A stretch of 64,000 bases of DNA from an uncultured Candidatus Saccharibacteria bacterium. GTDB taxonomy: Bacteria; Patescibacteriota; Minisyncoccia; Phycocordibacterales; Phycocordibacteraceae. Shown here one piece after another: positions 1 through 64,000 of this stretch. The notes below the pieces were generated by a model. It had not been told where the DNA came from. It did no database searches and worked only from the letters and a program-made list of their open reading frames with translations. The position numbers and the translations under genes were made by a program. How positions within the stretch are numbered: the stretch's first letter is position 1; each line of letters begins with the position of its first letter. The stretch covers positions 8,356 to 72,355 of the forward strand of contig CAZYRK010000001.1 in assembly GCA_964650475.1 (NCBI GenBank), in the 5' to 3' direction.

Positions 1-1250
1 ATTAATTTGTTTTCATTGTCATTGAGTGGATATCCAAAATCATCTTTTTTATCATAAGTAATCAATGCGTTTAACTTACTGTCATTTATACCAGTCTTTG
101 TTTTTAAATACTTACTCAAAGACTGATCCACCATATATTCAACAATTTGTCTTGGCGTATAAAAACTACCAGTACGTTTACGCTCACTAATTCCTGACGT
201 TTCGTCAATTTCTGCCAATAGATTCTCAAATATTCGCCCAAGCATCTCAGGGTCAACGGATATCTCCTGGTCAATGACAGTATTTTCATCAATGGTAAAG
301 TTATAGTTTTCAAGTATTCCAAAAAAATCCTTAAACCACTTATCAGATATTTTGAGAGTATTTATATGTTTTGATACTCCAAGCTGTATATCAAGGTCAT
401 AATAATCATCATACTGTGGACTAAATAAACCACCGTTCAAATATGGGACTTTGTCATATAAATCACTTTTAATATGTCGATTATCAATCTCTGTGTTCAA
501 AATCTCAAAAAACAATCTCTCTAGCACTTCATGATAATAACCATTATTTACTGCGCCGGAAGAAAGCAGTTCATCCGGTATGAGTTGCCCTCTATCTGAT
601 TTTTTTTGTTTTAGAAACCAGCAAAACATTATGCGCCCTATTAGCCGGACTGCGAAGTTTTTTCTTATATTCACTTCAGCTCCAGAAGGCATATTGAAGA
701 TATTGTTTCCTTCTGAAACCAGCTCGTCAAAATATTTAGCGATAGATAAATAGAATTGTTTATTTACAACATCCAGGGAGAACCTGTTTTGTAAATCTTC
801 AAAATCTTTAACTATGCCCTTCGCGATAAGAAACTTGGTTGGCGTATGTATTTTTGCGTTTTCTCCCAAGAAAAATGAAAAGCGCCGCGGATTGGAGAAT
901 TCTCTTGTCATTTTACCTTTCTCGTTTAAGACCGGCATCATAGTCATAAGTGACAATCTCCAGTCATTGTCTTTATTTGATTTATATACTATCAATGCAC
1001 GCTTCTCGGAATAATCTTTCATAATTCTAAAACCGTCTGTCGCAAGAGCTATGCGCGGATCGTTAATGGAATTATGCATCACTTCAAAGACGGCGAGTTC
1101 CAACTCGTCATCTCTACCAAGTAAATTTACTTCTTTTATTTCTTTCAGATTTTTTACTCCTACTGGGACTACATCTTTACTGAAATTAGGGAGGAAATTA
1201 TTTAAGAACTCAAGAAAATCACTTCGATTATATTCTTTATCTAATCTCAT
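1..1250 (-). CDS. N6-adenine DNA methyltransferase, Eco57I/type IIG/PglX-like; N-terminal ~416 aa only, the gene runs off the window start
   Basis: My own reverse-strand translation from the ATG at 1250..1248 is open to position 1 with no stop. It is missing from the supplied ORF track, presumably because there is no in-window stop. It reads ...VDPEMLGRIFENLLAEIDETSGISERKRTGSFYTPRQIVEYMVDQSL..., i.e. the LGxxFExxL and GxFYTP motifs of gamma-class N6A MTases. The NPPY motif would lie beyond the window. The start overlaps the upstream helicase stop as ATGA (1247-1250). Confidence 0.7.
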   Translation of the reverse strand, partial: MRLDKEYNRSDFLEFLNNFLPNFSKDVVPVGVKNLKEIKEVNLLGRDDELELAVFEVMHNSINDPRIALATDGFRIMKDYSEKRALIVYKSNKDNDWRLSLMTMMPVLNEKGKMTREFSNPRRFSFFLGENAKIHTPTKFLIAKGIVKDFEDLQNRFSLDVVNKQFYLSIAKYFDELVSEGNNIFNMPSGAEVNIRKNFAVRLIGRIMFCWFLKQKKSDRGQLIPDELLSSGAVNNGYYHEVLERLFFEILNTEIDNRHIKSDLYDKVPYLNGGLFSPQYDDYYDLDIQLGVSKHINTLKISDKWFKDFFGILENYNFTIDENTVIDQEISVDPEMLGRIFENLLAEIDETSGISERKRTGSFYTPRQIVEYMVDQSLSKYLKTKTGINDSKLNALITYDKKDDFGYPLNDNENKL

Positions 1251-4200
1251 AGTCTTATATCTTCACTTAGGACAACTGTCTCGCCCTCATTCTCTTGTTG
1301 CTCTACGCGATTCATTATTGTAGTTATTTGGTGTTCCGGCATGATTTCTCGGAGCTCATTATACGCATCTTCACTGTTGGACATATCTAATCTGATTATC
1401 CTTTTTAAATCTCCTTCATTAACAGCATCATACTTTTTGATAATGTTATGCAAATCCTTACAATATCCTTTCGCTTGAGGTACTGTGGTTTCTATCAGCT
1501 CAATCACGCCAATAGCATCACCGCGCCTACCCAAAGATGGCAAAAGCGGCGGCTTTGCAAATAAAGTGTTTCGCACCAACTTAAACACCTCATCATATTG
1601 AACGTCTGCCTTTGTGCTTTGTTCATCTACTGTTGCCTTAAAATATTCAAGAGCCTCCGCTGCCGAGGTGATGACCGGTAACTGGTCTGTCGCGCGTTTA
1701 ACTGCAAAAATACTATCGACGCCTTTTTTCCCAAAGGCTATTACTGCAGGATTTTCACTGTTTGTGCGTACAATACGACTTCTCGGGAGTATCTGTAGCG
1801 CTTCGTCAAACACTCCCTTATCTTTTTTGGCATTATTATAATCTTCTTTGTACTTCGCATCCCAGGTCTCTTGCTCGGCGTCTTTGTCAGCATCTTCCAA
1901 CTGTTCTTTAAAGAAACTCTCTAGTTTCTCATCATCTGTGAGTGTTTTTGTATCACTGCCTATAACAGCATTTATCAAACGCATTTTCAATGTAGAGATT
2001 TCTTTAATTCGTATATGTTTTTCTCCTATCATCGTAGGAAAACAATTATATATATGCAATTCATCAAATACTCTTTTATTTATTCTGTTTATGCGTCCAA
2101 TTCTTTGGATTACACGTGTTGGGTTGTACGGTATGTCGTAATTGATAATGATGCCAGCTCTATGGAGATTGTAGCCCTCACTAAGAGCATCTGTAGTTAT
2201 TAAGATGTCATAATCATTATTCTGTTCTTTCTCAGGGACACCTGCATCAAAGTCTTTTCGTATTATTACTTTTGCGGATTGTCCTGTATCTTTTGCCGTA
2301 TATTTAAATATCCTTTTTACACCTCGTTTTTCAAGCTCTGCATATAGATAGTTTACTGTATCTGCATAAGTAGAAAATATAATTATTTTTCTTTTCTTAT
2401 TTTCTTTTAGAAATTCTTCCAGCTTATCCTTTACGGTATCTAGTTTCGGGTCAAAATCATTTTGAGGTGGGCAGTCTTTTGCAAACCAATCATCGTATAT
2501 TTCTTTTAAAACTCTTTTGTCTTGACGGACTTTTTCAATAAACTCATCTTTAAACATTTCTTTCTCTATAGCTATAAGACCAGGCGTTGTTTCCAGTTTT
2601 TCTATTTCTTTTTCTGCTAGTTGCTCATCTATACCATCAGAAACCTCATCATCTGTTGTATTAAGCAGAGTATCCGGATCCGGGATTGCTCCTTTTTTCA
2701 TTATTGGAACCTTACCGAGAATATCCCACCACTGTTCAACAATATTTGTTGAATCTAACATTTTTAAAAGAGTGGAACGAAAAGCATCTTTAGAACTCTC
2801 AAAGCGCGCTACAAGAAGCCGGCGCATAAATTTCGCAAGGTTTGTTTGAGCTGTTTGTAGGTCTTTATCATCAAAATATTCACCGTACTCTTTTAAGAAA
2901 TCTTTCCGTTTGTCTTCCTTAATGTATGTTGTTGGTTTATATCGTGCACCTACGAATCCATTCTCTACACCATTTTCAACTAATTTAGATAGAGTTTTAT
3001 TATACAAATCAAACAGATCTCCCAAATCATAGCTAAGCAATTTCGGTGGTTTTACTTCTGAAAAAACAATATTTTGACGTTTAAGATCTTCCGCATACGT
3101 AGTTATCCTTTTTAGATCTAGACGTGAGCGCCGCACAATAACATTTTCAATTAACCGCCTTAATTCACCAGCAATCTCATCTGCTTCTTTATTTATACCT
3201 TCTTTTTCTAGTTTTCCATTTATGCGAGCCGTGTTAAGTTTTTTATAACGGTCTATCAATTCTCTAAAACGTAAGCTGAGGTTATCTACTGAACGTATTG
3301 TTGATGACCCCGGTATTTGAAATAACTTAACAAGCGCAAATATATCCTTAGGATTGTTATTAAATGGCGTGGCGGTAAGTAATACAATTTTATTATCTTT
3401 GTGTGAATTGCATATGTGGTGCAACAATCGATAATCATTTATGTCTTCATTACGATATCGGTGTGCCTCATCTACGATTATAAGAATCGGTTCATTGCTA
3501 TCTTTGTACTTATCATAGACCTCTTGTATCTTGCCGGAACTGTATACACGAGCACCGGGTAGCTTAAATTCCGCCTGATAATCTTCCCACTGTTCTTTAA
3601 GGTGTGGTGGTGCGATTATTATCACTGGTAATCCAACGTTATAAGCTACTGCCGAAGCTATAATACTCTTCCCAAGACCAACAACATCAGCAAGTATGAG
3701 ACCATTGTATTTATTTAATTTATCTATTGCAATTTTTATTGCTTCTGTTTGATACTCCAAGTCAAAGTACTTATTATTAGTTATTTCTCCCGGTGTTTTT
3801 ATTATTCTTTCTTCTTCATATGAGAACAACTCATGCAAAACTCTTACATATACAGCATATGGACTTGGCCGTGCATATACCCAGAGTTTTTCCTTTATAT
3901 TTTTTAAAAATTCATCTTTATTTTCCTTTGTGGCTATTTCTACATTCTCAGCATCAGCCCATTTTTTCTCAAATCTATCTGTATGTCTTTCGTACACTCC
4001 CTCGTCACTAAGTTTTTCATTAACTTCTTCTTGATTCAATAATCCCTGAAATGTAAAGTTACTGGAGCCCATAAATACAAACCCATGGTTATTATTTACA
4101 TCTTTCACTTCTGATTCGTTGTGAAGTATGTACACTTTGCCATGTGCTTTCTTCGACGTGAGCTTTATCTCCAATGTTCCATTAGCAACTTTTTCTTCAA

Positions 4201-4600
4201 GAACTTTATATGCCCCTTGGCTTTCTGTATTGTCAAATAAAGCAGATTGATTACTTAATTCTATAAATCCTTTAACGTATGTTTGCTTCTTTGCGCTATA
4301 TGATGTTTGCCCGGTTCTAGGTTGGTATGGACTAAGATCAACAGTATCGCCCTCTTGTTTAATCCGCGTTAAAAGCCCCGGTATTGCATCAGGGTCTATA
4401 TATGTACCGACAAGGATACGCACTTGTTTATCTTTTAAAGACTCTGCTAGTAGTTGCCACCCTGAAAAATAGAAGAAAGCAACCTCAATATCTACCCTAT
4501 CAGTATTAGATAATGCACTAATAAGCGCACTGCTCATTGTGATCTCATTATTATCTATAATCTTGGCTGAATTATCCATAATTACACCATATAATAACAT
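1247..4600 (-). CDS. PLD-family (single HKD) nuclease domain fused to an SNF2/DEAH-family helicase (1117 aa)
   Basis: N-terminus has an HKD-like motif, AHGKVYILHNE...GSSNFTFQGL. Then Walker A ADVVGLGKS, DEAH box IIVDEAHRY, a TATP motif, and helicase-C motifs TDALSEGYNLH...IQRIGRINRI. It is translationally coupled to the downstream MTase. Confidence 0.8.
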   Translation of the reverse strand: MLLYGVIMDNSAKIIDNNEITMSSALISALSNTDRVDIEVAFFYFSGWQLLAESLKDKQVRILVGTYIDPDAIPGLLTRIKQEGDTVDLSPYQPRTGQTSYSAKKQTYVKGFIELSNQSALFDNTESQGAYKVLEEKVANGTLEIKLTSKKAHGKVYILHNESEVKDVNNNHGFVFMGSSNFTFQGLLNQEEVNEKLSDEGVYERHTDRFEKKWADAENVEIATKENKDEFLKNIKEKLWVYARPSPYAVYVRVLHELFSYEEERIIKTPGEITNNKYFDLEYQTEAIKIAIDKLNKYNGLILADVVGLGKSIIASAVAYNVGLPVIIIAPPHLKEQWEDYQAEFKLPGARVYSSGKIQEVYDKYKDSNEPILIIVDEAHRYRNEDINDYRLLHHICNSHKDNKIVLLTATPFNNNPKDIFALVKLFQIPGSSTIRSVDNLSLRFRELIDRYKKLNTARINGKLEKEGINKEADEIAGELRRLIENVIVRRSRLDLKRITTYAEDLKRQNIVFSEVKPPKLLSYDLGDLFDLYNKTLSKLVENGVENGFVGARYKPTTYIKEDKRKDFLKEYGEYFDDKDLQTAQTNLAKFMRRLLVARFESSKDAFRSTLLKMLDSTNIVEQWWDILGKVPIMKKGAIPDPDTLLNTTDDEVSDGIDEQLAEKEIEKLETTPGLIAIEKEMFKDEFIEKVRQDKRVLKEIYDDWFAKDCPPQNDFDPKLDTVKDKLEEFLKENKKRKIIIFSTYADTVNYLYAELEKRGVKRIFKYTAKDTGQSAKVIIRKDFDAGVPEKEQNNDYDILITTDALSEGYNLHRAGIIINYDIPYNPTRVIQRIGRINRINKRVFDELHIYNCFPTMIGEKHIRIKEISTLKMRLINAVIGSDTKTLTDDEKLESFFKEQLEDADKDAEQETWDAKYKEDYNNAKKDKGVFDEALQILPRSRIVRTNSENPAVIAFGKKGVDSIFAVKRATDQLPVITSAAEALEYFKATVDEQSTKADVQYDEVFKLVRNTLFAKPPLLPSLGRRGDAIGVIELIETTVPQAKGYCKDLHNIIKKYDAVNEGDLKRIIRLDMSNSEDAYNELREIMPEHQITTIMNRVEQQENEGETVVLSEDIRL

Positions 4601-4896
4601 TTTCCTTGTTATTATAATAATTTAATTTTACTTATATAAATTCCATTCTCTATGGAGATTTATCAAAAAAAATTAGTTATTATAACTGATTTACAATATT
4701 TCAGCTTTATTTGTATTCAGTTTTTAAAAAGACATAACTACTACAATGGGTGTAACTAAACATAATTTACACATATTTTATATGTTTTTGCATAACTCAG
4801 AAGTATTTATTTACTTCCAAAACATCTAAATTTTTTTTAGAAACTTGTTAAGGACTCCTTACTTACGTTCGTTACAAACATACTATATATTACTAG

Positions 4897-4935
4897 GCGG
4901 AGTTTTTTGTTAAGAATATTTTTGACCTAAACGTG
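4897..4935. repeat. degenerate third copy of the tRNA-Glu 3'-flank/att-like repeat
   Basis: ggcggagttttttgttaagaatatttttgacctaaacgtgag matches cggagtttttcgttaagaatgtttttgtgaccctacgggg of the 6523-6650 and 6759-6873 repeats at about 34 of 40 positions. Confidence 0.35.
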
Positions 4936-5166
4936 AGACTTGCAGAAAAAGTATCACAAATGGTTAAATTAAAAATTCAATTCAAAATATATAACCTGTT
5001 CTTGCTTGACCTTTTTTTGTTGTTCTTGAACACTTTTATAAAAAGTTTTACAAAATACAATCAGTCCGGCAGCATCTGCAATGCCGCCGGACTGAAAACC
5101 AAACAAATAAGACGCTTTATCAGCTTGGTCTCAAGCTGCTGTTCAGATTAGCGAGCCGTTTGTTAA

Positions 5167-6312
5167 TTATTTAGTTTCTCCTTTTAAGGGCAGAAAATCA
5201 TTCTCATCGAGCGCGCGCATTATTCCACGCAACAGATATCCGTTTGATATTTTAATCATATATTTGCGCGACTTCTTCTTAATTGGGATAATAAGTTTAT
5301 TATTTCTCATACTGCGTAAAAAACGAGATATTTCAGTATGTGCTGTGTTCTCCGGAAACAAATGTTTTATGTCCGACGCTTGAAATTCGGTCTTTTCAAT
5401 CGCAATAACCAACACCTTCTTTTCTTTTTCATTTATCACCTTTCTTTCTTTGGCATATTCAATTGCTTTGTATAAAATATTTTCTTTAAGAAAATTGTAA
5501 TCCGCCAATTTATCAATTTTTGCAATTTCTTTTGATAAACCCTTTAACACATATTCCGACCAAGCAAGCACATCTTCATCTTTACCTGAATCAGCCGTCT
5601 CTAACATGTCATAGTATTTATTTCTATCACTACAAAATACTGCGGTTGGGTTTATAAGTCGTCCTTTTTCCAAATTAAACCCTTGCCTTATAAGCATGGC
5701 GTATGTCAAAGCTCGCACAGTACGACCGTTTCCGTTACCAAACGGGTGTATCCATGCAAAACGATGGTGTACAATCGCTGTTTTTAGCAAATCAAATTGT
5801 GGGTCATTTTTGTTATTTATAAAACCCATAAGTTCTTCCATATAACCCGGCACTTGTAAATGGTCCGGCGGGGTGTATTTAGATTTATTTATTGCCACAT
5901 TATGCGTACGGTATTGACCCGGGGTCGTATCACCCTCACGGGTAAGATTATTTACAATAATCTTTTGTATCTCACGTATGAACATGTGATTTATAGGCAT
6001 TGTTGCGCTATTTTCTTCTACAAAACCCATGACACGTTCATTGTTTTGAATTTCAAGAATACCTTCTGGCGGATTTTTTTCAGGAGTTATTTTACTCTCA
6101 ACATATTCAGCAATTGTTGTTCTGTTACCCTCAATACGCGTTGACCCAATACTTTCAAGTAAATGGAAAATCTCTTTAAGCTGAAAAAAAATGGTAGAAG
6201 GGGTGGTTCCGCCAAGTCGTGAATGTCGCATTCTGTCAAGCTCGAGTATAAGCTTGGTCAATTCTGAGCCAAATTTCGGCTCCGGAAGATGTAATTTATT
6301 ATAAGAAGACAT
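5167..6312 (-). CDS. Fic/DOC family protein (AMPylase-type), class II with an N-terminal inhibitory motif
   Basis: Canonical Fic motif HPFGNGNGRTVRAL. An (S/T)xxxE(G/N) inhibitory-helix motif, STRIEGN, lies in the N-terminal region. The C-terminus looks like a winged helix. Confidence 0.85.
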   Translation of the reverse strand: MSSYNKLHLPEPKFGSELTKLILELDRMRHSRLGGTTPSTIFFQLKEIFHLLESIGSTRIEGNRTTIAEYVESKITPEKNPPEGILEIQNNERVMGFVEENSATMPINHMFIREIQKIIVNNLTREGDTTPGQYRTHNVAINKSKYTPPDHLQVPGYMEELMGFINNKNDPQFDLLKTAIVHHRFAWIHPFGNGNGRTVRALTYAMLIRQGFNLEKGRLINPTAVFCSDRNKYYDMLETADSGKDEDVLAWSEYVLKGLSKEIAKIDKLADYNFLKENILYKAIEYAKERKVINEKEKKVLVIAIEKTEFQASDIKHLFPENTAHTEISRFLRSMRNNKLIIPIKKKSRKYMIKISNGYLLRGIMRALDENDFLPLKGETK

Positions 6313-6522
6313 GTAACAAATCTAAATTAAAGATGTAACATAATACTAGCAAGACCCCTTGTTTTAAGCAATTTTATACACAGTGTATTAAAAATAGATG
6401 TAACATCGCATGTTCACGACAAGTAACAATCGTTCCAAACAAAATGCCCCAAACTGCCTTTTCATTCTCAATCTCAATCCGTTTGTTTGATTGTCTAGTG
6501 TAACAAAACAACACAAAACTAC

Positions 6523-6650
6523 CCTGCCGGCGGTTCGACTCCCACAAACGGTGCGAAGGCACCGTTTTCGTATGCTCACAATATATTCTAAAACGAAAAA
6601 CTCCTGTCGGAGTTTTTCGTTAAGAATGTTTTTGTGACCCTACGGGGATT
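6523..6650. repeat. direct repeat copy A: last 13 nt of tRNA-Glu plus about 115 bp of its 3' flank (attL/attR-like)
   Basis: ccggcggttcgactcccacaaacggtgcgaaggcaccg...gtttttgtgaccctacgggg is near-identical to 6759-6873, with 2 mismatches. It ends with tgaccctacgggg, the reverse complement of the tRNA-Glu 3' terminus. Confidence 0.7.
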
Positions 6651-6758
6651 GATCCTGACGGTCACTAAGCTCGCGAGCTCGCTAAGTGCCGCGGGACACG
6701 CCTCGTCTGTCGCTTTCTTCGCTCAGCCAGCTTCACTTGTAGCGACATGACTCCGGCG

Positions 6759-6873
6759 GTTCGACTCCCACAAACGGTGCGAAGGCACCGTTTTCGTATG
6801 CTCACAATATATTCTAAAACAAAAAACTCCTGACGGAGTTTTTCGTTAAGAATGTTTTTGTGACCCTACGGGG
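6759..6873. repeat. direct repeat copy B: the genuine 3' flank of tRNA-Glu, overlapping the tRNA 3' end
   Basis: Same 115-bp sequence as 6523-6650, continuing into the intact tRNA. Confidence 0.7.
6806..6843 (-). terminator. rho-independent terminator downstream of tRNA-Glu
   Basis: Hairpin aaaaactcc-tgac-ggagttttt followed on the minus strand by TTTTTTGTTTT. It is duplicated inside repeat copy A. Confidence 0.55.
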
Positions 6874-6932
6874 AGTCGAACCCCGATTACCACCGTGAGA
6901 GGGTGATGTCCTAGCCATTAGACGATAGGGCC
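6861..6932 (-). tRNA. tRNA-Glu (anticodon CTC)
   Basis: Hand-folded cloverleaf: acceptor GGCCCTA/TAGGGTC, D-stem GTCT/GGAC, anticodon stem TCACC/GGTGG with loop CTCTCAC (T33, anticodon CTC, A37), T-stem CGGGG/CCCCG with loop TTCGACT. CCA is not encoded. Confidence 0.85.
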
Positions 6933-7136
6933 TGTTTTTCTATTTTTTGTGTGCGTTTTATGTGCGATTGGAGCGCAATTTTCTAACTTTCGGAGCACAT
7001 ACCGATAAAATACTTATACCAGAAAACTGCTGTTGGTGCCAGACATGTCAAAAATAAAAACGGCTTTTTTGATACGTACTTCCCTCTTTTTTAACCGTTA
7101 TCTGTATAACTTTTTGTGTAACTTAATTCCAAAAAA

Positions 7137-8426
7137 TTACTTCTGTCGCCACTCGCGCTCCTGGCGAACAAGGTTTTTAATATCCGAGGAGTCTGCTAGA
7201 AGTGCTTTTACAATATACTCCGTACGTACACTTTGCGAACCTTTCACAAGGAATACGTCTCCTGCCTGCGCCAGCTGTGTTATCGGCTGTATAGCGTCTT
7301 TGGCGGTATCAAAAGTATATACATTTTCTTTCGAAAGCCCGGCTTCGCGCGCGGAGTCTGCGACTCCGCGCGCGCGCACACCAACAGTGACAACGATATC
7401 CGCAACTTCAGCTACCAGCTTCCCCGCTCGCTGATGCTCTTCCACAGAATAGCGACCAAGCTCTAGCATGTCGCCCAAAATTGCAATCTTACGTTTTGCT
7501 TGTGTAAGAGTACGCAATGTATTGAGTGCTTCATCGACTGCGGAAGGAGAAGCGTTGTACGAATCATCGATAATGCAAGAATTGTTTATTCCACGGAAAA
7601 TTCTACCTCGACCTGGTGGCGGAACATGTCCTTTAAGACCTGAAAAAGCATCTTCAAGAGAAACGTTAAGCGCGCGAGCCACTGCGAGCGCAACAGCAGA
7701 TGGAGCAAGCTGTTGTCTACCTATCGACCCGCGAACCACCAAAGAGTGCGTACCACCATCAATGCAGACATCCGCTTGCATTCCGGCAATATGACCGTCT
7801 TCCATAAAAGTACGGATATTTGAAAGCTTAACATCGGCATCGTTTTCTATGCTGTACGTAATAACGCGCGCCGGTAGGCGCGCGGACATTGTTACTGCAT
7901 ATTTATCATCTGCGGAAACAATGAGCGGTGCTGATGGAGCGAGTGCGTATGCCGGAGCGAACTCTTCGTCACGTACAGACTGCGTTGTCGGATAAGCCTC
8001 AACATGAACAGGAACTTCAGGTAGGCGTGTCACAACAACAACGTCAGGAGTAACGATACGTAAAATATGCTCTAAGTCTCCGGGTCTGTCCGCTCCGACC
8101 TCAAGCACCAACATTTTAGGATAATGGTTTGGCAAAACCAGCACTGCTAGCGCTTCAAAAAAAACTTTTATCCACGCAAACAAATTTCCCCACGGATTTT
8201 TGGAACCGATGATAGTGAGAGGTACTCCAAATTCACTGTTGTAACTTTTCTCACTCTTTCGCAAAAAGAAGCTGTTTGAAAGTGCTGTTGCAATAGCATC
8301 TTTGGTAGAAGTTTTTCCAACACTTCCGGTAACCATAATTATTCGCGGATTGTACTTGCGTATAATTCCACGCGAAAGAACTGCTAAAAATGAAGCGACT
8401 ATACTGCGTCCAAAACTTTTTATCAT
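7137..8426 (-). CDS. murF: UDP-N-acetylmuramoyl-tripeptide--D-alanyl-D-alanine ligase
   Basis: Mur ligase P-loop IIMVTGSVGKTSTKD. It is the last gene of an mraZ-rsmH-ftsL-ftsI-murF cluster. Confidence 0.8.
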   Translation of the reverse strand: MIKSFGRSIVASFLAVLSRGIIRKYNPRIIMVTGSVGKTSTKDAIATALSNSFFLRKSEKSYNSEFGVPLTIIGSKNPWGNLFAWIKVFFEALAVLVLPNHYPKMLVLEVGADRPGDLEHILRIVTPDVVVVTRLPEVPVHVEAYPTTQSVRDEEFAPAYALAPSAPLIVSADDKYAVTMSARLPARVITYSIENDADVKLSNIRTFMEDGHIAGMQADVCIDGGTHSLVVRGSIGRQQLAPSAVALAVARALNVSLEDAFSGLKGHVPPPGRGRIFRGINNSCIIDDSYNASPSAVDEALNTLRTLTQAKRKIAILGDMLELGRYSVEEHQRAGKLVAEVADIVVTVGVRARGVADSAREAGLSKENVYTFDTAKDAIQPITQLAQAGDVFLVKGSQSVRTEYIVKALLADSSDIKNLVRQEREWRQK

Positions 8427-10147
8427 AGTGTGTGTACGGCAACTCCGCGATCAGGCGGTATGTTGTAATAATTTATAAGAAAATGAGTAAGATCCATAAA
8501 ACTCGATGTAAGCGTTTCCGCAGAATACATAACATTCTGGGGGTCATCCGTATACAGAAGAATAATAAACCTAGGAGCGTAACTTGGAAAGAACCCAACA
8601 AAAGAGTGAAAGAAACGGGCTTTATAATACCCTCCTGTAGGTTTCGTAAGCTGTGCTGTGCCGGTCTTAACGGCGACCGACATTGTAGGTATTTTTGCTC
8701 GTCCGTGACTAAGTTCGGTATCCATCAATGCGTCCATCATTGTCGTTGTCTCTTGAGAAGCTTTAGCGGAAAACACTCGTGTCTTGGTACTCCAGTCTGG
8801 ATACTGAAGTTTTCCAGACTGGAGTATTTTATCATGCATTAGGTGTGGATCTACCATTACGCCATTATTTGCCAAGGCACCTAGTGCGCGAATCATTTGC
8901 ATCGGAGTAACGGCAACACCTTGACCGAAAGCGGCTGTGTCATACTCGAGCTGTCGGGTACTCTTTAAATTTCCAATCATTGCTCCGGTTTCGTTTGGTA
9001 GATCAATTCCTGTCGTATGTCCGAAAAGCTTAGTGAAGTACGCGCGCTGTTTACTGTGCCCAAGCTGTGTTGCAACCCACGAAGCTCCGACATTAAGCGA
9101 CTGTACTATTATCTGCTCCATAGGAATAACTCCGCGAGCCTTATAATCCCAATTGCAAATACGGGCTCTGTTTACAACAATACAACCGGTATCGTCGTAG
9201 GTCGATGCGGGGGTTATCACTCCAGCGTCGAGTGCAGATGCCATTGTGAGCGGTTTGAATATGGAACCAAATTCATATATATGTTCAACAAGAGGATTCG
9301 CAAGTATTGAGAGTTTGGTAGAAGAAAAATTATTGGGATCAAACGTCGGCACACTGCCGAGGGCTACAATCTCTCCTGTTGAAGGAATCATTATAATACC
9401 TCCTGTCTCTTTACTGTGATATTTCTTTTGGACTCTCGTAATATCATCCATCAGTCTCTGCTCTACTTCCGGCTCGATTGTAGTTACAATATCGCCCTGT
9501 CTGGAAGCTCCCGCATTTACAAAAACATCACCCAGATTGGAAAACAGTTGTGCAAAAAAGTTTCGATACGTGGCACCGGTACGTTCTAGAGTACTTTCAT
9601 AATACCGTTCGAGACCATATCTTCCACGAAGAGTGGCATCATTGTCGTACGCAACAAAACCGACGGCATGCGCGGCAAGTGTCTTGCCTGGATACACTCT
9701 CCAACGATCTCTCACAACAGATACTCCTGTGATATCTTGCTCTGACAACGCTATTCCTGCTTTCTGTGAAATATGTCGCGCCACTTCTTCATGTGGGTCA
9801 TTCTTTTTTGCAACCAGAGCAAAAAATTTATCACGTTTAATCGGAGTAATTGCATTAATTGCGTTATACGCAACATTCGGTCTTTTTAAACGTTTTGGAT
9901 TAATCACTATAGTAAAACCTGTTTCCAAAGTTGCGGCAGCAATATGTGTTCCGTCTTTACGCGTAAAATAAATAGACCCCCTATCATATAGGGCGCCCAT
10001 ATTTGCGGTGTATTGTTTCTGTGCAATCTCACGATATTCATCACCTCTAATTATTTGTATAAAAAAGAGCTTTCCTACAAGCACTATCGCAACAAGCCCT
10101 AAAAAACCGAGCAGTATGCGGAGTCGAAATCGAAACGTGGCGCGCAT
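8423..10147 (-). CDS. ftsI: penicillin-binding protein / peptidoglycan D,D-transpeptidase (division-type)
   Basis: N-terminal TM segment. SxxK active site GSIFKP, and a KTGT motif as AVKTGTA. Sits in the dcw cluster position. Confidence 0.7.
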   Translation of the reverse strand: MRATFRFRLRILLGFLGLVAIVLVGKLFFIQIIRGDEYREIAQKQYTANMGALYDRGSIYFTRKDGTHIAAATLETGFTIVINPKRLKRPNVAYNAINAITPIKRDKFFALVAKKNDPHEEVARHISQKAGIALSEQDITGVSVVRDRWRVYPGKTLAAHAVGFVAYDNDATLRGRYGLERYYESTLERTGATYRNFFAQLFSNLGDVFVNAGASRQGDIVTTIEPEVEQRLMDDITRVQKKYHSKETGGIIMIPSTGEIVALGSVPTFDPNNFSSTKLSILANPLVEHIYEFGSIFKPLTMASALDAGVITPASTYDDTGCIVVNRARICNWDYKARGVIPMEQIIVQSLNVGASWVATQLGHSKQRAYFTKLFGHTTGIDLPNETGAMIGNLKSTRQLEYDTAAFGQGVAVTPMQMIRALGALANNGVMVDPHLMHDKILQSGKLQYPDWSTKTRVFSAKASQETTTMMDALMDTELSHGRAKIPTMSVAVKTGTAQLTKPTGGYYKARFFHSFVGFFPSYAPRFIILLYTDDPQNVMYSAETLTSSFMDLTHFLINYYNIPPDRGVAVHTL

Positions 10148-10162
10148 ATATATAAAATCAAA

Positions 10163-10477
10163 CTATCTGGTGCGCATTGAAACTGCTGTTTGTGTGTTTG
10201 TTATATAAGCAATACTTGAAGGCTTTTCGAATCCAAGCGATTCAGGTTTTATATCACTAAGCTTTGCAACGGTATCAAAATACTCCGCATCAAGAGTTGC
10301 AACATGTGCGCTTGTGTCTCGAACAGCTTCTGCAGACTGTATCTGTATTACACCGTAAGTCATTACGAAAGATAGGACTCCTATATAGACCACAAGCAAC
10401 ACGCCAACAAGTATTGAAAACGCTCGAACAAATTGAATGTCTGCGATTTTTGCGACTGGATTTGAAAAATTATACAT
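10163..10477 (-). CDS. small single-pass membrane protein, FtsL-like by position
   Basis: 104 aa with one TM helix, between rsmH and ftsI as ftsL is in dcw clusters. No motif-level proof. Confidence 0.4.
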   Translation of the reverse strand: MYNFSNPVAKIADIQFVRAFSILVGVLLVVYIGVLSFVMTYGVIQIQSAEAVRDTSAHVATLDAEYFDTVAKLSDIKPESLGFEKPSSIAYITNTQTAVSMRTR

Positions 10478-11420
10478 AAAGACTTTTAGCTAAATTATTA
10501 ACGGTTTTTTTATAATCTGTAGAGGTAATTCCACAAGCAAACACACGGAGTTTTGCACTTCTTGCACGGCGGTTCTCTTCGAGCTCTTTTGCAGAAGGAA
10601 CTATAGGCTTGCGTGTTACGATAGTTCCCTTGTCTTCATACGCGGCATCGCGAAAAAGATGCTTCACAATCCTGTCTTCTATGCTGTGAAATGTAATAAC
10701 TGCAATGCGTCCGCCGGGACGAGTGCGTTCAATCGCAGAAGTGAGTCCTTCTCGAATGGCGCCGAGCTCATCGTTAACCGCGATACGCAATGCCTGAAAT
10801 GTCCTTGTTGAAGGATGTACACGTCGGTGCTGATACCACGCCGGTGTTGCCATTTCTATTACACGTACTAAATCACCAGTGGTTATGATGTGTTTGTTTT
10901 TTCGTTCACGAACAATCGTGCGAGCTATCTGATACGCAAACCTTTCTTCGCCAAAGTTTCGCAATATATCTGAAAGTTCTTCTTCCGAAGAGCTGTTCAC
11001 AAGCTCAGCTGCAGAATTCGAAGCGTTCTTTCCATACGTCATAAGAAGTGGTTCGTCTTGCTGAAAAGAGAAACCACGCCCTGAAGCAAGCTGAAAACCG
11101 CTCCAACCTAAATCAAAAAGCGACTTATCTATTTTCGATATTTTTAAATCATCCAGTATGCTTGCAAGATTTCTAAAATTGTCTTCAACAAGTTTTATGT
11201 TTGGAGTGTTTCCCAACACGTGCTTTTGCGCGCGTTGTAGAGCGTCTGCATCTGCGTCAATTCCAACCAAAGTTCCGGCACTCCCAAGAAGTGCGAGAAT
11301 CCTTGCAAAATGCCCGGCTCCTCCAACAGTCGCGTCAACTACAGTGTCATCTGCGGAAATCTCAAGCGTTTCAATTGCTTCTTGTGGAAAAACTGTGTCG
11401 TGGCGAGGCTCCATAGGCAT
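10470..11420 (-). CDS. rsmH: 16S rRNA (cytosine1402-N4)-methyltransferase
   Basis: Typical MraW/RsmH N-terminus with a SAM-binding region, DATVGGAGH. Immediately downstream of mraZ. Confidence 0.8.
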   Translation of the reverse strand: MPMEPRHDTVFPQEAIETLEISADDTVVDATVGGAGHFARILALLGSAGTLVGIDADADALQRAQKHVLGNTPNIKLVEDNFRNLASILDDLKISKIDKSLFDLGWSGFQLASGRGFSFQQDEPLLMTYGKNASNSAAELVNSSSEEELSDILRNFGEERFAYQIARTIVRERKNKHIITTGDLVRVIEMATPAWYQHRRVHPSTRTFQALRIAVNDELGAIREGLTSAIERTRPGGRIAVITFHSIEDRIVKHLFRDAAYEDKGTIVTRKPIVPSAKELEENRRARSAKLRVFACGITSTDYKKTVNNLAKSLYV

Positions 11421-11854
11421 TAGGCTTTTTCTTGATTACCTATCTTTTCTGCAAAATTATCCGCATCACGTTCGATATCTTTCGTATATTTTTGCCACGC
11501 CTCTTCGTTCCAAAGCTCTACCCTGTCGTTCACACCTGCCACAACCACTTTTGTACCGAGAGATGCGAAAGCTCGTAAATAGTCCGGAACAAGAACGCGC
11601 CCTGCAGAATCCACACCTGTCTCCCCAGCGCCAGCAAGCATGAGGCGCGCAAGCCCACGACCAGCAGAACTACCCATAGAATGGCGCGCCACGTTTTCCG
11701 CCTGATTCTTCCACGCGGATTTCGGGTACACAAAAAGACAATGATCTAGACCACGCGTAACGATTACCGACCGACCAAGCTCCTTCCGAAACTTTGCCGG
11801 AAGGGATATGCGATTTTTTGCGTCTAGGGTGTGTCGGTATTCTCCAATAAACAT
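11420..11854 (-). CDS. mraZ: transcriptional regulator MraZ
   Basis: About 144 aa. N-terminus MFIGEYRHTLDAKNRISLPAKFR is the typical MraZ duplicated domain. First gene of the dcw cluster. Confidence 0.8.
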   Translation of the reverse strand: MFIGEYRHTLDAKNRISLPAKFRKELGRSVIVTRGLDHCLFVYPKSAWKNQAENVARHSMGSSAGRGLARLMLAGAGETGVDSAGRVLVPDYLRAFASLGTKVVVAGVNDRVELWNEEAWQKYTKDIERDADNFAEKIGNQEKA

Positions 11855-12008
11855 AATTTACATTGAGAATGATAGGAGCGCGCTATTTTCATGCTTTTTA
11901 CGCTTTCCCACTTCATCCCACTAGTATGTAATTATATGCCACTTTACCCCACTAGACCACACGTTATCCACATCAAATCGGCACGCGCCGTACGGCGCGT
12001 GCCGATTA

Positions 12009-12042
12009 AAAAAACCGCACCGCCTACGGCGGTGCGGTTTTT
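12009..12042. terminator. bidirectional rho-independent terminator after lysS, followed by a second GC-rich palindrome at 11977-12006
   Basis: aaaaaccgcaccgcc-tac-ggcggtgcggttttt has a 10-bp GC stem with A/T runs on both sides. The adjacent perfect palindrome is tcggcacgcgccgtacggcgcgtgccga. Confidence 0.6.
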
Positions 12043-12059
12043 AAACCAAAAACCCAAAA

Positions 12060-13523
12060 CTATTTCTGCGCAGGTCTAAGCAAAGGGAAAAGCTGTGCCT
12101 CTCGTGTTGAGATACCTTCCAAGAAACTAAAGAGTCTCTCCGATACACCGAAACCAAATGTCGGTGGCATTCCATATTCGAGAGCATCTACATAAGAAAC
12201 GTCATTCATCTGCGCTTCTTCATCACCGCCATCACGAAGCGATTGCTGGTGTGCAAAACGTTCAGCTTGATCTACAGGGTCATTTAATTCACTGAAACCC
12301 TTACCTACTTCCGATCCAGCAATAATCACCTGAAAACGTTCGACAACACGCGGGTCTTTTTCACTTCGCTTTGCAAGCGGTTCCATGTAAACTGGCACTC
12401 CTATCAAAAAACCCGGTCCTGACAAATCTTTTCGTATGTGTTTCCAAAGAGTGTCCACTCCGCGTTCAAGACTTAGCCCCTTCTTTTCAAACGGAATTTT
12501 ATTTTGCGTTAGTGCATTCTGTACTTCTTCAAGATTCGTTTCAAGCGGATCAATATCAAAAGACTCCTTAATAAGGGCGCAGAAATCGTACCTTTGCCAC
12601 TCCGAACCAAAATCAACCTCATGCTCACGTATTGTAAACTTGCGAGTACCATACACTTCATCAGCAATTTTTTTATAAAGTTCGGTAATCATATTCATAC
12701 CCTCTTCATAATCCTTAAACGCCTCGTAAAATTCCACCTGAGTATAGTCTTGCGCATGTTCAAATGACATTCCTTCATTCCTAAAGATACGACCTATCTC
12801 AAACACTTTCGGTAGCCCTGCAATCATAAGGCGTTTTTGCCACAGCTCCCCTGCGCTTATACGCAGATAAACGTCAATATTTAACGCGTTGTGATGAGTA
12901 GCAAAAGGTTTTGCGTCTGCACCGCCAGTAGTACTCTCAAGCACAGGTGTCTCAACTTCTGTATATTCTCTATCAAGTAAAAATGTACGGATAGTGTTCC
13001 AAAAAGCCGAACGCCTGCGAAAACGATCTGCCAGCTCCCTTGAAAGCAAAATATCTAGATATCGTTTTCGATACCTTTCTTCTTCATCCTTAATACCAAA
13101 CCACTCGTCCGGTATCGGACGTATGGATTTTGCTAGCATTCTCCATGAAGAAACCAAAAGAGACGGCATCCCGCGTTTGGTTGTAAACGCCATTCCCGTA
13201 CACTCGATAAAATCTCCTATATCTACAGCGCTCGCAAAGAGAGCAAAAGCGTCTTCACTAAGATTGTCTTTTTTCAAATACCCCTGTACACGATCTGTTC
13301 CGTCAAAAATATCCAGAAACACAGAGCCTCCGTGTTCGCGTATAGACATGACGCGCCCTGCAAGCGTAACTGTTTCGTTATTCGTTTCAAGTACAGAATG
13401 ATTTTCAAGGAAAAGCGCTCCCGTATGTGTACGATTTGTGTGTGCCGGAAAAGGGTTTACGCCACTGTCTCGCAAACGTGCGATTTTTTCAAGACGATTG
13501 TCGCGTATCTCATCTAATGCCAT
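12060..13523 (-). CDS. lysS: lysyl-tRNA synthetase, class II
   Basis: 487 aa. N-terminal anticodon-binding OB domain, class II motifs, and a GLPPTGG-like region, MPPTFGFGVSERL. Confidence 0.8.
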   Translation of the reverse strand: MALDEIRDNRLEKIARLRDSGVNPFPAHTNRTHTGALFLENHSVLETNNETVTLAGRVMSIREHGGSVFLDIFDGTDRVQGYLKKDNLSEDAFALFASAVDIGDFIECTGMAFTTKRGMPSLLVSSWRMLAKSIRPIPDEWFGIKDEEERYRKRYLDILLSRELADRFRRRSAFWNTIRTFLLDREYTEVETPVLESTTGGADAKPFATHHNALNIDVYLRISAGELWQKRLMIAGLPKVFEIGRIFRNEGMSFEHAQDYTQVEFYEAFKDYEEGMNMITELYKKIADEVYGTRKFTIREHEVDFGSEWQRYDFCALIKESFDIDPLETNLEEVQNALTQNKIPFEKKGLSLERGVDTLWKHIRKDLSGPGFLIGVPVYMEPLAKRSEKDPRVVERFQVIIAGSEVGKGFSELNDPVDQAERFAHQQSLRDGGDEEAQMNDVSYVDALEYGMPPTFGFGVSERLFSFLEGISTREAQLFPLLRPAQK

Positions 13524-13589
13524 TACGCGATACTATAGCAGAAAAAAATTAAGCGTGCGTTAAAAACCAGACAATTTTACTAAAATAAA

Positions 13590-14063
13590 TTACCCGACTT
13601 TCTCTATTGTGTATGTTTGCTTTCCGTTTGGTGTTTCAAAAGTAAACGAATCACCTTTTTTCTTTCCTATAAGCGCGGCGCCTAGTGGCGAAACATGCGA
13701 GAGCTTGTGTGCGCGCATGTCAGCTTCTTCACTCCCAACTATTGTGTACTCGTATGAAGCGTCACCGTCTTTCCTTCGAATTGTTACTACGGAACCGAAA
13801 CCAACTTCATTTTTCTTTTTTCCGTTTGTGATAATCTTTGCGTTTTTTACCAAATCCTCAAGACGACGAATCCTCTCTTCTGTTGCGGCTTGTAGTTCTC
13901 GCGCTTCTTGATACTCTGCATTTTCAGAAAGATCGCCGAGCGAACGTGTGTACTCGAGATTCTTTGCAATCTCTGTTCGTCGCTCTGTCTTTAAATACTC
14001 AAGCTCTCGCACCATGTCATCAAATTTTTCTTGCGAAACGATTGTGTCTTGTGTCTCTTCCAT
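13590..14063 (-). CDS. greA: transcription elongation factor GreA
   Basis: 157 aa. Coiled-coil N-terminus with LGDLSENAEYQEARE and a C-terminal FKBP-like domain. Confidence 0.8.
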   Translation of the reverse strand: MEETQDTIVSQEKFDDMVRELEYLKTERRTEIAKNLEYTRSLGDLSENAEYQEARELQAATEERIRRLEDLVKNAKIITNGKKKNEVGFGSVVTIRRKDGDASYEYTIVGSEEADMRAHKLSHVSPLGAALIGKKKGDSFTFETPNGKQTYTIEKVG

Positions 14064-14191
14064 AGTTTGAAATATTTAAATTTAATGTATGTTTTTACTT
14101 TCTTTAATGTACGTATTGTACTCAAGCAATACTATAGTGCAAGATACCCCGATACTGTTAATTGCACAAACAAGTGCGTTCCGATAAAGCA

Positions 14192-15937
14192 TTACAATAC
14201 CCCCACTTGTTTTGAGGAAGTAGCTACAGAAGAGCTTGTCTTGCTTGTTGATGATGCAAATATGTTTGTTCCGCCAACATACTGAGAATTTATCTTATGC
14301 AATGAAACAAAAAGCTCACGCATGACATTTACAGCCTGCTCGCCCGCACCCGAGGGACCTCGCTCAAGCACAACAGCAAAAGCATACTCCGGTTTTTCAT
14401 ATGGGAAAAAACCTTCCACCCACGCATTGTCGTATTGATTGTTCAAACCAACTTGCGCTGTACCGGTTTTTGCTGCGACAGCTACGTACGGAAGGTTTAT
14501 CGCTCCAGCAAGAGCTTCTGTTACACCCTGCCTCATTCCGGCACGCACTGTTGCGAGATTTTTCTTCGATACCGGAATTTTCTTCGAGACGTATGTTTTG
14601 TCTTCTACCAACATCGGCGTAAGAAGCGTTCCGCCATTTGCTACAGAAGCCGTGGCGCGCACCATCTGTATCGGGGTGACCTGCATACCGTACTGTCCTA
14701 TAGATGTAAAATAAGTATCACCGAGATACCATGGTTGCTTGAATACAGACTCTTTCCATTTTGGGCTCGGAATTATTCCTACAGCTTCTCCCGGCAAATC
14801 AATTCCTGTTCGTTTACCGAGACCAAACTGTTCATACCAATAATCAAGCCTGTCAATCCCCAAACCTTTCATATCTTTAAAACCACCACCTACAGTATAA
14901 AAGAAAATGTCGGAAGACCATGCAATCGCTTTTTCAACGTTTACTGGACCGAGCGCCTTCCATCCGATATAAACAAAATTGTGCCCAGGACGATACGGGT
15001 TTGGTATAAGTATTTTACCCTTATCGTCAATCACAGTATCCTTTGTAATGATTCCATCGGTGAGTGCACCGGATGCAACAAACGGTTTTACAATCGAGCC
15101 CGGAGTGTAAATACCCTGAACAGCATGATCAAGGAAAGGATGTCCTGCATCGGTGTTATATTTTGCAATTACGCTTGACGGTCCACCATTGACCATTATA
15201 TTCGGGTCGTAACTCGGATAAGAAACAATGGCGCGAACAGCTCCGGTGTGAACGTCCATAATCACACCCGCTCCGGCAACAAAATGTTTGGCTTTCACAA
15301 TATCTGAAAGGGCTTTTGCAAACTTCTTTTCCAGTGTCGCGTCGATTGTCAGAGCGAGTTTGTTCCCTTCTACTGCAGAAACTACCGTGCCTTGCGAACG
15401 CACATTACCAAGAGCATCACGCTCCGTAAGAATCTTTCCATTTTTACCAGTAAGACGCGTATTATATACCGCTTCAAGACCGGCTAACCCAACTTCAGCT
15501 GTACTGTAATAATTTCCGCTCGAATCTTTCTTTAATGACGACACGTAACCAATAATTTGACCCATCTCCGGCAATGTGTAGTGCCTGCGTATACTGCCAT
15601 CTGAGTTCTTAATATTCTCAGCAAGAACCGTTCCGTACACATCCGTAATAACTCCGCGAGGTGCAAAAATCGTTGTAGCTTCCAAGCTGTTGTGCGCGCT
15701 TTCAGTAGCAAACTTACTTCCTTTCCAAATCTGTAAATAACCTGTACGCAATAATAAAACTGCAAAAATAATTCCGACAGAAACAAAAACCCAAAAGAAA
15801 GTACGTTGTGATATCGGTTTTTCAAAACGTCCTTCAAACTGTTCTCTGTTAAATTTTTGAAGATTACTTGCGTCGAGAAATATCTCGTCCGGAGCGATTT
15901 CATGAACAATAATACGTTTTTTACGAAAAAATCTCAT
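14192..15937 (-). CDS. mrdA: penicillin-binding protein 2 (elongation-type transpeptidase)
   Basis: SxxK motif GSIVKP and KTGT as AKTGTAQ. Immediately downstream of mreBCD. Confidence 0.7.
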   Translation of the reverse strand: MRFFRKKRIIVHEIAPDEIFLDASNLQKFNREQFEGRFEKPISQRTFFWVFVSVGIIFAVLLLRTGYLQIWKGSKFATESAHNSLEATTIFAPRGVITDVYGTVLAENIKNSDGSIRRHYTLPEMGQIIGYVSSLKKDSSGNYYSTAEVGLAGLEAVYNTRLTGKNGKILTERDALGNVRSQGTVVSAVEGNKLALTIDATLEKKFAKALSDIVKAKHFVAGAGVIMDVHTGAVRAIVSYPSYDPNIMVNGGPSSVIAKYNTDAGHPFLDHAVQGIYTPGSIVKPFVASGALTDGIITKDTVIDDKGKILIPNPYRPGHNFVYIGWKALGPVNVEKAIAWSSDIFFYTVGGGFKDMKGLGIDRLDYWYEQFGLGKRTGIDLPGEAVGIIPSPKWKESVFKQPWYLGDTYFTSIGQYGMQVTPIQMVRATASVANGGTLLTPMLVEDKTYVSKKIPVSKKNLATVRAGMRQGVTEALAGAINLPYVAVAAKTGTAQVGLNNQYDNAWVEGFFPYEKPEYAFAVVLERGPSGAGEQAVNVMRELFVSLHKINSQYVGGTNIFASSTSKTSSSVATSSKQVGVL

Positions 15938-15946
15938 GTTATTAAC

Positions 15947-16222
15947 TCATGTCATTAATATATGCGTATGTACAAAACGACGCATTGCAAAAAATAAAAG
16001 CATCACGACAAAGCCCCACATACTTGCATGAGGTATGCTAGCTAAACCATGCGCAAAATACAGCGAGTCTATTTCAATACCAACAACAAGAGCAACCGGA
16101 GGGTACCAAAATGAAGCAATAACAGCTACTGACACCACGTATTGCCACGGGAAAAATAAAGGGGCTATCAATGCAAATATACTTATGGAGCGTCCAAACA
16201 TATTTTTACTAACGAGCAACAT
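15947..16222 (-). CDS. small polytopic membrane protein, MreD-like by position
   Basis: 91 aa, hydrophobic, overlapping the mreC stop. Shorter than a typical MreD. Confidence 0.35.
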   Translation of the reverse strand: MLLVSKNMFGRSISIFALIAPLFFPWQYVVSVAVIASFWYPPVALVVGIEIDSLYFAHGLASIPHASMWGFVVMLLFFAMRRFVHTHILMT

Positions 16223-16991
16223 TAACCATCATAATGGAGAACGGATTTACAAAAGGACGTATATGCAGAACCACAGTAACCGCTGCCGGGTCATTATCTA
16301 TCTTAGCGACTACACCTATCGGCGCAGAACCATTTCCAGACACATAAACAAGCTCTCCAACAGTCGCGCTAATCTGGCGAGAGACTTCAGAACTAAAAGC
16401 TCCCGCACCGTCACCGCTCAATATTATAGGTGTTCGAGAAGTCCCTATCCAAGCGTTTGTTTTTTTAGCTGGAGATGAAAAAAGAACAACATGCGCTGTG
16501 TGAGATGTGATATCTGATATTTTTCCAACAGGAACACCTCCTTGCGCAGAAACACTGTCTCCTACGGCAATAGCGTCCGCGCTTCCTGCATCGATAAGCA
16601 AAGTGTCGTAAGGAGACTCTGGTGGTCGCGAAAGAACATTTGCAACCACTCCATAAGTGTTTTTTGTTGACGTACCTACAAGAGTTGTTAAATCTTGTAC
16701 CTGCGCTGTAAGTGCCCTGTTCTCATTTTCAAGTATTGTATTTTTTAACACGAGAGAATCTCTTTTATGAACGAGTGCTTGTTTATCTGCAAAAATATTC
16801 ATTACCGTGGCCACGCTGGCGCTAAGAGAGGTGCCGGCGCGTAGCGCCGGCACCTCTGCAAAAGAAAAGATACCTGGCGTAACAATACGTACAAAAAGTA
16901 CAAAAAAACCAAATGCTAGTACAGCAGTGCCGAACGAAAACATACGCACACTAAAAAGTGCTTTATTTCTGCGATAAAATTGCTTCTTCAT
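16209..16991 (-). CDS. mreC: rod shape-determining protein MreC
   Basis: N-terminal TM plus coiled coil, LKNTILENENRALTAQVQDL, then a beta-rich C-terminal domain. Located between mreB and mreD/mrdA. Confidence 0.7.
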   Translation of the reverse strand: MKKQFYRRNKALFSVRMFSFGTAVLAFGFFVLFVRIVTPGIFSFAEVPALRAGTSLSASVATVMNIFADKQALVHKRDSLVLKNTILENENRALTAQVQDLTTLVGTSTKNTYGVVANVLSRPPESPYDTLLIDAGSADAIAVGDSVSAQGGVPVGKISDITSHTAHVVLFSSPAKKTNAWIGTSRTPIILSGDGAGAFSSEVSRQISATVGELVYVSGNGSAPIGVVAKIDNDPAAVTVVLHIRPFVNPFSIMMVNVAR

Positions 16992-18024
16992 GTAAGAAAA
17001 TATCTACAAACGGTCTCGGGTCCTCGGTAATAATCCCCGTACCGCGAACAACCGCCGTTAAAGGATCGGACGCTATGCGTACCGGAACACCGAGCATCTG
17101 CGAAAGCAAATCTGGTAGCCCGCGAAGCAACGCTCCGCCACCAAACACGACAACGCCTCTCTCAAGTACGTCTGAAAGAAGTTCGGGAGGAGTTTGTTCT
17201 ATCACATCTTTTAGTGCGTCTAGCAGACCGTCAAGAGAAGGTGTAATAGCCTCTCGAACGTGATCGTTCGACAAAATAACTTCGCGAGGAAGCCCTGTGG
17301 CAAGGTCTCTTCCACGAACACTGCGTGAGATTTTTTCTGGCTGAGGCAAAACAGCTCCTATTGAAATTTTTACATCTTCTGCTGTCCTCTCGCCTATGGA
17401 AAGCCTAAATTCATTACGCACATAATCGGTAATCATATCGTTAAAGTGGTCCCCTGCAATATACGAGCTTTTCGATGCGACCGTTCCGCCGAGAGAAAGC
17501 ATCGCTATATCACACGTGCCCCCGCCGATATCAAGAACCATTGTTCCGACCGCTTCATGTATAGGTAGCTTTGCACCAACAGCTCCTGCAACCGGCTCTT
17601 CAATAATATAAACTTCCCGCGCGCCGGCTGTAAAAGCAGCGTCACGCACCGCACGACTTTCAACATTTGTAACCCCTGTTGGAACACCCACAACAACGCG
17701 CGGTCCAAAAAAACGCGCCCTACCACCCTGCGCCTTATTTATAAGATATGCCAAAAGCTCTTCAGTGGCTTCAAAGTCTGAAATAACCCCGTGCGACAAA
17801 GGTCGCACGGCGCGAATGTGAGGAGGTGTTTTTCCAAGCATAACCTTCGCTTCCCCGCCAACAGCGACCATCTGACCTGTTTTGTCATTTATAGCGATTA
17901 CAGAAGGTTCGTTTATCACGATACCGCGACCGCGCACATAGACCAGTGTGTTTGCAGTTCCTAGATCGATACCTATATCGCTGGAAAAAAATGAGCTCTT
18001 TGAAATTTTCGGAACTTTTGCCAT
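16963..18024 (-). CDS. mreB: rod shape-determining protein MreB (actin homolog)
   Basis: Classic N-terminus DIGIDLGTANTLVYV and actin-fold phosphate loops, VLDIGGGTCDIAML. Confidence 0.9.
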   Translation of the reverse strand: MAKVPKISKSSFFSSDIGIDLGTANTLVYVRGRGIVINEPSVIAINDKTGQMVAVGGEAKVMLGKTPPHIRAVRPLSHGVISDFEATEELLAYLINKAQGGRARFFGPRVVVGVPTGVTNVESRAVRDAAFTAGAREVYIIEEPVAGAVGAKLPIHEAVGTMVLDIGGGTCDIAMLSLGGTVASKSSYIAGDHFNDMITDYVRNEFRLSIGERTAEDVKISIGAVLPQPEKISRSVRGRDLATGLPREVILSNDHVREAITPSLDGLLDALKDVIEQTPPELLSDVLERGVVVFGGGALLRGLPDLLSQMLGVPVRIASDPLTAVVRGTGIITEDPRPFVDIFLHEEAILSQK

Positions 18025-18027
18025 ACG

Positions 18028-19335
18028 CTACATTTTAAGTATCTCTTCACGAGTTTTCTTTTCTAGCGAGCCGTCTGCTCTACGCACAACTTCTATAGAA
18101 TTTTCCGCAACGGCGTTTTTGCCGATTATAATCCGATACGGAATACCGAGAAGGTCGCTGTCCGTAAACTTTTCTCCGGCGCGCGCATCGCGATCGTCAT
18201 AAAGAACCTCAATTCCATTTTTCTGCATATCTGCATACAGCTTATCTGCGTATTCATGTACAGAAGCATCCGTACCTGCGAGTGAAATTAAATGAACCTT
18301 AAACGGAGCGATAGACTCCGGCCAAACAATACCTTTTTCATCCGACAAAACTTCAACAACGGTACCAATAAGACGTGTTGGTCCTATTCCATAACAACCC
18401 ATTACAACCGGAACGTCTTTACCTTCTTCGTCTTTAAATGAGAGACCGAGTGGCTCAGAAAAACGAGTTCCGAGTTTGAAAATATTCCCGACTTCAATCG
18501 CTGTGTGCTTTTCAAGACCTTCGCTAGAAAGCCCTATGTCACTAAGCACTTCATCTTTCATAACCTCACTGTTTACAGCGATATTTTTTTCTCGAGAAAG
18601 ATATACTGTGTCTTCTCCGGCATCAGAGAGAGTTTGAAATTCATGGCTGTATTTTGAAAACGCTCCACCTGAAGCAAACGTAAGAAAAGTATATTCACCA
18701 ATACCTACCTGCTCAAACACGCGAACATAAGCGCCTTTAGCTTTCTCATAAAATGCATCTAAATCTTCTTGGTTTCTATGAAAAGAATAAAGATCTTTCA
18801 TTAAAAATTCGCGCCCGCGCATAACTCCAGATTTTGCGCGCTCTTCATTGCGAAACTTTGTTTGAATCTGATATACAGAAAAAGGAAGATCTCTGTACGA
18901 GTTTATGTATTGCGACGCGATACGAGTGACGGTCTCTTCTTGTGTCCAACCAAAACCGATTTCGCCACCAGCCTTGAGAGAGGTCTTAAACCATATATCT
19001 TGTTCCCATCTGTCTGTCTTTTTCCAAATCTCCGGATTTTGAAGCTCGGACATCACAAGCTCCTGCCCGCCTATCGCGTTCATCTCTTTTCTGATAATTT
19101 CTACGATTTTATTTAAGACTCGCAGACCAAGCGGGAGATAAGAATAAACTCCCGCCATTTCTTTATGCACATAACCGGCACGAATAAGAAGCTGGGCATT
19201 CTTAGAGAGCTCGTCACGTGGCGCAGAGCGTCGGGTTTTTGTAAAAAGAAGTGATTGGCGCATATACATACAGTATACGTGCCTAAGGCGTAGTGTGCAA
19301 AAAACCGATTTCGCGGTTTTTTTGCCTACAAACAA
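18028..19335 (-). CDS. proS: prolyl-tRNA synthetase, bacterial type without the INS editing domain
   Basis: Aligns by eye to E. coli ProRS: GVYSYLPLGLRVLNKI, RWEQ, YQIQTKFRNEER...GVMRGREFLMKDLYSFH, SHEFQ, GCYGIGPTR. It is 435 aa, so the insertion domain is absent. Confidence 0.8.
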   Translation of the reverse strand: MFVGKKTAKSVFCTLRLRHVYCMYMRQSLLFTKTRRSAPRDELSKNAQLLIRAGYVHKEMAGVYSYLPLGLRVLNKIVEIIRKEMNAIGGQELVMSELQNPEIWKKTDRWEQDIWFKTSLKAGGEIGFGWTQEETVTRIASQYINSYRDLPFSVYQIQTKFRNEERAKSGVMRGREFLMKDLYSFHRNQEDLDAFYEKAKGAYVRVFEQVGIGEYTFLTFASGGAFSKYSHEFQTLSDAGEDTVYLSREKNIAVNSEVMKDEVLSDIGLSSEGLEKHTAIEVGNIFKLGTRFSEPLGLSFKDEEGKDVPVVMGCYGIGPTRLIGTVVEVLSDEKGIVWPESIAPFKVHLISLAGTDASVHEYADKLYADMQKNGIEVLYDDRDARAGEKFTDSDLLGIPYRIIIGKNAVAENSIEVVRRADGSLEKKTREEILKM

Positions 19336-20445
19336 CTACCCAAATATTCTGAAAATATCGTGAGCAGTAACAACGACCATAAGTATTATAATTAAAATAA
19401 AACCTACTGCGTTCATTAACTGCGTTATGCGAGGCTTAATCGGGCGACGTGTTATAGCTTCAATAATTACAAAAAACAATCTTCCGCCATCAAGCGCCGG
19501 AATCGGGATGAGATTTATAAGAGCTAGGTTTATGGAAATTAATGCCATGAGTGAAAAAATATTACCGAGACCGGAAGATGCCGCTGCACCAACAGCACTC
19601 GCTATCCCGATAGGGCCAGAAACTTGTGATAAGTTTGCAGAAAATGTAACGGCGTGCGCAAGAAATGATACAAGCCCTACAGCTGTTTCGCGTGTAAGCT
19701 CCCATGTTATGGCAGTGCCTGTTTTTATCGCATTAGTAAACGACAACGGCAAAATACCTACCGGTGATATCCCAACACCAAGTATAAACCGGTTTGGATT
19801 AGAAGGAGCAATCCCTTGAACTGGTGTTGCAGTAACGGTGCGATTAACTCCGTTGCTGATGATTGAAATCTGTATCGGTGCGCCTTTATCAGAAGATACA
19901 AATTTGGTAAAAGCCACCGCATCTGCACCTTTCCATGACGCTGTTTTTGTGTGTGCGGTTTTTATAAAGTCTCCGGGGACAATACCCGCGCGCTCTGCCG
20001 GAGAACCGGGAAGCACACTACCGACAGCAAGAGACACATTACTGGCGTGCGGAATCTCAGCAACAGAAAGAGCGCGCGGGGTTCCGACCAGCAAAGCTCC
20101 CGTTAAAAGAATCCATGCGAATATAAGATTCATTGTAATACCGGCAAGTAAAACAAAAGCCTGTGCTAATCTGGATTTCTCGGTAAAAGCTCCTGTTTTT
20201 GGTTTTCCGGCTTCGCCTTTTACAACCCCAACTTCATTTTCTCCGAAAATTCGCACAAAACCACCAAAAGGAAGTGCGTTTATTGTGTACTCGGTTTCTC
20301 CAAACTTTTTTCCTGCAATACGTGGCGGGTATCCAAGCCCAAACTCGTCAACACGCATACCGCAAGCCTTTGCTGCAAAAAAGTGCCCTGCCTCATGCAC
20401 AAGGATAAGCACAACCAATACACCTATAAAAATCAAAATACTCAT
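19336..20445 (-). CDS. rseP: site-2 protease RseP (M50 zinc metalloprotease with PDZ domain)
   Basis: HEAGHFFAAK HExxH motif in TM1, a PDZ region, and a C-terminal LDGG motif, ALDGGRLFFV. Lies between frr and proS as in many bacteria. Confidence 0.8.
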   Translation of the reverse strand: MSILIFIGVLVVLILVHEAGHFFAAKACGMRVDEFGLGYPPRIAGKKFGETEYTINALPFGGFVRIFGENEVGVVKGEAGKPKTGAFTEKSRLAQAFVLLAGITMNLIFAWILLTGALLVGTPRALSVAEIPHASNVSLAVGSVLPGSPAERAGIVPGDFIKTAHTKTASWKGADAVAFTKFVSSDKGAPIQISIISNGVNRTVTATPVQGIAPSNPNRFILGVGISPVGILPLSFTNAIKTGTAITWELTRETAVGLVSFLAHAVTFSANLSQVSGPIGIASAVGAAASSGLGNIFSLMALISINLALINLIPIPALDGGRLFFVIIEAITRRPIKPRITQLMNAVGFILIIILMVVVTAHDIFRIFG

Positions 20446-20515
20446 ATCGAATTCAAAAAATTAAAGTTTGTTTTGTTTTTTAGTAAAAAAAGCTACATGC
20501 TCTGGCATACTTAAT

Positions 20516-21068
20516 CTAGCGAGCAATCTCATCTCGTTTGCGGGTTGCGGAAGCCTCAAAACGTTCTATTCCATCATTAACAAGTTTTTGCACTTCTTCT
20601 TTAAACCGAAAAAGCTCATCTTTACTAATGTCACTGTTTTTTTCATCTGATTCGAGAGTGCGTATAAAATCTGTACGATGATTACGAACAGAAACCTTTG
20701 CTTGCTCAAGCTTTTCCCGTACGAGCTTGTTTAAAAGCTCGCGCCTTTCGGATGTTAGATCCGGAAAAGTAACACGCACACCCTGATCGTCTACGGAAAC
20801 AGACACTCCGAGATTTGTATCAATAATTGCTTTTTCTATAGCTTTCCCGAGACCCTTATCCCATGCAACAACACGCAATGTCCGTGCGTCTTCTATTGAA
20901 ACAGAAGCGATTTCTCGCAAAGGAGTACGCGTTCCGTAAGCCTCCGGCTTAACGCTATCTAAAAGCGTCGGAACAGCGCGCCCTGTGCGAATATTGGAAA
21001 ACTCCCTCGCAAGATGCTCTTCTGTTTCTTTAATACCATTTGTAAGTTTTGAAAAATCGTATGCCATA
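20516..21068 (-). CDS. frr: ribosome recycling factor
   Basis: Frr-like from MAYDFSKLTNGIKETEEH onward, 184 aa. The ORF-track N-terminal extension to 21202 is probably not translated. Confidence 0.8.
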
Positions 21069-21219
21069 GAATCATTAAGGTTATGTTTGTATTGTACCAG
21101 ACACGTACGCGCATAGAAACATAATGCGGGAGCTCGGCTGTAGATACTTACAAAAACGCTCTTGCGGGCTTTAGGCTTAAAAACAGTACTGCCACATTTC
21201 ATGGTACGCTACAGTAACT

Positions 21220-21636
21220 ATGCGCCCACTATTTGAACAACAAGCACCAGAATTGATACATTTTGGATGGGCTCACGGTCGCTATCTAGACTTCTGGTCT
21301 TTCATACATATATTAACCGGCTCCTTGTTTGGAATACTTGCTTATGTCTTTGCAATACCTCTTTTTACAACGATGCTTTGCATCGCAGGTATCGCAACTC
21401 TTTACGAAGTGTTTGAAATCCTTTTGCGTGTTTCGGAAGATGCGCAAAACGTAGCCAGCGACATTGTTTTGACCACAGGCGGAGGCGTCCTTGCACAGTA
21501 TTTAATAGGCACATTGCAACCGACCTTTACAACCGAAATATTTATTTTTACCGGAGTGTCAATACTTAACATCACTCTGTTATACGCAGGCTGGAATCAC
21601 TATCTGAAGAAAAAACTACTTTCCATAAAGAAATAA
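21220..21636 (+). CDS. hypothetical membrane protein
   Basis: 138-aa hydrophobic ORF followed by a strong terminator. Confidence 0.5.
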   Translation: MRPLFEQQAPELIHFGWAHGRYLDFWSFIHILTGSLFGILAYVFAIPLFTTMLCIAGIATLYEVFEILLRVSEDAQNVASDIVLTTGGGVLAQYLIGTLQPTFTTEIFIFTGVSILNITLLYAGWNHYLKKKLLSIKK

Positions 21637-21660
21637 AAACCGCCGATCGGCGGTTTTTTC
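21635..21660. terminator. bidirectional rho-independent terminator
   Basis: aaaaaccgccgatcggcggtttttt, between convergent genes. Confidence 0.7.
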
Positions 21661-21686
21661 ATACGTTGTCATACGTATTCCTGTTT

Positions 21687-21953
21687 TTAGGATGCAGAGA
21701 GTTTTTCAAGCTCTTCCTCAGCTGCCTTTCTATAATTTTCCCAAAAGGCCATAAGGCGAGCCGTTGCGGAAAGTTTTTTCACACTTTCTCCCCCGCCAAA
21801 ACGCTCCAGAAACTCATCTTGAATCTCTCTATTCTTTGTGCATGTAATCAAGCGCAGTAACTCGTGTTTCTCATCACGGTTACCAAGCTCTAAAAGAGAG
21901 CGCATCGCACTCTCATAAGCATCACTAAACTCTTTGAAAGTTACCATTCCCAT
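21687..21953 (-). CDS. hypothetical small protein
   Basis: 88-aa ORF in a position with convergent terminator sharing. No recognisable motif. Confidence 0.4.
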   Translation of the reverse strand: MGMVTFKEFSDAYESAMRSLLELGNRDEKHELLRLITCTKNREIQDEFLERFGGGESVKKLSATARLMAFWENYRKAAEEELEKLSAS

Positions 21954-22096
21954 TTTATATTCCTCCTTTTGTTTATGCGTTTGTGTGAGACTTGTTTATA
22001 AGAACATCCTCGGCAAGTAGACCACAAAAGACTGTTTTAATCAAACCCGTCGATGATACAATTTAAAGTTTTTTACATGATACAATCGCAATAAAC

Positions 22097-24481
22097 ATGA
22101 ATAAAGAAGCTGTACTGCAAACACACCCATTAACACAACGTTTTTCCGCATATAAACGCATCTCTCTTGAGATTGGCTATCTGCTTGCACGAAATATTTT
22201 TATTCCGATTAACCTCATAATATTTACAATAGTTGGTCTGCTTATATATTTTGGTGACACGCGCGAAGGACTTTCGCTGGCACTCATTATCTCTATAAAC
22301 ATCGTACTCGGCATCGTTCAAGATATAAGGGCATGGTTTGTACTGGAGCGCTTACAATTATTGACCGCGATGAAAATAACACGCATCACAAAGGACGGAG
22401 CGCACGAGATTGTCGCACCGGAAACTCTTTTACACGGCGACAGTATCGTACTTTCACTTGGTGATACTGTTCCTTGCGACAGTACTGTTTTGAATTCAAA
22501 AGCTCTTGAAGTAAGTGAGTCGGTCATTACCGGCGAGTCCGTTTCTTTCCCGCGCACGGTTAGCGAGCCATTGCTCGCCGGTAGTATCATTACCGCAGGT
22601 TCAGGTATCGCAACAATCGACAAGGTTTTCAAAGAAAGCAGTCTTGCAAAAATGACCGCACAAGTAAAACGCTATACAATAAACGAAAGCCCTATACAGC
22701 GCACCATAAACAAGATTGTCACGTATACGGGGTATTTACTTCTACTGGTTATAGCATTCATTGTTGCGCACGGTTTTTTAATTCAAACACCTTGGGTAGA
22801 CACTGTAAAAACAATAGGGGCACTCTCCGCCATCCTTGTTCCACAAGGTCTTGTTGTGGCGGTAACGCTTCTTTTTGCGTTCGGTGGTATTCATTTTTAT
22901 CGTCATCACGTATTATTGCGCGAAGTTAACGCAACCGAAAAAATTGCCCGCATAAAAAATCTATGCGTCGACAAAACCGGCACATTGACCGAAAACACGC
23001 TCTCGGTCGAAACACTTATCGCTCCAAAAAACATTACAAAAGATAGTGCGAAAGCGCTGACCAGAGCATACATTAAAGGGTCTGGTGATACCTCGGAATT
23101 AATGTCGGCTCTTGAGAGTTTTCTTAAAGAAACTGACGGTGATATAACACCCACAAGAGACGGGCTTCCCTTTTCTTCATGGCGTCAATACGGAGGCGTT
23201 TTATTAAATCACAATGACAAAAACGTGGCTGTACTCGCCGGAACTCCTGAAGTATTTACGTCATACATGTCGAAAGACGATAGTGCGTGGCTTATGAACA
23301 TCGTTACAAAAGAAGCCGGAGCAGGTAAACGTGTGTTTTGTTTAGTACAATCCGATACCGACAAAATACCGCGCACATTAAATAATACAGGTTTACAGTT
23401 TGCACCTGTTGCTGTTTTTATTCTTACAAACCAACTGCGCGACGGTACCGGTGCAACAATCGACTTCTTCCAAAAACGCGGAGTACGTATACGCGTCCTC
23501 TCCGGTGACAACACCGAAACTATCAAAGCGGTTACGCGAATGGCGGGTATACACGAACCGGAAAAACTTATTACCGGAGCCGAAATGAGTAAATGGACTC
23601 AAGCAGATTTTGATGAACATGCGAAAGACTACACAATATTTGCGCGCATAGTACCGGAACAAAAAGAACACATTATTGATGCATTGAAAAAAGACGGCTT
23701 CACCGCGATGATTGGAGACGGAGCTAACGACGCCCTCGCAATAAAAAAAGCGGATGTTGGGATTGCGATGTTTGACGGGGCTCCAGCGACACGCCAAATC
23801 GCCGCTGTCGTGCTTATGCGAAACAGTTTTGCAGAGCTACCAAACGGTGTTCGGCTAGCAGATAGTATTATTGAAAATTTATATATCTTCGGCGCGGTGT
23901 TTTTAAACCAAGCGACTCTCGGTTTTTTTCTTTATGTGTTTTTAACTGCATTTGGATATTCGTTTCCATTCTCCCCTCTCAATATTGCATTCACAAGCTA
24001 CTTCACAATAGGTATCCCCAACATGCTTATTTCGTATTGGGCGCTACTTCCCTCTGGCGAAGTTGGAAAAGCTGACGAAGAAACTTTCTTAAAAAAAGTA
24101 CTGCCTTATTCTATTGTATCCGGTATTTTTTCCGCAATTATACTTGCCGGTATCGTAATAGTATCTGCGCGCAGTGTCGATGAGACCTCTGCTATAACAC
24201 TCGGTGTTATTTCTTTTTCCATTCTCGGGTACGTTTTCTTCACTATGGCACCGATGGTATACAGCACAGCAAAGCGCCGCACTCGGGCATTGGAAATGTT
24301 TGGCATCGGACTTGCTGAAATACTGCTCGCGATAATTATTTTTTCCATTCCGCCAGTACGAGCATTTTTCGATCTGACAAAAATCTCTATATTCAGTATC
24401 GCGATGCTTCTTCCTTTTTTCATCGGGTACGCACTTATACAATATTTACTGGCACGTCGCTTCACACGGTTTGTCCATTAA
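22097..24481 (+). CDS. cation-transporting P-type ATPase
   Basis: TGES, DKTGTLTEN and GDGANDALAIKKADVGIAM motifs, with about 8-10 TM segments. Confidence 0.85.
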   Translation: MNKEAVLQTHPLTQRFSAYKRISLEIGYLLARNIFIPINLIIFTIVGLLIYFGDTREGLSLALIISINIVLGIVQDIRAWFVLERLQLLTAMKITRITKDGAHEIVAPETLLHGDSIVLSLGDTVPCDSTVLNSKALEVSESVITGESVSFPRTVSEPLLAGSIITAGSGIATIDKVFKESSLAKMTAQVKRYTINESPIQRTINKIVTYTGYLLLLVIAFIVAHGFLIQTPWVDTVKTIGALSAILVPQGLVVAVTLLFAFGGIHFYRHHVLLREVNATEKIARIKNLCVDKTGTLTENTLSVETLIAPKNITKDSAKALTRAYIKGSGDTSELMSALESFLKETDGDITPTRDGLPFSSWRQYGGVLLNHNDKNVAVLAGTPEVFTSYMSKDDSAWLMNIVTKEAGAGKRVFCLVQSDTDKIPRTLNNTGLQFAPVAVFILTNQLRDGTGATIDFFQKRGVRIRVLSGDNTETIKAVTRMAGIHEPEKLITGAEMSKWTQADFDEHAKDYTIFARIVPEQKEHIIDALKKDGFTAMIGDGANDALAIKKADVGIAMFDGAPATRQIAAVVLMRNSFAELPNGVRLADSIIENLYIFGAVFLNQATLGFFLYVFLTAFGYSFPFSPLNIAFTSYFTIGIPNMLISYWALLPSGEVGKADEETFLKKVLPYSIVSGIFSAIILAGIVIVSARSVDETSAITLGVISFSILGYVFFTMAPMVYSTAKRRTRALEMFGIGLAEILLAIIIFSIPPVRAFFDLTKISIFSIAMLLPFFIGYALIQYLLARRFTRFVH

Positions 24482-24508
24482 TTTAACAAGCTGATACAAT
24501 ACCAAAAT

Positions 24509-25234
24509 ATGTATATATCAATTATAATCCCGACCTTAAACGAAGAACACTACATTGAACGCACTCTTAAAAATTTAAAGACTATCCATTCAATTTCCTA
24601 TGAAATAATCGTGGCGGATACAAAAAGTACCGACAAAACCGTAGATATAGCAAAAAAATATGCTGATACTGTTACCGTATACTCCAAAGAGGAAAAACCA
24701 AACGCTTCCATTATTCGTAATCTAGGTGCAAAATCCGCAAAAGGAGATATTCTTTTATTTCAAGACGCGGATGTTATTTTAAAAGACCCCGACAAGTTTA
24801 TTACGACTGCGTGTGATGTCCTGAAACAAAATCCGAAGCTGGTTGCTGTTACCACAGCTTCTAGAGTTGAACCTGAATCTGAAACTGTGATGGATTTTGT
24901 AATGTATAAAATTATTAACCTCACGTTTGTTTTTCTAAACAATATTTTTCACATTGGCGGTGCCTCCGGTGAGTGCCAAATTATTCGCAAAGAAGCTTTT
25001 GAAAAAGTTGGCGGGTACAACGAGACTTTGCCTATTGCAGAAGACAACGAAATGTTTCAAAAGCTCGCGCGTATCGGACGAACTCGTATTATTATGAAAT
25101 TAGTTACTCTTCAAACAGGTCGGCGCCAACACGCTATCGGTTGGCCACGCCTTCTGTGGCAATGGCAAGTAAACTGGTTCACTATGACTTTCATGCATAA
25201 ATCAGCTTCAAATATGTGGGAAGAGGTGCGCTAA
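24509..25234 (+). CDS. family 2 glycosyltransferase
   Basis: N-terminus ISIIIPTLNEE; a DxD-like motif, FQDADVIL. Confidence 0.7.
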   Translation: MYISIIIPTLNEEHYIERTLKNLKTIHSISYEIIVADTKSTDKTVDIAKKYADTVTVYSKEEKPNASIIRNLGAKSAKGDILLFQDADVILKDPDKFITTACDVLKQNPKLVAVTTASRVEPESETVMDFVMYKIINLTFVFLNNIFHIGGASGECQIIRKEAFEKVGGYNETLPIAEDNEMFQKLARIGRTRIIMKLVTLQTGRRQHAIGWPRLLWQWQVNWFTMTFMHKSASNMWEEVR

Positions 25235-25263
25235 AGCTGCACAAATACACAAATGAAATAATA

Positions 25264-25303
25264 ATCGGCACGGAAAATTGCTAAAGCAATTTTCCGTGCC
25301 GAT
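25264..25303. terminator. hairpin terminator between convergent genes
   Basis: atcggcacggaaaattgc-taaa-gcaattttccgtgccgat has an 18-bp stem. Confidence 0.5.
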
Positions 25304-25333
25304 TCGTTTAAAACAAAAAAGAATTAAAAACTT

Positions 25334-25702
25334 CTAGCCGGAGCGGATAGCTTTCGCTATCTCTCCAACATCCGGATCGCGCTCCGCCTCCTCAACAGCG
25401 GTCACAACAAGACGTGCGCGAACCCCGCGCTTATAAAGCGCTATCGCCAAGCGAAACCTGACGATACGGTACTCGTCCGCAAGCACACGGCTCTCTATAA
25501 TACTCAACTGCCGTGTACTGAGTTTTGCATCTGAAATCATCAAAATGGTAGCGACGAGATCACGCACATTGTCATCGCGATCGAAAAGGTCTTCCTCTAT
25601 TGCGTGATACAGCACACAATTCGCAACCTCAGCATTTAAATTGTTATCAACAAAACTCCAGTCTTCCATTTTCGCCGCTTTGCGCAGCTTGCTGTATTTC
25701 AT
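25334..25702 (-). CDS. hypothetical protein
   Basis: 122-aa ORF with no recognisable motifs. Confidence 0.4.
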   Translation of the reverse strand: MKYSKLRKAAKMEDWSFVDNNLNAEVANCVLYHAIEEDLFDRDDNVRDLVATILMISDAKLSTRQLSIIESRVLADEYRIVRFRLAIALYKRGVRARLVVTAVEEAERDPDVGEIAKAIRSG

Positions 25703-25779
25703 TTTTTCTCTCCTTTGTTTTAGTGTTAAAAATCAATATCATCCAAATATAACTTTAGCACAATTTCATACCTATTGCT

Positions 25780-25817
25780 TTCATAGCTATATCAATATAC
25801 ATTGATATAGCTATGAA
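25780..25817 (+). promoter_or_regulatory. 17-4-17 inverted-repeat operator overlapping the arsR start codon
   Basis: ttcatagctatatcaat-atac-attgatatagctatgaa has perfect arms. The ATG of the ArsR-family gene lies inside the right arm. Confidence 0.6.
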
Positions 25818-26127
25818 ATGCTTTTACAAGACAAATAAAAATACAAAACAACTTTCTAAAAACTTATTGCTTTTAAAAACACTTTCTGACGAAAACCGAC
25901 TGAAAATAATTTGTTTTTTGAAAACCGGTGAAAAATGTGTTTGTGAGATTGTTGATTTTCTAGAACTTCCACAAAATCTTGTTTCCCATCATTTAAAAAT
26001 CTTAAGGGATCAAAATATCGTTTCTACAAAAAAACAAGGATTGAAAATAATTTACTCGCTGAACACTGCGTGGCTTCCAACCATTATCAAATTCTTTAAT
26101 TCTTTAAACCCTAGATATGTCGACTAA
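25813..26127 (+). CDS. ArsR/SmtB-family transcriptional regulator
   Basis: HTH region CVCEIVDFLELPQNLVSHHLKILRDQNIV. Confidence 0.8.
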   Translation: MKCFYKTNKNTKQLSKNLLLLKTLSDENRLKIICFLKTGEKCVCEIVDFLELPQNLVSHHLKILRDQNIVSTKKQGLKIIYSLNTAWLPTIIKFFNSLNPRYVD

Positions 26128-26374
26128 AACAACAATTAAGGTTCTAGGTTCCGGATGTCCTTCTTGCAAAAAACTCTATACAAAAGTTTTAAAAAACGTA
26201 AAAGAAATAGACCGCGATTTAAACGTTGAGTACATTACCGACATTACAAAAATACTGGAACTTGGTGTTATGAGTAGCCCTGTCTTTATGATAAACGACA
26301 GAATAATATTTGTAGGGAGAATACCCGATGACAAAGAGATAAAAGAAGCTCTTCTTAGCAATCTGAGCACATAA
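26117..26374 (+). CDS. thioredoxin-fold small redox-active protein (CxxC)
   Basis: VLGSGCPSCKKL CxxC, about 85 aa. Typical partner of COG0701 permeases. Confidence 0.7.
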   Translation: MSTKTTIKVLGSGCPSCKKLYTKVLKNVKEIDRDLNVEYITDITKILELGVMSSPVFMINDRIIFVGRIPDDKEIKEALLSNLST

Positions 26375-26379
26375 AACAT

Positions 26380-27351
26380 ATGAGTGTTTTTTATCCATTA
26401 AAAGAGATGGCAGACTATATAACATACAGTCTTCTCTCCCTACAAACAGGCTCACATTTGGCAAATTCCGTACAATTCTTTTTTTATGATTCGCTAAAAA
26501 TAATTATTTTAATTTTAATGATCACTCATTTAATGAGCCTTCTCCGGTATTACTTACCGATTGAAAAGTTACGCGACTTTCTTATAACTCATAATTTTTA
26601 CGGATTAGATTATTTTCTAGCTACAATATTTGGAGCGATTACTCCATTTTGCTCCTGTTCATCTATTCCTTTATTTATTGGTTTTATTGAAGCGGAAATT
26701 CCGCTCGGTGTAACTTTTGCTTTTTTAATAACATCTCCTCTTATCAATGAAATAGCTCTGGCATTATTTATCGGTATGTTTGGAATTAAAATAACTTTTT
26801 TTTACATACTGGCAGGAATAACCATAGGAATGATTGGAGGGTTTGCTATCGGTAAATTACATTTGGAAAGATTTGTGGAAGATTTTGTTTGGAAAACTCA
26901 AATGAATAGACGAGATATTTCTACAAAAAAATTGGCTTTTATCAAAATTTTAAAAATTATATCCAAAGAAGCTTTTAATATAACGAGTAAGATTATCCTT
27001 TATGTTTTAATTGGTGTTGGGCTTGGAGCTTTTATCCACGGATTTGTTCCACAAGGTTTCTTTGAAAAATATCTCCTGGAAGCGGGATGGCTTGGCGTCC
27101 CGCTCGCCGTTATATTGGCTGTACCGCTTTACTCGAACGCAAGCGGAGTTATTCCGATTATTGAATCGTTAGTCTCAAAAGGAGTACCTATCGGAACTGC
27201 GCTATCCCTAATGATGGCTATTGTTGGGATTTCACTACCGGAAGCATTAATACTTAAAAAAATACTTAAGTGGCAACTACTTGCTGTGTTTTTTGGAATA
27301 GTAACGTTTGGGATAATAATAATCGGATACTTGTTTAATATAATTCTTTAA
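26380..27351 (+). CDS. COG0701/DUF318-type permease
   Basis: Polytopic membrane protein with the paired-Cys segment ITPFCSCSSIPLF. In an operon with arsR and the Trx-like gene. Confidence 0.65.
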   Translation: MSVFYPLKEMADYITYSLLSLQTGSHLANSVQFFFYDSLKIIILILMITHLMSLLRYYLPIEKLRDFLITHNFYGLDYFLATIFGAITPFCSCSSIPLFIGFIEAEIPLGVTFAFLITSPLINEIALALFIGMFGIKITFFYILAGITIGMIGGFAIGKLHLERFVEDFVWKTQMNRRDISTKKLAFIKILKIISKEAFNITSKIILYVLIGVGLGAFIHGFVPQGFFEKYLLEAGWLGVPLAVILAVPLYSNASGVIPIIESLVSKGVPIGTALSLMMAIVGISLPEALILKKILKWQLLAVFFGIVTFGIIIIGYLFNIIL

Positions 27352-27436
27352 AAAAGAAGCATGTCTTATACTTATTTAATTTAAAAAACAAAAAACACCC
27401 GTTGCTTTGCTCAGGGTGTTTTTACGATACTTTAAG

Positions 27437-27628
27437 CTAGTTTGTATGTACAAACTTTTTTTCGTATTTAGTTAAGATGTCTTTTTGGTCAGCCGAAGCA
27501 CCGCGCAGGGCTTTTCTATATGCTTTTGCCTTTGTTTTTGCATCGGCTTCAGCAAAAAAAACATACACAGGGCTTTTGTCGCCTTGCGCGGTTTTTGTAA
27601 TTCCGAGATACCTCAATATAGTTTTCAT
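27437..27628 (-). CDS. hypothetical small protein
   Basis: 63-aa ORF next to the RhuM fragment. Confidence 0.3.
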   Translation of the reverse strand: MKTILRYLGITKTAQGDKSPVYVFFAEADAKTKAKAYRKALRGASADQKDILTKYEKKFVHTN

Positions 27629-27703
27629 AAAATCTCCATTAGTTTATCTTTAGAATAGCTTTTCTTTATATACCCGTCAATACTGTATATATTAAAGTTG
27701 AAT

Positions 27704-28204
27704 CTATATGTTATTTATTAGATTTAAATTTTTTAATTTGATTTTCAAAATCAGAGTCAAATCCAGTAATTCTTGAAAGTAATCTTTACCAAAATATTGA
27801 CCGTTTTTTAACCTCTTGTCATCCATTGCAAAACCTTTGATAATATATTCTTTCAAGATTTTACTCGCCCAAATACGAAACTGTGTTGCTCTTTTTGAAT
27901 TTACACGGTAACCAACAGCAATAATTATATTAAGATTATAGTATCTAATCGGTTTATCAGAATGACCAAAGTGCATTTTTTGCACATTGCTTTTTTCTTT
28001 TAATTCATCATTTTCAAAAATATTCTTTATATGTTTTGTAACAACAGACCTGTCAACACCAAAAAGCTCCGATATTCTTTTTTGCGAAAGCCAAATGCTC
28101 TCGTTATGTAAAAACGCCTCCACCCTCACCTCGCCATTCGGGTCGGTATAAAGCAAAAACTCCGTCAACCCGTCTTTGTCTTTACCTGTGATTTTTTTGG
28201 TCAT
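27704..28204 (-). CDS. RhuM-family (virulence/antirepressor-like) protein, N-terminal fragment; probable remnant of an integrated element
   Basis: SELFGVDRSVVTKHIKNIF...YYNLNIIIAVGYRVNSKRATQFRIWASKILKEYIIKGF matches the RhuM family. 166 aa against about 330 for full length. Confidence 0.6.
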   Translation of the reverse strand: MTKKITGKDKDGLTEFLLYTDPNGEVRVEAFLHNESIWLSQKRISELFGVDRSVVTKHIKNIFENDELKEKSNVQKMHFGHSDKPIRYYNLNIIIAVGYRVNSKRATQFRIWASKILKEYIIKGFAMDDKRLKNGQYFGKDYFQELLDLTLILKIKLKNLNLINNI

Positions 28205-28384
28205 AGTATTAAAAAATTGTTTTTTATAAAAACAGTCATATCTTGAATATGAGTTATACGAGTTATTGGTTCTTCGTCGGAATATATTGACTGGTATATT
28301 TTGACTAATCCGGATATCCAGTTAAATATATTATACTACAAACGCCATATCAGGATGTGAGTTACTCTGATTCGTCAAAATTTA

Positions 28385-28409
28385 TTTGGGAAGGTTAGAC
28401 CTTCTCAAC
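28385..28409. repeat. copy of repeat module E (ttgggaagg-N5-ccttc hairpin) next to tRNA-Asn att remnants
   Basis: tttgggaaggttagaccttctcaac resembles the modules at 48014, 55113, 55160, 55541 and 56340. Confidence 0.5.
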
Positions 28410-28419
28410 TGACAAGTAT

Positions 28420-28535
28420 TGGCTCCGGCTGTAAGCAAAGCTTGCCACCGTTCGTATCCTCAAAAAAGAACATCGCACTCGCGGTATTTCTTTTTGTTCG
28501 GATGCTCCGGCGGTAAGCAGAGCTTTCCACCGCTC
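28420..28535. repeat. two degenerate direct copies of the tRNA-Asn 3' end (att-site remnants)
   Basis: ggctccggctgtaagcaaagcttgccaccg (28420-28450) and gctccggcggtaagcagagctttccaccg (28503-28532) share GCTCCGGCGGTA with the reverse complement of the tRNA-Asn 3' end. Confidence 0.55.
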
Positions 28536-28548
28536 ACCTCGGTGAGCA

Positions 28549-28588
28549 TACAAATACCCGCGACTATCGTCGCGAGTATTTGTATGCT
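28549..28588. repeat. 18-bp inverted repeat hairpin just 3' of tRNA-Asn
   Basis: catacaaatacccgcgac-tatc-gtcgcgagtatttgtatg with 1 mismatch. Confidence 0.5.
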
Positions 28589-28595
28589 ACCTCGG

Positions 28596-28667
28596 CTCCG
28601 GCGGTAGGACTCGAACCTACAACCAATTCGTTAACAGCGAACTGCTCTACCATTGAGCTACACCGGA
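28596..28667 (-). tRNA. tRNA-Asn (anticodon GTT)
   Basis: Hand-folded: acceptor TCCGGTG/CGCCGGA, D-stem GCTC/GAGC, anticodon stem GTTCG/CGAAT with loop CTGTTAA, T-stem GTAGG/CCTAC with loop TTCGAGT, discriminator G. Confidence 0.85.
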
Positions 28668-28790
28668 ATGTGTTTTTATTGCAAATTTATCTTTGCTGGT
28701 TTCAGCGCAAGCCAAAACCGTACTGATAAGTATAGCGAATATGAAACGTCTTTGCAAAGCATGCGGCACTATCGTTTTTTAAGTCGTAAT

Positions 28791-29393
28791 TTATCGTAAG
28801 GCGAGGGTGCTGGCGTTCTCCATTATTTTGCGTGCGAGTTCATCTTGAGTGTGTGGGATATGTGCAATTTTTATATGCCCAACAACGCGAATCGTCATAT
28901 TCTTGCAAACACCAAGTGCAATGCTCGGATTTAAAGTCCTCTTCCCCACTCGCACAGTATTCCTCTGGTCTAAAAGAATATCCACTTGTTTGTGTTTGCT
29001 GGCGTTCATTGTATCTGCAATAACACGATAGCCTATTTGTTTTTTAACAAGCCCATAACCACATGTTGGTGAATATTTTTCATTTAGACTTACCATTACC
29101 ACGGTTCCAAAAGGAAGTTTTTTTGCTAGGTCGCGCGAACGCGCGGCAACTACTTCCGGATTTGAATATGCTCCACTTGCCGTTATAAATGGCGACCCGT
29201 CGGTTTGCTCCGGCACAGCATTGTATGAAGTAACAGTTACGTTTAATTTTGATTTAGACGGTATCTTTTTAGTTACGGAAACGGTACTTGCTACTGTTTG
29301 CACAGGAAAATGAACACCGGCTGTCGGAGAGTTTGGTACCGAGATACTCGGCAAAAAGAAAAGACCCATAAGGGCTGAAGCGATAAGATGCAT
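28791..29393 (-). CDS. secreted 3D-domain (MltA-like fold) protein
   Basis: Signal peptide; TSYNAVPEQTDGSPFITASG is typical of 3D-domain proteins. Immediately downstream of the large surface-protein gene. Confidence 0.5.
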   Translation of the reverse strand: MHLIASALMGLFFLPSISVPNSPTAGVHFPVQTVASTVSVTKKIPSKSKLNVTVTSYNAVPEQTDGSPFITASGAYSNPEVVAARSRDLAKKLPFGTVVMVSLNEKYSPTCGYGLVKKQIGYRVIADTMNASKHKQVDILLDQRNTVRVGKRTLNPSIALGVCKNMTIRVVGHIKIAHIPHTQDELARKIMENASTLALR

Positions 29394-29474
29394 AGGTTTG
29401 AGAGAATTGTCTCTGTCTTAATACACCAAACCCTACCACATTGGCATAGCTCTTGTCAATAGCAAAACACTTGT

Positions 29475-32400
29475 TTATATAGAAGCTCTCGTCATAGGAC
29501 CGAACCAGCCGGTTGCAGGAAGTCCTTTGCTTTTCTGGTAGCGCACAAGAGCACGATATGTTTTCCGCCCGAAATAAGTAGTCTCATGACCAGGCGCTCC
29601 GTACCCGGTATCGGAAACGAGATACCCATGCGAATTCAAAAATGTTTGAAGTTTTTTCACACGTGCGCCAACATCGCCAAGATTAAGGTTTCTCATGAAT
29701 TTATAAACTGGAATATCGATAGACTGTGTTTTCCCAAGAGTACTCTCAACTTTTTTAATAATGTCAGCGTCGACCCCAAATGATTTTAATATTGAGATGA
29801 TTGCGGATACTTGTGCGTTTGTGAGTGTTGGTTTTGGTGTTGCTGTTTTTTGTTTAGTACTGGGTCGCGTATGCGCCACCTTTCCGAGCATTTCTGTGCC
29901 TGAGTCTATAAGAGCAGAAGTCGATGTAGCTGTTTTCTTTATTGTACTTACAGGTGTTATATCCCCGCAAGGAATATTAAAGTTTTTTTTATCCGAAGAT
30001 GTTGTATTCCCATTATTATCCACTGCCATGACACTCCACTCGTGCGACTCGTTGCACTTGTATGTGGTTGGAACAGATACTGATGTGGAAGTTGGCGGTA
30101 TATTATCCGATGCAATTGCTCCGTCAACATAAAGCCGGTATTTTGCGATACCTATGTCAGATGAAGATTTGTTCCATGAAAGCTTTGAGCTGTTTGAGAG
30201 TTTCGCTTTTGCTTCTCCAAGAAGATTGAAGGTGCTCGGTGCATCTGTATATTTATCAAGTGCGAAAGTATGGGTAGAATATCCTCCGATATATTTGAAA
30301 ATTATTTGCCCGCTTGAATCTGAAAGACATTCTCCGTTTGAGTTACAAGCTGAGCCTGTAACTGCGGTAGTGGAAGCTGTTCCATCTATTTTAAATTGAT
30401 AATATGTGTTTGGCATTAAATCTCCCACAGTATAAACAGTGCTTGTGGCATGGGTTTTAAACTCTCCCGTAGCGGAGGAAGCTGTCCACTCTTTGTTTTT
30501 GTTTCCTGTTGTGTTCCATTTATCAATAGTAATATCCATAAACTGAGTTGTTGTGGCAAGATACTTCCCTCCCACGGGAGTTACAGAGAAAGAAGCTTTT
30601 GCTGACGATGATGAAGCTGTTTTCATTCTGTATTTACCATCACCATATATTCTGATACTTCCTGTTGTCGGGATATTATTTGTTCCTATTGCGTATGGAG
30701 GTTGGTATTCGTACGCTCCGATATCAGGGGCACCGTATATTGGGTTACCTGCGAAGTCTTTAGTTCTATATGAGATGTATGTTCCAGCGTCAATATCCGG
30801 GCTGTTAGAACTTAATTTAAAATTATATTTTGCATAGTCATTAAAATAGGCGGTTGCAGCGATTGAGTGCAAATCTTTTCCAGAATCTAATCGCCAAGAA
30901 TTTAATTCATCGGATGCGTACGATTTATACGTTGGCGAATAAATGTCAATAAGAGTACCGCTTTTACTGTAATGATTATAGTCCAGATTTAGTTTCGAAA
31001 ACCAGTCAGTATCAGTGGTTCTAATTGCGCTCTCAGTAGAATCATAAGCAATGTTATTACGAATAAATATGTTTGTTAAAATAGCCGGATTAGACCAAAA
31101 TATGAATGCTCTTCCATTAACCCCATCAGGTCTTTGGTTATGCGCCCAGCCACCACCGCTTTTAATTATCGAGTTGTTTTCAAAATGAATATTATTAACA
31201 GTAGTATCCTCCGGTCTCTCCCAAAACGCAAGCCCGTATTCCGAATTCCAAATTATATTATTATAGATATATATATTATAAATATTGGATGTACTCGACC
31301 CTTGAGGAGTTACTGCATCATCATAAATTTGCCAAATCTTATTATTATAAATATCAATATCATGTCCTGCGTTCCAAAGTTGTACGGCATTACCATATCT
31401 AACAGTATGGATTCCGTCCATATATTGATCACCTCCTCCAATATATGAAAAATCGCAATTTTTTATAATCATATGGTCAGAATTATGCATGGATATTCCC
31501 AATGCTCCGCCCATGGATATTCCCAGACCAGTAAATATATTATATTTTTTGTTACTAGCTTCAATATTCATATTTCTTAAAACCAAAGTTATATCATTGT
31601 GATAAAAATCTGCAGGGTTTTGAGTGGAATACATCTCTAGAGCATGGTTATTTAAGTCATACCAATAATCTCCTTGAGCAGTAAGATCATTTTCTTTCCA
31701 TACTTTTACCCCAAAGATACTTTTGTTTTCCATAATTATATTTCCAACATCTGAATCCAAAAAACCGCCACTGACACTAACTTCTTTAAAACTCATATCG
31801 TCTAAATACACTACGGAATTATTAGGTATAAGCCCGAGTGAAAAATTTATTCGAGCGTCAGATACAGTCTTACTAGCTTTAAAATAAATTGTATATTTTT
31901 TCCAACTGGTCGTTATGGTATGTACTCTTACCGGTGCATTAGAATAGTAGAGAGTGTATGGTGGCGATTCTTTAAACAGACTTATTGTTGCACTAAATTC
32001 GTTATCTGATTTTGCATAAAAAGAAAACTTGTAATATTTTCCACTTTCAATAGAGAGGTGGGTGGTTCCAAATTGAATATCGTTTGATGAGGCACTGCTT
32101 GTACTGACAGTTAGTTTATACCCTGCCGGAGCAGAATAAAACTCACCAGAAGTGGTCGTTCTTTCTGCAGAGCCTGTGACACCTGCGCCTAAATTTAAAT
32201 AAGTAAACCAATTAGATAAGTCTGTATCAAAACTAGGGTTTAAAAGCTTCTCTGAGCCTTCAGTAATCCCTGCATTATCACTATTCACCCAAATATTGCC
32301 GGTTTTGTTTTCCCAATCACTAGTTTTATTTCTTGTAACAGCAGTTGTCAATACGGGTTTTGACCCAGTTCCATACGCTCCGTAAGTGATATAACCATCA

Positions 32401-32726
32401 GATGAGCCACTTGCTACAATTAAAGTGTTGCTGTTATTACCTTCCCAAATATCGCCTCTCTTAAATAAGACCTCGTCTCCGGGGTTAAGGGTGGCGTCAT
32501 TTACTTTTGAAATAGTTTTCCACGGAGCACTGATTGAAGTTCCGTTGTTTGTATCACTTCCGTTTACTGAGTCCACATAATATGTAGCGGCACTTACGCT
32601 TTGGGGAATGATTAAAATAAACAGGATAAAAAACACACTTAGCATAAGCATGCTTTTGGAAAACAGTCTGTCGTGACCAAATTTTAAACCATAATACTTT
32701 AACAAACCGCTTTTAATTTTCTCCAT
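29475..32726 (-). CDS. large secreted/cell-surface protein: right-handed beta-helix + CBM4/9-like module + Fn3-like region + C-terminal peptidoglycan-binding (PG_binding_1) domain
   Basis: N-terminal TM/signal. ATYYVDSVNGSDTNNGTSISAPWKTI...PGDEVLFKRGDIW is a beta-helix N-cap. LNPSFDTDLSNWF begins the CBM. Repeated NN(I/K)IWxS beta-helix rungs. C-terminus LQTFLNSHGYLVSDTGYGAPGHETTYFGRKTYRALVRYQKSKGL is PG-binding. Confidence 0.7.
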   Translation of the reverse strand: MEKIKSGLLKYYGLKFGHDRLFSKSMLMLSVFFILFILIIPQSVSAATYYVDSVNGSDTNNGTSISAPWKTISKVNDATLNPGDEVLFKRGDIWEGNNSNTLIVASGSSDGYITYGAYGTGSKPVLTTAVTRNKTSDWENKTGNIWVNSDNAGITEGSEKLLNPSFDTDLSNWFTYLNLGAGVTGSAERTTTSGEFYSAPAGYKLTVSTSSASSNDIQFGTTHLSIESGKYYKFSFYAKSDNEFSATISLFKESPPYTLYYSNAPVRVHTITTSWKKYTIYFKASKTVSDARINFSLGLIPNNSVVYLDDMSFKEVSVSGGFLDSDVGNIIMENKSIFGVKVWKENDLTAQGDYWYDLNNHALEMYSTQNPADFYHNDITLVLRNMNIEASNKKYNIFTGLGISMGGALGISMHNSDHMIIKNCDFSYIGGGDQYMDGIHTVRYGNAVQLWNAGHDIDIYNNKIWQIYDDAVTPQGSSTSNIYNIYIYNNIIWNSEYGLAFWERPEDTTVNNIHFENNSIIKSGGGWAHNQRPDGVNGRAFIFWSNPAILTNIFIRNNIAYDSTESAIRTTDTDWFSKLNLDYNHYSKSGTLIDIYSPTYKSYASDELNSWRLDSGKDLHSIAATAYFNDYAKYNFKLSSNSPDIDAGTYISYRTKDFAGNPIYGAPDIGAYEYQPPYAIGTNNIPTTGSIRIYGDGKYRMKTASSSSAKASFSVTPVGGKYLATTTQFMDITIDKWNTTGNKNKEWTASSATGEFKTHATSTVYTVGDLMPNTYYQFKIDGTASTTAVTGSACNSNGECLSDSSGQIIFKYIGGYSTHTFALDKYTDAPSTFNLLGEAKAKLSNSSKLSWNKSSSDIGIAKYRLYVDGAIASDNIPPTSTSVSVPTTYKCNESHEWSVMAVDNNGNTTSSDKKNFNIPCGDITPVSTIKKTATSTSALIDSGTEMLGKVAHTRPSTKQKTATPKPTLTNAQVSAIISILKSFGVDADIIKKVESTLGKTQSIDIPVYKFMRNLNLGDVGARVKKLQTFLNSHGYLVSDTGYGAPGHETTYFGRKTYRALVRYQKSKGLPATGWFGPMTRASI

Positions 32727-32834
32727 TTTTAAATAATTTCTTCTGCGTTTCTAATGTACTTATTGTACTACATACAAAAAAACGTGTTTCTTGTGTGTAG
32801 CCACGACGCATTACTTTTTTACAGCTTCAATTAT

Positions 32835-33848
32835 TTAAGATTTTGGCTCTATTGTGTTTTGTGGTGTGCCTTTGGCGAAAGCTGTAAGGTTTTCCGCAGA
32901 CGTGTCGAGAATACGCTCGACAGCTTCCTGCGAATTAAATGCGATGTGCGCGGTGACGATAACACGCGGATGATCTATAAGATAATGGTTTGCAAGAGTT
33001 GTCTTTAGTTCTTCTTCGCGCGGATGCGGAAGCGAGAAAAGCCTTGCTTCGTCTTGCATGTCTCCCTCTTCTTCAAGAACATCGAGCCCCGCTCCCGCAA
33101 GCACATTTTCTTGAAGTGCGGTAACAAGTGCCTCTGTTTCAACCACCGCTCCGCGAGCCGTGTTTATAAGATACGCTCCTTTTTTAAACTCGTGGATATT
33201 GTCTTTATTAATCAGGTGATGCGTTTGCGGATTGTACGGAACATGTAGCGTTACTATGTCAGATTTATTCAATAGTTCATTAAGAGATACATATGTAAAA
33301 CCGAGTTCTTTGTCTAGCCCCTCTTTCGGAAAAGCGTCAAACGCGATTACATTCATAGCAAACCCTTTTGCCATTTGTATCGCGTGCACACCGATATGCC
33401 CCGTGCCAACAACACCAATAGTCTTTCCTGAAAGATCAAAACCGCGCAGACCTTCCTGCGAAAAAGACCCTGTATTACTGACACGCTTATACGCATCATA
33501 GATACGGCGCGAAAGAGCAAGGATAAGTGCGAAAGCAAACTCTGCGACAGTATTTACCCCGTAAGAAGGTACGGTACAGACAAGTATCCCGCGTTTTTTT
33601 GCTTCAACAAGATCGATATGGTCAAAACCGGTCGAGCGCGTGGCGATAATTTTCAAATTTGGGAACTTGTCGAGCTCTTTAGCTCCGATATGCGTTGTTA
33701 TAAATATAGACAGCGCTTCGGCATCAGCATCGCCTTCCAGTTCCCCGTCTTTTGAAATAAGAAACTCGGTCTCATAACCGGCTTCGGACAGCCTTTCTTC
33801 TAGGTACTCCTGTTCCCACTCTTCCTCTGCAATGTATACAAGTTTCAT
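32835..33848 (-). CDS. D-isomer-specific 2-hydroxyacid dehydrogenase (lactate/glycerate/hydroxypyruvate reductase type)
   Basis: NAD-binding GVVGTGHIGVHAIQ and catalytic-domain signatures. Adjacent to eno. Confidence 0.75.
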   Translation of the reverse strand: MKLVYIAEEEWEQEYLEERLSEAGYETEFLISKDGELEGDADAEALSIFITTHIGAKELDKFPNLKIIATRSTGFDHIDLVEAKKRGILVCTVPSYGVNTVAEFAFALILALSRRIYDAYKRVSNTGSFSQEGLRGFDLSGKTIGVVGTGHIGVHAIQMAKGFAMNVIAFDAFPKEGLDKELGFTYVSLNELLNKSDIVTLHVPYNPQTHHLINKDNIHEFKKGAYLINTARGAVVETEALVTALQENVLAGAGLDVLEEEGDMQDEARLFSLPHPREEELKTTLANHYLIDHPRVIVTAHIAFNSQEAVERILDTSAENLTAFAKGTPQNTIEPKS

Positions 33849-33857
33849 ATTACGATT

Positions 33858-35057
33858 TTAATTAAGTTCTGTTTCTATTTCTTGCAATCGTTCATATTTT
33901 CTGCGACGTTGCATCTGCCCAAACCCGCCGGCTTTTATACCGTGAGACCCCATTCCATAAGCAAAATCCGCTATGAAAGTGTCTTCTGTCTCGCCTGAAC
34001 GGTGCGAGCAGACTGTAGCCCACCCTGCGGAATGCGTTTTCAAAACAGCTTTTGCCGCTTCAGATACCGTACCTATTTGATTTGGTTTTATAAGCACTGC
34101 ATTTATCGAGTGCTTTGATATAGCGTCCTCAATGCGCTCTGTGTCGGTAACGATTAAATCATCACCTATTACAAGTACCTTGTCTCCAAGTGCCGCTGTG
34201 ATAGAAACAAATCCATCAACATCATCTTCAGCGAAAGGGTCTTCTATCGCATGAAATGGAAACTTGCTAACTAGAGTTTCGTATAGTTCCTGTAGTTCGG
34301 ACGGTGTGTACTTTTTGCCGAGCAATTTGTATGCATCTGTTCCGTCTCGCAATCCGTTTGCGGCAGCATCGATAGCTATCGAAGTGTTTGGATGAGCGCT
34401 AACAAGCTCGGAAAGTATCTCGAAAGGTCTTTCTATCGCTTCAAACTTTGGCGAATATCCACCTTCGTCTCCCATCGGGAGCTCGTTTGTTTCTTTGCGC
34501 AACATTTCACCGAGTGTTGCAAAAGCACTTTCTGCCGTTTTTACAGACTCTGTTACAGTTTTCTCACCCACTACAAACAAATACTCTTGTATCGGTAAAC
34601 GGAAATCTGCGTGTTCCCCACCGTTCATTACGTTTACAAACAAATGAGGGGCAGAAGGTGTGGTGCCGTAGGTATCTGCAAGATACCTCCACAAAGGAAC
34701 ACCTGCCTCTTGCGCGAAAAGTCGCGATGCAGCGATGGAGACAGAGAGGATTGCGTTTGCTCCAAGACGCGACTTGTCCGGAGTTCCGTCTAAGTCAATG
34801 AGGAAGTCATCGATTTCTTTCGTTGAAGCAAAATCTTTTTCTGAAAGTGAGAAAAAAATCTCTCCCTCAAGCGAGGCACACACACCGGAAACCCCGCCAT
34901 CTGCATCACGAAGTTCTTTTGCTTCATGTGAGCCCGTACTTTTTCCGGAAGGAACCGACGCAATCGCCTCAAGAGAATCTGTACGAAGAGTAGTCTCAAC
35001 TGTCTCGCGCCCTCGGCTATCTAAAATAGCTCGCGCATGTATTTCTTTTATTCTCAT
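33858..35057 (-). CDS. eno: enolase (phosphopyruvate hydratase)
   Basis: MRIKEIHARAILDSRG N-terminus and the SHRSGETEDTFIADFA signature. The true start is probably the internal Met at 35057, not the ORF-track 35117. Confidence 0.9.
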   Translation of the reverse strand: MRIKEIHARAILDSRGRETVETTLRTDSLEAIASVPSGKSTGSHEAKELRDADGGVSGVCASLEGEIFFSLSEKDFASTKEIDDFLIDLDGTPDKSRLGANAILSVSIAASRLFAQEAGVPLWRYLADTYGTTPSAPHLFVNVMNGGEHADFRLPIQEYLFVVGEKTVTESVKTAESAFATLGEMLRKETNELPMGDEGGYSPKFEAIERPFEILSELVSAHPNTSIAIDAAANGLRDGTDAYKLLGKKYTPSELQELYETLVSKFPFHAIEDPFAEDDVDGFVSITAALGDKVLVIGDDLIVTDTERIEDAISKHSINAVLIKPNQIGTVSEAAKAVLKTHSAGWATVCSHRSGETEDTFIADFAYGMGSHGIKAGGFGQMQRRRKYERLQEIETELN

Positions 35058-35058
35058 A

Positions 35059-37512
35059 TTACTCTTTTGTACTTTCAGAAGGCTTTTTACCAGAACCTCT
35101 GCCAAGCTCCTCTTCAAGCTTTGCTACGTTTATCATTGTTTTTACAACAACGTCCGAGTTAAGCGACATACTTTCAATCCCGTTCTCAACCAAGAAAGAT
35201 GCGAAGTCCGGAAGGTCTGAAGGTCCTTGTCCGCAAATTCCGATATATTTTCCGCGTTCCTTTGCTTTGGCGATTATTGTCTCAATAAATTTACGTACTG
35301 CCGGATTGTTCTCATTTCCAACAGCGCTTACGATACCAGAGTCTCTATCCAAACCGAGCGTAAGCTGTGTAAGGTCGTTACTTCCGATGGACATTCCATC
35401 GAAGCGGTCGAAGAAATCATCTGCAAGCAATACGTTGCTTGGAATCTCACACATCATATACACAGGCGTAGCTTGTTCTCCTGGGCGAGCATACGATGTC
35501 GGCACGATACCGTGAGCAGACATAATCTTAAGAACCTTATCTGCCTCTTCTGTTGTACGGCAGAAAGGAATCATCGGAATAACATTGTTTAGTCCCATTG
35601 TCTCACGCACTATTTTTAGCGCTTCAACTTCCAGCACAAAAGCTTTCTCAAATTTCGGATCGTAATAACGCGATGCTCCACGCCAACCAATCATCGGGTT
35701 CGACTCCGTCGGTTCATAATCCGCTCCACCCAAAAGTGTGCTGTATTCGTTTGATTTGAAATCTGAAAAACGAACAATCACAGGGCGCGGATAAAACGCA
35801 GCTCCGATACGCGCAATTCCGTAAGACAGTTTGTCGCGATAAAAAGCAACAGGATCTTTCCACCCGACCATTTTCTTTGCAATAGCAAGCCTTAAGGCGT
35901 TTGAAAGCGACTTAAAATCAATAAGTGCCATCGGGTGCACTCCTATATGCGAAGCAATAATAAACTCTTCACGAGCAAGCCCGACACCTTCTACCGGCAA
36001 AAACGAGTGGTCGAAAGCCATGTCCGGTGTCGCAACATTTACCATTATTTTTGTGTCCGGTGTAGGGATTTTCGTAACATCATGTTCATGGATAGCAAAA
36101 TCTGCTTTCCCAGAATACACAGTACCCTCACTACCTATTGTGTCGGCTGTAACAATATCGCCAGTCTTAATAAGGTGTGTTGCACGTTCTGTGCCGACAA
36201 TAGCCGGTACGCCAAGCTCGCGCGAAACAATAGCGGCGTGCGAAGTACGACCTCCGCGATCGGTAATAATGGCAGATGCCATACGCATAATCGGTTCCCA
36301 GTCCGGGTCTGTCATGCTTGTAACAAGCACTTCTCCTTTTTTGAAGGTCGGTATTTTTTTAAGATCGAGAATAACGTGTGCCGGTCCAGTTGCAATGCTT
36401 GAACCCACCGAGATACCTTTTATTATTTCTTTACCATGCGACTTCATTTCAAACTCCTTGAGTTTTGTCATATCGCGCGTAGACTGCACTGTTTCCGGAC
36501 GCGCCTGCACCAGATAAAGCTCGTTTGTGTCGCCATCTTTAGCCCACTCCATATCCATTGGAGACCACTTTCCTGCACGGTCAGAATAATGCTTTTCCAC
36601 AATCATTCCCCACTCTGCAAGAGTGCGAATCTCATCATCGGAAAGAACAAAAGTATGCTGTTCCTCGTGTGTTGCGGAAATAACTTTCGTTTCTTGAATT
36701 CCGGACATCTTTCTGCCTCCGTAAATCATCTTTTTCTTTTTAACACCAGCTTTCTTTTCGATAATAGGGTTCGGTGCGGTATTTAGAGTTTCTTTGAATA
36801 CAAGGTACTCGTCCGGAATAACATGCCCCTGCACAATCATCTCGCCAAGCCCCCATGTCGCGTTAATGACAACGACATTACGAAAACCGGATTCCGTATC
36901 AACAGTAAACATAACGCCAGAAGCGCCCTTATCGCTTCTTACCATTTTTTGTACACCTGCAGAAAGAGCGACCTTCATATGCCCGTACCCTTTATCTATA
37001 CGGTACGAAATTGCGCGGTTCGTAAAGAGAGACGCCATTGTCCACTTAACAGCTTTCAAAACATCTTTTTTTCCACGAATACCCAAATAACTTTCTTGCT
37101 GACCTGCAAAAGACGCCCCTGGCAAGTCCTCTGCGGTTGCACTGGAGCGAACAGCCACATCGGTATTTTTTCCATACCGTTCTTCCATTTGTACATACGC
37201 TGCAAAAATCTCATCTGCAAGATCTTTAGGAAATTTTGTACGATAAATAGCGTTGCGTACCTTCTTTCCGCGCCGTGCCAAGTCCGCGAGGTTTTCTTTA
37301 TTGACACCATCGAGCGTTTTCTCAATAAAAGCATCAAGTCCTGTTTGCTGTAAAAAATAACGGTAAGCGGATGCTGTCGTAACAAAACCCGAAGGAATTC
37401 GTATACCTTTGTCGGTAAGATTGCGTATCATTTCACCAAGAGATGCGTTTTTACCACCGACTTCCGGAACATCATCCATGTTAATGTCTTCCATCCAAAG
37501 AATATGTGCCAT
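35059..37512 (-). CDS. ppsA: phosphoenolpyruvate synthase (pyruvate, water dikinase)
   Basis: N-terminal VGGKNASLGEM; phospho-His region GGRTSHAAIVSRELGVPAIVG; C-terminal PEP-utilising TIM barrel. 817 aa. Confidence 0.85.
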   Translation of the reverse strand: MAHILWMEDINMDDVPEVGGKNASLGEMIRNLTDKGIRIPSGFVTTASAYRYFLQQTGLDAFIEKTLDGVNKENLADLARRGKKVRNAIYRTKFPKDLADEIFAAYVQMEERYGKNTDVAVRSSATAEDLPGASFAGQQESYLGIRGKKDVLKAVKWTMASLFTNRAISYRIDKGYGHMKVALSAGVQKMVRSDKGASGVMFTVDTESGFRNVVVINATWGLGEMIVQGHVIPDEYLVFKETLNTAPNPIIEKKAGVKKKKMIYGGRKMSGIQETKVISATHEEQHTFVLSDDEIRTLAEWGMIVEKHYSDRAGKWSPMDMEWAKDGDTNELYLVQARPETVQSTRDMTKLKEFEMKSHGKEIIKGISVGSSIATGPAHVILDLKKIPTFKKGEVLVTSMTDPDWEPIMRMASAIITDRGGRTSHAAIVSRELGVPAIVGTERATHLIKTGDIVTADTIGSEGTVYSGKADFAIHEHDVTKIPTPDTKIMVNVATPDMAFDHSFLPVEGVGLAREEFIIASHIGVHPMALIDFKSLSNALRLAIAKKMVGWKDPVAFYRDKLSYGIARIGAAFYPRPVIVRFSDFKSNEYSTLLGGADYEPTESNPMIGWRGASRYYDPKFEKAFVLEVEALKIVRETMGLNNVIPMIPFCRTTEEADKVLKIMSAHGIVPTSYARPGEQATPVYMMCEIPSNVLLADDFFDRFDGMSIGSNDLTQLTLGLDRDSGIVSAVGNENNPAVRKFIETIIAKAKERGKYIGICGQGPSDLPDFASFLVENGIESMSLNSDVVVKTMINVAKLEEELGRGSGKKPSESTKE

Positions 37513-37527
37513 ATGTAATTTAATGTG

Positions 37528-38844
37528 TTATGTAATGCGAGCTTTAAGCGCAATTATAAGATCCGAGACGTTTGAACCGGTGTATCCGGTTATAAGAGCA
37601 TCTGCGGTTGCGGTGAAAAAATCATAAGAACTGTGTGATGCGAGATATTCACCAATATCAAGTGCGCGCTCTTCTGCGTGCGCTCTTGTAATATTATCAC
37701 ACAGTGCCCCTGCAAAATCCGTATCGTCGTGTCCATCTGAGGAAAACGGTATTATGATTTCGTCATCGTGAATACGCGCGAGTGCGGAAAGCGCAAGCTC
37801 CTGAGAGCGCCCGCCCTTGCCTGCGTTTTCATTGAGAGTAACGGTAGACTCGCCACCGTAAAGCAGAACAGTGCCCGGCTCCGCTTTGGAGAGTTCGTTT
37901 AAAACATCTTGTGCCACATCGCGCGCTTCACCGGAAAAGCGGTCGGTTACGATACGTGGTTTATACCCTTTTTCTTTAGCGGTTTCCGCCATAGCCTGAA
38001 GAGCCAAGACATTTGTAACAAGAAGCTCATTGTGTACCCGAGCAAAAAACTTTTCGTCTTTAGGGGTCGGAAGCAAAGCGACACCACTAAGCGCACGCAC
38101 GTTATACTTTTCGATAATCGCGCGCGCATCGTCTACGGTTGTTTCATCTTTTACAGTAGGTCCGGATGAAATAAATGAAATATCATTTCCCGGCACATCG
38201 GAAAAAATAAGACTCACTACACGCGCCGGGTACGCCACTTCCGCAAGCTTACCTCCGCGTGCTTTAGAAAGATGCTTACGCACTGTATTCATTTCTTGTA
38301 TTGTCGCACCAACATCGGTGAGCTCTTCAAAAACAGCAACTTCTGTTGCAACGGTTACAGGTTCTTCCGGCAAACACAAAAGAGTTGAGCCTCCTCCGGA
38401 AACAAGCACGATAACGATGTCGTCTTCTTTTAGTAAGTGCAACGTGTCGACTAGTTGCGATGTTGCTTCAACATTTTTTTCTGACGGTTTCGGATGGCTT
38501 CCTAAAAAACTTTTTATTTTCTTAAGTGGCAAACGATGGTTTGTATCCGCCACATCAATAATGGTGCCGCCGGCAATCCTGTCTCCCAAGATTTCTTCCA
38601 GAGCCGACCCTGCGACAACCGAACATTTTCCGGCTCCAACAACCCATATCTTTTGGTCTTTTTTAAGATTGTATGTATTTCCGACGACTGTAAGAGTGTC
38701 GCCACTAAGATTCACCGCCTTTATCAAAGCTGTACGCGTGTCGATTGCGGAGTATCCGGCTTCAACAATTTCAAGAGCATCGCGCCTCTTTTGCGTCTCG
38801 CCAAGAGATTCGGAGTTCTTAATAATCGCTGTCATTATATTCAA
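37528..38844 (-). CDS. glycerate kinase, MOFRL family (glycerate 2-kinase / TtuD-like)
   Basis: GTVLLYGGESTVTL...GKGGRSQELALSA signature of the DUF4147/MOFRL glycerate kinases. Confidence 0.7.
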   Translation of the reverse strand: MNIMTAIIKNSESLGETQKRRDALEIVEAGYSAIDTRTALIKAVNLSGDTLTVVGNTYNLKKDQKIWVVGAGKCSVVAGSALEEILGDRIAGGTIIDVADTNHRLPLKKIKSFLGSHPKPSEKNVEATSQLVDTLHLLKEDDIVIVLVSGGGSTLLCLPEEPVTVATEVAVFEELTDVGATIQEMNTVRKHLSKARGGKLAEVAYPARVVSLIFSDVPGNDISFISSGPTVKDETTVDDARAIIEKYNVRALSGVALLPTPKDEKFFARVHNELLVTNVLALQAMAETAKEKGYKPRIVTDRFSGEARDVAQDVLNELSKAEPGTVLLYGGESTVTLNENAGKGGRSQELALSALARIHDDEIIIPFSSDGHDDTDFAGALCDNITRAHAEERALDIGEYLASHSSYDFFTATADALITGYTGSNVSDLIIALKARIT

Positions 38845-38909
38845 TGATAACAGATGATTTTAAAAAATAATGTAAAACTGGGCGCACCTGTCGAAAAACC
38901 GATTTTTAA

Positions 38910-39668
38910 TTAAAAAGACTCAGAGTCTTTGACTGTCTCGCGTATGTCTTTATGTGACTTTGTAAGAGGCTTACCAAAAAGATTCGTATAAATAAAATTT
39001 ATCGCGTAGCGAGCTCCGGTAGTAAGTACGCCTTCACTGGAAAGGCGCCGCCCTGAAGTGTACATCGGTAGCGCAAAAGTCCATTTCACTTTTCCGACCT
39101 TGTTCAAACGACGTGCCACATCCGTGTCTTCGCCATAAAACTCGATAGTTGTATCAAAACCACCAACTATCTCAAAAGATGAGCGTCTTATTATAAAATT
39201 TCCTCCTTGAAGCATTGCTCCTTTTCTAAACATTTTTAGAAAAAGCTGTGTGATATATCCAAAAAAATAGAAAACCTTCACATACGCGCGCCTTAATATG
39301 GAAAGATCATAATAAATGAACGGACCACTTAAAGCCACAAGTTTTTCATCGCGCTCAAACTCACGGAGCACAGTCTCCAGCCAACCGCCTGGAAGCACTG
39401 TATCTGAATCAATATTTAAAATAAGCTCGCCGGTCGAAGCCTGCATGCCTGCATGACGAGCATGCACGAGTCCTTTTTTGGGTTCGTTTACAATTCGTAC
39501 CATTTCAAAATCGCCGGCGATTTTTGCGGTCGCGTCCGTACTTGCGTTGTTTACCACCACGACTTCGCAATCACACGGCGTGCGCGCGATTTCTTTTTCA
39601 ACCGAAGCAAGACACTTCGCTATGTATTTTTCTTCATTGTATGCCGGTATTACAAAACTGATATGCAT
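38910..39668 (-). CDS. family 2 glycosyltransferase
   Basis: ISFVIPAYNEEKYI and a DSD motif, NIDSDTVL. Confidence 0.7.
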   Translation of the reverse strand: MHISFVIPAYNEEKYIAKCLASVEKEIARTPCDCEVVVVNNASTDATAKIAGDFEMVRIVNEPKKGLVHARHAGMQASTGELILNIDSDTVLPGGWLETVLREFERDEKLVALSGPFIYYDLSILRRAYVKVFYFFGYITQLFLKMFRKGAMLQGGNFIIRRSSFEIVGGFDTTIEFYGEDTDVARRLNKVGKVKWTFALPMYTSGRRLSSEGVLTTGARYAINFIYTNLFGKPLTKSHKDIRETVKDSESF

Positions 39669-39762
39669 AAGTTATATAATAAACAAGATAGCAAAAAGAA
39701 AAAGCCCGGCAAGCAAAGCGAAAGCTTTACTTGCCGGGCTTTTGACGCCACCGGTTAAGAAA

Positions 39763-40401
39763 TCAATACAAATACAAACCGGCAGACACCCAAATAGCAA
39801 TCCCCAGCATATAGAAAGACATTTTTTCTTGTACTCCAAAGCGCCATAATGGGCTAAATTTTGCCTGTCCGAAATATGCCCATAAGGTAAGCAAAACGGA
39901 GGTCATGAATATATCGTTATTTGACACAGGGATTGTAGTCAACCCTGTGTACGCCATAACGATAACCCATGTTGTGAAAGTGGCAAAAAGAATGTGTATG
40001 TACCCCGCCACGGTCACATACCCTCCGTGTGCATGTGCCTCGGGTATGTTCTTGCTTGCCGGAGCATAAACCAACACTGCGAGCAAAAACCACGCCCAGA
40101 AAAAGATCATGAATAATACGAGGCCTCCAAACTGCATGTATTCGAAACTATACTTTTGCACAAGATACGCAACCAACGGACTTATGATGAACAAATCCGC
40201 CCACATACCTCCGTGCTGCATAAACGAATACCCTTTTACACCACGTTCCTCCATTTGTTTTTTTGTGGCGTATCCATCAATTCTGGACGCAACAAACTGC
40301 GCCAAAATTAAAAGAAGCTCCAGACCCAGCACTTCAAAGAAAATCGCATTTGCCTTGATTAATCCCCAAACGACAAAGAACATCTCATGTACATTAAACA
40401 T
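39763..40401 (-). CDS. hypothetical polytopic membrane protein
   Basis: 212-aa hydrophobic ORF, divergent from the gene at 40658. Confidence 0.5.
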   Translation of the reverse strand: MFNVHEMFFVVWGLIKANAIFFEVLGLELLLILAQFVASRIDGYATKKQMEERGVKGYSFMQHGGMWADLFIISPLVAYLVQKYSFEYMQFGGLVLFMIFFWAWFLLAVLVYAPASKNIPEAHAHGGYVTVAGYIHILFATFTTWVIVMAYTGLTTIPVSNNDIFMTSVLLTLWAYFGQAKFSPLWRFGVQEKMSFYMLGIAIWVSAGLYLY

Positions 40402-40496
40402 TTCACTCCTCCCTTTTTATATACACAATTATGATTTTTAATACATTGTTTATAAATGTATCTCCTGTATAAACTATATCTATTTTAGAGCATTAT

Positions 40497-40556
40497 GTCA
40501 AGCGCGCTGAATTAACTCTTGAACTGCAGTTCAAGAGTTAATTCAGCGCGCTTGAC
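40497..40556. repeat. perfect 60-bp palindrome centred on CTGCAG
   Basis: gtcaagcgcgctgaattaactcttgaactg|cagttcaagagttaattcagcgcgcttgac, checked base by base. Confidence 0.9.
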
Positions 40557-40657
40557 TATCGCTTGGCAATCTGGCATTATTATTTTTAGATAAAAGATCC
40601 TTTCAAAAAGTCAACCAACAAAAAGTAATACAAACCCTAAACCTAGAGGAGGTTATT

Positions 40658-41173
40658 ATGGGAACAAGACTTTTAACGCAAAGGCTGGTGCCCCGCCAAA
40701 GAGAACCCATGGATATAGAAACTCTGTCGACAATGGTGTCGACGTTTCCGTGGATCGCCGAGCGCATCGGCGAGACACCTGAGTATGTCCACATAGTGGA
40801 TGCTCAGATGTCTATATTAAGTTACCAACCAATGATTGAGGAAGTAATTTGGTTGTTAAACAAAAAAGGCGAGGTTGTTGTGTTTAGCCCGCCGATCAGA
40901 AAGATTTTGTTCTGGAAACTGCCTGCCAAAAGCTCTGTAAATGGTGTTGTACGGAACGAGGAAGTAGGAGATGTTGTTTATCGTCTCGGAAAGGAAGCTG
41001 AAAAAATCCGTATTGTGCTTTCCTACCACCGAGGTAATGAAACAGCGATTGTGTATCTCCTAGGAGATACACAATCGCTGTACGAAAGTCTCGACGAGGA
41101 ATACCAGCGCGAACGCGAAACCTTTTTACAGTTTGCCACGCGCGCAAGTTTGCTAAACAGTGGGCATCTGTAA
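40658..41173 (+). CDS. hypothetical protein
   Basis: 171-aa ORF preceded by a strong SD, aggagg-N6-ATG, and followed by two tandem terminators. Confidence 0.55.
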   Translation: MGTRLLTQRLVPRQREPMDIETLSTMVSTFPWIAERIGETPEYVHIVDAQMSILSYQPMIEEVIWLLNKKGEVVVFSPPIRKILFWKLPAKSSVNGVVRNEEVGDVVYRLGKEAEKIRIVLSYHRGNETAIVYLLGDTQSLYESLDEEYQRERETFLQFATRASLLNSGHL

Positions 41174-41202
41174 TTTCCGCGTGTTTTCCACCACGCATTC
41201 AA

Positions 41203-41237
41203 AGGTTCGTCGTTTACGACGAACCTTTTTCTTTTTA
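41203..41237 (+). terminator. rho-independent terminator
   Basis: aaaggttcgtcg-tttac-gacgaacctttttcttttt. Confidence 0.7.
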
Positions 41238-41300
41238 AATCGCACTACATATAAAACTTAATAAACAGTGCGCCTTTATAATTAGTGCCCGTTACAACTC

Positions 41301-41337
41301 AAAACGCCCGCCGTTTACGGCGGGCGTTTTTTCTTTT
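41301..41337 (+). terminator. second tandem rho-independent terminator
   Basis: aaaacgcccgccg-tttac-ggcgggcgttttttcttttt. Confidence 0.7.
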
Positions 41338-41398
41338 TATATTATATTTAAGTGGATTGCTTCCCTATCGAAAACTAAATCTAATGTATGCTTATTAA

Positions 41399-43222
41399 AT
41401 GCTTACACGCCCACAATCCTGCTGTGTAAAAAACGTTTTCAATAACTCAGGAGACGTTTCGCTCACAAGTCTTATTTTCGGCGCGCCCCTTATTTTTACA
41501 GTACTCAGCATTATTGGTTTTTTGTTTCACCTGCCACTACTGTATTTAATAGTTATAGCCACTTCCATAGTAACAATTCTCATTCATTCTTATCATGAGA
41601 TTCGTAACGGAAATTTCTCACTCGAATACATAACACTGCTTGCTCTTTTTGTTAGCGCCGGAACAGAAGAATACCTTGCAGGAGCAATTATCGGCACCAT
41701 GTTTGCAATAGGCAGAGTTTTCGAAAAATACACTCTTGCGAGAGTTTTAAAACCTCTCAAAGATTTTTTAGATTTTATTCCGAAAACTGCTCTGATTAAA
41801 AAAGGCGTTTCAAAAACGCGAGAAACACCTATTACAAGCGTACACGAAGGAGACATTGTTGTGGTACATAATGGCAACGTCGTGCCTTTAGATGGTTGGC
41901 TCCTTTCAGAAAACGCGGTATTAAATATTTCAAAACTAACAAATGAACAGGCTCCGAAAATAATCCTGAGAGATGCATTCATCAGAAGCGGTAGTATCAA
42001 TACTGGAAAAACTTTTGAGTTTTTGGTTGCGAACACATCTGCAACATCAACGTACCACCGAGTAGTCTCACTTGTTACGCGAGCCAAAGTCGGCAGAGCA
42101 CACTTCGTGCGCTCTGCCGAAAAAGCAAACACACCGTTTACAATTTTAATACTCGCCGTGGCACTTGGCACATATTTAATAACACACGACCCTTCTCGCA
42201 CACTTGCGGTACTGGCAGTAGCAACAACAAGATCGCTTACTATCGCTACACCGATTGCTTTTTTCGGAGGTATTTCACAAACACTTCGTTCCAACATTAT
42301 AATCAAACATCCTTCCGTACTTGAAAGCCTTGCAAAGGCTTCCGATATCTTTTTTGACAAAACACGCACCCTGACATTCGGCTCGATACATTTTGTTGCT
42401 GTCGATTTATATAATTCGGATTTTTCCGTCACCAGTGCGCTCGCGTATGCGAGCGCACTGGGGCTCCACTCCACACACCCTCTTTCCGAAGCTGTTGTAA
42501 AAACCGCGCACATATGCGAAACACCGATATATTTCGCAACGAAAGTAACAGAACAAAGCAAAAGAGGTATAAACGGATATATAGACGGAATGCCGGTTTC
42601 TCTTACACATACAATTTCCCAAAAAACCGACTACGATATCGCACTCACTCTTTCTGTAAACGAAATACCATACGCAACATTATTTTTTGCAGAAAACATC
42701 GACACTGACACAAAAAAACAATTCCTAAAACTTTCCAAAACAGGATGTAATATTTCAATTTTTACTCAGAAACAATCTGCGTCGACACGAGTTTTTAAAC
42801 AAACGCCAATAACACTACACACCGGATGCACTTCTGAAAAAAAGAGTTCCTTAATCTCCCGAGCAAAACTTGGCGGGAAAATTGTAGCTGTTGTCGGTGA
42901 CGGAATGAGTGATACCCAAACCCTTTCATGTGCAGACGTGGGGATAATGCTTTCAGGTGCTGAAACAGGTACCTGCGTTTATGCAACAAGTGTTGTCGTG
43001 CTTGGAAATAATCCAGAGCATATACGCACCTTAATAAAGATTGCGAACAAAACCGTTTATATAGCAAAACAAAGTATATATATAGGTATAGGTTTTTCTA
43101 TTATAGGGATATGGTTTGCAACCGCAGGAATCATCACTCCTATTAGCGGAGCACTACTGCAAAAAACCGTAGATGTTTTCGTTACATTAAACACTCTTCG
43201 CAACAAAACAGCTGCACAATAA
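41399..43222 (+). CDS. divergent P1B-like P-type ATPase homolog with degenerate catalytic and metal-binding motifs
   Basis: Still has the HP motif (STHPLSEAVV) and a GDGMSDTQTLSCADVGIML hinge. DKTGT is DKTRT, TGES is TNEQ, and the TM6 CPC is replaced (TTRSLTIATPIAF). Confidence 0.6.
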   Translation: MLTRPQSCCVKNVFNNSGDVSLTSLIFGAPLIFTVLSIIGFLFHLPLLYLIVIATSIVTILIHSYHEIRNGNFSLEYITLLALFVSAGTEEYLAGAIIGTMFAIGRVFEKYTLARVLKPLKDFLDFIPKTALIKKGVSKTRETPITSVHEGDIVVVHNGNVVPLDGWLLSENAVLNISKLTNEQAPKIILRDAFIRSGSINTGKTFEFLVANTSATSTYHRVVSLVTRAKVGRAHFVRSAEKANTPFTILILAVALGTYLITHDPSRTLAVLAVATTRSLTIATPIAFFGGISQTLRSNIIIKHPSVLESLAKASDIFFDKTRTLTFGSIHFVAVDLYNSDFSVTSALAYASALGLHSTHPLSEAVVKTAHICETPIYFATKVTEQSKRGINGYIDGMPVSLTHTISQKTDYDIALTLSVNEIPYATLFFAENIDTDTKKQFLKLSKTGCNISIFTQKQSASTRVFKQTPITLHTGCTSEKKSSLISRAKLGGKIVAVVGDGMSDTQTLSCADVGIMLSGAETGTCVYATSVVVLGNNPEHIRTLIKIANKTVYIAKQSIYIGIGFSIIGIWFATAGIITPISGALLQKTVDVFVTLNTLRNKTAAQ

Positions 43223-43293
43223 AACAAAGAACTCTTGCATGTGGATAAACACATTATATTTTTTATGCAAGGTGTTACTGTATAAATAATTGT

Positions 43294-43653
43294 ATGAACC
43301 TCTTAGCTTATCGTGAACATGAAAACCGACCATGGGGTTCGTTTGAACAATTCACTAAAAACGAGCCTTCGACTGTAAAAATAATTTCGGTCAAACCGGA
43401 CAAGCGTCTCTCTTTGCAAAAGCACGCGCACCGCAACGAGTTTTGGTACATAATTTCCGGAAACGGAACAGTAACAATAGGAGAAAAAGAGCTTCAGGCA
43501 AAACCAAACAACTCGTTTGAAGTTCCTGTCCACACGCTTCACCGTATTTCCGCAGGACACGAAGGTATCTCATTACTTGAAATTGCGTTTGGTTCTTTCG
43601 ATGAAAACGATATAGAACGCATTGAAGACGACTTCGGTCGCACCACCCCATAA
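43294..43653 (+). CDS. cupin-domain protein (mannose-6-phosphate isomerase type II C-terminal-like)
   Basis: 119-aa double-stranded beta-helix with His motifs, LQKHAHRNEFWYIISG...HRIS. Confidence 0.55.
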   Translation: MNLLAYREHENRPWGSFEQFTKNEPSTVKIISVKPDKRLSLQKHAHRNEFWYIISGNGTVTIGEKELQAKPNNSFEVPVHTLHRISAGHEGISLLEIAFGSFDENDIERIEDDFGRTTP

Positions 43654-44848
43654 ATTTATGTTCATACTTATCGCGTACACAATTGCGTTTTTTGTTACCG
43701 GTTTTACTGCCAGTGTTATTGTTGGAATTGTTTTTTTCCCTCCTGTACGGAAAAAAATTATCGAGAAGCTTTCAGAGTTTACAAAACATCATGAGGCAAA
43801 AAAACAACCTGAGCTTTTACTCAAACGACACCAAACAAACCCCATTTTAAAACCTCATGCAAATCTATGGGAAGCAGTGTCTGTAATGAACCCGGCGGCG
43901 ATACACCTAGACGGGAAAATCCATCTTATTTATCGAGCTATAGGAGCTGACGGTGTTTCGCGTCTCGGGTACGCAAACAGTAACGACGGTATAAATTTTG
44001 ATACAGTCCTTCCATATCCTGTTTACGCCGTATTGAACCCCGGCGGAGCCGGTTCAATACGGCGTTACTCCCCTGTTTTATATCCTTCCGGAGGTTCGTG
44101 GGGAGGTTGCGAAGATCCGCGCATGGTCGTGATAGATGAAAATGTGTACGTTACATTTAATCTGTTCGATAACTGGGTACTTCGTATCGGTGTAATATCA
44201 ATAAGCAAAAACAACTTCATTGCAAACCGTTTTAATAAATGGAGCGATGCGATTATCCTTTCGAACAGTAATCGTGAAAAAAACTGGATGTTATTTCCTG
44301 AGAAAATCCACGGGAAATTTGCCGTCTTGCACGGCATCATAGACGAAGATGAAAATAAGGTACGCATAGAATACACAGCCCACCTAAACGACTTATCCAA
44401 ACAAAAGTTTGAAACCGTTGACCCGCAAACAGTGCCTGACAAAAAAATCGCTTGGCATATGCACGTGCGCAGTGCAGGCCCTCCGCCGATAAAAACAAAA
44501 TACGGATGGCTCGTGCTCTATCACGCACACGACCAAGAAGAGTCGAGTCGCTATAAACTCGGAGCAATGCTACTCGACCTAAACGACCCGACAAAAATAT
44601 TACACCGATCTCCGCACCCCATACTCGAGCCCGATGCGGTATATGAAAACGATGGTAAGCCCGGGGTTATTTACGCTTGCGGTGCAGTGATAAAAGACGA
44701 TACGATGTTTGTGTACTATGGTGGAGCCGACAAAATAACTGCAGTAGCAAGCACTCCGGCGGAAGACTTTTTACAAGCACTTGTACAAGACAATACAAGC
44801 GCAGATGATGTGGAACTTTCACTTCATGCAAGTTCCGGAGCAAATTAA
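43622..44848 (+). CDS. GH130-family (DUF377) glycoside phosphorylase/hydrolase-like protein with an N-terminal TM anchor
   Basis: VMNPAAIHLDGKIHLIYRAIG and GCEDPRMVVIDENVYVTFN are GH130 signatures. The hydrophobic N-terminus is ILIAYTIAFFVTGFTASVIVGIVFF. The true start may be the ATG at 43658. Confidence 0.65.
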   Translation: MKTTSVAPPHKFMFILIAYTIAFFVTGFTASVIVGIVFFPPVRKKIIEKLSEFTKHHEAKKQPELLLKRHQTNPILKPHANLWEAVSVMNPAAIHLDGKIHLIYRAIGADGVSRLGYANSNDGINFDTVLPYPVYAVLNPGGAGSIRRYSPVLYPSGGSWGGCEDPRMVVIDENVYVTFNLFDNWVLRIGVISISKNNFIANRFNKWSDAIILSNSNREKNWMLFPEKIHGKFAVLHGIIDEDENKVRIEYTAHLNDLSKQKFETVDPQTVPDKKIAWHMHVRSAGPPPIKTKYGWLVLYHAHDQEESSRYKLGAMLLDLNDPTKILHRSPHPILEPDAVYENDGKPGVIYACGAVIKDDTMFVYYGGADKITAVASTPAEDFLQALVQDNTSADDVELSLHASSGAN

Positions 44849-44870
44849 AAATTAATTCAAATAAGAAAAC

Positions 44871-46802
44871 ATGTTTATTGTCCGTCGCGAACCAAGCAAC
44901 CCTATACTTTTACCGCACAACACACGCTCGTGGGAAGCTGTTGCCACTTACAATCCATCTGCCATCCGTACAAATGATGGCGTGCGCATATACTATAGAG
45001 CGCTTGGTGACCCGGACACACTTACTACCCCACCGGCAAGTTTCTCCACGGTTGCAACCGCCTTTTCCGAAGACGGGATTCATTTTCATTCACACCGTCA
45101 AGTAATATCTCCCACAGAACCGTGGGAACAATTCGGGTGCGAAGATCCACGTGCTACTTTTTTCGAAGGCAAATGGTACGTATTTTATACCGCACTAGGT
45201 GGCTTCCCTTTTGGTCCGGACAATATAAAAGTCGGTGTAGCTATCGGTGAAAAACCCGAGGAGCTCACCGAACACCGTCTTGTTACACCATTCAATGCAA
45301 AAGCCGCAACTTTATTTCCGGAGCGCATCGATGGTGATGTGGTTTTAATGCTAACAGCTCATACAGATTGGACCGAGGAGCACCCGTACCCGACAATAGG
45401 CATAGCTCGTGCAAAACAAATCGAAGACTTTTTTGATAGCTCGTATTGGGAAGATTGGCATTCAAACATTGAGCAACACGCACTTGCGGAGCTACGCCGT
45501 TCAGACAATGACCATATTGAAGTTGGGGCAACACCTATCAAGACAAACGAGGGCTGGTTGTTTATATATTCTTATATCCAAAATTATTATGATGAGAGCA
45601 AACGTACCTTTGGTATCGAGGCAGCTATTCTTGACCGTGGAAATCCAAAACGTCTAATCTCACGAACGTACCCTATGCTTGTTCCTGAAGAAGTTTATGA
45701 AAAATACGGACTTGTACCGAATATCATATTTCCTTCCGGAGCTACAATAAACGGCAACATGCTTGAGATATGGTATGGAGCCTCAGATACAGTCTCTGCA
45801 AAATGCTACATTCGACTAAACGACATTTTGCGCGCGCTCGACCCTTCGCGCCCTGCGCGCACTCTTATACGTGCACCACAAAATCCGATACTCGAACCGC
45901 GTGGAAACGGTTTTGAAGAATCCGCAGTATTTAATGCCGGCGCGATAGACCTCGACGGCTCGATATATATCTTATACAGAGCAATGGGTAGCGAAAACAC
46001 ATCTGTAATAGGATGTGCGATTTCAAAAGACGGGGTTCATATCGATGAAAGACTTGATAAACCGATATATATTCCACGCGCGGATTTTGAACAGAAAAAA
46101 GGAGGCTCACACGGAAATTCTGGTTGTGAAGACCCACGTCTTTCTTTAATTGATAATCGTATTTATCTTACGTATACCGCATACGACGGTGTGAACACCC
46201 CAAAAGGCGCATTGTCTTCTATATCTGTCGAAGATTTTAAAGCCCGTCGTTTTGAAAATTGGGAAATGCCGGTGCTCATCACACCAGATAATATAGACGA
46301 CAAAGACATTGGTCTTTTGCCTGAAAAAATTGATGGGAACTTCCTAATCTATCACCGCATAGCGAACCATATCTGCGCTGACATACTTCCGGATATTACG
46401 CTTGGGAAACGTATTTCGCGATGCATAGAGATTATGGGGCCACGCGAAGGTATGTGGGATTCAGAAAAAGTTGGTCTTGCAGGCACACCGATTAAAGTCG
46501 AAGACGGTTGGCTCTTTATATATCACGGGGTTTCGCATCGAGGACGATATCGCCTTGGAGTGGCACTTCTTGCGCATGACGGACTTACCATCTTGGCGCG
46601 TACCGCAGATCCTGTTTTTGAACCCGTTAAACCATATGAACAAGACGGGGCTGTTCATAACGTTGTCTTTTCCTGTGGAAGCGTGGTTCGTGATGACACT
46701 GTTTTCGTATATTACGGTGGAGGTGATCGTGTTACCGGAGTGGCAACAGGTAGCATGAAGCACATACTGGACACTCTTCGCGCAAACAAAACATATGTCT
46801 GA
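44871..46802 (+). CDS. tandem double GH130-like domain protein
   Basis: Two full repeats, each with YNPSAI/FNAGAI...YRA(L/M)G and GCEDPR motifs (GCEDPRATFFEGKWYVFYTA and GCEDPRLSLIDNRIYLTYTA). 643 aa. Confidence 0.65.
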   Translation: MFIVRREPSNPILLPHNTRSWEAVATYNPSAIRTNDGVRIYYRALGDPDTLTTPPASFSTVATAFSEDGIHFHSHRQVISPTEPWEQFGCEDPRATFFEGKWYVFYTALGGFPFGPDNIKVGVAIGEKPEELTEHRLVTPFNAKAATLFPERIDGDVVLMLTAHTDWTEEHPYPTIGIARAKQIEDFFDSSYWEDWHSNIEQHALAELRRSDNDHIEVGATPIKTNEGWLFIYSYIQNYYDESKRTFGIEAAILDRGNPKRLISRTYPMLVPEEVYEKYGLVPNIIFPSGATINGNMLEIWYGASDTVSAKCYIRLNDILRALDPSRPARTLIRAPQNPILEPRGNGFEESAVFNAGAIDLDGSIYILYRAMGSENTSVIGCAISKDGVHIDERLDKPIYIPRADFEQKKGGSHGNSGCEDPRLSLIDNRIYLTYTAYDGVNTPKGALSSISVEDFKARRFENWEMPVLITPDNIDDKDIGLLPEKIDGNFLIYHRIANHICADILPDITLGKRISRCIEIMGPREGMWDSEKVGLAGTPIKVEDGWLFIYHGVSHRGRYRLGVALLAHDGLTILARTADPVFEPVKPYEQDGAVHNVVFSCGSVVRDDTVFVYYGGGDRVTGVATGSMKHILDTLRANKTYV

Positions 46803-47568
46803 TTTACCTTCGCAAGCGATACCAAAATGTGTCATGTTTGACTTGGACAATACACTTGCCAAAAGCAAGCAGTCTCTTGACGAGACAATGGCGCAAACGC
46901 TTACAAAACTTTTGAAAGTTACAAACGTTGCAATAACTTCCGGAGGAAAACTTGAGCAACTCGTTAAGCAGGTCGACAACCAACTTGGTGACGAAGCCTG
47001 TCGCGAGAGACTTTTCTTATTACCGACCTCAGGTGCCTCTCTTTACGTACATACCAACAATACATGGACTCGCATATATGAAGAGACTCTTTCTCCGAAA
47101 GAAGAAAGAGAAATTGCAAACGCTATAAAGATAGCAAACGATACTACGCACACTGTCGATTTTAACCAAAGAGCTTATGGAGAGCGAATCGAGTTTCGTG
47201 GAGCGCAAGTTTCTTTCTCTGCGCTCGGTCAAGAAGCTCCGCTTGATAAAAAACTGACGTGGGACAAGACGCGCGCGAAACGCGAAGCGTTTCGCGCGCG
47301 TCTTGCTCCGATACTAAAAAACTACACAGTGCGCATCGGTGGCACAACGACAATCGACATAACAAAAAAAGGTATCGACAAAGCCTATGGAGTACGCAAA
47401 CTTTCCGAATACCTCTCTATTCCAATTAAACAGATGCTTTATGTCGGCGACGAGCTTAAAGAAAACGGCAATGACGAGGTGGTTATTTCAACAGGTATCA
47501 AAACACACCCTGTTACATCTCCGGACGACACGCGAGATTTTATAAAACAATTTATCTTACATATTTAA
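46795..47568 (+). CDS. HAD-superfamily hydrolase (IIB/Cof-like sugar-phosphate phosphatase type)
   Basis: Motif I VMFDLDNTLA, motif II ITSGG, C-terminal GDELKENGND. Overlaps the GH130 gene stop. Confidence 0.6.
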   Translation: MSDLPSQAIPKCVMFDLDNTLAKSKQSLDETMAQTLTKLLKVTNVAITSGGKLEQLVKQVDNQLGDEACRERLFLLPTSGASLYVHTNNTWTRIYEETLSPKEEREIANAIKIANDTTHTVDFNQRAYGERIEFRGAQVSFSALGQEAPLDKKLTWDKTRAKREAFRARLAPILKNYTVRIGGTTTIDITKKGIDKAYGVRKLSEYLSIPIKQMLYVGDELKENGNDEVVISTGIKTHPVTSPDDTRDFIKQFILHI

Positions 47569-47580
47569 AGACCCATCCAC

Positions 47581-47625
47581 AAGACCAAACACAGCGCCGG
47601 CTTCGCCGGCGCTGTGTTTGGTCTT
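47581..47625 (+). terminator. 20-bp-stem hairpin after the HAD gene
   Basis: aagaccaaacacagcgccgg-cttc-gccggcgctgtgtttggtctt is a perfect stem. Confidence 0.6.
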
Positions 47626-48060
47626 TAGAAAGTAATGTGGCGCGGGTTTTTACACTAAGTTTTGCGGACACTTAGTGTCCGCAAGTGTTTAAGTGTCCGC
47701 AAGTGTTTAAAAGCTGTACATTGCGATGAGTTTTGCGGACACTTAGTGTCGGCAGAAGTGTCGGCAGAACTTGCGGACACTTAGCGCAGAACAAGTTGCG
47801 GACACTTAGTGTCCGCAGAAATGTCCGCAGAAATTAACAACTAAAAAGCGCGCGGTACGTTGCGATGAATGTGATAAAACTCGGGAGAGCTTCCTTGTTC
47901 GCGTTTCGTCCGCGTCATGCTGTTTTGTAATGCAGCGCGGGGTTTTGCGGACACTTAGTGTCCGCAAAAGTAATGTAGCGCGGGATTTTGAGGTTTGGAG
48001 AGACCAGCTAACATTTTGGGAAGGTCTAACCTTCCCAACTTCATTCCGAAGGTTAAAGTT
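47626..48060. repeat. mosaic hairpin-repeat locus 1 (modules A, B, C, D, E, F)
   Basis: At least 6 copies of the palindrome tttgcggacac-tta-gtgtccgcaaa, plus ggtacgttgcgatg, gtaatgtagcgcgNggttttg..gagaccagctaaca and ttgggaaggtctaaccttcccaac modules shared with loci 2 and 3. Confidence 0.8.
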
Positions 48061-48166
48061 ATACACACACGCACTGTTGATACAGCGTGCTAAAAGAGCG
48101 CATACTATATTAATATAAGGCGTTTTTTCCGTCTGTATTTTACACAATAATCACCAGCACAATAAC

Positions 48167-48586
48167 ATGCATCACAATCTTCGCGAACTCGCAAAAATCG
48201 CAACCGGTTTTGTTCTCGCCGACGCCGTTTTCGGTGTTTGGTTTTCAATGACAGGGCTCTTACCGATAAACTTTTTCGGGATAGAACTCACACAAGCAAC
48301 AATCTTACCCGGCGTCATATTTGATTCTGTAATGGCACTACTTCTGGCGCACTACGGCTGGGGTATAAAACTTCCTGTGCGAAGTGTTCGAGAGCGCACA
48401 TTGTTACGCATAGCTGGAACACTATTTGCAATAGTCGCAATCGGTCACTGGACGCGCATCGCTTTTGGAGCAGATATAGTACTAGGCGGTTGGATGATGC
48501 CGGTATGGCTTTCATGGGTTGCTGTTACTATTACCACTTATCTGTCATATATGAGTTTCCATTTCTCATTTATACGCAAAAACTAA
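48167..48586 (+). CDS. hypothetical small membrane protein
   Basis: 139-aa hydrophobic ORF immediately upstream of the P-type ATPase. Confidence 0.45.
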   Translation: MHHNLRELAKIATGFVLADAVFGVWFSMTGLLPINFFGIELTQATILPGVIFDSVMALLLAHYGWGIKLPVRSVRERTLLRIAGTLFAIVAIGHWTRIAFGADIVLGGWMMPVWLSWVAVTITTYLSYMSFHFSFIRKN

Positions 48587-48592
48587 ATTAAC

Positions 48593-51022
48593 GTGACAAA
48601 GAAAACAAATCCGATTCCAGTACATTTACATGAGCCTGCAGGTCTATCGACCGCAGAAGCTACACGTGTACGCCAACAAGTAGGACCAAACACACTTGAA
48701 GAAAAAAAGAGCGGTGCATTTGCAAAGTTTGTCTCATGGGTCGTCACTCCGATATCGCTGATGCTTCTTGTTGCCGCTTCCCTTTCTTTTTTCGCAGGAA
48801 AAATGGCTGACGGATGGATTATTATTTTTCTTTTTGCAACAAACTTCGGAATACGCATCTGGCATGAAGGAAAAGCTGATCAAGCCGTTGCAAAACTTCA
48901 AGAACACCTCACCGTATTCTCGCGCGTGCGCAGAGACGGTCACTGGCAACGCCTATCTGCCACAGAGATAGTCCCTGGAGATGTTGTGATGCTTTTGGTT
49001 GGTACTATTGTTCCGGCAGACGCAGTAATTTTCTCCGCTACAAACCTTTCTCTCAACGAGTCTATGCTTACCGGAGAATCTTTGCCACGTGATCGCACTG
49101 AAGGAGAAACAATTTATTCTGGTTCATTCGTAGCAACAGGTACGGCAATCGCAACCATTTCCGCAACAGGAAACCATACTTATTTCGGGAAGACTCTCGC
49201 TTCTGTCGAACACACAAAAAAACGCAGTGCCCTTGAGCAAGACATTCTCACAATCTCACGCTTCCTTTCTATTTTTGCAATTGTAGCGATTGTGATTTTG
49301 TCTGCATTTTTATTTACAAAACCGGGGATAAGCTGGATAGAGCTTGCAACACTCGACATATCCCTACTTATCGCAGGCATTCCTGTGGCACTTCCGACCG
49401 TTATGAGCCTCATTATAAGTATCGGGGTGCTGGAACTCGCAAAAAAGCAAGCTATCGTACGGCGCCTCGCCTCTCTTGAAGACCTTGCAAACGTGGACAT
49501 GCTTCTCTCCGACAAAACAGGCACTCTTACGGAAAACAAAATCCATGTCGATAGAGTGCTTGTACTCTCGGCAAAAGACGAAGCAGAAGTCCTTACTTTT
49601 GCAACCAGCGCTACCGACACTGCGGATGGAAATCCCCTAGAAAACGCAGTCATAGCGAAAGCAAAAGAGCTCCTTGCAATACGTCTTCCACAAACCGCAT
49701 TTACTCCCGGTGATTCAAAACGCAAAAGAAGTACTGCTTTTGTAACTAAAGACGATACCCCGTGGATAGTTACACTCGGAGCCCCGAGTACCGTGCGTGC
49801 TCTTTGCAAATTCAGTAACAAAACTTTAGAAAAACAATTCGACGAAGGAGTGGCAACCGCAGCGACACGTGGCGATCGCGCACTTGCCGTTGCAGTGCGG
49901 AGTAATGCAACAGAAGAAAAAGACCTCACCCCCCTCGGGATACTTTTTCTCTCTGACACTCTACGGAGCGACGCAAAAGAAACTATCGAAGGAATGTATG
50001 ACCAAGGTATTTCTGTAAAAATGCTTACCGGCGACGGTATTCAAATAGCAAAATATGTATCGGAAGAGCTGGGACTTCGAGGAGAGATTGTTAAACGTGA
50101 CATATTCGATTCACCGGAAAGGCTCGCAAGCTCTTTTGACGATGTTGGTGGCTTCGCAGAAGTATTACCAAAAGACAAGTACCTTGCGGTGGAAACAGCA
50201 AAAAAGACCCACGTCGTTGCGGTAACTGGTGATGGCGTAAATGATGTACCACCTATTAAAGCGGCTGATGTCGGCATCGCAGTAAAAAATTCTGTAGACG
50301 CTCTGCGCTCAAGTGCAGATATTGTACTTCTTGCCAACGGTATCTCTTCCATACGCGATGCTATTATAGAGGCACGAAAAGTTTTCTTGCGCGTATATCA
50401 CTACTCTGTTTACCGTATCTCAGAAAGCGCACGACTAATTATTACAATTACAATTATCGGAATTATTGTCGGCAACTACCCTCTCACTCCTGTACAAATT
50501 ATACTTCTCGCCGTATTAAACGACCTTCCAATAGTCTCTCTGGCTTTTGACCACGTCAACAAAGCACGCGAACCTGCAACGATTGACGTCCGTCGCAGAT
50601 TTATCCTAGGAAGTGTTTACGGTTTTACAGGCGTTCTAAACAGCATGCTCATGCTACTTATCGCTCTCACGGTACTGCATATTCCATGGGGTCAAGTACA
50701 AACACTTTTCTTCCTTAAGCTTGTGGTTTCCGGAAACCTTCTTATTTATGTAGCTCACACGGAAGAAAGATGGTTCCGATATCTGCCGAGCTGGCAAGTC
50801 ATGGCATCTATTTCAACAACCCAGTTTATAGCGACAGCATGGGCGCTAAGTGGTTTCTACACCTCCGCTCTTCCGATATGGCTTGTAGGATTTATCTGGG
50901 TATGGTCATTCTTCTGGATGCAAACAGCAGAGCTTGGCAAAATGCTTGTTGCGCGCTTCACAAAAGCAAAAGCAGGGAGCCCTCAGACGATGGCTACAGC
51001 TCCGACAACACAACCAAACTAA
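48593..51022 (+). CDS. P-type ATPase, type IIIA-like (H+/Mg2+ family)
   Basis: TGES (MLTGESLP), DKTGTLTEN, TM4 IPVALPTV and GDGVNDVPPIKAADVGIAV. Probable GTG start. Confidence 0.85.
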   Translation: MTKKTNPIPVHLHEPAGLSTAEATRVRQQVGPNTLEEKKSGAFAKFVSWVVTPISLMLLVAASLSFFAGKMADGWIIIFLFATNFGIRIWHEGKADQAVAKLQEHLTVFSRVRRDGHWQRLSATEIVPGDVVMLLVGTIVPADAVIFSATNLSLNESMLTGESLPRDRTEGETIYSGSFVATGTAIATISATGNHTYFGKTLASVEHTKKRSALEQDILTISRFLSIFAIVAIVILSAFLFTKPGISWIELATLDISLLIAGIPVALPTVMSLIISIGVLELAKKQAIVRRLASLEDLANVDMLLSDKTGTLTENKIHVDRVLVLSAKDEAEVLTFATSATDTADGNPLENAVIAKAKELLAIRLPQTAFTPGDSKRKRSTAFVTKDDTPWIVTLGAPSTVRALCKFSNKTLEKQFDEGVATAATRGDRALAVAVRSNATEEKDLTPLGILFLSDTLRSDAKETIEGMYDQGISVKMLTGDGIQIAKYVSEELGLRGEIVKRDIFDSPERLASSFDDVGGFAEVLPKDKYLAVETAKKTHVVAVTGDGVNDVPPIKAADVGIAVKNSVDALRSSADIVLLANGISSIRDAIIEARKVFLRVYHYSVYRISESARLIITITIIGIIVGNYPLTPVQIILLAVLNDLPIVSLAFDHVNKAREPATIDVRRRFILGSVYGFTGVLNSMLMLLIALTVLHIPWGQVQTLFFLKLVVSGNLLIYVAHTEERWFRYLPSWQVMASISTTQFIATAWALSGFYTSALPIWLVGFIWVWSFFWMQTAELGKMLVARFTKAKAGSPQTMATAPTTQPN

Positions 51023-51196
51023 CAACACCGTTCCGACAAACAAAACATATTAACAGTCTCTTGAAAAAAAGATTGCACATAAACATGCTTTATGGCATAC
51101 TAAATTTAACTCGCAGTGTCTCTTGAGCTTCATAACAACTTAGGTTGTTGTAAGCGTTCGGTACCCGGCGAGGGTTATCAGGTTCACTACGTACAC

Positions 51197-51502
51197 ATGC
51201 AAGAAGAAAACAAGAAAAAATTATTTGTCGGTGGTATCCCTTGGGCATCGACAGAGGAAGATGTTAGAAAAGCTTTTGAGGAGGTTGGTACGGTTGTATC
51301 GGTAAGTCTACCGATTGATCGTATGTACAATCGTCCGCGCGGATTCGGATTCGTCGAAATGTCGACTGAAGAAGAAGCACAGAAAGCCGTTGAACGATGG
51401 GATGGCAAAGACTTTGGTGGTCGCACACTTAAAGTTGATTTTGCTCGCCCTGAGAGCGAACGCCCGCCACGCGAAAATCGTGGAGGATACGGAAGCTACT
51501 AA
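51197..51502 (+). CDS. RNA-binding protein with RRM domain
   Basis: RNP-2 LFVGGI and RNP-1 RGFGFVEM. The ORF-track start at 51116 is probably too far upstream. Confidence 0.75.
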   Translation: MQEENKKKLFVGGIPWASTEEDVRKAFEEVGTVVSVSLPIDRMYNRPRGFGFVEMSTEEEAQKAVERWDGKDFGGRTLKVDFARPESERPPRENRGGYGSY

Positions 51503-51520
51503 ACTGCAATTCCGCAAAAC

Positions 51521-51555
51521 AAAAATGGCGCGCCTTTGGCGCGCCATTTTTGTTT
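51521..51555 (+). terminator. rho-independent terminator
   Basis: aaaaatggcgcgcc-tttg-gcgcgccatttttgtttt. Confidence 0.75.
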
Positions 51556-51604
51556 TATACAAAATAGGTTGCAAACTACCTTATCTACAATTACTATTTT
51601 CAAC

Positions 51605-52366
51605 ATGCCTTACCCCATACCAAATGAAGTTTCCAAAAAAGATGCCTCGTGGTTGCTTCGCGATAAGTACAGCGGTATCGAAAACGAAGAGTACGCCAAA
51701 GACATTAAGCGCCTCTCTCAAGGAGAGCCTCTCGGCTATGTTATCGGTTGGGTTCCTTTTTTGGGTACTCACATAAAATTGACCTCTCGCCCACTCATAC
51801 CACGCACCGAAACAGAGTGGTGGGTTGAAAAACTGATTAGCATACTGTCTACAAAATTTAGTACAGACGCCTTTACTCTACTCGACATGGGAGCCGGCTC
51901 CGGTGCAATAGGTTGCTCGATACTTGCCCACTTGCCAAACGTACATGTTTCGTTCGGAGAAATCAACAAAAAACATTTGGAAACCATACGCTCAAATATT
52001 ATCGATAACGACATAGACATCGCTCGTACCGACATACGCGCAGGAAACCTTTTTGAAAAATTCGAAAATAGAAAATTTGATGTAATCATATCGAACCCCC
52101 CGTACGTTCCAAAAAATCGAGAGCTTCCAAAAAGCGTCTCCTCTTACGAGCCTTCAGAAGCTCTTTACGCCGGAGAGGACGGACTTTCGGTTATTCGCGA
52201 ACTTGCAAAAAAACTTTCCGAGCACCTAACGCAAAACGGCTTTGCGTGGATAGAGGTGGACACAGAACATGCACAAGAAGCCGAGAATTTGTTTATACAA
52301 GCACATTTCAACACAAAGATACTAAACGACCAATATGGTCGCGCGCGTGTTGTTATGGCATACTAA
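51605..52366 (+). CDS. prmC: release-factor glutamine N5-methyltransferase (HemK/PrmC family)
   Basis: SAM motif DMGAGSGAIG and catalytic NPPY (IISNPPYVP). Start taken at the ATG at 51605 inside the ORF-track frame. Confidence 0.75.
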   Translation: MPYPIPNEVSKKDASWLLRDKYSGIENEEYAKDIKRLSQGEPLGYVIGWVPFLGTHIKLTSRPLIPRTETEWWVEKLISILSTKFSTDAFTLLDMGAGSGAIGCSILAHLPNVHVSFGEINKKHLETIRSNIIDNDIDIARTDIRAGNLFEKFENRKFDVIISNPPYVPKNRELPKSVSSYEPSEALYAGEDGLSVIRELAKKLSEHLTQNGFAWIEVDTEHAQEAENLFIQAHFNTKILNDQYGRARVVMAY

Positions 52367-52631
52367 AGAAACTATGAACGTTTCTCAAAAAGCTCTTACA
52401 TTTACTCCTGCAATGCCTTTTACACACTTTCTTTCAAGCATGGGCATAGGCAAAATAGAAATGATAGCGTTTGGCATTATTTTTATGATATGGATAATTT
52501 TTACAATAATATCCGCCTATCATTGGATACGATATAACTACCGCTCTGTTATAACATTACCGATGCTAGCGCTACACGTTTTCATTTCTTTTTCTCTTAT
52601 AATGTACGCATGGAGCGGAATTGCGATATAA
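52335..52631 (+). CDS. hypothetical small membrane protein
   Basis: 98 aa with two TM helices. Confidence 0.4.
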   Translation: MVARVLLWHTKETMNVSQKALTFTPAMPFTHFLSSMGIGKIEMIAFGIIFMIWIIFTIISAYHWIRYNYRSVITLPMLALHVFISFSLIMYAWSGIAI

Positions 52632-53220
52632 CACAAATATAAACATGGAAGAATTTGGACTAGAAAAAGGTGAGCGAATTGTACGAAAGGTACGAGCACA
52701 CTGGATTGTGCTCGTCGGTTCGCTTTTGCCTATTGCGGTGCTTGCGATTGCTCCGTTTGCAATTAAACCTCTTCTTAATTTTTCCACCTCAGCGACACCT
52801 GCCCTCGCAATAATAACCAAAAACATTACCCTGTTTTCAAACAGCCCGCTAGCACATACGGTACTTGGTTTGTGGTGGCTACTCCTTTGGATAGGAGCTT
52901 TTAATACCATTACATATTATTTCCTAAACGTATGGGTGCTTACAACCGAGCGACTTGTTGAGATTCGCCAGCCACGGTATTTTAATCGAAAAGTTTCGAG
53001 TTTCTTTCTCAGTCGTGTTCAAGATGTATCATCAGATGTAAACGGTGTACTTGGCACACTTTTCGGTTTTGGTTTTATTCATGTCGAAACAGCCGGAGAA
53101 AGCGAAACATTTGAGATGCACGGCATACGCAGACCAAACGCATTACGTGATATTATCTTACATGAAATTGATGAAATCCATCGCAATCACGCCGGCAATT
53201 CCGGCACCGACGGATTATAA
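52621..53220 (+). CDS. membrane protein with a bacterial PH-like (YdbS/DUF304-type) domain
   Basis: N-terminus ...ERIVRKVRAHWIVLVGSLLPIAVLAIAPF followed by a TM hairpin, typical of bPH_2 proteins. Confidence 0.45.
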   Translation: MRYNTNINMEEFGLEKGERIVRKVRAHWIVLVGSLLPIAVLAIAPFAIKPLLNFSTSATPALAIITKNITLFSNSPLAHTVLGLWWLLLWIGAFNTITYYFLNVWVLTTERLVEIRQPRYFNRKVSSFFLSRVQDVSSDVNGVLGTLFGFGFIHVETAGESETFEMHGIRRPNALRDIILHEIDEIHRNHAGNSGTDGL

Positions 53221-53241
53221 AAATCTGATACACTTTACTTC

Positions 53242-54510
53242 ATGACCGATTCAAACAAACTTTCAACAAACCCATACAAAGGAGTACGGGATTTCTACCC
53301 AAAAGACTGGGCACGCTTACAGGCTATTTTTACAAATATCAGAAAAACTCTGGCGAGATACGGATACGAAGAGTACAACGCGTCCCCTCTTGAGCGCGCT
53401 GAAATATATGAAAACAAAACGTCCGAAGAAATCGTAAATGAGCAAACCTATACTTTTACCGACCGAGGAAATCGCCGTGTCACACTTCGACCGGAAATGA
53501 CCCCGACACTCGCGCGCATGGTGGCCGGAAAGAGACGAGAAATACCATTTCCCATACGATGGTTTTCAATAGGAAACCGTTTTCGTTACGAACGCCCGCA
53601 ACACGGTCGCCTGCGAGAGTTCTACCAAACAGACGTAGACCTACTCGGAGTTTCCGGAGCTGAAGCTGATATTGAAATTGTCACGCTAGCCTCAACAATC
53701 CTAAAAGACTTCGGTGCCTCTGAAAAGGATTTCACAATCCGAATAAGCTCACGAGCGCTTTTAAACAGCGCTTGCGAATCTGTAGGACTCACTCCGGAAA
53801 AAATAAAAACTTACATGCACTTGCTCGACCGCAAAGCGAAAATGCCCGCAGATGACTTTGCTTCATCTGTACATGAGATAACCGACAAAGATCCTCTGGA
53901 GCTGATTACAGAGGGCGACAACTCAATCGTTGAGCGAGAACGGCGCGCTTTGCTTGACCTAATAGAGACACTTAAAGCACGGGGCATAACAAACGTTTTG
54001 TTCGACCCTAGTGTTACTCGCGGGTTCGACTACTACACCGGAATCGTTTTCGAAATATTCGATACAGATCCGGCAAACACACGGGCGATGTTTGGCGGAG
54101 GACGTTATGACAAACTCGTTACAATGTTTGGTGGCGACCCTATCCCTGCCGTAGGTTTTGGTATGGGCGACGTAACTCTAACCGACTTCCTAAACACACA
54201 CGAGCTTTCGGTTTCCATAAACACCAAACCGCAACTCTATATAGGCACACCGTCATTTGGAGACATTCCCGGAGCAAAAGAATTTGCACAAACATTGCGA
54301 GCACAAGGGGCTCGGGTTTTTGTAAACATTACAGAAAAATCACTCGGCGACCAGATTAAAGATGCTGTTAAACGCGAGATACCGCTTTTCCTTGCGTACG
54401 GAGAAAACGAAGTACGAAAAGATCTTGTTCGCTTAAAAATACTTGCAACAAGCGAGGAGATTGGTATGGCTTCCAACGAGCTTCCGCTATATTTACAATC
54501 ACAAAAATAA
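53242..54510 (+). CDS. hisS: histidyl-tRNA synthetase
   Basis: P-G-x-D-F-x-P N-terminal motif (YKGVRDFYP), motif 2 FRYERPQHGRLREFYQ, GGGRYD motif, C-terminal anticodon-binding domain. Confidence 0.85.
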   Translation: MTDSNKLSTNPYKGVRDFYPKDWARLQAIFTNIRKTLARYGYEEYNASPLERAEIYENKTSEEIVNEQTYTFTDRGNRRVTLRPEMTPTLARMVAGKRREIPFPIRWFSIGNRFRYERPQHGRLREFYQTDVDLLGVSGAEADIEIVTLASTILKDFGASEKDFTIRISSRALLNSACESVGLTPEKIKTYMHLLDRKAKMPADDFASSVHEITDKDPLELITEGDNSIVERERRALLDLIETLKARGITNVLFDPSVTRGFDYYTGIVFEIFDTDPANTRAMFGGGRYDKLVTMFGGDPIPAVGFGMGDVTLTDFLNTHELSVSINTKPQLYIGTPSFGDIPGAKEFAQTLRAQGARVFVNITEKSLGDQIKDAVKREIPLFLAYGENEVRKDLVRLKILATSEEIGMASNELPLYLQSQK

Positions 54511-54512
54511 AA

Positions 54513-55091
54513 ATGCGAGCAATAACATTCGATATCGAAACAAAATCCACATCTGCCGTAAGAGGACGTGTTAATCCAGATGAAATGGAGCTGACTGTCG
54601 TTGCAATACACGATTCTGACACTGGAGAATACTCATCGTACTTCAAAGAAGAACTGCCGAAACTATGGCCAATACTTGAGCGGGCCGATATGCTTATCGG
54701 TTTCAATTCAAACACCTTCGATATTCCAATTCTAAACCGTTACTACCCTGGAGACTTGTCACTTATACACTCGCTAGATCTGCTTGTAGAGGTACACAAA
54801 GCTCTTGGGAGACGTATTCGCCTGCAACTTTTAGCGGAAGCAACACTTGGCAGAGGCAAGTCCGGAGATGGCTTAAAAGCAATTGACTGGTGGGCTGAAG
54901 GAAGGTTCGATGAGGTTCGCGAATACTGTATTGAAGACGTGCGCATAACGCGAGAGCTCTATGAATACGCACTGACTAACAAAAAACTTCGCTACAAAGA
55001 CCTGAAAGATTTCCGCGATATAAAAATTGACACTAGCGAATGGAATATAAGTACCGACCACCCCTCAATGACCCATACCCTTGGAATATAA
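54513..55091 (+). CDS. DEDDy-type 3'-5' exonuclease (RNase H-like fold, PolB-exo/YprB-like)
   Basis: Exo I FDIET, Exo II FNSNTFDIPIL, Exo III YCIEDV. Confidence 0.6.
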   Translation: MRAITFDIETKSTSAVRGRVNPDEMELTVVAIHDSDTGEYSSYFKEELPKLWPILERADMLIGFNSNTFDIPILNRYYPGDLSLIHSLDLLVEVHKALGRRIRLQLLAEATLGRGKSGDGLKAIDWWAEGRFDEVREYCIEDVRITRELYEYALTNKKLRYKDLKDFRDIKIDTSEWNISTDHPSMTHTLGI

Positions 55092-55094
55092 AAC

Positions 55095-55600
55095 CCCCAT
55101 AAGTTGCGACGCGTTTGGGAAGGTCTAACCTTCCCACTTTTCCGAGAAAAACCCTTGGCATATTTTGGGAAGGTCTAACCTTCCCAACTTTTCACAAATA
55201 AAAACCTAAGCGGTACGTTGCGATGGATAGGGTAAGACATGGCCGAGCAGTTTTGCGGACACTAAGTGTCCGCAAAACTAAGTGTCCGCAGAAAGTGTCC
55301 GCAGAAATTAACCGCTAAAAACCTAAGCGGTACGTTGCGATGGTGCAGGGTAAAACTGCCGACATTGCCGACACTTAGTGTCGGCAGAGAGAGACTGTTC
55401 GCGTCATATTGTTTTGTAATGTAGCGCGTGGTTTTGGGGTTTAGATAGACCGGCTAAACATTTTGGGAAAGTTAGACCTTTTGCGGACACTTAGTGTCCG
55501 CAGAAATATAGCGCGTGGGTTTGCGGACACTTAGTGTCCGCAAAAATAGATTTTAGGAAGGTTAGACCTTCCTAACTTTTTCCGAGATGTTTTTAGACTA
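55095..55600. repeat. mosaic hairpin-repeat locus 2
   Basis: Same module set as locus 1, with E modules at 55113, 55160 and 55541 and B palindromes at 55250, 55480 and 55520. Confidence 0.8.
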
Positions 55601-55640
55601 TAGATTTATATCGCTTAATTAAAATGGTATTATCGAAAAT

Positions 55641-56327
55641 ATGAAAAGAAGTTCTGTAATTCCAATAACAATCATCCTCGGCGGCATGCTCGTGGCAAGT
55701 GCTATATATATTACAACAATCCAAAAAGCCCCTCCACAAAAAATGCACTCCGATTTGTTTCGTCCTGTAAGCGTTACCGACCACATTCTTGGCAACCCAG
55801 ACGCCCCTGTAAAAATAATCGAGTACTCCGACCTTACCTGCAAATATTGCAAAGACTTCGACAATACAATGCGACAAATAATTAAGAAATACGGGGCGTC
55901 AGGAAATGTCGCATGGGTGTTTCGCGAGTTTCCATTAACCGAAATACATCCAAACGCCATGAGATTCGCTATCGCCGCCGAATGCGTTGCAAAAACCGCG
56001 GGAGAAACTGCATTTTGGAACTTCCTTAAAATTATTTTTGCAGACCAACCTGCCAATACAAAAAACTTGGGGCAATACGCCAAAGAATCTGGAGCGAACC
56101 CAGACGTCGTAGCAACTTGTATCATTAGCGGTTCTGTAAACAAAAAAATAAATGCGGACAGAAAAAACGCTCTCTCTATAGGAGCAAGCGGCACGCCTTA
56201 TTCTCTCATCACAACATACGGAGCCCCTCCCGTTATTATAAATGGCGCGTATCCATACGACTATATTGAACAAGAAATAAACACAGCTCTAAATATAGCC
56301 AGCTCAACCGAGGCGGCACAAAAATAA
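55641..56327 (+). CDS. DsbA-like thiol:disulfide oxidoreductase (thioredoxin fold, membrane-anchored)
   Basis: N-terminal TM; CxxC active site DLTCKYCKDF. Confidence 0.75.
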   Translation: MKRSSVIPITIILGGMLVASAIYITTIQKAPPQKMHSDLFRPVSVTDHILGNPDAPVKIIEYSDLTCKYCKDFDNTMRQIIKKYGASGNVAWVFREFPLTEIHPNAMRFAIAAECVAKTAGETAFWNFLKIIFADQPANTKNLGQYAKESGANPDVVATCIISGSVNKKINADRKNALSIGASGTPYSLITTYGAPPVIINGAYPYDYIEQEINTALNIASSTEAAQK

Positions 56328-56334
56328 AATCGAC

Positions 56335-56700
56335 TAGCATTTGGGAAGGTCTAACCTTCCCAACATGAACCGCTAAAAACCTAAGCGGTACGTTGCGATG
56401 GATAGGGTAAGACATGAGTTTTGCGGACACTTAGTGTCCGCAAAAGTGTAGCGCATGGTTTTGTAGTGCGTGGTTTTGATATCTAAGAGACCAGCTAACA
56501 TGAACAGCTAAAAAGCACGCGGTACGTTGCGATGAGTTTTGCGGACACTAAGTGTCCGCAAAATAGTATCGGCAGAAATTAACACTTGCGGACACTTAGT
56601 GTCCGCAAAAGTGTCCGCAAAAAGTGTCCGCAGAAATGTAGCGCGGGGGTTTGGGGTTTGGGGTTTGGGGTTTGGGGTTTGGGGTTTGGGGAGACCAGCT
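56335..56700. repeat. mosaic hairpin-repeat locus 3, ending in a (GGGGTTT)5GGGG microsatellite (56646-56684)
   Basis: Modules E, A, B, D repeated. The final D module has its ggttttgRggttt segment expanded to five GGGGTTT units. Confidence 0.8.
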
Positions 56701-59533
56701 AGTCCTCAAGAAGTTTAAGTATTGCGTCATACTCTGACAATGCTCCACGACGCCACTTTCCACTGCGTAATTCGCGCACAACAGTATCCATATCTTTAAG
56801 TGCGTTTTCTCGCTCCTGTTTCCCTACCGGAACTGAAACTTTTTTAATCCCCTTATCTGAAATACCTAGCAACAAACCACTGGAAACATCTTCTCCATTT
56901 GCAAAAAGCATTGCCGCATAAAGTGCAAGCTGTCGTGCATACGCTTCGTTTTTTGCGGAAACACTAGTTCCTGTTTTAAAATCCGCCACAACAAGTTTGC
57001 CATCTTTTTTAAAGACCGCATCAATCTTCCCCGCCAAAATTACTGGAACGCCATCAATCTTTTGCTCCATAGAAAAACCTTTTTCAACATAAACCGGTTC
57101 TCCGAGTTCTTCCAATTCCGGAAACACTGCACCAACAGCTTTCTTAGATTCACTGCGTAGTTTCTCAAACGCCAAATCCCTTACAAGCAACGAACGCGCG
57201 AACACCCGAGAAAGCGCGACATAAGAATCTTCCAGTGTTCCTCCGGAAAGAGCTGTCGCGAGCGCCACGTGTATTGCACTACCGTAAACAAGCGGCGGCG
57301 TTGGTGGCTCATGTATACGTAAAACACGGCGCGCGAAAAAAGTCGCTGGTGACTCAAGATATTCGTTTACAGCAGACGGTGAAAGTCCTCCCGTTTCCAG
57401 ATACTGTTCCACCAATTCGTGTATTTTTTTTGGAGCGTTAATTGTTGCGTGCAAGGCAGGTAGAATATCTCCTTCTACATTGACCTCTGAAATATTTTTT
57501 GGCATCAGTAATGTCGGAAGTCTGTCACGCCCGGTGTCACTTGTACGTGCATAAAAAAGATACGCATAATCTTTTGCTCGAGTAAGTGCAACATAAAACA
57601 ATCGGCGTGCGTCATCTATCGTTTGTTTACTATCGAACGGGGTCGGTACGGTTGAAGACCTATTGTTTTTTTCCCAAGTATTTTCAGTACAATCTGGAAC
57701 AATAACATACTTAAATTCCATACCTTTTGCCTTGTGCGCGGTAATCACAGTAATGAAACCTTCTCGCTCAGTCAAAGAAACCTTAACCGGCGAAAGTCCG
57801 TGCTCCCTGGCGCGCGTAAGATCTCTAAAAGCCTCTGCAAACATTGTGGCTTCTGTAAGAAGCACAACATTTTCAAGGTGCATCATAAGCGCGCGCACAA
57901 GAGATATGTTGTCTATAAGCTCCGCATGTGACAAAAAGTAATCACGAGCTCCGCTCTCTGTAAAAACATATGAAAACGTAGCTATTGGCGTAAGTACGAG
58001 CGCTTCACGTACACAAGAAGCGATTATCTTTGATGTCTCTGGAAATTGACGATACAAATCGGAAACTAAATCTTTATCATTTGTTGTTCGCAAAAAATGA
58101 AGCATCTGAACAATGGGTACTCCCCACCAAGGAGCGAGTAACGCTTCCCGCAGACTTCCTGTGCGCAAAGGATCTGCAACATAATCCATAAGAGATACAA
58201 GAGCCCTTACTACAGGTTGTGCTGTTAAAGACAGATCACCAGCCCGAAGAACCGGCAGATTTTTTGCTACAAGCGCCTGTGCAAACAAATCCGCTGTTTT
58301 ATTTTTACGAGAGATTATTGCAATCTCGTGCGGAAGCACTCCGTCTTTTATAAGCTTTTCAACAAGAGCAACTACACGAGAGCGCTCATCAAGCGGGTCG
58401 GAAGCTGTGACAAAAGATACACACGCCGTATCTCCGGAACGCGTCGCAGTGAGGCGCGAGTGTTCTCCAGCAGAATCCACAACAGAGTGCGCCGTATCAA
58501 GAATATTTTGATACGAACGAAAAGAAGATGTTAGATTGATTACAACAGTTCGCGGAAAAAGCTTTGTGAAGGTTTTAAAAGCTCCGATATCAGCTCCTTG
58601 GAAACGATAGATCGCCTGTTTTTCATCACCAACAACAAAAATATTCGGATGGTCATCGTACGCAAAAAGCTCGAGCATTTTATGTTGGGAAGCATTAGCG
58701 TCTTGATGTTCATCAGCCAAAATATACTGGTAGCGCTCTTGCAAATCGCTTCGCAAACTCTCATTTGACGCGATACAGCCGACTACACCTGTCAAAATAT
58801 CAGAAAAATCAATAAGCCCTCGAGCGTCTTTAAGTTCTTGATACAGAGAGAGTACACAAACAGCTTCGTCAACCCTATCAAACCGGGCAATCTTATCATG
58901 CCCGGCTTTTGTTAATTCACCGATACACTTTCCTTTCTTGTACTGAAAAGCTTCGTCCTCTTTAATAGCAAGCACTTCTTTGCTTCCCCACTCACGATAC
59001 TCGTCGTACGTTATTCCTTCTCGCGAGAACAAACCGTAAAGACTTTTCAAATCTCGCAAATAAGTATACGGGGCTTTTGGTGGACGCAAAATATTTATAT
59101 CTGCCATATCAATAGCCTTTCGAAGCAAAAGAGTTTCTTCAACATCACCCATCAAGCGCTTATCGATTTCGCCTGCAAAAGCATCTGGATATTCCGAGCG
59201 CACTAGCTCCGCAAACCCGTGGAAAGTTGTGATAGTAACCTTCCGAGCAGTTTCCTCACCAATTAGTACCGATAGGCGCCCGCGCATCGTCCGCGCTGCC
59301 GAGTCGGTAAAAGTCAGCGCGAGAATACTATCTGGCGTCGCTTGTGTTATTCGCAATATATTTGCGATGCGCAATGTAAGAATATGGGTTTTACCAGTAC
59401 CAGGACCTGCAAGTACCATCACAGGACCCTCTACAGTATCGACCGCTTGTTTTTGTTCTTTTGTAAGTTTTGTATACGCCTCATCAAAAGCTTTGCTTCC
59501 ATGTATCATATGTTTAGTGTACCCGAATATCAC
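56699..59533 (-). CDS. UvrD/PcrA-family SF1 helicase fused to a C-terminal RecB-family PD-(D/E)xK nuclease (AddA-like)
   Basis: Walker A LAGPGTGKTH. UvrD motifs including VDEFQD as ADEHQDAN. C-terminal nuclease motifs GKIDAVF, VVADFKTG and QLALY. Confidence 0.75.
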   Translation of the reverse strand: MIFGYTKHMIHGSKAFDEAYTKLTKEQKQAVDTVEGPVMVLAGPGTGKTHILTLRIANILRITQATPDSILALTFTDSAARTMRGRLSVLIGEETARKVTITTFHGFAELVRSEYPDAFAGEIDKRLMGDVEETLLLRKAIDMADINILRPPKAPYTYLRDLKSLYGLFSREGITYDEYREWGSKEVLAIKEDEAFQYKKGKCIGELTKAGHDKIARFDRVDEAVCVLSLYQELKDARGLIDFSDILTGVVGCIASNESLRSDLQERYQYILADEHQDANASQHKMLELFAYDDHPNIFVVGDEKQAIYRFQGADIGAFKTFTKLFPRTVVINLTSSFRSYQNILDTAHSVVDSAGEHSRLTATRSGDTACVSFVTASDPLDERSRVVALVEKLIKDGVLPHEIAIISRKNKTADLFAQALVAKNLPVLRAGDLSLTAQPVVRALVSLMDYVADPLRTGSLREALLAPWWGVPIVQMLHFLRTTNDKDLVSDLYRQFPETSKIIASCVREALVLTPIATFSYVFTESGARDYFLSHAELIDNISLVRALMMHLENVVLLTEATMFAEAFRDLTRAREHGLSPVKVSLTEREGFITVITAHKAKGMEFKYVIVPDCTENTWEKNNRSSTVPTPFDSKQTIDDARRLFYVALTRAKDYAYLFYARTSDTGRDRLPTLLMPKNISEVNVEGDILPALHATINAPKKIHELVEQYLETGGLSPSAVNEYLESPATFFARRVLRIHEPPTPPLVYGSAIHVALATALSGGTLEDSYVALSRVFARSLLVRDLAFEKLRSESKKAVGAVFPELEELGEPVYVEKGFSMEQKIDGVPVILAGKIDAVFKKDGKLVVADFKTGTSVSAKNEAYARQLALYAAMLFANGEDVSSGLLLGISDKGIKKVSVPVGKQERENALKDMDTVVRELRSGKWRRGALSEYDAILKLLED

Positions 59534-59542
59534 AAAAATAGA

Positions 59543-59571
59543 AAAAACGCCTGTTTTAAAGAGGCGTTTTT
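59543..59571 (-). terminator. rho-independent terminator
   Basis: aaaaacgcct-gttttaaag-aggcgttttt followed on the minus strand by a T-run. Confidence 0.65.
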
Positions 59572-59599
59572 ATGCAGAACTAAAGAGCTCGTGAAAATT

Positions 59600-60403
59600 T
59601 TAGGCTACAAAGCCATCAATGACCGCCTTGCCGTCATACTTTTCAAGCAGCACAGCAAGGCTTACATCAGTTTTAACACGTTGTAGCTCTTCTTCATTGT
59701 TTGCAACTACAACCAGCGAAAACGGTGTGTCTTTTGTAAAACTATCTCCAAAGCCATGGTCACCAAAAGCAATAGTGAGAGAAAGCTCAACTTGTCCGAT
59801 AAAATCCTCTGTTGAAACCGGTGCTGTAGATATCTCAAAACCCACAGGAAAATCCGGAGCTTCTTTAAGCGAAAAATTATCCGTGAAGGAAAGGTACGCG
59901 CATGTCTCCGGATGGAAATTTAAATCCACCGAAAGCGTTTTTGTCTCCTCTTTACCGCCGAGAAGCCGAGCCAATTCATCAGCCCAAGCAAACGCATCTG
60001 CCTTTGCCCGGTCAAGCGAAATGCCTTTCTGTTTTGCATAAACTCCCAAAGCCCCACAGTCATCGTGTAGTGTAACTTTTTTAATACCTTTTTGACGCAA
60101 ACTGTTTACAAGCCTCTCTTTTGCTTGAGGATTGTCCTTTATGAGGATGCCCGATCCTGCGATTGCAACAGCGTTTTGGAAAGGAGCTACACGCCCATCG
60201 ATACAACAAACACATGTCGCTGAACGATCCACCATTTCTTTAACTTCATCTGCGTATTCTCGCGCAAGCGATGCAAAGCCTCCTTTAGCACGTATTTTTT
60301 TAATTCTTTCCTCAGAGTTCTTCCAAACATTTTCCTTTTCCTTCATGTCTTCTCCTTCATGGTTATGTGGCAATTCCGCCACGTTCGATTCCGTATGTAT
60401 CAT
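59600..60403 (-). CDS. hypothetical protein with a possible beta-carbonic-anhydrase-like zinc site
   Basis: CIDGR resembles the CxDxR motif and HDDCGA the HxxCG motif of beta-CAs. Weak, motif-level only. Confidence 0.35.
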   Translation of the reverse strand: MIHTESNVAELPHNHEGEDMKEKENVWKNSEERIKKIRAKGGFASLAREYADEVKEMVDRSATCVCCIDGRVAPFQNAVAIAGSGILIKDNPQAKERLVNSLRQKGIKKVTLHDDCGALGVYAKQKGISLDRAKADAFAWADELARLLGGKEETKTLSVDLNFHPETCAYLSFTDNFSLKEAPDFPVGFEISTAPVSTEDFIGQVELSLTIAFGDHGFGDSFTKDTPFSLVVVANNEEELQRVKTDVSLAVLLEKYDGKAVIDGFVA

Positions 60404-60412
60404 ATGCTTTGA

Positions 60413-61744
60413 TTAGTAGCTTTTCAAGTGCCGTGACTTTTCGTGAAAACGAATTTTCTCAAGAGCCTTCGCTTCAATCTGACGAATACGCTCACGAGTA
60501 ACCCCAAATTCCCTTCCGACTTCTTCAAGTGTGTGATATATACCGTCTGCAAGACCGTGCCTAAGCTCAAGAATTTTGCGCTCTTTTGGTGATAAGTCTC
60601 CGAGTATGTCGCGCACTTGCGTTGCAAGAATTCGTTCCGATGACTCTTGCACAGGAGAAGGTACCTTATCATCTGCAATAAAGTCACCGAGAGTGGAGCG
60701 TTCATCACTTCCGTCGCCGACAGGGTTTTCAAGTGAAAGTGTGTCTTGATTGATTTTCTCTATCTGATAAATTTTTTCCGGTTCAACATTCATTTCAACA
60801 GCAACCTCTTCCGGTTGCGGGTCACGCCCGAGCATCTGCGCCAAACGGCGAGATATCTGTTTGTACTTTGCGATTGTTTCAACCATATGCACAGGAATAC
60901 GAATCGTACGCGACTGATCCGCCAGTGCGCGCGTAATAGCTTGTCGAATCCACCATGTCGCGTATGTAGAAAACTTATACCCGCGTTTCCAGTCAAATTT
61001 ATCAACAGCTTTGAAAAGTCCGAGGTTTCCTTCTTGGATAAGGTCGAGCAATGTCAAATCCGGCGAGCGACCAACATATTTTTTAGCAATAGAAACCACC
61101 AAACGTAAGTTCGAACGGGCTAAAATATTTCGAGCTTCGCCATCACCAGACTCAATGCGCTGCGCAAGCTCGCGCTCCTCAACAGCGGTTAAAAGCGGGT
61201 ACTGACCGATTTCTCTAAGATAAATCTGTATTGAATTATACGCTTTTGATTCTCGAGACTTTATATTGCGTGTTGCAAGATATTTGTCTGCGTCATCTTC
61301 AAGCATTCCGCCTTCAAGAACGTCTACCCCAGCTGTTGCAAGCTTTTCATAAAGATCTTCAAGAAATTCTACATTGTTTTCTACATGTGGAAACTCTTTT
61401 AAAATCTCACTGTAAGTAACGTATCCCCGTTCACGACCTTTCGAAACAATCGATTCGGCTTGCGCATTCATTTTTATACGGCCTCTGGACAATTTTTTTG
61501 TTGTGGTTTTTTTTGTTTTTTTAGTATTAGTAACTGCTGTCTTTTTTGTAAGCGGATGCTTTGTTGTTTTTACAATTTTCGCCGTTTTCTTTTTCAAAAC
61601 TGTTTTCTTGGATACCGGTTTCTTTACCACGGTGCGTACCGCTTTTTTTGCCACAGTTGCCACAGTACGTGCCACTTGCTTCTTTACGCTTTCGCGGTTC
61701 GCTTTTACGGTAGTTGTCTTCTTTTTTGTTTTTATTGTTGCCAT
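60413..61744 (-). CDS. rpoD: RNA polymerase sigma-70 factor RpoD with a Lys/Thr-rich basic N-terminal extension
   Basis: Region 2 [40 protein letters not shown]. Region 4 [27 protein letters not shown]. The first ~90 aa are K/T/V-rich. Confidence 0.9.
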
Positions 61745-61748
61745 AATT

Positions 61749-63443
61749 TTATAGTAGATTCTTTGTACTTTTTGCCATACATTTTATCAAGTCCGCACAA
61801 GCTTCCTCTGCAAGTGTCTCAGCTTTACTGTCTCCAGCCACTTGCGCACACCGGAGTTTATCAAGCATTGCCTCGTATTTCTCCTTTAATAAGGACTGTT
61901 CAAATACACCGATTAGTTCATCTACCGCTTCCTCCGATGGTTCTTCACCAAACAAAATCTCCGTTTCAAATACGGCTTTCTCTGAGGGCTCCGGAAGCGG
62001 AGTGTTCCCTACTATTCGAGCGTACTCGTTTTGTATGCGTTTAGCAAGGGGGCTTTCTGGATAACTCGTAACTATACTTGCTAATATTTCCGCACGCGCA
62101 GTTGTTACAGATGGTTTATTTTCCTCTTTCGGAGAGACAATTCTAGCCTTACCGGAAATTTCTTGTGTTTCTGGAATCGCAGAAAGAGATTCTCGCACAG
62201 CCTCATTGGTAGTAGCAAGAGCTTGCGCGACTATCCCAACGAAGTGCTCTCTTTCGAGAGGGCTTTTGACAGCCTTAACAAGCGGAAGCACTTTCGTTTC
62301 AACAGCCTGTACTAGTTTGTGCGTATCTTTCTCTTTTTTTGCCAGTGTTTCAAGAAAAAACTCGACTACGGACTTTGCTTCCGTAACACGTGTGGCAAAG
62401 TCTTTTGCATCATGCGAAATGATATCCGCAGGGTCCTTTCCTTCAGGTAGCATTACAGCTTTTACACGCATGCCTGCCTTAAGCGCGAGCTTCGCAGAGC
62501 GCTCGGTTGCAGAAAGCCCTGCGTCATCACTGTCAAGAACAAGCATTATGTTATCCGCATATCTTTTTATAATGGACAAATGATGCTCTGAAAGCGCAGT
62601 TCCGGATAATGCGATAGCGTTTGTGAAGCCTGCTTGATGGCAATGCAGAACATCCATCTGCCCTTCAACCAATAAAGCGAACCCCCGTACGCGTATTGCA
62701 TCTTTCGCTCTGTCCATCCCAAAGATAATCTCTGATTTTTTGAACAGTTCGGTTTCCGGCGAATTCAGATACTTTGCTTGCTCATCTGCATCCAGCGTCC
62801 TTCCAGTAAATGCCACAGTCCGTCCTGCGATATCACATATCGGAAACATTAATCTGTTACGAAAACGATCGTAGAAAGTACCCTGCTTCCCACTCGACTC
62901 TTTAATAAGCCCTGCAGATATTAATTCTTCTTTTGAAAAGCCTTGTGCAGACAATGCTTCTAAGAGGTTTCGCCAACCATCTAAGGCATATCCCACGCTC
63001 CAAGAACGAATAGTTTCCTCAGAAAGCCCTCGACTTTTTGCATACGAATACGCATCACTCTCGCTTGGAAGTTGAGATGTAAAGTACAATACTGCGCGCG
63101 CAAGCGCCTCACGCGTTCGCTCATGTTTAGAACGATCAGCCCCAGACTTATGTTCATAGTGCAAAGGAACTCCAGCTTTCTCTGCAAGAATTTTAAGAGC
63201 CCCCTTAAAATCGACACCCTCCATACTTTCGATGAAAGTAAACATGTCGCCTCCCTGTCCACTCGAAAAACAATGGTACGTACCTCGCTCAGGCGAAACA
63301 AAGAAAGACGGTGTCTTTTCCTTATTGAACGGGGAAAGCCCGCGCCAATGTTTACCTGCGCGCGCAAGTTTTACATACGGTTGCACTACATCATTAATGC
63401 TCAGTTTTTCTTTTATCTCCTGAACCGTGTCGCGGTTCGCCAT
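61749..63443 (-). CDS. dnaG: DNA primase DnaG (with degenerate zinc-binding motif)
   Basis: TOPRIM motifs EGQMD and LVLDSDDAG. The N-terminal [34 protein letters not shown] keeps only one of the four usual Cys/His ligands. Confidence 0.85.
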
Positions 63444-63461
63444 ATCTTATATTTTCAGATT

Positions 63462-64000
63462 TTATTTACCTTTCTCGGATTCCAAACGCTCCGCGTGCAT
63501 TTTTGCAATCGCCTCAAACTTTTTGCTTCCTGCAAAACCTGTCCCTGCCGGAATCAAACGACCAAGAATAATATTTTCCTTGAGTCCTCGCAAGCGGTCT
63601 ACCGAGCCTTTAAGTGCCGCGTTAATAAGAATCTTGGTTGTCTGTTCGAACGACGCGGCAGAAAGGAACGATCTTCGCGAAAGCGCGGACTCCTTAATTC
63701 CGAGTACAATTTCTTTAGCTTTAGGTGGCATTTTGTTTTCTGCTTCACAGGTAGCTTCTGTCTGTACAAACTCCCACCCCTCAATGACATCACCAACAGA
63801 ATAATCGGAATCACCCGCATCGGAAATACGTACACGAGAAAACATCTGCTTCACAACAACTTCAATATGTTTGCGAGAAACCGTAGCTCCTTGCAATTCA
63901 TAAATCTTTGTTGTTTCCGCAATAATATATTCCTGTGTGGCAGCGCGTCCAGCGTGCTCAAAGAGCTCCGTAAGGTTTGCAGAACCATCAGTGAGTATTT
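63462..64000 (-). CDS. rpoC: DNA-directed RNA polymerase beta' subunit, C-terminal end (gene continues beyond the window end)
   Basis: ...YELQGATVSRKHIEVVVKQM... matches E. coli [20 protein letters not shown]. C-terminal ENIILGRLIPAGTGF. The frame is open to position 64000; the ORF-track 'M' is a TTG. Confidence 0.85.
   Translation of the reverse strand, partial: ILTDGSANLTELFEHAGRAATQEYIIAETTKIYELQGATVSRKHIEVVVKQMFSRVRISDAGDSDYSVGDVIEGWEFVQTEATCEAENKMPPKAKEIVLGIKESALSRRSFLSAASFEQTTKILINAALKGSVDRLRGLKENIILGRLIPAGTGFAGSKKFEAIAKMHAERLESEKGK

Follow-up and report, generated by a model that had tools for sequence, protein, structure and literature searches.

At the start of the window, the 64,000-nucleotide stretch of DNA that was analysed, a PLD-SNF2 helicase-nuclease gene and a gamma-class N6-adenine methylase gene form a conserved, obligate unit. 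The two proteins probably make up a two-subunit ATP-dependent restriction-modification system of a split Type ISP/III-like kind, in which the methylase would recognise and mark DNA and the PLD-SNF2 protein would translocate and cut it. We infer a defence phenotype for the pair, and the module, judged from its sequence, belongs with the known ATP-dependent restriction systems as a variant of them and is no new kind of immunity. The features of the locus are collected in Table 1.

Table 1. Features located in the window, with window positions, strand and supporting evidence.
Feature	Position	Strand	Evidence or remark
PLD(HKD)-SNF2 helicase-nuclease gene, 'Res-like' subunit	1247..4600	-	1117 aa from ATG 4600; ORF, translation, Pfam
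PLD/HKD nuclease domain, residues 27-214	3959..4522	-	PLDc_2 1.2e-09
SNF2/ResIII ATPase lobe 1, residues 282-497	3110..3757	-	SNF2-rel_dom 7.4e-12, ResIII 5.3e-09 (Pfam)
Helicase_C ATPase lobe 2, residues 725-841	2078..2428	-	Helicase_C 2.5e-18 (Pfam)
Conserved C-terminal domain of the helicase, residues 861-1117	1250..2020	-	Conservation among homologues
Promoter-like site TTTATA-18-TATAAT	4611..4640	-	Close 5' of the helicase start; scan overall at chance level
ATGA stop/start overlap, helicase to methylase	1247..1250	-	Sequence
Gamma-class N6-adenine methylase/specificity gene, 'Mod-like' subunit, 5' part	1..1250	-	416 open codons to the window start
Methylase N-terminal alpha/beta domain, residues 1-135	846..1250	-	Weakly restriction-endonuclease-like fold
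Methylase helical spacer, residues 136-330, MmeI-like	261..845	-	
SoFic-like Fic-domain gene, 381 aa	5167..6312	-	Fic 1e-19 (Pfam); PADLOC SoFic 8.6e-50
tRNA-Glu(CTC), island integration site, 3' end toward the island	6860..6932	-	ARAGORN, Rfam
Two 122-nt direct repeats, 98% identical (6527-6648 and 6753-6874)	6527..6874	.	

An earlier note on this DNA had described an HKD phospholipase-D-type nuclease fused to an SNF2/DEAH translocase, and this description was borne out by the motifs and the Pfam matches (PLDc_2, SNF2-rel_dom and Helicase_C) of the 1117-aa product. In the translation, AHGKVYILH occupies residues 152-160, GSSNF residues 178-182 and DEAH residues 377-380. The PLD domain carries a single HKD motif (H153-x-K155 at 4136-4144, with GSSNF at 4055-4069), and lobe 1 of the motor carries a Walker A GLGKS at 3665-3679 and the DEAH box at 3461-3472. 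When HKD and DEAH were checked for conservation in an alignment of 13 homologues with 52-62% identity (alignment A1), H153, K155, G178, S179 and N181 were invariant, as were G308-K311-S312 and D377-E378-A379-H380. Because the alignments with homologues begin only at residue 8-14, the ATG at 4579 may be the true start, which would give a product of 1110 aa. The promoter-like site upstream is only suggestive as a helicase promoter, the scan having returned 27 sites versus 24.8 expected, which is not above chance overall.

RapA and other SNF2 enzymes were the closest solved structures to lobe 2, and sequence and profile searches against solved structures returned generic SNF2/RapA and CamA-type proteins only, neither SauUSI nor MtsD. 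Pfam gave no match to residues 861-1117 with the threshold relaxed to E<=10. This C-terminal region is nevertheless conserved (mean pairwise identity of 0.51, with R940, R942, R945, K958, K959 and G960 invariant) and is a candidate for a role in docking or DNA binding.

The helicase stop codon TGA (1247-1249) overlaps the methylase ATG (1250-1248) in the context ..AGACTATGAGATTA.., and the part of the methylase within the window contains LGRIFENLL at 337-345 and GSFYTPRQIVEYM at 361-373, in agreement with the ATGA overlap and the gamma-class N6A methylase running off the window that had been proposed earlier. The complete methylase, of 1068 aa, was found at 5074-8280 of L001, a contig of identical sequence that reaches past the window start, and matched Eco57I (Pfam, 2.1e-35). 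On this extended contig, the C-terminal target-recognition domain (TRD) that the earlier note had suggested looking for was detected as a TaqI_C match (7.3e-10), the motif order being X (GSFYTPR), I (DPACGSG), NPPY and then TaqI_C. DPACGSG and NPPY were kept at >=95% across 34 partner methylases, and the TRD was the most variable region (mean identity 0.22), as expected for shuffled specificity. A plain Type I system, with an ordinary HsdM beside hsdS and hsdR, was rejected, as no HsdS or HsdR was present and the resemblance to HsdM was limited to weak motif matches. Neither drmA/drmB nor brx or hsd genes followed the pair in L001, where the third gene is a different one, G3.

The association of the two genes was followed in related loci in both directions. 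Among 48 loci selected by the helicase (>=37% identity, with >=600 nt of sequence downstream), the methylase was directly downstream on the same strand in 45, often overlapping, and the helicase was present in 65 of 68 metagenome loci picked through the methylase N-terminus and having more than 1 kb upstream of the methylase. A 4-nt overlap was found in 13 of 45 related loci, with spacings ranging from -89 to +207 nt. When all neighbours in 80 loci were clustered, the helicase (80) and the methylase (66) were the only recurrent families, followed by serine recombinases (11); there was no third recurrent gene family among these loci, and no fused helicase-methylase gene. AbiE, Fic, DUF1016, DUF559 or Schlafen genes were embedded within the cassette in related loci, a setting that favours the restriction reading. 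The divergence of the helicase correlated with that of methylase residues 1-330 at r=0.75, with that of the catalytic core at r=0.50 and with that of the TRD at r=0.00, in a statistic that ignores kinship.

With regard to the genomic setting, positions 1-6000 have a G+C content of 34-37%, versus 42-46% in most of the remaining window, and this low G+C, the tRNA-Glu(CTC) and the SoFic-like neighbour agree with the tRNA-Glu genomic island next to a Fic gene that had been proposed. The second of the two 122-nt repeats takes in the final 15 nt of the tRNA-Glu, and a third, degenerate copy is located at 4898-4924; from their sequence, the repeats are putative att-like scars of serial integrations. 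The Fic gene scored 45 bits with the NCBIfam SoFic model (cut-off 550) and has its own terminator hairpin at 5061-5095, from a promoter/terminator scan that was overall not above chance. It is a separate defence-type gene outside the helicase-methylase cassette.

The mechanisms of Type ISP and Type III enzymes are established. Read over both genes, the domain order is that of a Type ISP enzyme such as LlaGI or LlaBIII, namely nuclease, SF2 motor, gamma N6A methylase and C-terminal TRD, with PLD in place of Mrr and SNF2 in place of the HsdR-like motor. The last part, a gamma-class N6A methylase with the TRD at its C-terminal end, was recognised from the motif order and from TaqI_C at residues 853-1005. 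In both cases, specificity would come from the methylase and its TRD, and ATP dependence, predicted here, would be shared. However, Type ISP enzymes are single polypeptides in which an HsdR-like motor is joined to an N-terminal PD-(D/E)xK nuclease of the Mrr type, whereas here there are two ORFs with an ATGA overlap, an N-terminal PLDc_2/HKD nuclease and an SNF2 motor, and the pair was not assigned to that type. Type III enzymes (EcoP15I Mod/Res) resemble it in having two subunits, a TRD-bearing methylase and a helicase-nuclease, but in Mod the TRD sits inside a beta-class methylase, and Res joins a motor outside the SNF2 family to a PD-(D/E)xK nuclease at its C-terminus. An assignment to Type III was also rejected, given a gamma methylase with a C-terminal TRD and an N-terminal PLD nuclease. 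The earlier note's suggestion of a split Type ISP-like system was supported by the joined domain order, the pairing is conserved in the two directions, and the pair does lie outside the canonical DISARM, BREX and Type ISP layouts.

In the preferred two-subunit reading, the methylase would find a short DNA sequence through its TaqI_C-type TRD and methylate host copies, presumably on one strand. At unmethylated sites, it would physically recruit the PLD-SNF2 subunit, probably through its catalytically dead N-terminal domain and helical spacer and through the C-terminal domain of the helicase. The PLD-SNF2 protein would then move along double-stranded DNA with ATP and cut by its PLD nuclease. Because each chain carries one HKD motif, two PLD-SNF2 chains would be required to form one active site, and dimerisation of the nuclease or collision would be needed for cleavage. 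That the two components suffice is not guaranteed, because in MANTIS the methylase depends on an AAA+ loader and MtsD, after purification, showed no nuclease activity in vitro.

It is unlikely that the two genes are independent neighbours, the methylase being a self-sufficient Type IIG/IIL enzyme with its own nuclease and the PLD-SNF2 protein a SauUSI-like Type IV enzyme. The methylase and TRD are homologous to those of the Type IIG/IIL enzymes (MmeI, Eco57I family, Cj0031), as reflected in the PADLOC REase_MTase_IIG match (3e-184), and in Milman et al. (PMC9881135) homologues are placed among the Type II R-M enzymes and related to Cj0031. The N-terminal domain of the methylase has a weak REase-like fold, but no D..(D/E)xK triad was conserved in it when homologues were compared, the PADLOC Type IIG profiles left residues 1-82 or 1-158 uncovered, and the family search of the methylase matched no nuclease-domain family. 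Residual nuclease activity of this domain is possible, because of the weak REase-like fold and of E56, which was kept at >=80% among homologues. The absence of the triad and the adjoining PLD-SNF2 gene in nearly all of the loci picked through the methylase led to the rejection of an autonomous Type IIG/IIL enzyme.

The PLD-SNF2 protein, for its part, has an architecture like that of SauUSI, a PLD nuclease and an ATP-dependent motor in one chain with a single HKD motif that implies a dimeric active site. SauUSI differs in being autonomous, with an SRA-like reader, in targeting modified DNA and in having no cognate methylase, and it showed no sequence similarity to the helicase at E<=0.01, profile search included. 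A SauUSI-type Type IV enzyme was rejected because the C-terminal domain of the helicase, which is conserved and not variable, matched no reader-domain family and because the methylase is obligately linked. The near-obligate linkage in both directions with frequent start/stop overlap, and the co-variation of the helicase with the N-terminal third of the methylase (kinship ignored), likewise argue against independent neighbours.

A quite unlikely alternative is that the pair is part of a three-gene working unit in the source lineage, in which G3 is a required sensor or regulator gating the nuclease. G3, just beyond the window on L001, encodes a 1195-aa HEAT-repeat protein and has an 11-nt overlap with the methylase stop; the order helicase, methylase, G3 was seen again in L083 and L173, and the C-terminal half of G3 matched the PADLOC Dsr1 profile (3.5e-18) in that profile's C-terminal part, outside SIR2. 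Against such a unit, L083 was, apart from L001, the only one among the 80 related helicase loci to carry G3, and G3 homologues also trail unrelated modules (a C5 methylase with HaeII, a Cas4-like nuclease, a ResIII helicase). It matched nothing in Pfam, NCBIfam or PHROGs, and the fold search returned generic HEAT/ARM repeats only and no enzymatic fold. The G3 family is unnamed, counts 673 or more representatives (E<=1e-30) and was seen repeatedly behind R-M-type modules. Hence the 'two-gene arrangement' of the earlier note was right for the family but not for the source locus, where a third overlapping gene follows. By its distribution, G3 appears to be an optional accessory of the helicase-methylase pair. 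As an improbable further idea, G3 could sense phage proteins as an add-on to restriction systems, and it might control the PLD-SNF2 nuclease or serve as its backup when phages use anti-restriction proteins.

The pair was also compared with larger systems. The MtsD effector of MANTIS likewise joins an HKD/PLD nuclease, at the N-terminus, to an SF2 helicase-like ATPase and is guided by an N6A methylase, and MtsD and SauUSI are dimeric PLD-helicases with a single shared active site (10.64898/2026.09.23.753747). The PADLOC 'HKD+Snf2' profile covered residues 12-896 of the helicase (1.3e-37), with only 128 bits, and NCBIfam phospholipD_antiphage gave 143 bits versus a cut-off of 1100. Membership in the MANTIS/Gao_RL/BREX-related type 2 group was rejected, as the methylase class differs from that of MtsC, by description group alpha with a central TRD against the gamma, Eco57I/MmeI-like methylase with a C-terminal TRD here, and as DUF499 (MtsA) and DUF3780 (MtsB) were absent from L001, non-recurrent in the 80 loci and not detected among 29 Pfam-scanned neighbour proteins. 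Class 1 DISARM similarly combines a PLD nuclease with an SNF2 helicase and an N6A methylase of the gamma class, but there PLD is a separate gene and DrmA/DrmB form a core, whereas here PLD and SNF2 are fused. Membership was rejected, since DrmA/DrmB (DUF1998) were absent from L001 and not recurrent in the 80 loci, and the scores were low (NCBIfam DrmD on the helicase, 129 bits versus a cut-off of 610; PADLOC DrmMI on the methylase, 93.5 bits, partial). BREX was rejected as well, the BREX-1 PglX model giving 93.9 bits versus 500 and no PglZ/BrxC-like gene being present in the locus or recurrent. The 'minimal DISARM/BREX-like' alternative of the earlier note therefore failed.

It is very unlikely that the pair is a piece of a larger system of the BREX, DISARM or MANTIS type, or a module dependent on one, with partners (AAA+ loader, DrmA/B, PglZ) elsewhere: the helicase matched DrmD, BrxH, DpdE and 'HKD+Snf2' profiles and the methylase weakly matched PglX and DrmMI, a MANTIS PLD-helicase can depend on a loader, and the view of the source genome, obtained from exact-protein matches on contigs of 5.9-11.9 kb, stops just after G3 in every case, but the scores are far under the curated cut-offs, the methylase is of another class than that of MANTIS, and DUF499, DUF3780, DrmA/B and PglZ were not recurrent within 10 kb in the 80 loci.

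As for novelty, HKD-SWI2/SNF2 fusions within bacterial R-M systems had already been noted by the Aravind group (Iyer et al. 2006, as cited in PMC3417536), and Table 3 of Milman et al. 2023 (PMC9881135) already contains the exact gene pair. A full-text literature search returned passing mentions only and no named or experimentally tested system with this gene pair. The helicase family comprises more than 5000 database homologue clusters, with relatives in at least 580 species genomes; the best 120 of the >5000 are about 1100 aa each, and a search of a phage collection gave a single distant match only. With such a family and these precedents, the term 'candidate novel' was an overstatement. Whether the pair was a known annotated subtype received a mixed answer, as PADLOC labels the methylase alone as Type IIG, so part of the pair is already annotated.

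The species that carry the pair number in the hundreds and range from Patescibacteria to Bacteroidales of the gut; a cultured example is on the Parabacteroides distasonis plasmid NZ_OY725763.1 (WP_009274870.1 and WP_009274871.1). If the two-subunit reading is true, it would be a minimal, naturally split Type ISP/MANTIS-like restriction system, with one specificity-methylase and one PLD-motor and no AAA+ loader, and present tools would call the methylase alone a complete Type IIG enzyme, leaving the actual nuclease unlabelled. A sensor role of G3, if true, would join sequence-based restriction with protein-sensing immunity. The pair itself would offer a simple model in which to study how a translocating PLD nuclease is brought in and licensed by a methylase, MtsD of MANTIS not having been reconstituted in vitro.

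The earlier note had described a PLD nuclease-SNF2 translocase fusion (the helicase) coupled through an ATGA overlap to an N6-adenine methylase, and both observations were reproduced. Pfam domains for both activities were found in the helicase ORF, the motifs AHGKVYILH...GSSNF and DEAH were present in its translation, and the overlapping frame, which ran without a stop through 416 codons until the window ended, included LGRIFENLL and GSFYTPRQIVEYM. Aligned homologues showed no variation at the HKD, Walker A or DEAH residues. Homologues aligned only from residue 8-14 of the longest ORF, which starts at 4600; this favours the ATG at 4579 as a possible true start. A database search gave more than 5000 helicase clusters at E<1e-20; the best 120 listed were of about 1100 aa, 51-63% identical, with Patescibacteria, WWE3, Marinimicrobia and Methanothrix among their sources. 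The C-terminal 257 residues were conserved (mean identity 0.51), matched no known family and constitute a candidate docking domain. Each chain carries a single HKD motif, which implies that two chains would have to build one active site. Such two-chain sites are established for Nuc, BfiI and SauUSI. That of MANTIS MtsD is likewise shared by two chains (10.64898/2026.09.23.753747).

Features of the locus and its relatives (window coordinates unless a locus or residues are named)
Feature	Location	Strand	Basis or remark
Helicase ORF	1247..4600	-	1117 aa; ORF call
PLDc_2	helicase residues 27-214		Pfam
SNF2-rel_dom/ResIII	helicase residues 282-497		Pfam
Helicase_C	helicase residues 725-841		Pfam
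ATGA stop/start overlap, helicase-methylase	1247-1250	-	sequence
Complete methylase	L001 5074-8280		1068 aa
Eco57I methylase core	full methylase		2.1e-35
TaqI_C target-recognition domain	methylase residues 853-1005
G3	L001 8270-11857		1195 aa; just outside window start; overlaps methylase stop by 11 nt
Degenerate third repeat copy	4898-4924		between Fic gene and helicase
Fic gene	5167-6312	-	Pfam
122-nt direct repeats	6527-6648 and 6753-6874		98% identical
tRNA-Glu	6860-6932		tRNA search
RhuM-family fragment	27704-28204	-	166 aa
tRNA-Asn	28594-28667
CBM_4_9 protein	29475-32726	-	1083 aa
DUF559, adjoining helicase	L025 4134-4499
DUF1016/YhcG, adjoining helicase	L057 13251-14285
Schlafen/AlbA_2, adjoining helicase	L052 10463-12011
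AbiEi/AbiEii, between helicase and methylase	L071 8306-9960
ORF6N + Fic, between helicase and methylase	L066 8402-9943
AAA_14/DUF4143, between helicase and methylase	L080 8602-9972
Inverted partial TRD copy	L035 16796-17656	-	just downstream of methylase
Macro-domain protein and distant helicase, Anaerolineae	L067 8948-9991; L074 726-1793
Cultured copy of the pair (L089)	NZ_OY725763.1 21864-28527		Parabacteroides distasonis plasmid

An exact-sequence look-up of the helicase returned three short contigs, one of which, L001 (11.9 kb), was collinear with the window and carried Fic, the helicase (1724-5077), the complete methylase and a third ORF, G3. This extension past the window start, proposed in the earlier note, revealed a target-recognition domain (TRD) on the methylase C-terminus. 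The full protein also gave weak matches to MmeI_hel, MmeI_Mtase and MmeI_TRD and a strong one to the PADLOC Type IIG profile (3e-184), and its motif order (GSFYTPR, DPACGSG, NPPY, TRD) places it in the gamma class. Its N-terminus is an alpha/beta domain of 135 residues, modelled by AlphaFold2 with high confidence, in which R98, S100, R123, S125 and G129 were invariant and E56 was kept in at least 80% of aligned sequences. Because neither the alignment of 46 sequences nor that of 34 showed a conserved D..(D/E)xK triad, and because this domain fell outside the PADLOC Type IIG profiles and matched no Pfam family even at E<=10, the methylase looks, from its sequence, like a Type IIG/IIL enzyme with a nuclease domain decayed into something else. 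The fully conserved PLD nuclease sits in the partner helicase, not in the methylase.

The pairing was followed in both directions. Scanning a single genome from each species yielded at least 580 helicase relatives, and 80 loci were fetched. Where the helicase was at least 37% identical and at least 600 nt lay downstream, the methylase followed immediately on the same strand in 45/48 loci, with the 4-nt overlap of the window in 13 of the 45. Two exceptions had a small nuclease gene inserted between the partners (DUF1016/YhcG or DUF559), and in the third a Schlafen/AlbA_2 gene followed the helicase and the contig stopped before any methylase. In reverse, 80 metagenome loci were chosen by the N-terminal 416 aa of the methylase; 68 of these extended more than 1 kb upstream, and 65 of the 68 carried the helicase, in 62 cases directly upstream. 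Clustering of neighbours in the 80 genome loci gave only two recurrent families, the helicase (80) and the methylase (66). Next in frequency were large serine recombinases, seen in 11 loci, and N6_N4 methylases, seen in 7. Pairing is nearly obligate. In a distant helicase clade (29-34% identity) the methylase was often upstream rather than downstream, with AbiE toxin-antitoxin, Fic or AAA_14/DUF4143 genes embedded between the two. Of six loci, from close and distant relatives, with a defence-type gene beside the helicase, five have it between helicase and methylase. Therefore, the conserved system consists of two genes, is mobile and acts as a landing pad on which further defence genes settle, much as in Type I loci, where such embedded accessory genes are also known. 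Two Anaerolineae loci (L067, L074) carried a distant PLD-SNF2 helicase (32-33% identity) without an Eco57I-type methylase nearby, immediately preceded by a Macro-domain protein of about 350 aa, that is, a different partner on the same helicase-nuclease scaffold.

The two-gene arrangement claimed earlier thus stands for the family but not for the source locus, where G3 overlaps the methylase stop. The G3 product, a HEAT-repeat protein, is all-alpha (AF2 pLDDT 82.6), gave only generic HEAT/ARM matches in a fold search and had no family in Pfam, NCBIfam or PHROG; its C-terminal half aligned with the C-terminal region of PADLOC Dsr1 (3.5e-18). In a full profile search, representatives numbered 673 at a threshold of E<=1e-30 and 2867 when this was relaxed to E<=1e-3; some are split into proteins of about 185 and 1000 aa. 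Relatives of G3 lie in L083, L085-L088 and L170-L173, directly behind restriction-type modules of several unrelated kinds. G3 followed PLD-SNF2 and methylase in three contexts, the source organism, L083 and L173; other preceding modules were a C5 methylase with HaeII, a Cas4-like nuclease and a ResIII helicase, and one relative lay beside a LexA-fused N6_N4 methylase in divergent orientation. G3 occurred in 1/80 related helicase loci (L083), besides the source organism's own contig. The most fitting reading of G3 is that of an accessory which restriction-type modules may carry or lack.

The pair most likely forms a split restriction-modification system that depends on ATP and resembles Type ISP/III, which upholds one half of the earlier interpretation. 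It shares its order of functions with Type ISP, although the latter unites them in one chain and has an Mrr nuclease. The PLD-motor idea is common to SauUSI, but that enzyme is autonomous and modification-dependent, and no sequence relationship to the helicase was detectable. MANTIS/Gao_RL/BR type-2 systems also have an HKD-SF2 effector (MtsD), but they need a DUF3780 protein and an AAA+ loader of the DUF499 type as well and use a group-alpha methylase with a central TRD, all three of which were absent here, with L001 seen to the end of G3. The other half, a minimal DISARM or BREX, was abandoned, as model scores were far below cut-offs and core partners were absent from L001 and not recurrent in the 80 loci.

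In such a split system, the methylase/TRD subunit would recognise a short site and methylate host DNA; at an unmodified site it would recruit the PLD-SNF2 subunit, which would translocate on double-stranded DNA and cut once two PLD domains meet. The domains, catalytic residues, gene pairing, TRD variability and island setting were observed; we infer recruitment, strandedness of methylation, dependence on site geometry and the phenotype. In pairwise comparisons of 33 loci, with phylogeny ignored, helicase identity rose with identity in methylase residues 1-330 (r=0.75); the correlation was weaker for the catalytic core (r=0.50) and absent for the TRD (r=0.00), which is the most variable region (mean identity 0.22). 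This pattern fits a conserved interface with freely exchanged specificity. At locus L035, a partial copy of the TRD, inverted and 38% identical to methylase residues 784-1064, resembles the specificity-switching, shufflon-like arrangement that Milman et al. 2023 (PMC9881135) describe.

The cassette lies, as had been noted, in a tRNA-Glu island beside a Fic gene, with a G+C of 34-37% over 1-6000 compared to 42-46% in most of the remaining window. The direct repeats take in the last 15 nt of tRNA-Glu and, together with the degenerate copy, suggest att-like scars of serial integrations at this tRNA. This copy and the Fic gene's own terminator hairpin further suggest that the SoFic-like gene, as its own small insert, and the restriction cassette arrived separately. 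The Fic protein matched PADLOC SoFic (8.6e-50), yet scored 45 against a cut-off of 550 in NCBIfam SoFic; its motif, HPFGNGNGRTVR, has N in place of the canonical D/E. A second low-GC patch (0.33 over 26001-28000), beside tRNA-Asn and containing the short RhuM-family fragment and an ArsP-type permease, is probably another integration remnant. The CBM_4_9 protein, encoded in a region of lower G+C (0.37), also has a right-handed beta-helix and, at its C-terminus, a peptidoglycan-binding domain; a role as a cell-wall-active or surface enzyme is probable.

The novelty proposed for the module is overstated: a passage of PMC3417536, citing Iyer et al. 2006, already mentions that bacterial R-M systems contain HKD domains joined to SWI2/SNF2 ATPases, and Table 3 of Milman et al. 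2023 lists this gene pair itself. Full-text literature searches found no name, methylation motif or functional test for the pair. Therefore, it is an already glimpsed, uncharacterised variant of ATP-dependent restriction rather than a new category. In a copy from a cultured organism (L089), the helicase shows 39.6% full-length identity, and the annotation goes no further than 'SNF2-related protein' and 'N-6 DNA methylase'. Downstream of this copy lie a TIR-domain gene and a large AAA gene. The copy would offer a convenient experimental entry point.

What the first reader, a model, noticed from the sequence alone, without database searches (positions are those of the whole stretch)
4897..6932. 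tRNA-Glu(CTC) is a repeatedly used integration site: nested att-like direct repeats delimit the Fic and helicase/MTase island
The last 13 nt of tRNA-Glu plus about 115 bp of its 3' flank, including the flank terminator hairpin, occur twice at 6523-6650 and 6759-6873 with 2 mismatches. A degenerate partial third copy is at 4897-4935. This is the scar pattern expected from successive site-specific integrations at a tRNA 3' end. The Fic gene lies between copies, and the helicase/MTase module beyond the oldest copy. No integrase is visible in the window, so it may lie upstream beyond position 1.
Basis: seen in the sequence. Interest (0 to 1): 0.65.

Follow-up and report, generated by a model that had tools for sequence, protein, structure and literature searches.

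The report
Stacked mobile islands at tRNA-Glu
In this Kaiserbacteria-like (CPR) genome the 3' end of tRNA-Glu(CTC) is an insertion hot spot carrying a 226-nt gene-less mini-element followed by low-GC defence islands (Fic; helicase/methylase/Dsr1-like), the familiar pattern of islands piling up at a tRNA gene, here with no recombinase gene in sight.

Summary
The repeat is real. Window 6527-6648 and 6753-6874 are 122-nt direct repeats with 2 mismatches: the last 14 nt of tRNA-Glu (t = TCCCCGTAGGGTCA) plus 108 nt (F). A third fragment at 4898-4924 matches F at 25/27, far above background.

Comparison supports integration rather than local duplication. Two contigs from other samples (L032, L041) carry the identical tRNA-t-F-B, then a tRNA-end fragment and the ancestral neighbours (NUDIX, P-type ATPase). 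They diverge from the window exactly inside the second t. So F belongs to the inserted element and is not native flank, F-B-t is a 226-nt gene-less mini-element, and the Fic/helicase island is present or absent within one population.

In a sister lineage an 8.2-kb low-GC island with a large serine recombinase abuts the same tRNA. It is bounded by a 17-18 nt copy of the tRNA end, and an empty site is also on record.

No recombinase gene, and no homolog of the relatives' serine recombinases, was found among the window's island genes or in 5.6 kb recovered to the left. The outer att copy was not reached.

This is a new member of a known kind: tandem tRNA/tmRNA-targeted islands with recombinase-less members, as at Dehalococcoides ssrA.

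The parts
6860..6932 (-). tRNA-Glu(CTC), intact; the integration target
   Evidence: ARAGORN; Rfam RF00005 58 bits. 100% identical in a relative whose MurF is only 67% identical (L009) and in 24 metagenome loci.
6861..6874 (-). t1: last 14 nt of the tRNA (TCCCCGTAGGGTCA); att core copy 1, inside the functional tRNA
6753..6860 (-). F: 108-nt element-borne arm directly after the tRNA. It carries the tRNA's terminator hairpin, an inverted acceptor-like and T-arm-like motif, and a second hairpin.
   Evidence: Fold z = -6.75. Inverted tRNA T-arm match 6528-6543 / 6754-6769. The native-type flank is found after t* in L032, not here. An F-like first 56 nt heads an unrelated R-M island in L028.
6649..6752 (-). 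B: 104-nt GC-rich (58%) distal arm of the mini-element. No homolog elsewhere in the window or fetched loci, and no Rfam match.
   Evidence: Identical in L032, and its end is present in L041.
6635..6648 (-). t2: second exact copy of the 14-nt tRNA end. This is the junction where the island-free variants diverge, after GGGT at 6637/6636.
   Evidence: Contig L004 begins at 6637.
6527..6634 (-). F': second copy of F (2 mismatches); proximal arm of the Fic-bearing island
5163..6405 (-). Fic cassette: promoter/operator region with repeated GTTACAT motifs plus the Fic ORF 5167-6312 (381 aa, SoFic-like)
   Evidence: Pfam Fic 1e-19; PADLOC SoFic 8.6e-50. The same cassette is 72% identical at DNA level in unrelated contexts L039 and L040. 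Homologs at 55-79% identity occur across phyla.
5061..5095 (-). Intrinsic terminator after Fic
4898..4924 (-). F'': 27-nt fragment of F (25/27), same orientation, between the Fic and helicase modules. Probably a decayed junction of an older insert.
1247..4600 (-). PLD(HKD)-SNF2 helicase, 1117 aa; first gene of a three-gene defence module
   Evidence: Pfam; PADLOC HKD+Snf2 1.3e-37.
1..1250 (-). 5' part of a 1068-aa type IIG-like N6-adenine methyltransferase. It continues left of the window and is followed by a 1195-aa Dsr1-like protein.
   Evidence: L001 and L034; PADLOC REase_MTase_IIG 3e-184 and Dsr1 3.5e-18.

Best explanation
The 3' end of tRNA-Glu(CTC) (core TCCCCGTAGGGTCA) is an attachment site at which mobile DNA has inserted several times by site-specific recombination, leaving a tandem stack. 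In tRNA orientation the order is: tRNA-t1 | F-B (a 212-nt gene-less remnant or mini-element) | t2 | F'-spacer-Fic cassette | decayed junction (F'' 4898-4924) | helicase / type IIG-like methylase / Dsr1-like module, continuing past window position 1. Each insert supplies a replacement tRNA end plus a terminator (t+F) and pushes the earlier end copy outwards. The 122-nt repeat exists because two successive inserts share the same proximal arm F. The true core is only about 12-14 nt. The islands visible here carry no recombinase, so they are decayed or cis/trans-mobilisable (CIME-like) members. By analogy with relatives, the enzyme is most likely a large serine recombinase encoded elsewhere. Shown: the repeats, the composition shift, the island-free variant with its breakpoint inside t2, and the ancestral synteny. 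Inferred: the recombination mechanism, the enzyme class, the order of events and the outer boundary.
For: Repeats and their statistics. Low GC of 1-6526 and of the 5.6-kb extension (34-36% vs 43-44%). L032 (VAPM010055798) matches window 6934-6637 at 100% (tRNA-t1-F-B-TCCCCGTAGGGT). It then continues with GGTTA-CAAACAGAAACTTTC..., NUDIX and a P-type ATPase. L041, from a different sample, confirms the same B-t*-flank junction. That ATPase is 82-84% identical to the one that directly abuts tRNA-Glu in L018 and L022, which also have murF upstream. The post-t* flank resembles the native flanks of L031, L012 and L016. Contigs from several assemblies break at these junctions; L004 starts at 6637 and L021 ends at 6834. 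L030 vs L026 are 98.4% identical upstream and 96.4% downstream. L030 carries an 8.17-kb, 35%-GC insert beginning with a 523-aa Resolvase+Recombinase+Zn_ribbon protein on the reverse strand abutting the tRNA, bounded by an 18-nt overlap with the tRNA end. Extra exact copies of CCCCGTAGGGTCA lie 210-420 nt downstream in L014, L019 and L033. The cargo is defence-type and occurs in varied mobile or defence-gene contexts elsewhere. The same signature occurs at the window's tRNA-Asn. Published precedent: Dehalococcoides ssrA islands (PMC3146451).
Against: No recombinase gene was found among the island genes, and no homolog of the relatives' serine recombinases in the 64-kb window or the 5.6 kb recovered to the left. 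No direct outer t copy was found in that extension. Only a weak inverted t/F-like 10-mer sits about 70 nt past the last gene. The full B|t2|F' junction is seen only in the window. The third copy has lost its tRNA-end part. Present/absent variants could differ by homologous recombination rather than by site-specific excision. No circular or excised form was observed.
Confidence: 0.68

Rival explanations
1. Exchange by homologous recombination: the low-GC block is a variable flexible island swapped between strains by double crossover in conserved flanks. The t+F repeats are recombination substrates or by-products, not products of a site-specific recombinase.
For: No recombinase is visible. F and F' offer 108 nt of homology. 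The L032-type could arise from a window-type by recombination between repeated arms. CPR genomes show many such variable regions.
Against: The breakpoint between variants falls inside the 14-nt tRNA-end copy, and the displaced fragment is followed by native-type flank. This is the classic attR signature. The same 13-18 nt core recurs at junctions in other lineages, one of them with a recombinase abutting the tRNA.
Confidence: 0.15
2. Local tandem duplication: replication slippage or unequal crossing-over produced 1.5 copies of a 226-nt unit with no foreign DNA involved. The 27-nt third copy is a chance or terminator-related match.
For: The copies are only 104 nt apart and 98% identical. TRF-type periodicity of 226 nt is formally present.
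Against: L032 and L041 have tRNA-t-F-B-t without the second F, followed by the ancestral neighbours. The unit F-B-t is therefore an insertion into the tRNA end, not a duplication product. B occurs only once. The third copy scores about 11 sd above background.
Confidence: 0.05
3. Assembly artefact: two co-existing strains (tRNA-t-F'-Fic... and tRNA-t-F-B-t*-native) were joined into one chimeric path.
For: The complete B|t2|F' junction is seen only in the window. Contigs from five other assemblies all break in this region.
Against: The two hypothetical strains would share only 12 nt at the required join, too little for any k-mer or overlap assembler. L004 starts exactly at the base (6637) where L032 leaves the window path, as expected for a real branch B-t -> {CA-F' | GG-native} in that sample's graph.
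Confidence: 0.06
4. F-B is a functional non-coding unit, either a small RNA or tRNA-like gene on the plus strand or a processing/termination module for tRNA-Glu, kept for its own function rather than being a scar.
For: A similar layout (terminator hairpin, inverted tRNA-3'-end/T-arm motif, second hairpin, about 100 nt, tRNA-end copy) occurs in units of unrelated sequence in L033, L019, L014 and L030. The second hairpin shows three apparent compensatory changes between L030's unit and the adjacent N1 flank (read by eye, not a formal covariation count). On the plus strand the second hairpin is followed by TTTTCG.
Against: No Rfam match at E<=10 and no ARAGORN hit. B folds no better than shuffles (z = -1.6 to -2.7). 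B is not conserved outside this population. Too few variants exist for a covariation test.
Confidence: 0.06

Closest known systems
Dehalococcoides ssrA-specific genomic islands (ssrA-GIs; McMurdie et al. 2011, PMC3146451)
   Same: Multiple tandem low-GC islands lie downstream of a small-RNA gene. Each is bounded by a short direct repeat of the gene's 3' end (20 bp there, 12-18 nt here). A roughly 540-aa large serine recombinase sits on the reverse strand next to attL, as in L030 and L025 (523 aa). Many array members lack any integration module and are interpreted as cis-mobilisable elements.
   Different: The target is tRNA-Glu(CTC) in a CPR bacterium, not tmRNA in Chloroflexi. The window's own islands show no recombinase. 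The cargo is anti-phage defence, not reductive dehalogenases. Here a 108-nt proximal arm is also repeated. No DsiA/ParB/RecF integration module is seen.
Tandem accretion and cis-mobilisable elements (CIMEs) of ICESt1/ICESt3 in Streptococcus thermophilus (Pavlovic et al. 2004, as cited in PMC3146451; reviewed in PMC5704250)
   Same: att-flanked elements without recombination genes sit in tandem with related elements at one site. Internal deletion leaves att-bounded remnants.
   Different: Those elements use a tyrosine integrase and the 3' end of fda, and the mobilising ICE is known. Here no autonomous partner is identified in the same genome.
tDNA genomic islands as defined by Islander/TIGER (Hudson, Lau and Williams 2015, PMC4383910)
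   Same: An intact tRNA lies at one end, regenerated by island sequence, with the displaced 3' tRNA fragment as a direct repeat. Composition is atypical and an empty site exists in relatives.
   Different: According to that paper's abstract, tDNA islands are usually integrated by tyrosine integrases. At this site relatives use large serine recombinases, and the window islands have none visible. The identity block reaches only 12-18 nt into the tRNA (acceptor 3' strand and the edge of the T-stem).

Membership tests
tRNA-targeted integrative genomic island (Islander-type tDNA island) | Intact tRNA gene at one boundary, its 3' end regenerated by element sequence | tested here: met
   tRNA-Glu scores 58 bits and is identical to relatives. 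The sequence after it (F) differs from the native-type flank, which is found after the displaced fragment in L032.
tRNA-targeted integrative genomic island (Islander-type tDNA island) | Displaced 3' tRNA fragment as a direct repeat at the distal boundary | tested here: inconclusive
   Met for the mini-element F-B (t2 at 6635-6648; t* in L032 and L041). For the Fic/helicase block only the proximal junction (t2) and a decayed internal junction (4898-4924) are seen. The outer end lies beyond the recovered sequence.
tRNA-targeted integrative genomic island (Islander-type tDNA island) | Integrase/recombinase gene inside the island | tested here: not met
   The genes in 1-6526 and in the 5.6-kb extension are Fic, helicase, methylase and a Dsr1-like protein. 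tblastn with two relatives' serine recombinases finds nothing. Only about 12 kb of an island of unknown length was inspected.
tRNA-targeted integrative genomic island (Islander-type tDNA island) | Island absent from the same site in close relatives (empty site) | tested here: met
   L032 and L041 lack the Fic/helicase block but are 100% identical over tRNA-F-B. The ancestral order murF-tRNA-Glu-ATPase is seen in L018 and L022.
Cis-mobilisable element / tandem accretion array | Element bounded by att copies but lacking recombination and transfer genes, in tandem with others at one att site | tested here: met
   F-B lies between t1 and t2. The Fic module lies between t2+F' and F'', and neither contains a recombinase.
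Cis-mobilisable element / tandem accretion array | A related autonomous element using the same att site and able to mobilise it | tested here: inconclusive
   Recombinase-bearing islands occupy the same tRNA end in L030 and L025, but their arms are unrelated to F and B. None was found in this genome's 64 kb.
Large-serine-recombinase islands (DsiB/CcrB-like) | Large serine recombinase (Resolvase + Recombinase + Zn-ribbon) adjacent to attL | tested here: not met
   Present in L030 and in L035-L037. Absent next to the tRNA in the window, where the first 548 nt after the tRNA are non-coding repeats.
Active mobile element | Excised circular form or exact excision product | not testable with these tools
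   Raw reads would be needed. The L032/L041 variant is compatible with excision but also with strain divergence.

The most novel reading that the evidence does not exclude
The roughly 200-226-nt gene-less units bounded by tRNA-end copies (F-B here; unrelated-sequence but similarly organised units in L033, L019, L014 and L030; 82-90-nt units at the window's tRNA-Asn) may not be decay products. They could be a class of miniature att-bounded elements in CPR bacteria, mobilised in trans by large serine recombinases. Each would carry a replacement tRNA 3' end plus terminator and an inverted copy of the tRNA T-arm/acceptor, and would act as landing pads that add a second att site where defence islands accrete and swap.
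Probability: 0.15. Interest if true: 0.55.

Novelty: new member of a known kind. Interest (0 to 1): 0.36.

Why it matters
Mobile elements and defence-gene traffic in CPR/Patescibacteria have been described far less than in cultured bacteria (my impression of the field; the literature searches here, listed no such report among the top-ranked papers, none of which mentions Patescibacteria). This locus gives a concrete att core (TCCCCGTAGGGTCA at the tRNA-Glu(CTC) 3' end), a present/absent polymorphism within one population, and related islands with large serine recombinases abutting tRNA genes. This enzyme class is more often associated with protein-coding targets (my own knowledge). Together these provide testable attB/attP candidates and a marker for finding defence islands in Kaiserbacteria-like genomes. 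Conceptually the locus repeats the accretion model already established for tmRNA and tRNA sites.

Tried and rejected
1. tmRNA, tRNA-like or other known RNA in F-B: Rfam at E<=10 and ARAGORN found only the tRNA.
2. F or the tRNA end in IMG/VR viral contigs: two scans, no hits.
3. Close relatives in GTDB genomes via MurF: one hit (Ca. Kaiserbacteria SZUA-114), whose contig ends 15 nt after the tRNA, so it is uninformative for the site.
4. Extending the island leftwards: L001 and L034 add 5.6 kb and end about 100 nt after the 1195-aa gene. The 91-kb source contig listed for these proteins could not be retrieved.
5. Small ORFs over the repeats as look-up handles (63 aa, 46 aa): not on record.
6. 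B as the coding tail of a recombinase, as seen for the tRNA-Asn islands of L035/L037: the frame is not conserved in the L030/L033 units, and nothing supports it for B (reading-frame check by inspection).
7. Serine recombinase homologs in the window or extension: none.
8. Fic as a vertically inherited neighbour, because L011/L023 also have a Fic gene near tRNA-Glu: the two share only 29% identity, so they are independent acquisitions.
9. A 10-nt match of the window (4871-4880) to L032's native flank, read by eye: it is inverted and not collinear, so I treat it as chance.
10. Inferring assembler k from contig ends: the ends give inconsistent values, so this was not used.
Full report
**What is in the sequence.** The window comes from a Candidatus Kaiserbacteria-like CPR bacterium. 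The only GTDB relative of its MurF is a Kaiserbacteria MAG at 67% identity. tRNA-Glu(CTC) lies at 6860-6932 on the minus strand. It sits just downstream of the core dcw genes mraZ-mraW-ftsL-PBP-murF at 7137-11854.

To the left of the tRNA, GC drops from 43-44% to 34-36%. This low-GC block holds three genes, all on the minus strand:
- a SoFic-like Fic gene, 5167-6312;
- a PLD(HKD)-SNF2 helicase, 1247-4600;
- the start of a type IIG-like N6-adenine methyltransferase, 1-1250.

**The repeats.** 6527-6648 (A1) and 6753-6874 (A2) are 122-nt direct repeats with 2 mismatches. Read in the tRNA's orientation, each copy is the last 14 nt of the tRNA (t = TCCCCGTAGGGTCA) followed by a 108-nt segment, F.
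- F folds very stably (z = -6.75). It has a 13-bp hairpin plus U-run that would terminate the tRNA transcript, and a second 9-bp hairpin.
- F also carries inverted copies of the tRNA's acceptor 3' strand and T-arm.
- Between the two copies lies B (6649-6752), which is 104 nt, 58% GC and unique.
- A third fragment, 4898-4924, matches the first 27 nt of F at 25/27, in the same orientation, in the gap between the Fic and helicase modules. Its local score is 44 against a background maximum of 27 over 2,532 tiles. The adjacent 'degenerate tRNA end' up to 4935 does not align.

**Extending the contig.** Exact-protein look-ups gave contigs from five other assemblies.
- L001 and L034 are 100% identical to window 1-6323 and add 5.6 kb to the left. 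This holds the rest of the 1068-aa methylase, a 1195-aa protein with a Dsr1-like C-terminal region (PADLOC 3.5e-18, no Pfam hit), a terminator, and the 3' end of a convergent ORF.
- No integrase and no direct tRNA-end copy occur in this stretch.
- tblastn with two relatives' serine recombinases finds nothing in the window or the extension.
- The 91-kb source contig could not be fetched.

**The informative comparison.** A metagenome scan with the tRNA's 3' 45 nt returned 24 loci.

L032 (VAPM010055798) matches window 6934-6637 at 100%: tRNA, t1, F, B and the first 12 nt of t2. It then diverges. Instead of CA-F'-...-Fic it reads GGTTA-CAAACAGAAACTTTC..., followed by a NUDIX gene and a P-type ATPase. 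L041, a Logan contig from a different run, confirms the same B-t*-flank junction.

That ATPase is 82-84% identical to the one that directly abuts tRNA-Glu in L018 and L022, which also have murF upstream. The sequence after t* also resembles the immediate tRNA flanks of L031, L012 and L016.

Four conclusions follow:
- The ancestral order is murF - tRNA-Glu - ATPase.
- F-B-t is a 226-nt insertion into the tRNA's 3' end. It regenerated the tRNA and displaced the original end. F is therefore element-borne, not native flank.
- The Fic/helicase block is present in some members of this population and absent in others, with the breakpoint inside t2 (after GGGT, window 6637/6636).
- Contig L004 from the same assembly as L032 begins exactly at 6637, as expected for a real branch in that sample's graph. 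This, together with the mere 12 nt shared between contexts, argues against a chimeric join.

**The site in other lineages.** L030 and L026 are near-identical around the tRNA (98.4% upstream, 96.4% downstream). They differ by an 8.17-kb, 35%-GC insert in L030.
- The insert starts with a 523-aa Resolvase+Recombinase+Zn_ribbon protein on the reverse strand, whose last codons read into the tRNA.
- It carries two N6/N4 methylases, one of them fused to LexA.
- It ends in a 17-18-nt copy of the tRNA end, followed by L026's flank. L025 has the same recombinase.

L014, L019 and L033 have exact second copies of CCCCGTAGGGTCA 210-420 nt downstream. These bound gene-less units whose sequence matches the last ~200 nt of the L030 island. 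The units have the same layout as F-B: terminator hairpin, inverted tRNA-end motifs, second hairpin, about 100 nt, then t.

L028 starts with an F-like 56 nt and continues into a RadC-Dcm/HpaII/Vsr-like restriction-modification island; the Vsr call is from the sequence alone. L011 and L023 have an unrelated Fic gene (29% identity) 1 kb from the tRNA. The tRNA-Glu(CTC) 3' end is thus a recurrent insertion and variation hot spot in this clade.

**Related systems.**
- A homolog of the 1195-aa protein (39% identity) rides a 13-kb island with a 544/578-aa large serine recombinase abutting tRNA-Asn. That island sits in a tandem array in which only one member has the recombinase.
- The window's own tRNA-Asn (28594-28667) shows the same signature. 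Two extra copies of its last 12-13 nt follow, then a truncated RhuM gene and a low-GC ArsR/thioredoxin/ArsP cluster.
- The Fic cassette (6405-5163) occurs at 72% DNA identity in unrelated defence contexts. Its protein has 55-79% relatives across phyla.

**Mechanism.** The best-supported reading is site-specific tandem accretion. Each incoming element recombines at the 12-14-nt core, supplies t plus the terminator arm F, and pushes earlier material outward.

The order from the tRNA is now:
1. mini-element F-B;
2. t2;
3. the F'-Fic module;
4. a decayed junction (F'');
5. the helicase/methylase/Dsr1-like module.

The visible members have no recombinase, so they are decayed or depend on an enzyme encoded elsewhere. 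By analogy with L030, L025 and L037 this is most likely a large serine recombinase, but that is inference.

The repeats, the composition shift, the island-free variant and the ancestral synteny are shown. The recombination chemistry, the enzyme, the order of events and the outer boundary are inferred.

Rivals, in decreasing order of weight:
- homologous-recombination exchange, 0.15;
- assembly chimera, 0.06;
- F-B as a functional RNA unit, 0.06;
- plain local duplication, 0.05.

**Comparison with known systems.** The closest described case is the Dehalococcoides ssrA islands. These are tandem low-GC islands bounded by 20-bp repeats of the tmRNA 3' end, with a ~540-aa serine recombinase on the reverse strand next to attL and 15 members without an integration module, read as cis-mobilisable elements (PMC3146451). 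The CIME/accretion concept from Streptococcus thermophilus and the Islander definition of tDNA islands (PMC4383910) also fit.

As a member of 'tDNA island', the window block meets three criteria: intact regenerated tRNA, atypical composition, and an empty site in relatives. It fails the integrase criterion in the 12 kb inspected, and its distal repeat was not reached. It is best filed as a tandem array of recombinase-less (CIME-like) islands at a tRNA att site.

**Verdict.** Four points need amending: the nature of the 108-nt arm, the existence of the mini-element, the likely recombinase class and position, and the unproven outer boundary. It is a new member of a known kind, of moderate interest mainly because it lies in a CPR lineage and offers concrete att sites.

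Noticed in passing
window 28423-28667 and 25813-28204: tRNA-Asn(GTT) (28594-28667, minus strand) is followed by two more copies of its last 12-13 nt (TACCGCCGGAGC at about 28505-28517; TACAGCCGGAGCC at about 28423-28435). Each is preceded by a conserved CGGTGGmAAGCTyTGCT. Then come a truncated RhuM-family gene (27704-28204) and a low-GC (35%) ArsR/thioredoxin/ArsP cluster. This looks like a second stacked-insert site in the same window.
   Followed up: partly
L037 807-2501; L035 765-2501 and 814-874, 13851-13911, 18670-18730, 20513-20573: A 13-kb island with a large serine recombinase abuts tRNA-Asn in L037. The recombinase ORF reads across the att junction: 544 aa when next to the tRNA, 578 aa when next to another island's end. 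L035 has four copies of a ~55-nt conserved island end plus a GGAGCA core, forming a tandem array with one recombinase. The recombinase C-terminus therefore depends on what lies across the att site.
   Followed up: partly
L014 (tRNA end +25..+52) vs L010/L019; L033/L019/L014 unit hairpin vs L030 +8050: A 28-nt palindromic insert (CCGCCCGGATGAATCCGTTCGGACGGGC) is present or absent in the CTGC loops of two different hairpins in closely related contigs. It may be a tiny mobile hairpin.
   Followed up: no
L039 1381-1490 and 3025-3140: In an unrelated metagenome contig the homologous Fic cassette (79% protein identity, 72% DNA identity) is flanked by ~110-nt direct repeats and lies next to a RhuM gene. 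The Fic cassette may travel as a repeat-bounded unit elsewhere too.
   Followed up: no
window 6300-6410 (also L039 1700-1810, L040 1990-2135): Three to four copies of a (T)GTTACAT motif lie upstream of the Fic start codon and are conserved in homologous cassettes. They are probably an operator array.
   Followed up: no
L034 5820-5840 (about 70 nt left of the 1195-aa gene's stop, outside the window): An inverted copy of the t/F junction, GTCACAAAAA (CGT-GTCACAAAAATA vs CGTAGGGTCACAAAAACA), lies inside the 3' end of a convergent ORF. This 10-mer otherwise occurs only in A1 and A2 in the 64-kb window (expected 0.44 by chance). It could be an inverted att remnant or chance.
   Followed up: partly
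window 6750-6759 (and 6524-6533): The plus-strand CTCCGGCGGT at the B/F junction is identical to the reverse complement of the tRNA-Asn 3' end (ACCGCCGGAG). Its significance is unclear.
   Followed up: no
window 1-4600 plus L001 5074-11857: Three co-directional, overlapping genes: a PLD(HKD)-SNF2 helicase, a type IIG-like methylase that may lack its own nuclease domain (inferred only from the PADLOC match covering residues 412-1066), and a 1195-aa Dsr1-like protein with no Pfam domain. PADLOC matches only candidate or partial systems. Homologs of the third gene sit next to other helicases in mobile contexts (L043). This may be an undescribed restriction-like defence module.
   Followed up: partly

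Follow-up and report, generated by a model that had tools for sequence, protein, structure and literature searches.

Gene content of the locus

Every gene that the first-pass annotation listed is present in the window (the whole 64,000-nucleotide stretch of DNA that was analysed), as follows.

32835-33848, minus strand: 2-hydroxyacid dehydrogenase
37528-38844, minus strand: MOFRL/DUF4147 glycerate 2-kinase
38910-39668, minus strand: GT2
Same window, minus strand: eno and ppsA
43294-43653, plus strand: cupin (PF01050, 88.3 bits)
43622-44848, plus strand: open reading frame of the TM-anchored GH130 protein (T), likely start ATG 43658 (PF04041, 136.6 bits)
43661..43735, plus strand: N-terminal TM helix of T (residues 2-26), then a basic helix (residues 28-49), both seen as helices in the AlphaFold2 model
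44871-46802, plus strand: tandem GH130 (N-C), internally duplicated (PF04041, 284 bits, two stretches)
44871..45845, plus strand: N, first tandem module (residues 1-325)
45846..46802, plus strand: C, second tandem module (residues 326-643)
46795-47568, plus strand: HAD-IIB gene (PF03332, 51.7 bits; TIGR01484, 71 bits)

The functional unit (43294-47568) is smaller than the region originally flagged and comprises, in order, the cupin, T, the tandem GH130 gene and the HAD gene. The mechanical reading frame of T opens at a TTG (43622), and the 396-aa protein is counted from the ATG at 43658, which lies 4 nt past the cupin stop. The HAD start overlaps the tandem gene stop by 8 nt (ATGTCTGA; the overlap is 4 nt in three relatives' loci that were checked), and translation of the HAD gene is coupled to that of the tandem GH130 (phosphorylase) gene. 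The internal duplication of the tandem gene is evident from the two PF04041 stretches and from two beta-sheet domains in the AlphaFold2 model (pLDDT 89.7, pTM 0.88), each of which closely matches solved five-bladed GH130 propellers; the best Foldseek matches of the whole model are Teth514_1788 and Teth514_1789, each aligned to one module (target TM 0.87-0.89, 35-36% identity). The signature motifs quoted initially were approximately right, in that YRA and GCEDPR recur in all three modules, while the literal NPAAI occurs in the TM copy only and the tandem modules read NPSAI and NAGAI.

Conservation of the operon in Parcubacteria

Full-length relatives of the tandem protein are encoded by the genomes of at least 556 species, and all of these that are named are Parcubacteria. 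Across the 80 loci fetched for synteny (Kaiser-, Adler-, Nomura-, Taylor- and Zambryskibacteria and other Paceibacterota), the plus-strand quartet shows the same order and strand, with T upstream of the tandem gene in 71 of 72 loci, the HAD gene downstream of it in 69 of 75 and the cupin upstream of T in 40 of 69. This conserved order is far beyond chance, and the unit is a conserved Parcubacterial operon. Fusions of the modules (T-N-C, TM-T-C and N-C-X) never change the module order, which favors T, N and C working together. Each module type is monophyletic, indicating that the triplication is older than the sampled lineages. At least one lineage does without N, its T and C being joined in a TM-T-C fusion.

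The cupin and HAD genes and the suggested glycerate link

The cupin product (119 aa) matches PF01050 (MannoseP_isomer C-terminal) over profile positions 11-116 of 116, and TIGR01479 (GMP_PMI) through that model's C-terminal part only. Its motifs RPWG (12-15), LQxHxxRxExW (41-50) and H83 are kept in 43 orthologues and are those of type II mannose-6-P isomerases, in agreement with the likeness to that enzyme noted at the outset. In locus L091 the cupin's slot is taken by a type I PMI unrelated to it, a non-orthologous displacement that supports a PMI role for the cupin.

The HAD protein (257 aa) had been described as a phosphatase. By its sequence relationships it is instead a member of the eukaryotic-type phosphomannomutase/bacterial alpha-phosphoglucomutase family, and mutase-type rather than phosphatase-type. 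Its PF03332 (PMM) match of 51.7 bits clears the cut-off of 22.4, and all 16 of its PDB relatives are HAD-type phosphomannomutases or alpha-phosphoglucomutases (best match L. lactis alpha-PGM, 4BND, E=7e-29, with PMM1/PMM2 next). The motifs D16-x-D18-x-T20, EFR, ALGQ and G-D219...G-N-D are kept in 71 orthologues; the TIGR01484 match is to HAD-SF-IIB. In a profile search the protein matched neither mannosyl- nor glucosyl-3-phosphoglycerate phosphatase models.

This last result bears on the glycosyl-glycerate route originally suggested, in which the GH130 enzymes together with the HAD protein would make or break mannosyl- or glucosyl-glycerate while glycerate kinase, enolase and PEP synthase feed the glycerate to glycolysis. 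The two gene sets lie within ~6 kb of one another in this one window, and locus L080 has GT2, glyK, eno and 2-hydroxyacid dehydrogenase genes within 12 kb downstream; near the operon, however, glyK and eno each occur in 1/60 loci, 2-hydroxyacid dehydrogenase in 2/60 and ppsA in 0/60. Moreover, the glycerate genes of the window are on the opposite strand, with unrelated genes and two strong terminators between them and the operon. GT81 is the family of the glucosyl- and mannosyl-3-phosphoglycerate synthases. A few GH130-GT81 fusions recorded in CAZy (PMC7660257) would favor such a substrate, but a profile search of the window gave no match for a GT81- or GT78-type gene, and the GT2 reaches 38.7 bits with the glucosyl-3-phosphoglycerate synthase model, whose cut-off is 262. 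The glycerate and glycolytic genes beside the operon owe their place to chance in this genome, and the glycosyl-glycerate reading, close to refuted by the synteny, is most improbable.

Residue signatures of the three GH130 modules

All three modules are GH130_6-like, and the best NCBIfam model for each is NF052550 (beta-1,2-mannobiose phosphorylase), although the scores of C (217 bits), T (184 bits) and N (151 bits) are all under the equivalog cut-off of 450; the closest characterised enzymes are 35-40% identical. In a census based on a published scheme of diagnostic GH130 residues (PMC7660257), T, N and C all show an invariant proton-donor D and E/K pair, the latter marking beta-1,2 specificity by an empirical rule under which the +1 sugar or aglycone may be other than mannose. 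The phosphate-binding Arg/His pair is complete in C only. Judged by its residues (R370, E420, D421, K478, H495, R496, K533, H552, Y560, R561, D619), C carries a complete beta-1,2-mannoside phosphorylase signature, with the phosphate Arg and His each present in 78/78 orthologues.

In a multiple alignment, alongside an HMMER pairwise one, T shares ~40% identity with the solved Teth514_1788, and it retains R93, E152, D153, K208, H225, R271, H289, Y299, K300 and D358 (AlphaFold2 pLDDT 81.9). Its phosphate-binding Arg is replaced by G226; the Arg161 equivalent is found in 0/76 orthologues, which have S, A, N or G there, and the His214 equivalent in 75/76. N retains R43, E91, D92, K144 and D306, the first four invariant in 28 full-length homologues, and its phosphate site is gone (Arg to Thr, T162/T165; His to S234; R223 equivalent to G248). 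Aligned by HMMER to Teth514_1788 and Uhgb_MS, N has H164-T165-D166 opposite the canonical H-R-x. N has also gained invariant D166, E217 and E250: among 78 orthologues the Arg and His are each found in none (0/78), while Glu stands at the Teth G197 position in 78/78 and at the G225 position in 77/78, and the Asp of the HTD insertion in 78/78. GT108, a related family, needs the equivalent Arg for phosphorylase activity, which an Arg-to-His change abolishes, and GH130 hydrolases have carboxylates in place of the basic phosphate ligands. The first-pass proposal of GH130 phosphorylases thus stands for C, which keeps both phosphate ligands; since T lacks the Arg and N lacks both Arg and His, the loss of phosphate ligands that was named beforehand as telling against it applies to these two, which are probably not canonical phosphorylases.

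The membrane anchor and possible envelope assembly

The TM anchor of T is real, conserved and unusual for the family, as had been suspected, with a hydrophobic N-terminal stretch in 72/76 orthologues. The topology of the anchored copy, set beforehand as a check, is predicted as inside rather than outside: K+R averages 0.15 ahead of the stretch against 4.5 over the 15 residues that follow it, the second count being the higher in 71/71, a bias indicating an N-out/C-in orientation and hence a cytoplasmic catalytic domain.

A conserved anchor that places the T catalytic domain at the inner membrane face is compatible with envelope glycoconjugate assembly, in which membrane-tethered T and N-C would build or edit beta-mannan on a lipid-linked acceptor at that face, using Man1P (or GDP-Man) from PMI and PMM, with the product exported. 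Neighbors of the expected kinds recur in the 80 loci (PAP2_C-like, 21; DedA/VTT, 19; BacA/UppP, 15; small GT2, 14-15; ABC-2 exporter ATPase, 15), and at least one of PAP2_C-like, DedA/VTT and BacA is found in 36/80, counts that are inflated by shared ancestry of gene order; each such neighbor is, however, less conserved than the four core genes. Some 3-4 kb ahead of the cupin this window has a GT2 and a 212-aa membrane protein, in L045 GtrA/DPMS_TM, NUDIX and an ABC-2 permease/ATPase pair are directly upstream, and in L089 a 652-aa processive GT2 and, directly upstream, ManC precede a T-N-C triple fusion. Weak GDP-Man transferase activity is known for beta-1,2-acting GH130 phosphorylases, but T lacks the Arg that in Uhgb_MS (R202) also helps to bind the donor phosphate(s), and the T modules of L089 and L091 have no TM. 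ManC was found neither in the window nor in 79/80 loci, so GDP-Man-dependent synthesis is not encoded locally, and reverse phosphorolysis is thermodynamically weak for making polymer. Envelope assembly is on balance quite unlikely, even though the polyprenyl-phosphate recycling and export neighbors suit an envelope glycan no less than they suit a cytoplasmic pool.

Proposed pathway and comparison with known systems

From the family memberships and residue signatures we infer the enzyme activities, their mannose and beta-1,2 specificity and the roles of T and N in a route Fru6P ⇄ Man6P ⇄ Man1P ⇄ beta-1,2-mannoside on the cytoplasmic side. The cupin would interconvert Fru6P ⇄ Man6P, the HAD-type mutase would catalyze Man6P ⇄ alpha-Man1P, and C, as a GH130_6-type phosphorylase, would catalyze beta-1,2-(Man)n + Pi ⇄ alpha-Man1P + (Man)n-1. 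T and N, with their -1/+1 sugar subsites and proton-donor Asp, most likely treat the same glycan without phosphate: N, fused ahead of C and with a carboxylate-rich pocket, may be hydrolase- or transglycosylase-like, and T, missing no more than the key Arg and anchored to the membrane's inner face, is a candidate primer/transferase module or processor of membrane-proximal substrate. The initial interpretation is upheld in part: mannoside phosphorolysis connected to glycolysis, the cupin and the TM anchor stand, while the HAD phosphatase and the glycerate link do not.

The probable origin of the mannoside is judged from what accompanies the operon. A 20-kb view of the 80 loci shows no conserved importer, solute-binding protein or secreted glycosidase beside it (the genome elsewhere may hold one), and the sole recurrent transporter is the exporter-type ABC-2 pair, with the permease gene in 10/80; yet both enzymes leading from Fru6P to Man1P are present. 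We accordingly favor, with belief about evenly divided, an operon that links Fru6P to an endogenous pool of beta-1,2-mannosides, built and consumed by the cell, which might serve as a reserve, a hexose-phosphate/Pi buffer or a glycan precursor. Against such a pool, phosphorylases are mostly degradative in vivo because Pi greatly exceeds sugar-1-P, no mannan primer or dedicated synthase was identified, and the missing ManC tells here too.

Purely catabolic salvage, the main reading at the outset, in which environmental or host-cell beta-mannosides would be degraded in the cytoplasm, T and N trimming or hydrolyzing and C phosphorolyzing them, with Man1P passing via mutase and isomerase to glycolysis, appears somewhat unlikely; if true, it would save one ATP per hexose. 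The full signature in C is what this reading expects, PMM and PMI are exactly what its downstream steps require, and the pocket of N recalls a phosphorylase-to-hydrolase change. Fermentative or glycolytic genes are also sometimes near (pyruvate kinase in 4 loci, ROK+PGI in L007, FAD-linked oxidase in 25/80, eno/ppsA in this window). Beta-1,2-mannosides are, however, rare substrates in the environment, while relatives of the operon's core gene persist in at least 556 species with very small genomes. Salvage also leaves the membrane tether and lost phosphate Arg of T unexplained, and the L089 triple fusion lies in a biosynthetic context (ManC, processive GT2, nucleotide-sugar dehydrogenase).

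Of the three related modules, C alone still resembles a phosphate-using enzyme of the kind expected, and T is anchored on the inside of the membrane. GH130 products are known to pass from Man1P through PMM and PMI to Fru6P (PMC4264767), and in Bacteroides, Ruminococcus and Thermoanaerobacter salvage is the role documented for GH130 phosphorylases. Characterised catabolic GH130 clusters carry the uptake genes or secreted glycosidase that are not conserved here: whereas no recurrent importer adjoins the Parcubacterial operon, the Thermoanaerobacter cluster includes a five-gene ABC importer and a GH5.

Organization and Conservation of the Operon

Every gene named in the first-pass annotation is present in the window, and the four at 43294-47568 on the plus strand form an operon:

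43294-43653, plus strand: cupin, 119 aa (PF01050, 88.3 bits; cut-off 23.6)
43622-44848 (ORF), plus strand: T, GH130 protein with a hydrophobic N-terminus (PF04041, 136.6 bits; cut-off 26)
44871-46802, plus strand: N-C, two-module GH130 protein of 643 aa, with N at residues 1-325 and C at residues 326-643 (PF04041, 283.9 bits over two stretches; cut-off 26)
46795-47568, plus strand: HAD-IIB gene, with an 8-nt overlap with the preceding stop
Minus strand: D-2-hydroxyacid dehydrogenase, enolase, ppsA, DUF4147/MOFRL glycerate 2-kinase and GT2 genes

The probable start of T is the ATG at 43658, 4 nt past the cupin stop, which is the choice of the gene callers on identical contigs and the equivalent of the point where the orthologues begin. 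The upstream edge of the plus-strand transcription unit is marked by two tandem, strong intrinsic-terminator-like hairpins (41201-41330, plus strand; 12-13 bp stems followed by T-runs) that come after a 171-aa hypothetical gene (40658-41173); from 41399 to 47568 the plus strand has no terminator-like site that matches them in strength, none there exceeding 4 G-C pairs. Next upstream of the cupin gene, with no terminator between, lies a P1B-type ATPase-like gene (41399-43222, plus strand) with degenerate motifs (DKTRT for DKTGT, GDGMSD for GDGxND, and no CPC motif), the product of which may be an inactivated or repurposed pump. Ten other loci have homologues with the canonical motifs, 3-4.6 kb from the cluster on its upstream side or, in locus L080, 3.2 kb away downstream. 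The window is otherwise an ordinary chromosomal stretch (mraZ/mraW, PBPs, MreBC, tRNA synthetases, sigma-70, primase), an Rfam search of it returned two tRNAs only, and the closest relatives of its proteins are found in Kaiserbacteria and Paceibacterota, i.e., Parcubacteria.

A pattern scan limited to one genome per species confirmed at least 556 loci with relatives of N-C, and full-length relatives share 49-75% identity. Eighty loci were fetched with their flanks and searched with the window's proteins. T lies directly upstream of N-C at 71 of the 72 loci whose flank could show it, the HAD gene lies downstream at 69 of 75, and the cupin gene lies upstream at 40 of 69, with all four genes on the same strand throughout the loci scored. 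The genes of the minus strand do not share this conservation: within 10 kb of the operon, glycerate kinase and enolase were each found at 1/60 loci, ppsA at 0/60, and a 2-hydroxyacid dehydrogenase at 2/60. This limits the functional unit to 43294-47568; the proximity of the minus-strand genes, from which a link to glycerate kinase, enolase and PEP synthase had been proposed, is accidental.

Family and Fold of the GH130 Modules

The top-scoring model for T, N and C alike is NF052550 (beta-1,2-mannobiose phosphorylase), with scores (185, 151 and 217 bits, respectively) that all fall below the equivalog cut-off of 450, and their closest solved relatives are Teth514_1788 and Teth514_1789 of GH130_6. 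AlphaFold2 models of T (pLDDT 81.9) and N-C (pLDDT 89.7, pTM 0.88) display the five-bladed beta-propeller of the family, and in N-C two propellers pack against each other in a defined manner; in Foldseek searches the N-C model reaches target-normalised TM scores of 0.87-0.89 to Teth514_1788/1789, with one module aligned each time. Family model, fold and proton-donor Asp thus all place these proteins in GH130 (CAZy)/PF04041. Each of the three modules is monophyletic as a type. T and C share 36% identity, approximately their distance to Teth514_1788 (39-40%), and N is the most divergent (about 30% identity). Current labels for these proteins are "beta-1,2-mannobiose phosphorylase", "GH43/DUF377 hydrolase" or "hypothetical".

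Active-Site Signatures

Between 76 and 78 orthologues per module were aligned with Teth514_1788 and scored for the diagnostic residues of PMC7660257. The proton-donor Asp (equivalent to Uhgb_MP D104) is retained in all sequences (D153 of T, 76/76; D92 of N, 78/78; D421 of C, 78/78), and the +1 Arg, the E-D dyad (beta-1,2/1,3 determinant plus proton donor), the beta-1,2 Lys and the C-terminal Asp are invariant in all three modules. The +1 subsite pair formed by the Glu before the catalytic Asp and a Lys at the Uhgb_MP R150 position (E152/K208 in T, E91/K144 in N, E420/K478 in C) is likewise invariant across orthologues, and marks beta-1,2-specific GH130 enzymes (meta-nodes C4/C6, PMC7660257) by a rule that is predictive and not an assay.

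The modules differ at the phosphate site, where the Arg/His pair (Uhgb_MP R168/H231, Teth514_1788 R161/H214) separates GH130 phosphorylases from hydrolases, which carry carboxylates instead. Module C has the complete pair (R496 and H552, each 78/78) along with the other basic pocket residues. In T, the Arg equivalent to R161 is found in 0/76 orthologues, being replaced by S/A/N/G (G226 in the window), while the His equivalent to H214 is present in 75/76, and H160, the Arg at position 196 and the Lys at 223 of the basic pocket are kept. A substitute Arg supplied to T from a nearby position was considered and rejected, as no more than 50/76 orthologues have K/R/H at the one basic column in the vicinity. 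Module N has lost both ligands in all 78 orthologues: the Arg is now Thr (T162 by MAFFT, T165 by HMMER) and the His is replaced by Ser (S234), with Gly or Ser at the R223 equivalent. HMMER alignments set H164-T165-D166 opposite the canonical H-R-x with no other basic residue nearby, and within residues 145-179 the sole basic residue is R152, part of an FPE(K/R) motif. N has also gained an Asp in the H-T-D insertion (D166, 78/78) and Glu residues at the G197 (E217, 78/78) and G225 (E250, 77/78) positions, each of these new carboxylates adjoining a lost ligand.

In the sister family GT108, the equivalent Arg is necessary, although not sufficient, for phosphorylase activity, and strict transferases lack it. 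Because of the residue census, the published role of the pair and the GT108 precedent, the prediction is that C acts as a beta-1,2-mannoside phosphorylase and that neither T nor N is a phosphorylase. The suggestion that every GH130 module in the cluster acts by phosphorolysis would consequently hold for C alone, T having lost the Arg and N both residues.

Topology of T

A hydrophobic N-terminal stretch is found in 72 of the 76 T orthologues, and in the AlphaFold2 model it corresponds to a helix (residues 2-26) followed by a basic helix (28-49) and the propeller. The mean number of Lys plus Arg is 0.15 ahead of this stretch and rises to 4.5 over the 15 residues that follow, the second count being the higher in 71/71 sequences. 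This bias, read with the positive-inside rule, places the catalytic domain of the TM-anchored copy, the topology of which had been singled out for checking, in the cytoplasm. A secreted T with a signal peptide was rejected, given the almost complete lack of basic residues before the hydrophobic helix of ~25 residues and the strongly basic segment after it. As predicted from these features, the N-terminus is a membrane tether and not a secretion signal.

The Cupin and HAD Proteins

The cupin retains the RPWG and LQxHxxRxExW motifs of type II phosphomannose isomerase (PMI) as well as H83 among 43 orthologues, and is a type II mannose-6-phosphate isomerase-like protein, its activity being a prediction. 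The same domain and the same two motifs occur in the PMI portion of bifunctional GMP/PMI (PF01050; TIGR01479), from which the cupin differs in standing alone at 119 aa without a guanylyltransferase domain (82 bits against the bifunctional equivalog TIGR01479, cut-off 373). The assignment is reinforced by locus L091, where an unrelated, non-orthologous type I PMI (PF20511/PF21621) occupies the slot of the cupin, before a T-like gene and an N-C gene.

The HAD protein had been taken for a phosphatase, a reading that its family speaks against. It matches PF03332, the eukaryotic-type phosphomannomutase (PMM) family, at 51.7 bits (cut-off 22.4), and its solved relatives comprise mutases in 16/16 cases and phosphatases in 0/16, led by Lactococcus lactis alpha-phosphoglucomutase (PgmH, 4BND; E=7e-29) and followed by PMM1 and PMM2 (2e-14). 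D16, D18, T20 and G218-D219...G225-N226-D227 are conserved among 71 orthologues, as are the DxDxT, EFR, ALGQ and GDxxxxGND motifs; PgmH, PMM1 and PMM2 (HAD-IIB, PF03332) have in common with it both the DxDxT and GDxxxxGND motifs and the cap motifs EFR and (S)A(I/L)GQ. The 10 NCBIfam families matched at E<=0.01 included none for mannosyl- or glucosyl-3-phosphoglycerate phosphatase (assuming that the library has such models). On the basis of family, solved relatives and conserved motifs, the protein is best read as a phosphohexomutase, the sequence leaving the choice between mannose and glucose phosphate unreadable. It differs from PgmH, PMM1 and PMM2 in the translational coupling of its gene to that of a GH130 phosphorylase, N-C. 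A literature search on the substrate range of PgmH and on the small cupin PMI structures 7ZVM/7ZVY gave nothing usable.

The possibility that the cluster serves glycosyl-glycerate metabolism is rejected on these family grounds together with synteny; the two essentially exclude it, and we regard it as highly improbable. Of the earlier interpretation, the link between a mannoside and glycolysis stands, and the phosphatase and the glycerate connection do not.

Genomic Neighbourhood and Alternative Architectures

When all flanking ORFs of the 80 loci were clustered, no neighbour proved as conserved as the four core genes. The most frequent are a PIF1 helicase (28/80) and an FAD-linked oxidase (25/80), the latter (PF01565 plus PF02913, D-lactate/glycolate oxidase type) often following closely on the PMM gene in the same orientation (e.g., L045, 12692-14611) and absent from the window. 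Others include PAP2_C-like (21/80), DedA/VTT (19/80) and BacA (15/80) genes, at least one of which occurs at 36/80 loci, small GT2s (14-15/80), and an ABC-2 exporter (ATPase gene 15/80, permease 10/80). Genes for polyprenyl-phosphate handling or glycan export recur beside the operon in different lineages (flanks of L003-L088), and in L045 a GtrA/DPMS_TM protein and a NUDIX hydrolase are encoded immediately upstream (5485-8379). ManC was found near the operon at 1/80 loci, and a tblastn search of the window detected no ManC, ROK, PGI, PK, type I PMI, GtrA, NUDIX, ABC-2 or FAD oxidase. The window does encode, at 38910-40401 on the minus strand, a small, 252-aa GT2 together with a multi-pass membrane protein of 212 aa that has no Pfam match; the pair recurs 4-8 kb from the operon in several relatives (L005, L007, L032, L040), often with a second GT2. 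The second small GT2 of the window (24509-25234) comes after a P-type ATPase gene.

No importer or secreted glycosidase accompanies the operon in the 80 loci, in which respect the Thermoanaerobacter, Bacteroides and Ruminococcus systems differ. Pure catabolic salvage of imported beta-mannosides would agree with the precedent of the family and with the hydrolase-like pocket of N, but it leaves the missing importer, the tether of T and the wide conservation of the operon unexplained, and is judged unlikely.

A full HMMER scan with module N, followed by look-ups of selected matches, revealed other architectures in which the T, N and C module types recur in unchanged order. In L089 (2018-10916), known from a single contig of one sample, a ManC gene is overlapped at its end by the gene for a TM-less T|N|C triple fusion (971 aa). 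Further genes on that strand encode a 652-aa processive GT2, an epimerase/dehydratase and a nucleotide-sugar dehydrogenase, and the whole run looks like an exopolysaccharide operon. The type I PMI locus, L091, encodes a T-like protein and then an N-C protein with an extra domain (N-C-X). The triple fusion and N-C-X are each a singleton and are for that reason treated with caution. L092 (8001-10094) and L093 carry a TM-T-C fusion of 697 aa without N, followed by the PMM gene, and as this arrangement is present on 3 contigs, N is dispensable in at least one lineage. In L090 a stand-alone N gene is found beside another GH130 protein, with BacA, VIT1 and GT2 nearby. The context of L089, the tether of T and the polyprenyl-phosphate, ABC-2 and GtrA neighbours would all suit the synthesis or editing of an envelope beta-mannan at the membrane; the inconsistency of those neighbours and the lack of a local ManC weigh against it, and we consider such a role decidedly unlikely.

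Other Features of the Window

The enolase gene was called mechanically as an ORF at 33858-35117 (minus strand) with a TTG start and a 59-nt overlap with ppsA; its enolase-like N-terminus (MRIKEIHARAILDSRG) starts at an internal Met, so that the true start is near 35057 and does not overlap ppsA. In a 1083-aa protein (29475-32726, minus strand), a carbohydrate-binding domain of the CBM_4_9 type is joined by a right-handed beta-helix and, at the C-terminus, a peptidoglycan-binding domain; it may be a surface or host-directed polysaccharide-active protein. The region 1-6400 is low in GC (0.34-0.37 versus about 0.43-0.46 elsewhere in the window), encodes a 1117-aa PLD-like/SNF2-type helicase and a Fic-domain protein, is adjoined by a tRNA-Glu gene (6860-6932), and may be an acquired island. 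Throughout the window every 2-kb bin except 46001-48000 has negative GC skew (cumulative -2.74), a pattern that recalls the pronounced difference in composition between strands reported for some CPR genomes (PMC7143001).

Proposed Pathway and Its Significance

Products of GH130 enzymes are known to pass from Man1P through PMM to Man6P and through PMI to Fru6P (PMC4264767). In the favoured explanation, the cupin and the mutase would link Fru6P with alpha-Man1P, and C would use phosphate to interconvert alpha-Man1P and beta-1,2-mannosides. N and T would work on the same glycan without phosphate, N in the manner of a hydrolase or transglycosylase and T as a membrane-proximal transferase or primer module. 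Since the operon comes with both enzymes between Fru6P and Man1P but with neither importer nor secreted glycosidase, we favour an endogenous mannoside, which the cell would both build and use up. The core of PMI, PMM and phosphorylase is considered quite probable; in the complete explanation, endogenous mannoside included, our confidence is evenly balanced.

The metabolisms of Parcubacteria are among the smallest and least understood of all bacteria. A four-gene unit retained in the same order in relatives of at least 556 species probably has a central part in their sugar handling, and an operon so widely conserved in Parcubacteria is worth biochemical follow-up. Should the model hold, this radiation would have a hitherto unrecognised beta-mannoside, either intracellular or membrane-associated, and the operon would supply the first GH130 modules to have kept the sugar subsites while shedding the phosphate site, in two ways and in one case on a membrane tether, and would offer a natural fused pair in which to study the conversion of a phosphorylase to a hydrolase or transferase. 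For annotation, the adjacent "HAD hydrolase" would be better read as a putative phosphomannomutase, with CPR metabolic reconstructions changing accordingly.

Comparison with Known Systems

A literature search on GH130 in CPR, Parcubacteria or Patescibacteria, extended to tandem and TM-anchored GH130, found no study of GH130-GH130 proteins, of membrane-tethered GH130 or of the operon; one sentence notes two GH130 genes in a Microgenomates genome, and four uncharacterised GH130-GH130 sequences are remarked on in CAZy. Module N resembles the GH130_3 beta-1,2-mannosidases BT3780 and BACOVA_03624 in keeping the proton-donor Asp, the adjacent Glu and the beta-1,2 Lys and in the replacement of basic phosphate ligands by carboxylates. 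The BT3780 type has a catalytic Glu pair (E227/E268), of which D166, E217 and E250 of N are candidate counterparts only, and often a signal peptide, whereas N has none and is fused to a phosphorylase. Similarity to BT3780 itself is weak (E=2e-6, compared with 3e-31 for Teth514_1789), and N scores 50.8 bits against NF058598 (cut-off 550). Uhgb_MS and other dual GP/GT beta-1,2 GH130 enzymes (PDB 9ERG; ACS Catal 2025, PMC12814180) act on the linkage predicted for the modules and match them in subsite residues, and members of the Uhgb_MS clade can accept GDP-Man as well as Man1P, with dimer contacts shaping the donor site (PMC12814180). The N-C tandem, confidently packed in its model (pTM 0.88), could represent such a dimer joined covalently. 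Uhgb_MS, of GH130_4, has a lid loop and retains K184, R202 and R242; T and N lack the R202 equivalent.

The mannogen cycle of Leishmania, which is carried out by GT108 mannosyltransferase/phosphorylases (MTP1-7), relies on the propeller fold of the GH130 modules and on their predicted beta-1,2-mannan chemistry in an intracellular cycle of synthesis and degradation of a reserve mannan. MTP paralogues with the phosphate-site Arg are phosphorylases, those with His in its place are strict transferases, and the operon modules resemble them in this split between Arg-containing and Arg-less paralogues. The replacement differs, being S/A/N/G or T in the Parcubacterial modules and His in the MTPs, and there is no evidence of GDP-Man supply in the operon. 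GT108 is also distant from the N-C model (Foldseek TM about 0.65, 13-15% identity), and T and N-C had no sequence match to MTPs in the PDB at E<=1e-3, which places them outside GT108. The operon could tentatively be regarded as a Parcubacterial, GH130-built counterpart of the mannogen system, in which the tethered Arg-less module would prime or extend a beta-1,2-mannan, the fused pair of carboxylate-pocket module and canonical phosphorylase would trim and phosphorolyse it, and PMI and the HAD-type PMM would couple the polymer to Fru6P; we consider this possible but somewhat unlikely. If true, it would provide ultra-small symbionts with an NTP-free carbohydrate/phosphate buffer or a lipid-anchored beta-mannan, and would point to relatives of the bacterial enzyme kind that trypanosomatids gained by horizontal transfer.

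In its working, the operon is most like the Thermoanaerobacter GH130_6 pair combined with the standard PMM/PMI route. Teth514_1788/1789 are the top matches in sequence and structure for all three modules (E 1e-30 to 1e-49, 35-40% identity, TM 0.87-0.89), the five-bladed propeller, the proton-donor Asp and the beta-1,2 E/K pair being common to T, N and C and the Arg/His phosphate pair to module C. Paralogous GH130 genes stand side by side in both systems, which suggests a division of labour. However, the Thermoanaerobacter enzymes are both canonical, soluble, single-module phosphorylases in a cluster with an ABC importer, GH5, ManC and GT4, whereas the Parcubacterial operon, with PMI and a HAD-type PMM as partners and no importer or ManC, distributes the same fold over three modules, two of them having lost phosphate ligands, one tethered and two fused.

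Follow-up and report, generated by a model that had tools for sequence, protein, structure and literature searches.

The window, by which we mean the whole 64-kb stretch of DNA that was analysed, is ordinary chromosome. It carries genes for a MurE/F-type ligase, PBPs, MraW, MreBC, GreA, RRF, several aminoacyl-tRNA synthetases, PEP synthase, GH130 phosphorylases and three P-type ATPases. Between two of its divergent genes (39763-40401 on the minus strand and 40658-41173 on the plus strand) lies a gap of 256 bp that houses a long perfect inverted repeat, here called palindrome 1, and the mid-point of this gap is only 3 bp away from the centre of the palindrome. GT2, glycerate kinase, PEP synthase, P-type ATPase and GH130 genes are found in the neighbourhood, and no transposase, integrase, protelomerase or transcription factor is encoded near the palindrome.

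The minus-strand gene points away from palindrome 1 and encodes a multi-pass hydrophobic membrane protein of 212 amino acids, for which no match was found in Pfam, NCBIfam, PADLOC or PHROG. An intrinsic-terminator-like hairpin followed by a T-run (39700-39743, minus strand) is located directly after this gene and before the GT2 gene. On the plus strand, ORF171 encodes a protein of 171 amino acids that likewise has no match in Pfam, NCBIfam, PADLOC or PHROGs, and its AF2 model (pLDDT 89) has no structural match. To judge by its substitution pattern, ORF171 is a genuine coding gene, with dN/dS values of 0.25-0.30 in frame versus 0.67-1.66 in the other frames. With its 11 remote relatives (29-40% identity), one of them annotated as from Candidatus Paceibacterota, it forms a small uncharacterised family. 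A preliminary description of this DNA had credited the gene at 40658 with an unusually strong Shine-Dalgarno sequence; its GGAGG is canonical, and that of the membrane-protein gene (GGGAGGAG) is equally good.

Palindrome 1 consists of a left arm (40497-40526; GTCAAGCGCGCTGAATTAACTCTTGAACTG) and a right arm (40527-40556; CAGTTCAAGAGTTAATTCAGCGCGCTTGAC) of 30 nt each, which are 100% complementary and are separated by a spacer of 0 nt, with the sequence CTGCAG at the centre (40524-40529). The sequence thereby confirms what the preliminary description had reported, namely a perfect 60-bp palindrome with zero mismatches, centred on CTGCAG in a divergent promoter region. Two identical 8-mers, AGCGCGCT, each of which is itself palindromic, lie at positions 40501 and 40545, 44 bp apart, and border a 36-bp core on either side, while a TAT stands on each side of the palindrome as a whole. 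An allele that is devoid of the palindrome shares the outer 12 nt of the right arm (AGCGCGCTTGAC, 40545-40556). As single-stranded DNA, palindrome 1 folds with -35.5 kcal/mol (z = -10.9). In 100 dinucleotide-preserving shuffles of the window, the longest arm of a zero-spacer palindrome was 11 nt (mean 8.2), compared with the 30 nt observed. A search for half-site copies, as had been suggested earlier, found that the arm occurs once in the 64-kb window: the 30-mer has no other match at up to 3 mismatches (expected 0.00). Because the arm is unmatched elsewhere in the window and the shuffles reach only 11 nt, palindrome 1 is not a product of chance.

Contigs bearing near-identical neighbouring genes define three lineages. 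Lineage W comprises the window, L002 and L003; lineage M comprises L001, L008, L009, L019 and L021; and lineage E comprises L010-L014. In the right-hand flank, the DNA identity is about 98% between W and M, about 96.3% between W and E and about 96.9% between M and E. Palindrome 1 is carried by W and M and is missing from E. As W and M are identical over the whole 480 bp around the palindrome, they provide one observation of the palindrome-bearing allele and not two. The membrane protein is 87% identical in lineage E, and its gene is wholly absent in lineage M, where a short filler joins the promoter region to the terminator upstream of GT2.

Palindrome 1 is real and perfect. L003 (GCA_006243085.1), which stems from a different metagenome assembly, spans the entire palindrome and contains both unique flanks. 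L001 (GCA_006243245.1) has its first base 4 nt into the left arm and continues through the palindrome. The Logan k=31 contigs L002 (SRR6439370) and L019 (SRR6439372), which derive from two different SRA runs, end exactly at 40526, the centre of symmetry. At k=31, canonical k-mers within a perfect palindrome whose arms measure 30 nt or more are expected to fold back, and the unitig of the flank would then have to stop at the centre. These contig ends thus constitute k-mer-level evidence that palindrome 1 exists in the reads. In addition, the two flanks are different, unique sequences that are collinear with lineage E, which is not the arrangement of a fold-back artefact. The possibility of a chimeric assembly, raised in the preliminary description, can be discarded in view of the coverage of the site by L003 and L001 and of the Logan breaks at the position that a true palindrome predicts.

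The difference between the alleles is a 56-bp segment (40489-40544) that W and M contain and E does not. This indel is asymmetric relative to palindrome 1, takes out its centre, and is bounded by a 3-nt direct repeat, AGC, at 40489-40491 and 40545-40547. In the alignment, the window and L003 contain the full palindrome, and the E junction reads CTATTTTAG joined directly to AGCGCGTTTGAC in L012, L013 and L014, identically in these three independent E-lineage assemblies. Within the E-lineage region, in which CTATTTTAG is followed by AGCGCGTTTGACTATCAC, only the outer 12 nt of the right arm are left, TTGAC included. A loss in E is favoured because a single microhomology deletion explains the E allele, while the reverse direction needs at least two events: converting an E-like sequence into W would require 36 bp of new palindromic sequence plus an inverted copy of the adjacent 12 nt plus 8 bases. 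We therefore consider a loss in E to be somewhat likelier than a gain in W/M. It is the mechanism alone that suggests this polarity, since the tree ((W,M),E) accommodates a gain as parsimoniously as a loss. An outgroup with a homologous intergenic region was not found, as the nearest relatives of either flanking gene are at most 50% identical and lie in a different context. The membrane-protein search of genome contigs returned one relative with 42% identity in a different context, and the relatives at up to 50% identity found in the homologue search have the membrane-GT2 pair without ORF171. In the distant MAG GCA_021789225.1, the locus of the ORF171 homologue has no palindrome, and the divergent partner is unrelated. 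Read as a deletion, the E allele bears out the earlier expectation that such palindromes are unstable.

ORF171 contains a second perfect palindrome, to which the preliminary description made no reference. Palindrome 2 (41042-41081) has two 20-nt arms with zero spacer, is centred on CCTAGG and encodes TAIVYLLGDTQSL. All three lineages (W, M and E) contain it, although L012 has one mismatch at the centre. Contigs break here as well: the JGI contig L013 ends at 41062, one base past the centre, and the first base of the Logan contig L008 is 41052, where a break is expected at this palindrome for k=31. Palindrome 2 covers the most conserved motif of the ORF171 family. The left arm encodes TAIVY, which is typical of the family, and the right arm encodes LLGDTQ at a position where 10 of the 11 relatives have a proline-containing motif of the K/T-L-P-K type; the length is unchanged. 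The nearest homologue (L022) has no palindrome at this position. These observations suggest that a template-switch mutation replaced the right arm, in frame, with the left arm copied in inverted orientation. By eye, the arms of palindromes 1 and 2 show no similarity to each other.

The surrounding region is variable in further respects. A 15-bp indel (40604-40618) separates E from W and M, which possess an extra unit of the CAAAAAGT... direct repeat at this place. Lineage M is a mosaic that equals W over 40501-40980 and is E-like beyond. Between W and E, dS is 0.365 for ORF171, 0.173 for the membrane-protein gene and 0.074 for the adjacent GT2 gene, and the intergenic region differs by 5 substitutions in 185 aligned bases.

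Both ends of palindrome 1 overlap promoter-like sites, all of which are consensus matches in an organism with uncharacterised promoters. On the minus strand, TTGACA-17-TATAGT (40473-40501; 11/12) faces the membrane-protein gene and takes the TTGAC of its -35 box from the outer end of the left arm. This is one of only two 11/12 promoter-like sites on both strands of the 64-kb window (128 kb of scanned strand). The E allele has TAGTCA-18-TATGGT at this position (8/12), with the -35 box lost and a weaker -10 box. On the plus strand, TTGACT-17-CATTAT (40552-40580; 9/12, with TG before the -10 box) faces ORF171; its -35 TTGAC is the outer end of the right arm, and the site is the same in both alleles. 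Transcription is predicted to start near 40466 (minus strand) and 40587 (plus strand). Since both sites point outward, palindrome 1 would not be transcribed from these two best sites. The left promoter would mainly serve the membrane-protein gene alone, because the terminator-like hairpin directly follows that gene. In lineage M, the strong left promoter persists though the membrane-protein gene is gone, which weakens the argument that this promoter is under selection. An alternative minus-strand site, TTGAAA-16-AATAAT (40579-40606; 10/12), is present in both alleles and would transcribe through palindrome 1 towards the membrane-protein gene.

In its general appearance, palindrome 1 looks like a young and unstable, single-copy and lineage-specific structural variant of an intergenic promoter region. 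The best explanation, to which we give about an even chance of being correct, is that a single-copy inverted duplication arose by template switching and generated both the core of a bidirectional promoter and a fragile site that was deleted in E. The duplicated, mirrored DNA would have comprised the -35 box of the ORF171 promoter and the sequence immediately upstream of it. A replication template switch is the likely route, a process that seemingly also lies behind the in-frame palindrome 2. The mirror copy, combined with a pre-existing -10-like hexamer, may have created the near-consensus promoter for the membrane-protein gene, so that the 60 bp would form the symmetric core of a back-to-back bidirectional promoter and would remain untranscribed by the two main promoters. 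As a long perfect palindrome, this core would pose a hazard for replication and repair, and lineage E would have lost it via the 56-bp deletion between the AGC microhomologies. The surrounding kilobase may be seen as a hotspot of deletion, recombination and divergence. For the central 36 bp of palindrome 1, no source was detectable, and a template switch presupposes a one-armed ancestor, which is hypothetical here.

The preliminary description had also considered an operator for a dimeric regulator. A dimeric or higher-order protein could bind the symmetric sequence, for example via the two AGCGCGCT sub-sites abutting the -35 boxes, and control both promoters. Like palindromic operators in divergent promoters, palindrome 1 is symmetric, centred between divergent genes and placed over both -35 boxes. 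Moreover, its identical 8-bp palindromic sub-sites at 40501 and 40545 are spaced about four helical turns apart, and the intergenic region has diverged less than the genes beside it (5 substitutions per 185 bp compared to up to 20 per 100 bp in ORF171). However, palindrome 1 is not conserved at orthologous promoters: it is absent from the 96%-identical lineage E, which retains both genes and the ORF171 promoter, and from the DNA upstream of the ORF171 homologue in GCA_021789225.1. A perfect palindrome of 60 bp is also far longer than known operators, exceeding typical ones three- to fourfold, and palindrome 1 differs between close strains. A cognate regulator, which could also be encoded at a greater distance, was not identified near the palindrome, as none of the genes within about 10 kb encodes an HTH or RHH domain, the neighbouring genes contain no transcription-factor domain, and ORF171 has neither a DNA-binding signature nor a structural relative. 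Co-regulation by a symmetric binding protein is thus unsupported by the comparison, and we consider it unlikely.

We assign a similarly low probability to the proposal that selection maintains palindrome 1 in W and M, either as the core of a bidirectional promoter or operator, or as a programmed fragile site through which the membrane-protein gene and ORF171 are rapidly gained, lost and exchanged as alleles. If true, the locus would represent a natural, palindrome-based diversity generator for a surface protein in a small-genome bacterium, probably a member of the Patescibacteria/CPR.

A further reading, which we regard as quite improbable, is a transcribed RNA hairpin. Transcription from the 40606-40579 site would provide the membrane-protein mRNA with a leader containing a perfect 28-bp stem, which could stabilise the transcript, be cut by RNase III or stand in the way of transcription as a roadblock. 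This 10/12 site is found in both alleles, and the modelled leader of 171 nt folds with the full hairpin (-64.9 kcal/mol, z = -10). Yet the stronger 11/12 site is located downstream of the hairpin and would bypass it, and lineage E does without the hairpin altogether. There is also no U-tract after either arm, the palindrome is not listed in the terminator scan, and no Rfam family reaches its gathering score, the generic hairpin matches being far below. The structured leader mentioned in the preliminary description would consequently exist only if the weaker site were used; from the two best sites, it would not be made.

Insertion of foreign or mobile DNA, i.e., of a small palindromic element or of captured filler DNA that entered an E-like site in the ancestor of W and M, is still more doubtful. 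The copies of AGCGCGCT on either side of the 36-bp core are readable as an 8-bp target duplication, TAT...TAT flanks the whole palindrome, and a gain is as parsimonious as a loss on the tree. We know of no element, though, that consists of a 36-bp perfect palindrome with an 8-bp duplication. The E allele is not the TAT-flanked empty site: 12 nt of the right arm remain in it and 8 nt of the left flank are missing, and because it departs from the expected empty site by these further 12 nt, at least two events would be needed. No transposase or integrase is encoded nearby, and no other copy was found in any collection searched. The 18-nt core of palindrome 1 has no second copy in the 64-kb window with up to 3 mismatches allowed. 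In exact scans, a 20-mer of the arm (including 4 flank-side bases) was absent from viral contigs and matched only two same-species contigs and one chance sequence among metagenome contigs. The central 34-mer had no match in viral contigs, and palindrome 1 had no blastn match among plasmids and phages. This chance match, L005, lies within an unrelated CDS. MITEs and REP, BIME or Correia-like elements resemble palindrome 1 in being short, non-coding, intergenic and hairpin-forming, but palindrome 1 is single-copy across the window and the viral, metagenome, plasmid and phage collections and leaves no clean empty site. Its arms are furthermore perfect and contiguous in the centre, whereas MITE-type elements have terminal repeats around an internal segment. 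For the window and these collections, the data contradict the earlier suggestion of a MITE-like relic.

An origin in assembly or library preparation, e.g., a fold-back chimera or an adapter-derived palindrome, is exceedingly improbable: the evidence stems wholly from short-read assemblies and several samples may share a single study, but there is agreement among four separate assemblies, made from different samples with two assemblers, each flank is unique and runs collinear with the lineage lacking the palindrome, and the contig breaks coincide with those that k-mer graph theory predicts when a genuine palindrome is in the reads. The Nextera mate-pair junction, which we take to be the relevant known library-adapter palindrome, is unlike the palindromes described here. 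An adapter origin was rejected on account of this sequence difference and of palindrome 2, which lies in frame in a gene under purifying selection and was recovered in several studies.

Other classes of DNA element were compared as well. In Rfam, no family reached the gathering threshold for palindrome 1; the best hits were plant miRNA-precursor models with 30-37 bits against thresholds of 85-249. Palindrome 1 is absent from the scan for intrinsic terminators, has no T-run beside either arm and is located upstream of both genes. Its housekeeping neighbours and the lack of phage or plasmid similarity do not fit a protelomerase-dependent hairpin-telomere site. A replication origin, suggested by the switch in gene strand at palindrome 1, was rejected after no DnaA-box cluster and no inversion of the GC skew were found; one-mismatch DnaA boxes occur at 4 per kb at palindrome 1 and at 1-3 per kb elsewhere. 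In these comparisons, palindrome 1 does not fit the expectations for MITEs, operators, terminators, Rfam families or telomere-resolution sites.

Palindrome 1 can instead be assigned to a class of event already described, and no new type of system comes to light here. In bacteria, template switching is the cause given for perfect inverted repeats (PMC5941160; Proteobacteria), and template-switch inverted repeats occur in promoters and coding regions of yeast (PMC13100816, PMC8604942), where the expansion of inverted repeats at promoters alters expression (PMC13100816). Palindrome 1 shares with these cases (PMC5941160, PMC13100816, PMC8604942) the perfect arms, and it is located in a promoter region, where it alters consensus elements. 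Palindrome 2 is similar in that it is in frame, one arm fits the family consensus while the other deviates, and the length is kept. Different from palindrome 1, with its 30-nt arms and no spacer, the inverted repeats in those studies are mostly shorter than 15 nt, and a one-armed or imperfect precursor of palindrome 1 has not been observed.

The second relevant comparison is with the long perfect palindromes of E. coli, which are fragile sites subject to hairpin cleavage by SbcCD and to slipped-strand deletion (PMC4245961, PMC3315005; review PMC7999016); the hairpins cleaved by SbcCD are formed by the perfect palindromes themselves (PMC4245961). Like these, palindrome 1 is perfect and spacer-free, and a sister lineage shows a deletion of the symmetry centre between short direct repeats. 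The flanking DNA, in addition, displays an excess of rearrangement and recombination. In contrast to the engineered palindromes of about 246-460 bp used in the E. coli work, palindrome 1 is natural and measures only 60 bp, and at least two lineages tolerate it. Unlike in slipped-strand deletion in E. coli, its microhomology repeats lie away from the hairpin base. Bacterial chromosomes seldom contain long perfect palindromes that lack a spacer, and knowledge about the fate of such palindromes comes mostly from engineered E. coli constructs. Palindrome 1 stands apart from the known cases in that it is natural, that it is unusually long for a spacer-free bacterial palindrome and that it has been caught both intact and deleted, with the natural populations analysed here showing both the intact and the centre-deleted state at one locus. 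The locus thus offers a compact natural example of how inverted duplication may build promoter elements, rewrite a conserved protein motif and destabilise the DNA in which it occurs.

ORF171, the 171-amino acid reading frame (40658-41173, plus strand) that lies downstream of the perfect 30+30 bp palindrome at 40497-40556 (palindrome 1), contains a second perfect palindrome, palindrome 2, which comprises 20+20 nt without a spacer, is centred on CCTAGG and extends from 41042 to 41081. It is kept in all three closely related strain lineages, i.e. W (to which the window belongs), M and E. Its right arm occupies the position at which 10 of 11 family members carry a proline-containing motif, and the length is unaltered. 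Palindrome 2 has the look of a template switch that rewrote a conserved ORF171 motif in frame.

The ORF171 family is very small and uncharacterised; among 1.8 billion representatives, it accounts for 12 clusters formed at 50% identity (P0019-P0030). One member carries the annotation Candidatus Paceibacterota. An AF2 model calculated from the 12-sequence alignment is confident (pLDDT 89, pTM 0.81) and returned no significant match in the PDB or BFVD, so that the predicted fold may be undescribed.

The region 39900-41035 is a local hotspot of divergence between strains. Between W and E, dS reaches 0.365 in ORF171 and 0.173 in the divergent membrane-protein gene (212 amino acids, 39763-40401, minus strand), in contrast to 0.074 in the neighbouring GT2 gene, and the intergenic region that separates ORF171 from the membrane-protein gene is nearly invariant. 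Lineage M is a mosaic, which is W-like up to 40980 and E-like thereafter. It also lacks the entire membrane-protein gene, as seen in the Logan contig L019 (SRR6439372, positions 1-180; about 39766-40447 of the window). At the junction, GCGGTA, a filler of 6 nt, connects the palindrome-side promoter region with the terminator hairpin that precedes GT2. Such an arrangement would leave lineage M with a putative promoter that is followed by a terminator approx. 100 nt further on.

The motifs TATTTT(T)AGA and GCATTAT are present on both sides of palindrome 1 (40481-40496 and 40574-40590). They are directly oriented, but their order changes from TATTTTAGA-GCATTAT on the left to GCATTAT-TATTTTTAGA on the right. 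This arrangement may go back to an earlier duplication or slippage event between the two divergent genes.

Two successive strong terminator-like hairpins with T-runs (41201-41228 and 41301-41330), whose stems CGTCGTTTACGACG and CGCCGTTTACGGCG share the loop context GTTTAC, separate ORF171 from a P-type ATPase gene (607 amino acids, 41399-43222). The HAD (hydrolase) domain of this ATPase scores 23.1 bits and is thus below the Pfam gathering cut-off of 26.4 bits, whereas the HAD domains of the two remaining P-type ATPases of the window do not fall short of it. The 607-amino acid protein is possibly a paralogue that has degenerated or diverged. The pairing of ATPase and GT2 genes recurs in the window and is also found at a distant MAG locus (L023).

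Further downstream, a dense family of short repeats (55240-56700) lies on either side of a DsbA/thioredoxin-like gene (55641-56327). Within this family, the palindrome TTTTGCGGACACT(T/A)AGTGTCCGCAAAA occurs at least six times and is accompanied by direct half-site repeats AAGTGTCCGCAGAAA, by AACCGCTAAAAACCTAAGCGGTACGTTGCGATGG as a repeat of approx. 35 nt and, at 56649-56692, by (GGGGTTT)x7 in tandem.

Two patches of the window, 1-6400 and 26000-28700, have a GC content of 33-37%, compared to about 43%. In the first, an SNF2/PLD-domain helicase (1247-4600) is accompanied by a Fic-domain protein (5167-6312) next to a tRNA-Glu, while the second harbours a truncated RhuM-family ORF (27704-28204) next to a tRNA-Asn. 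Both patches may be leftovers of integrated elements or defence islands.
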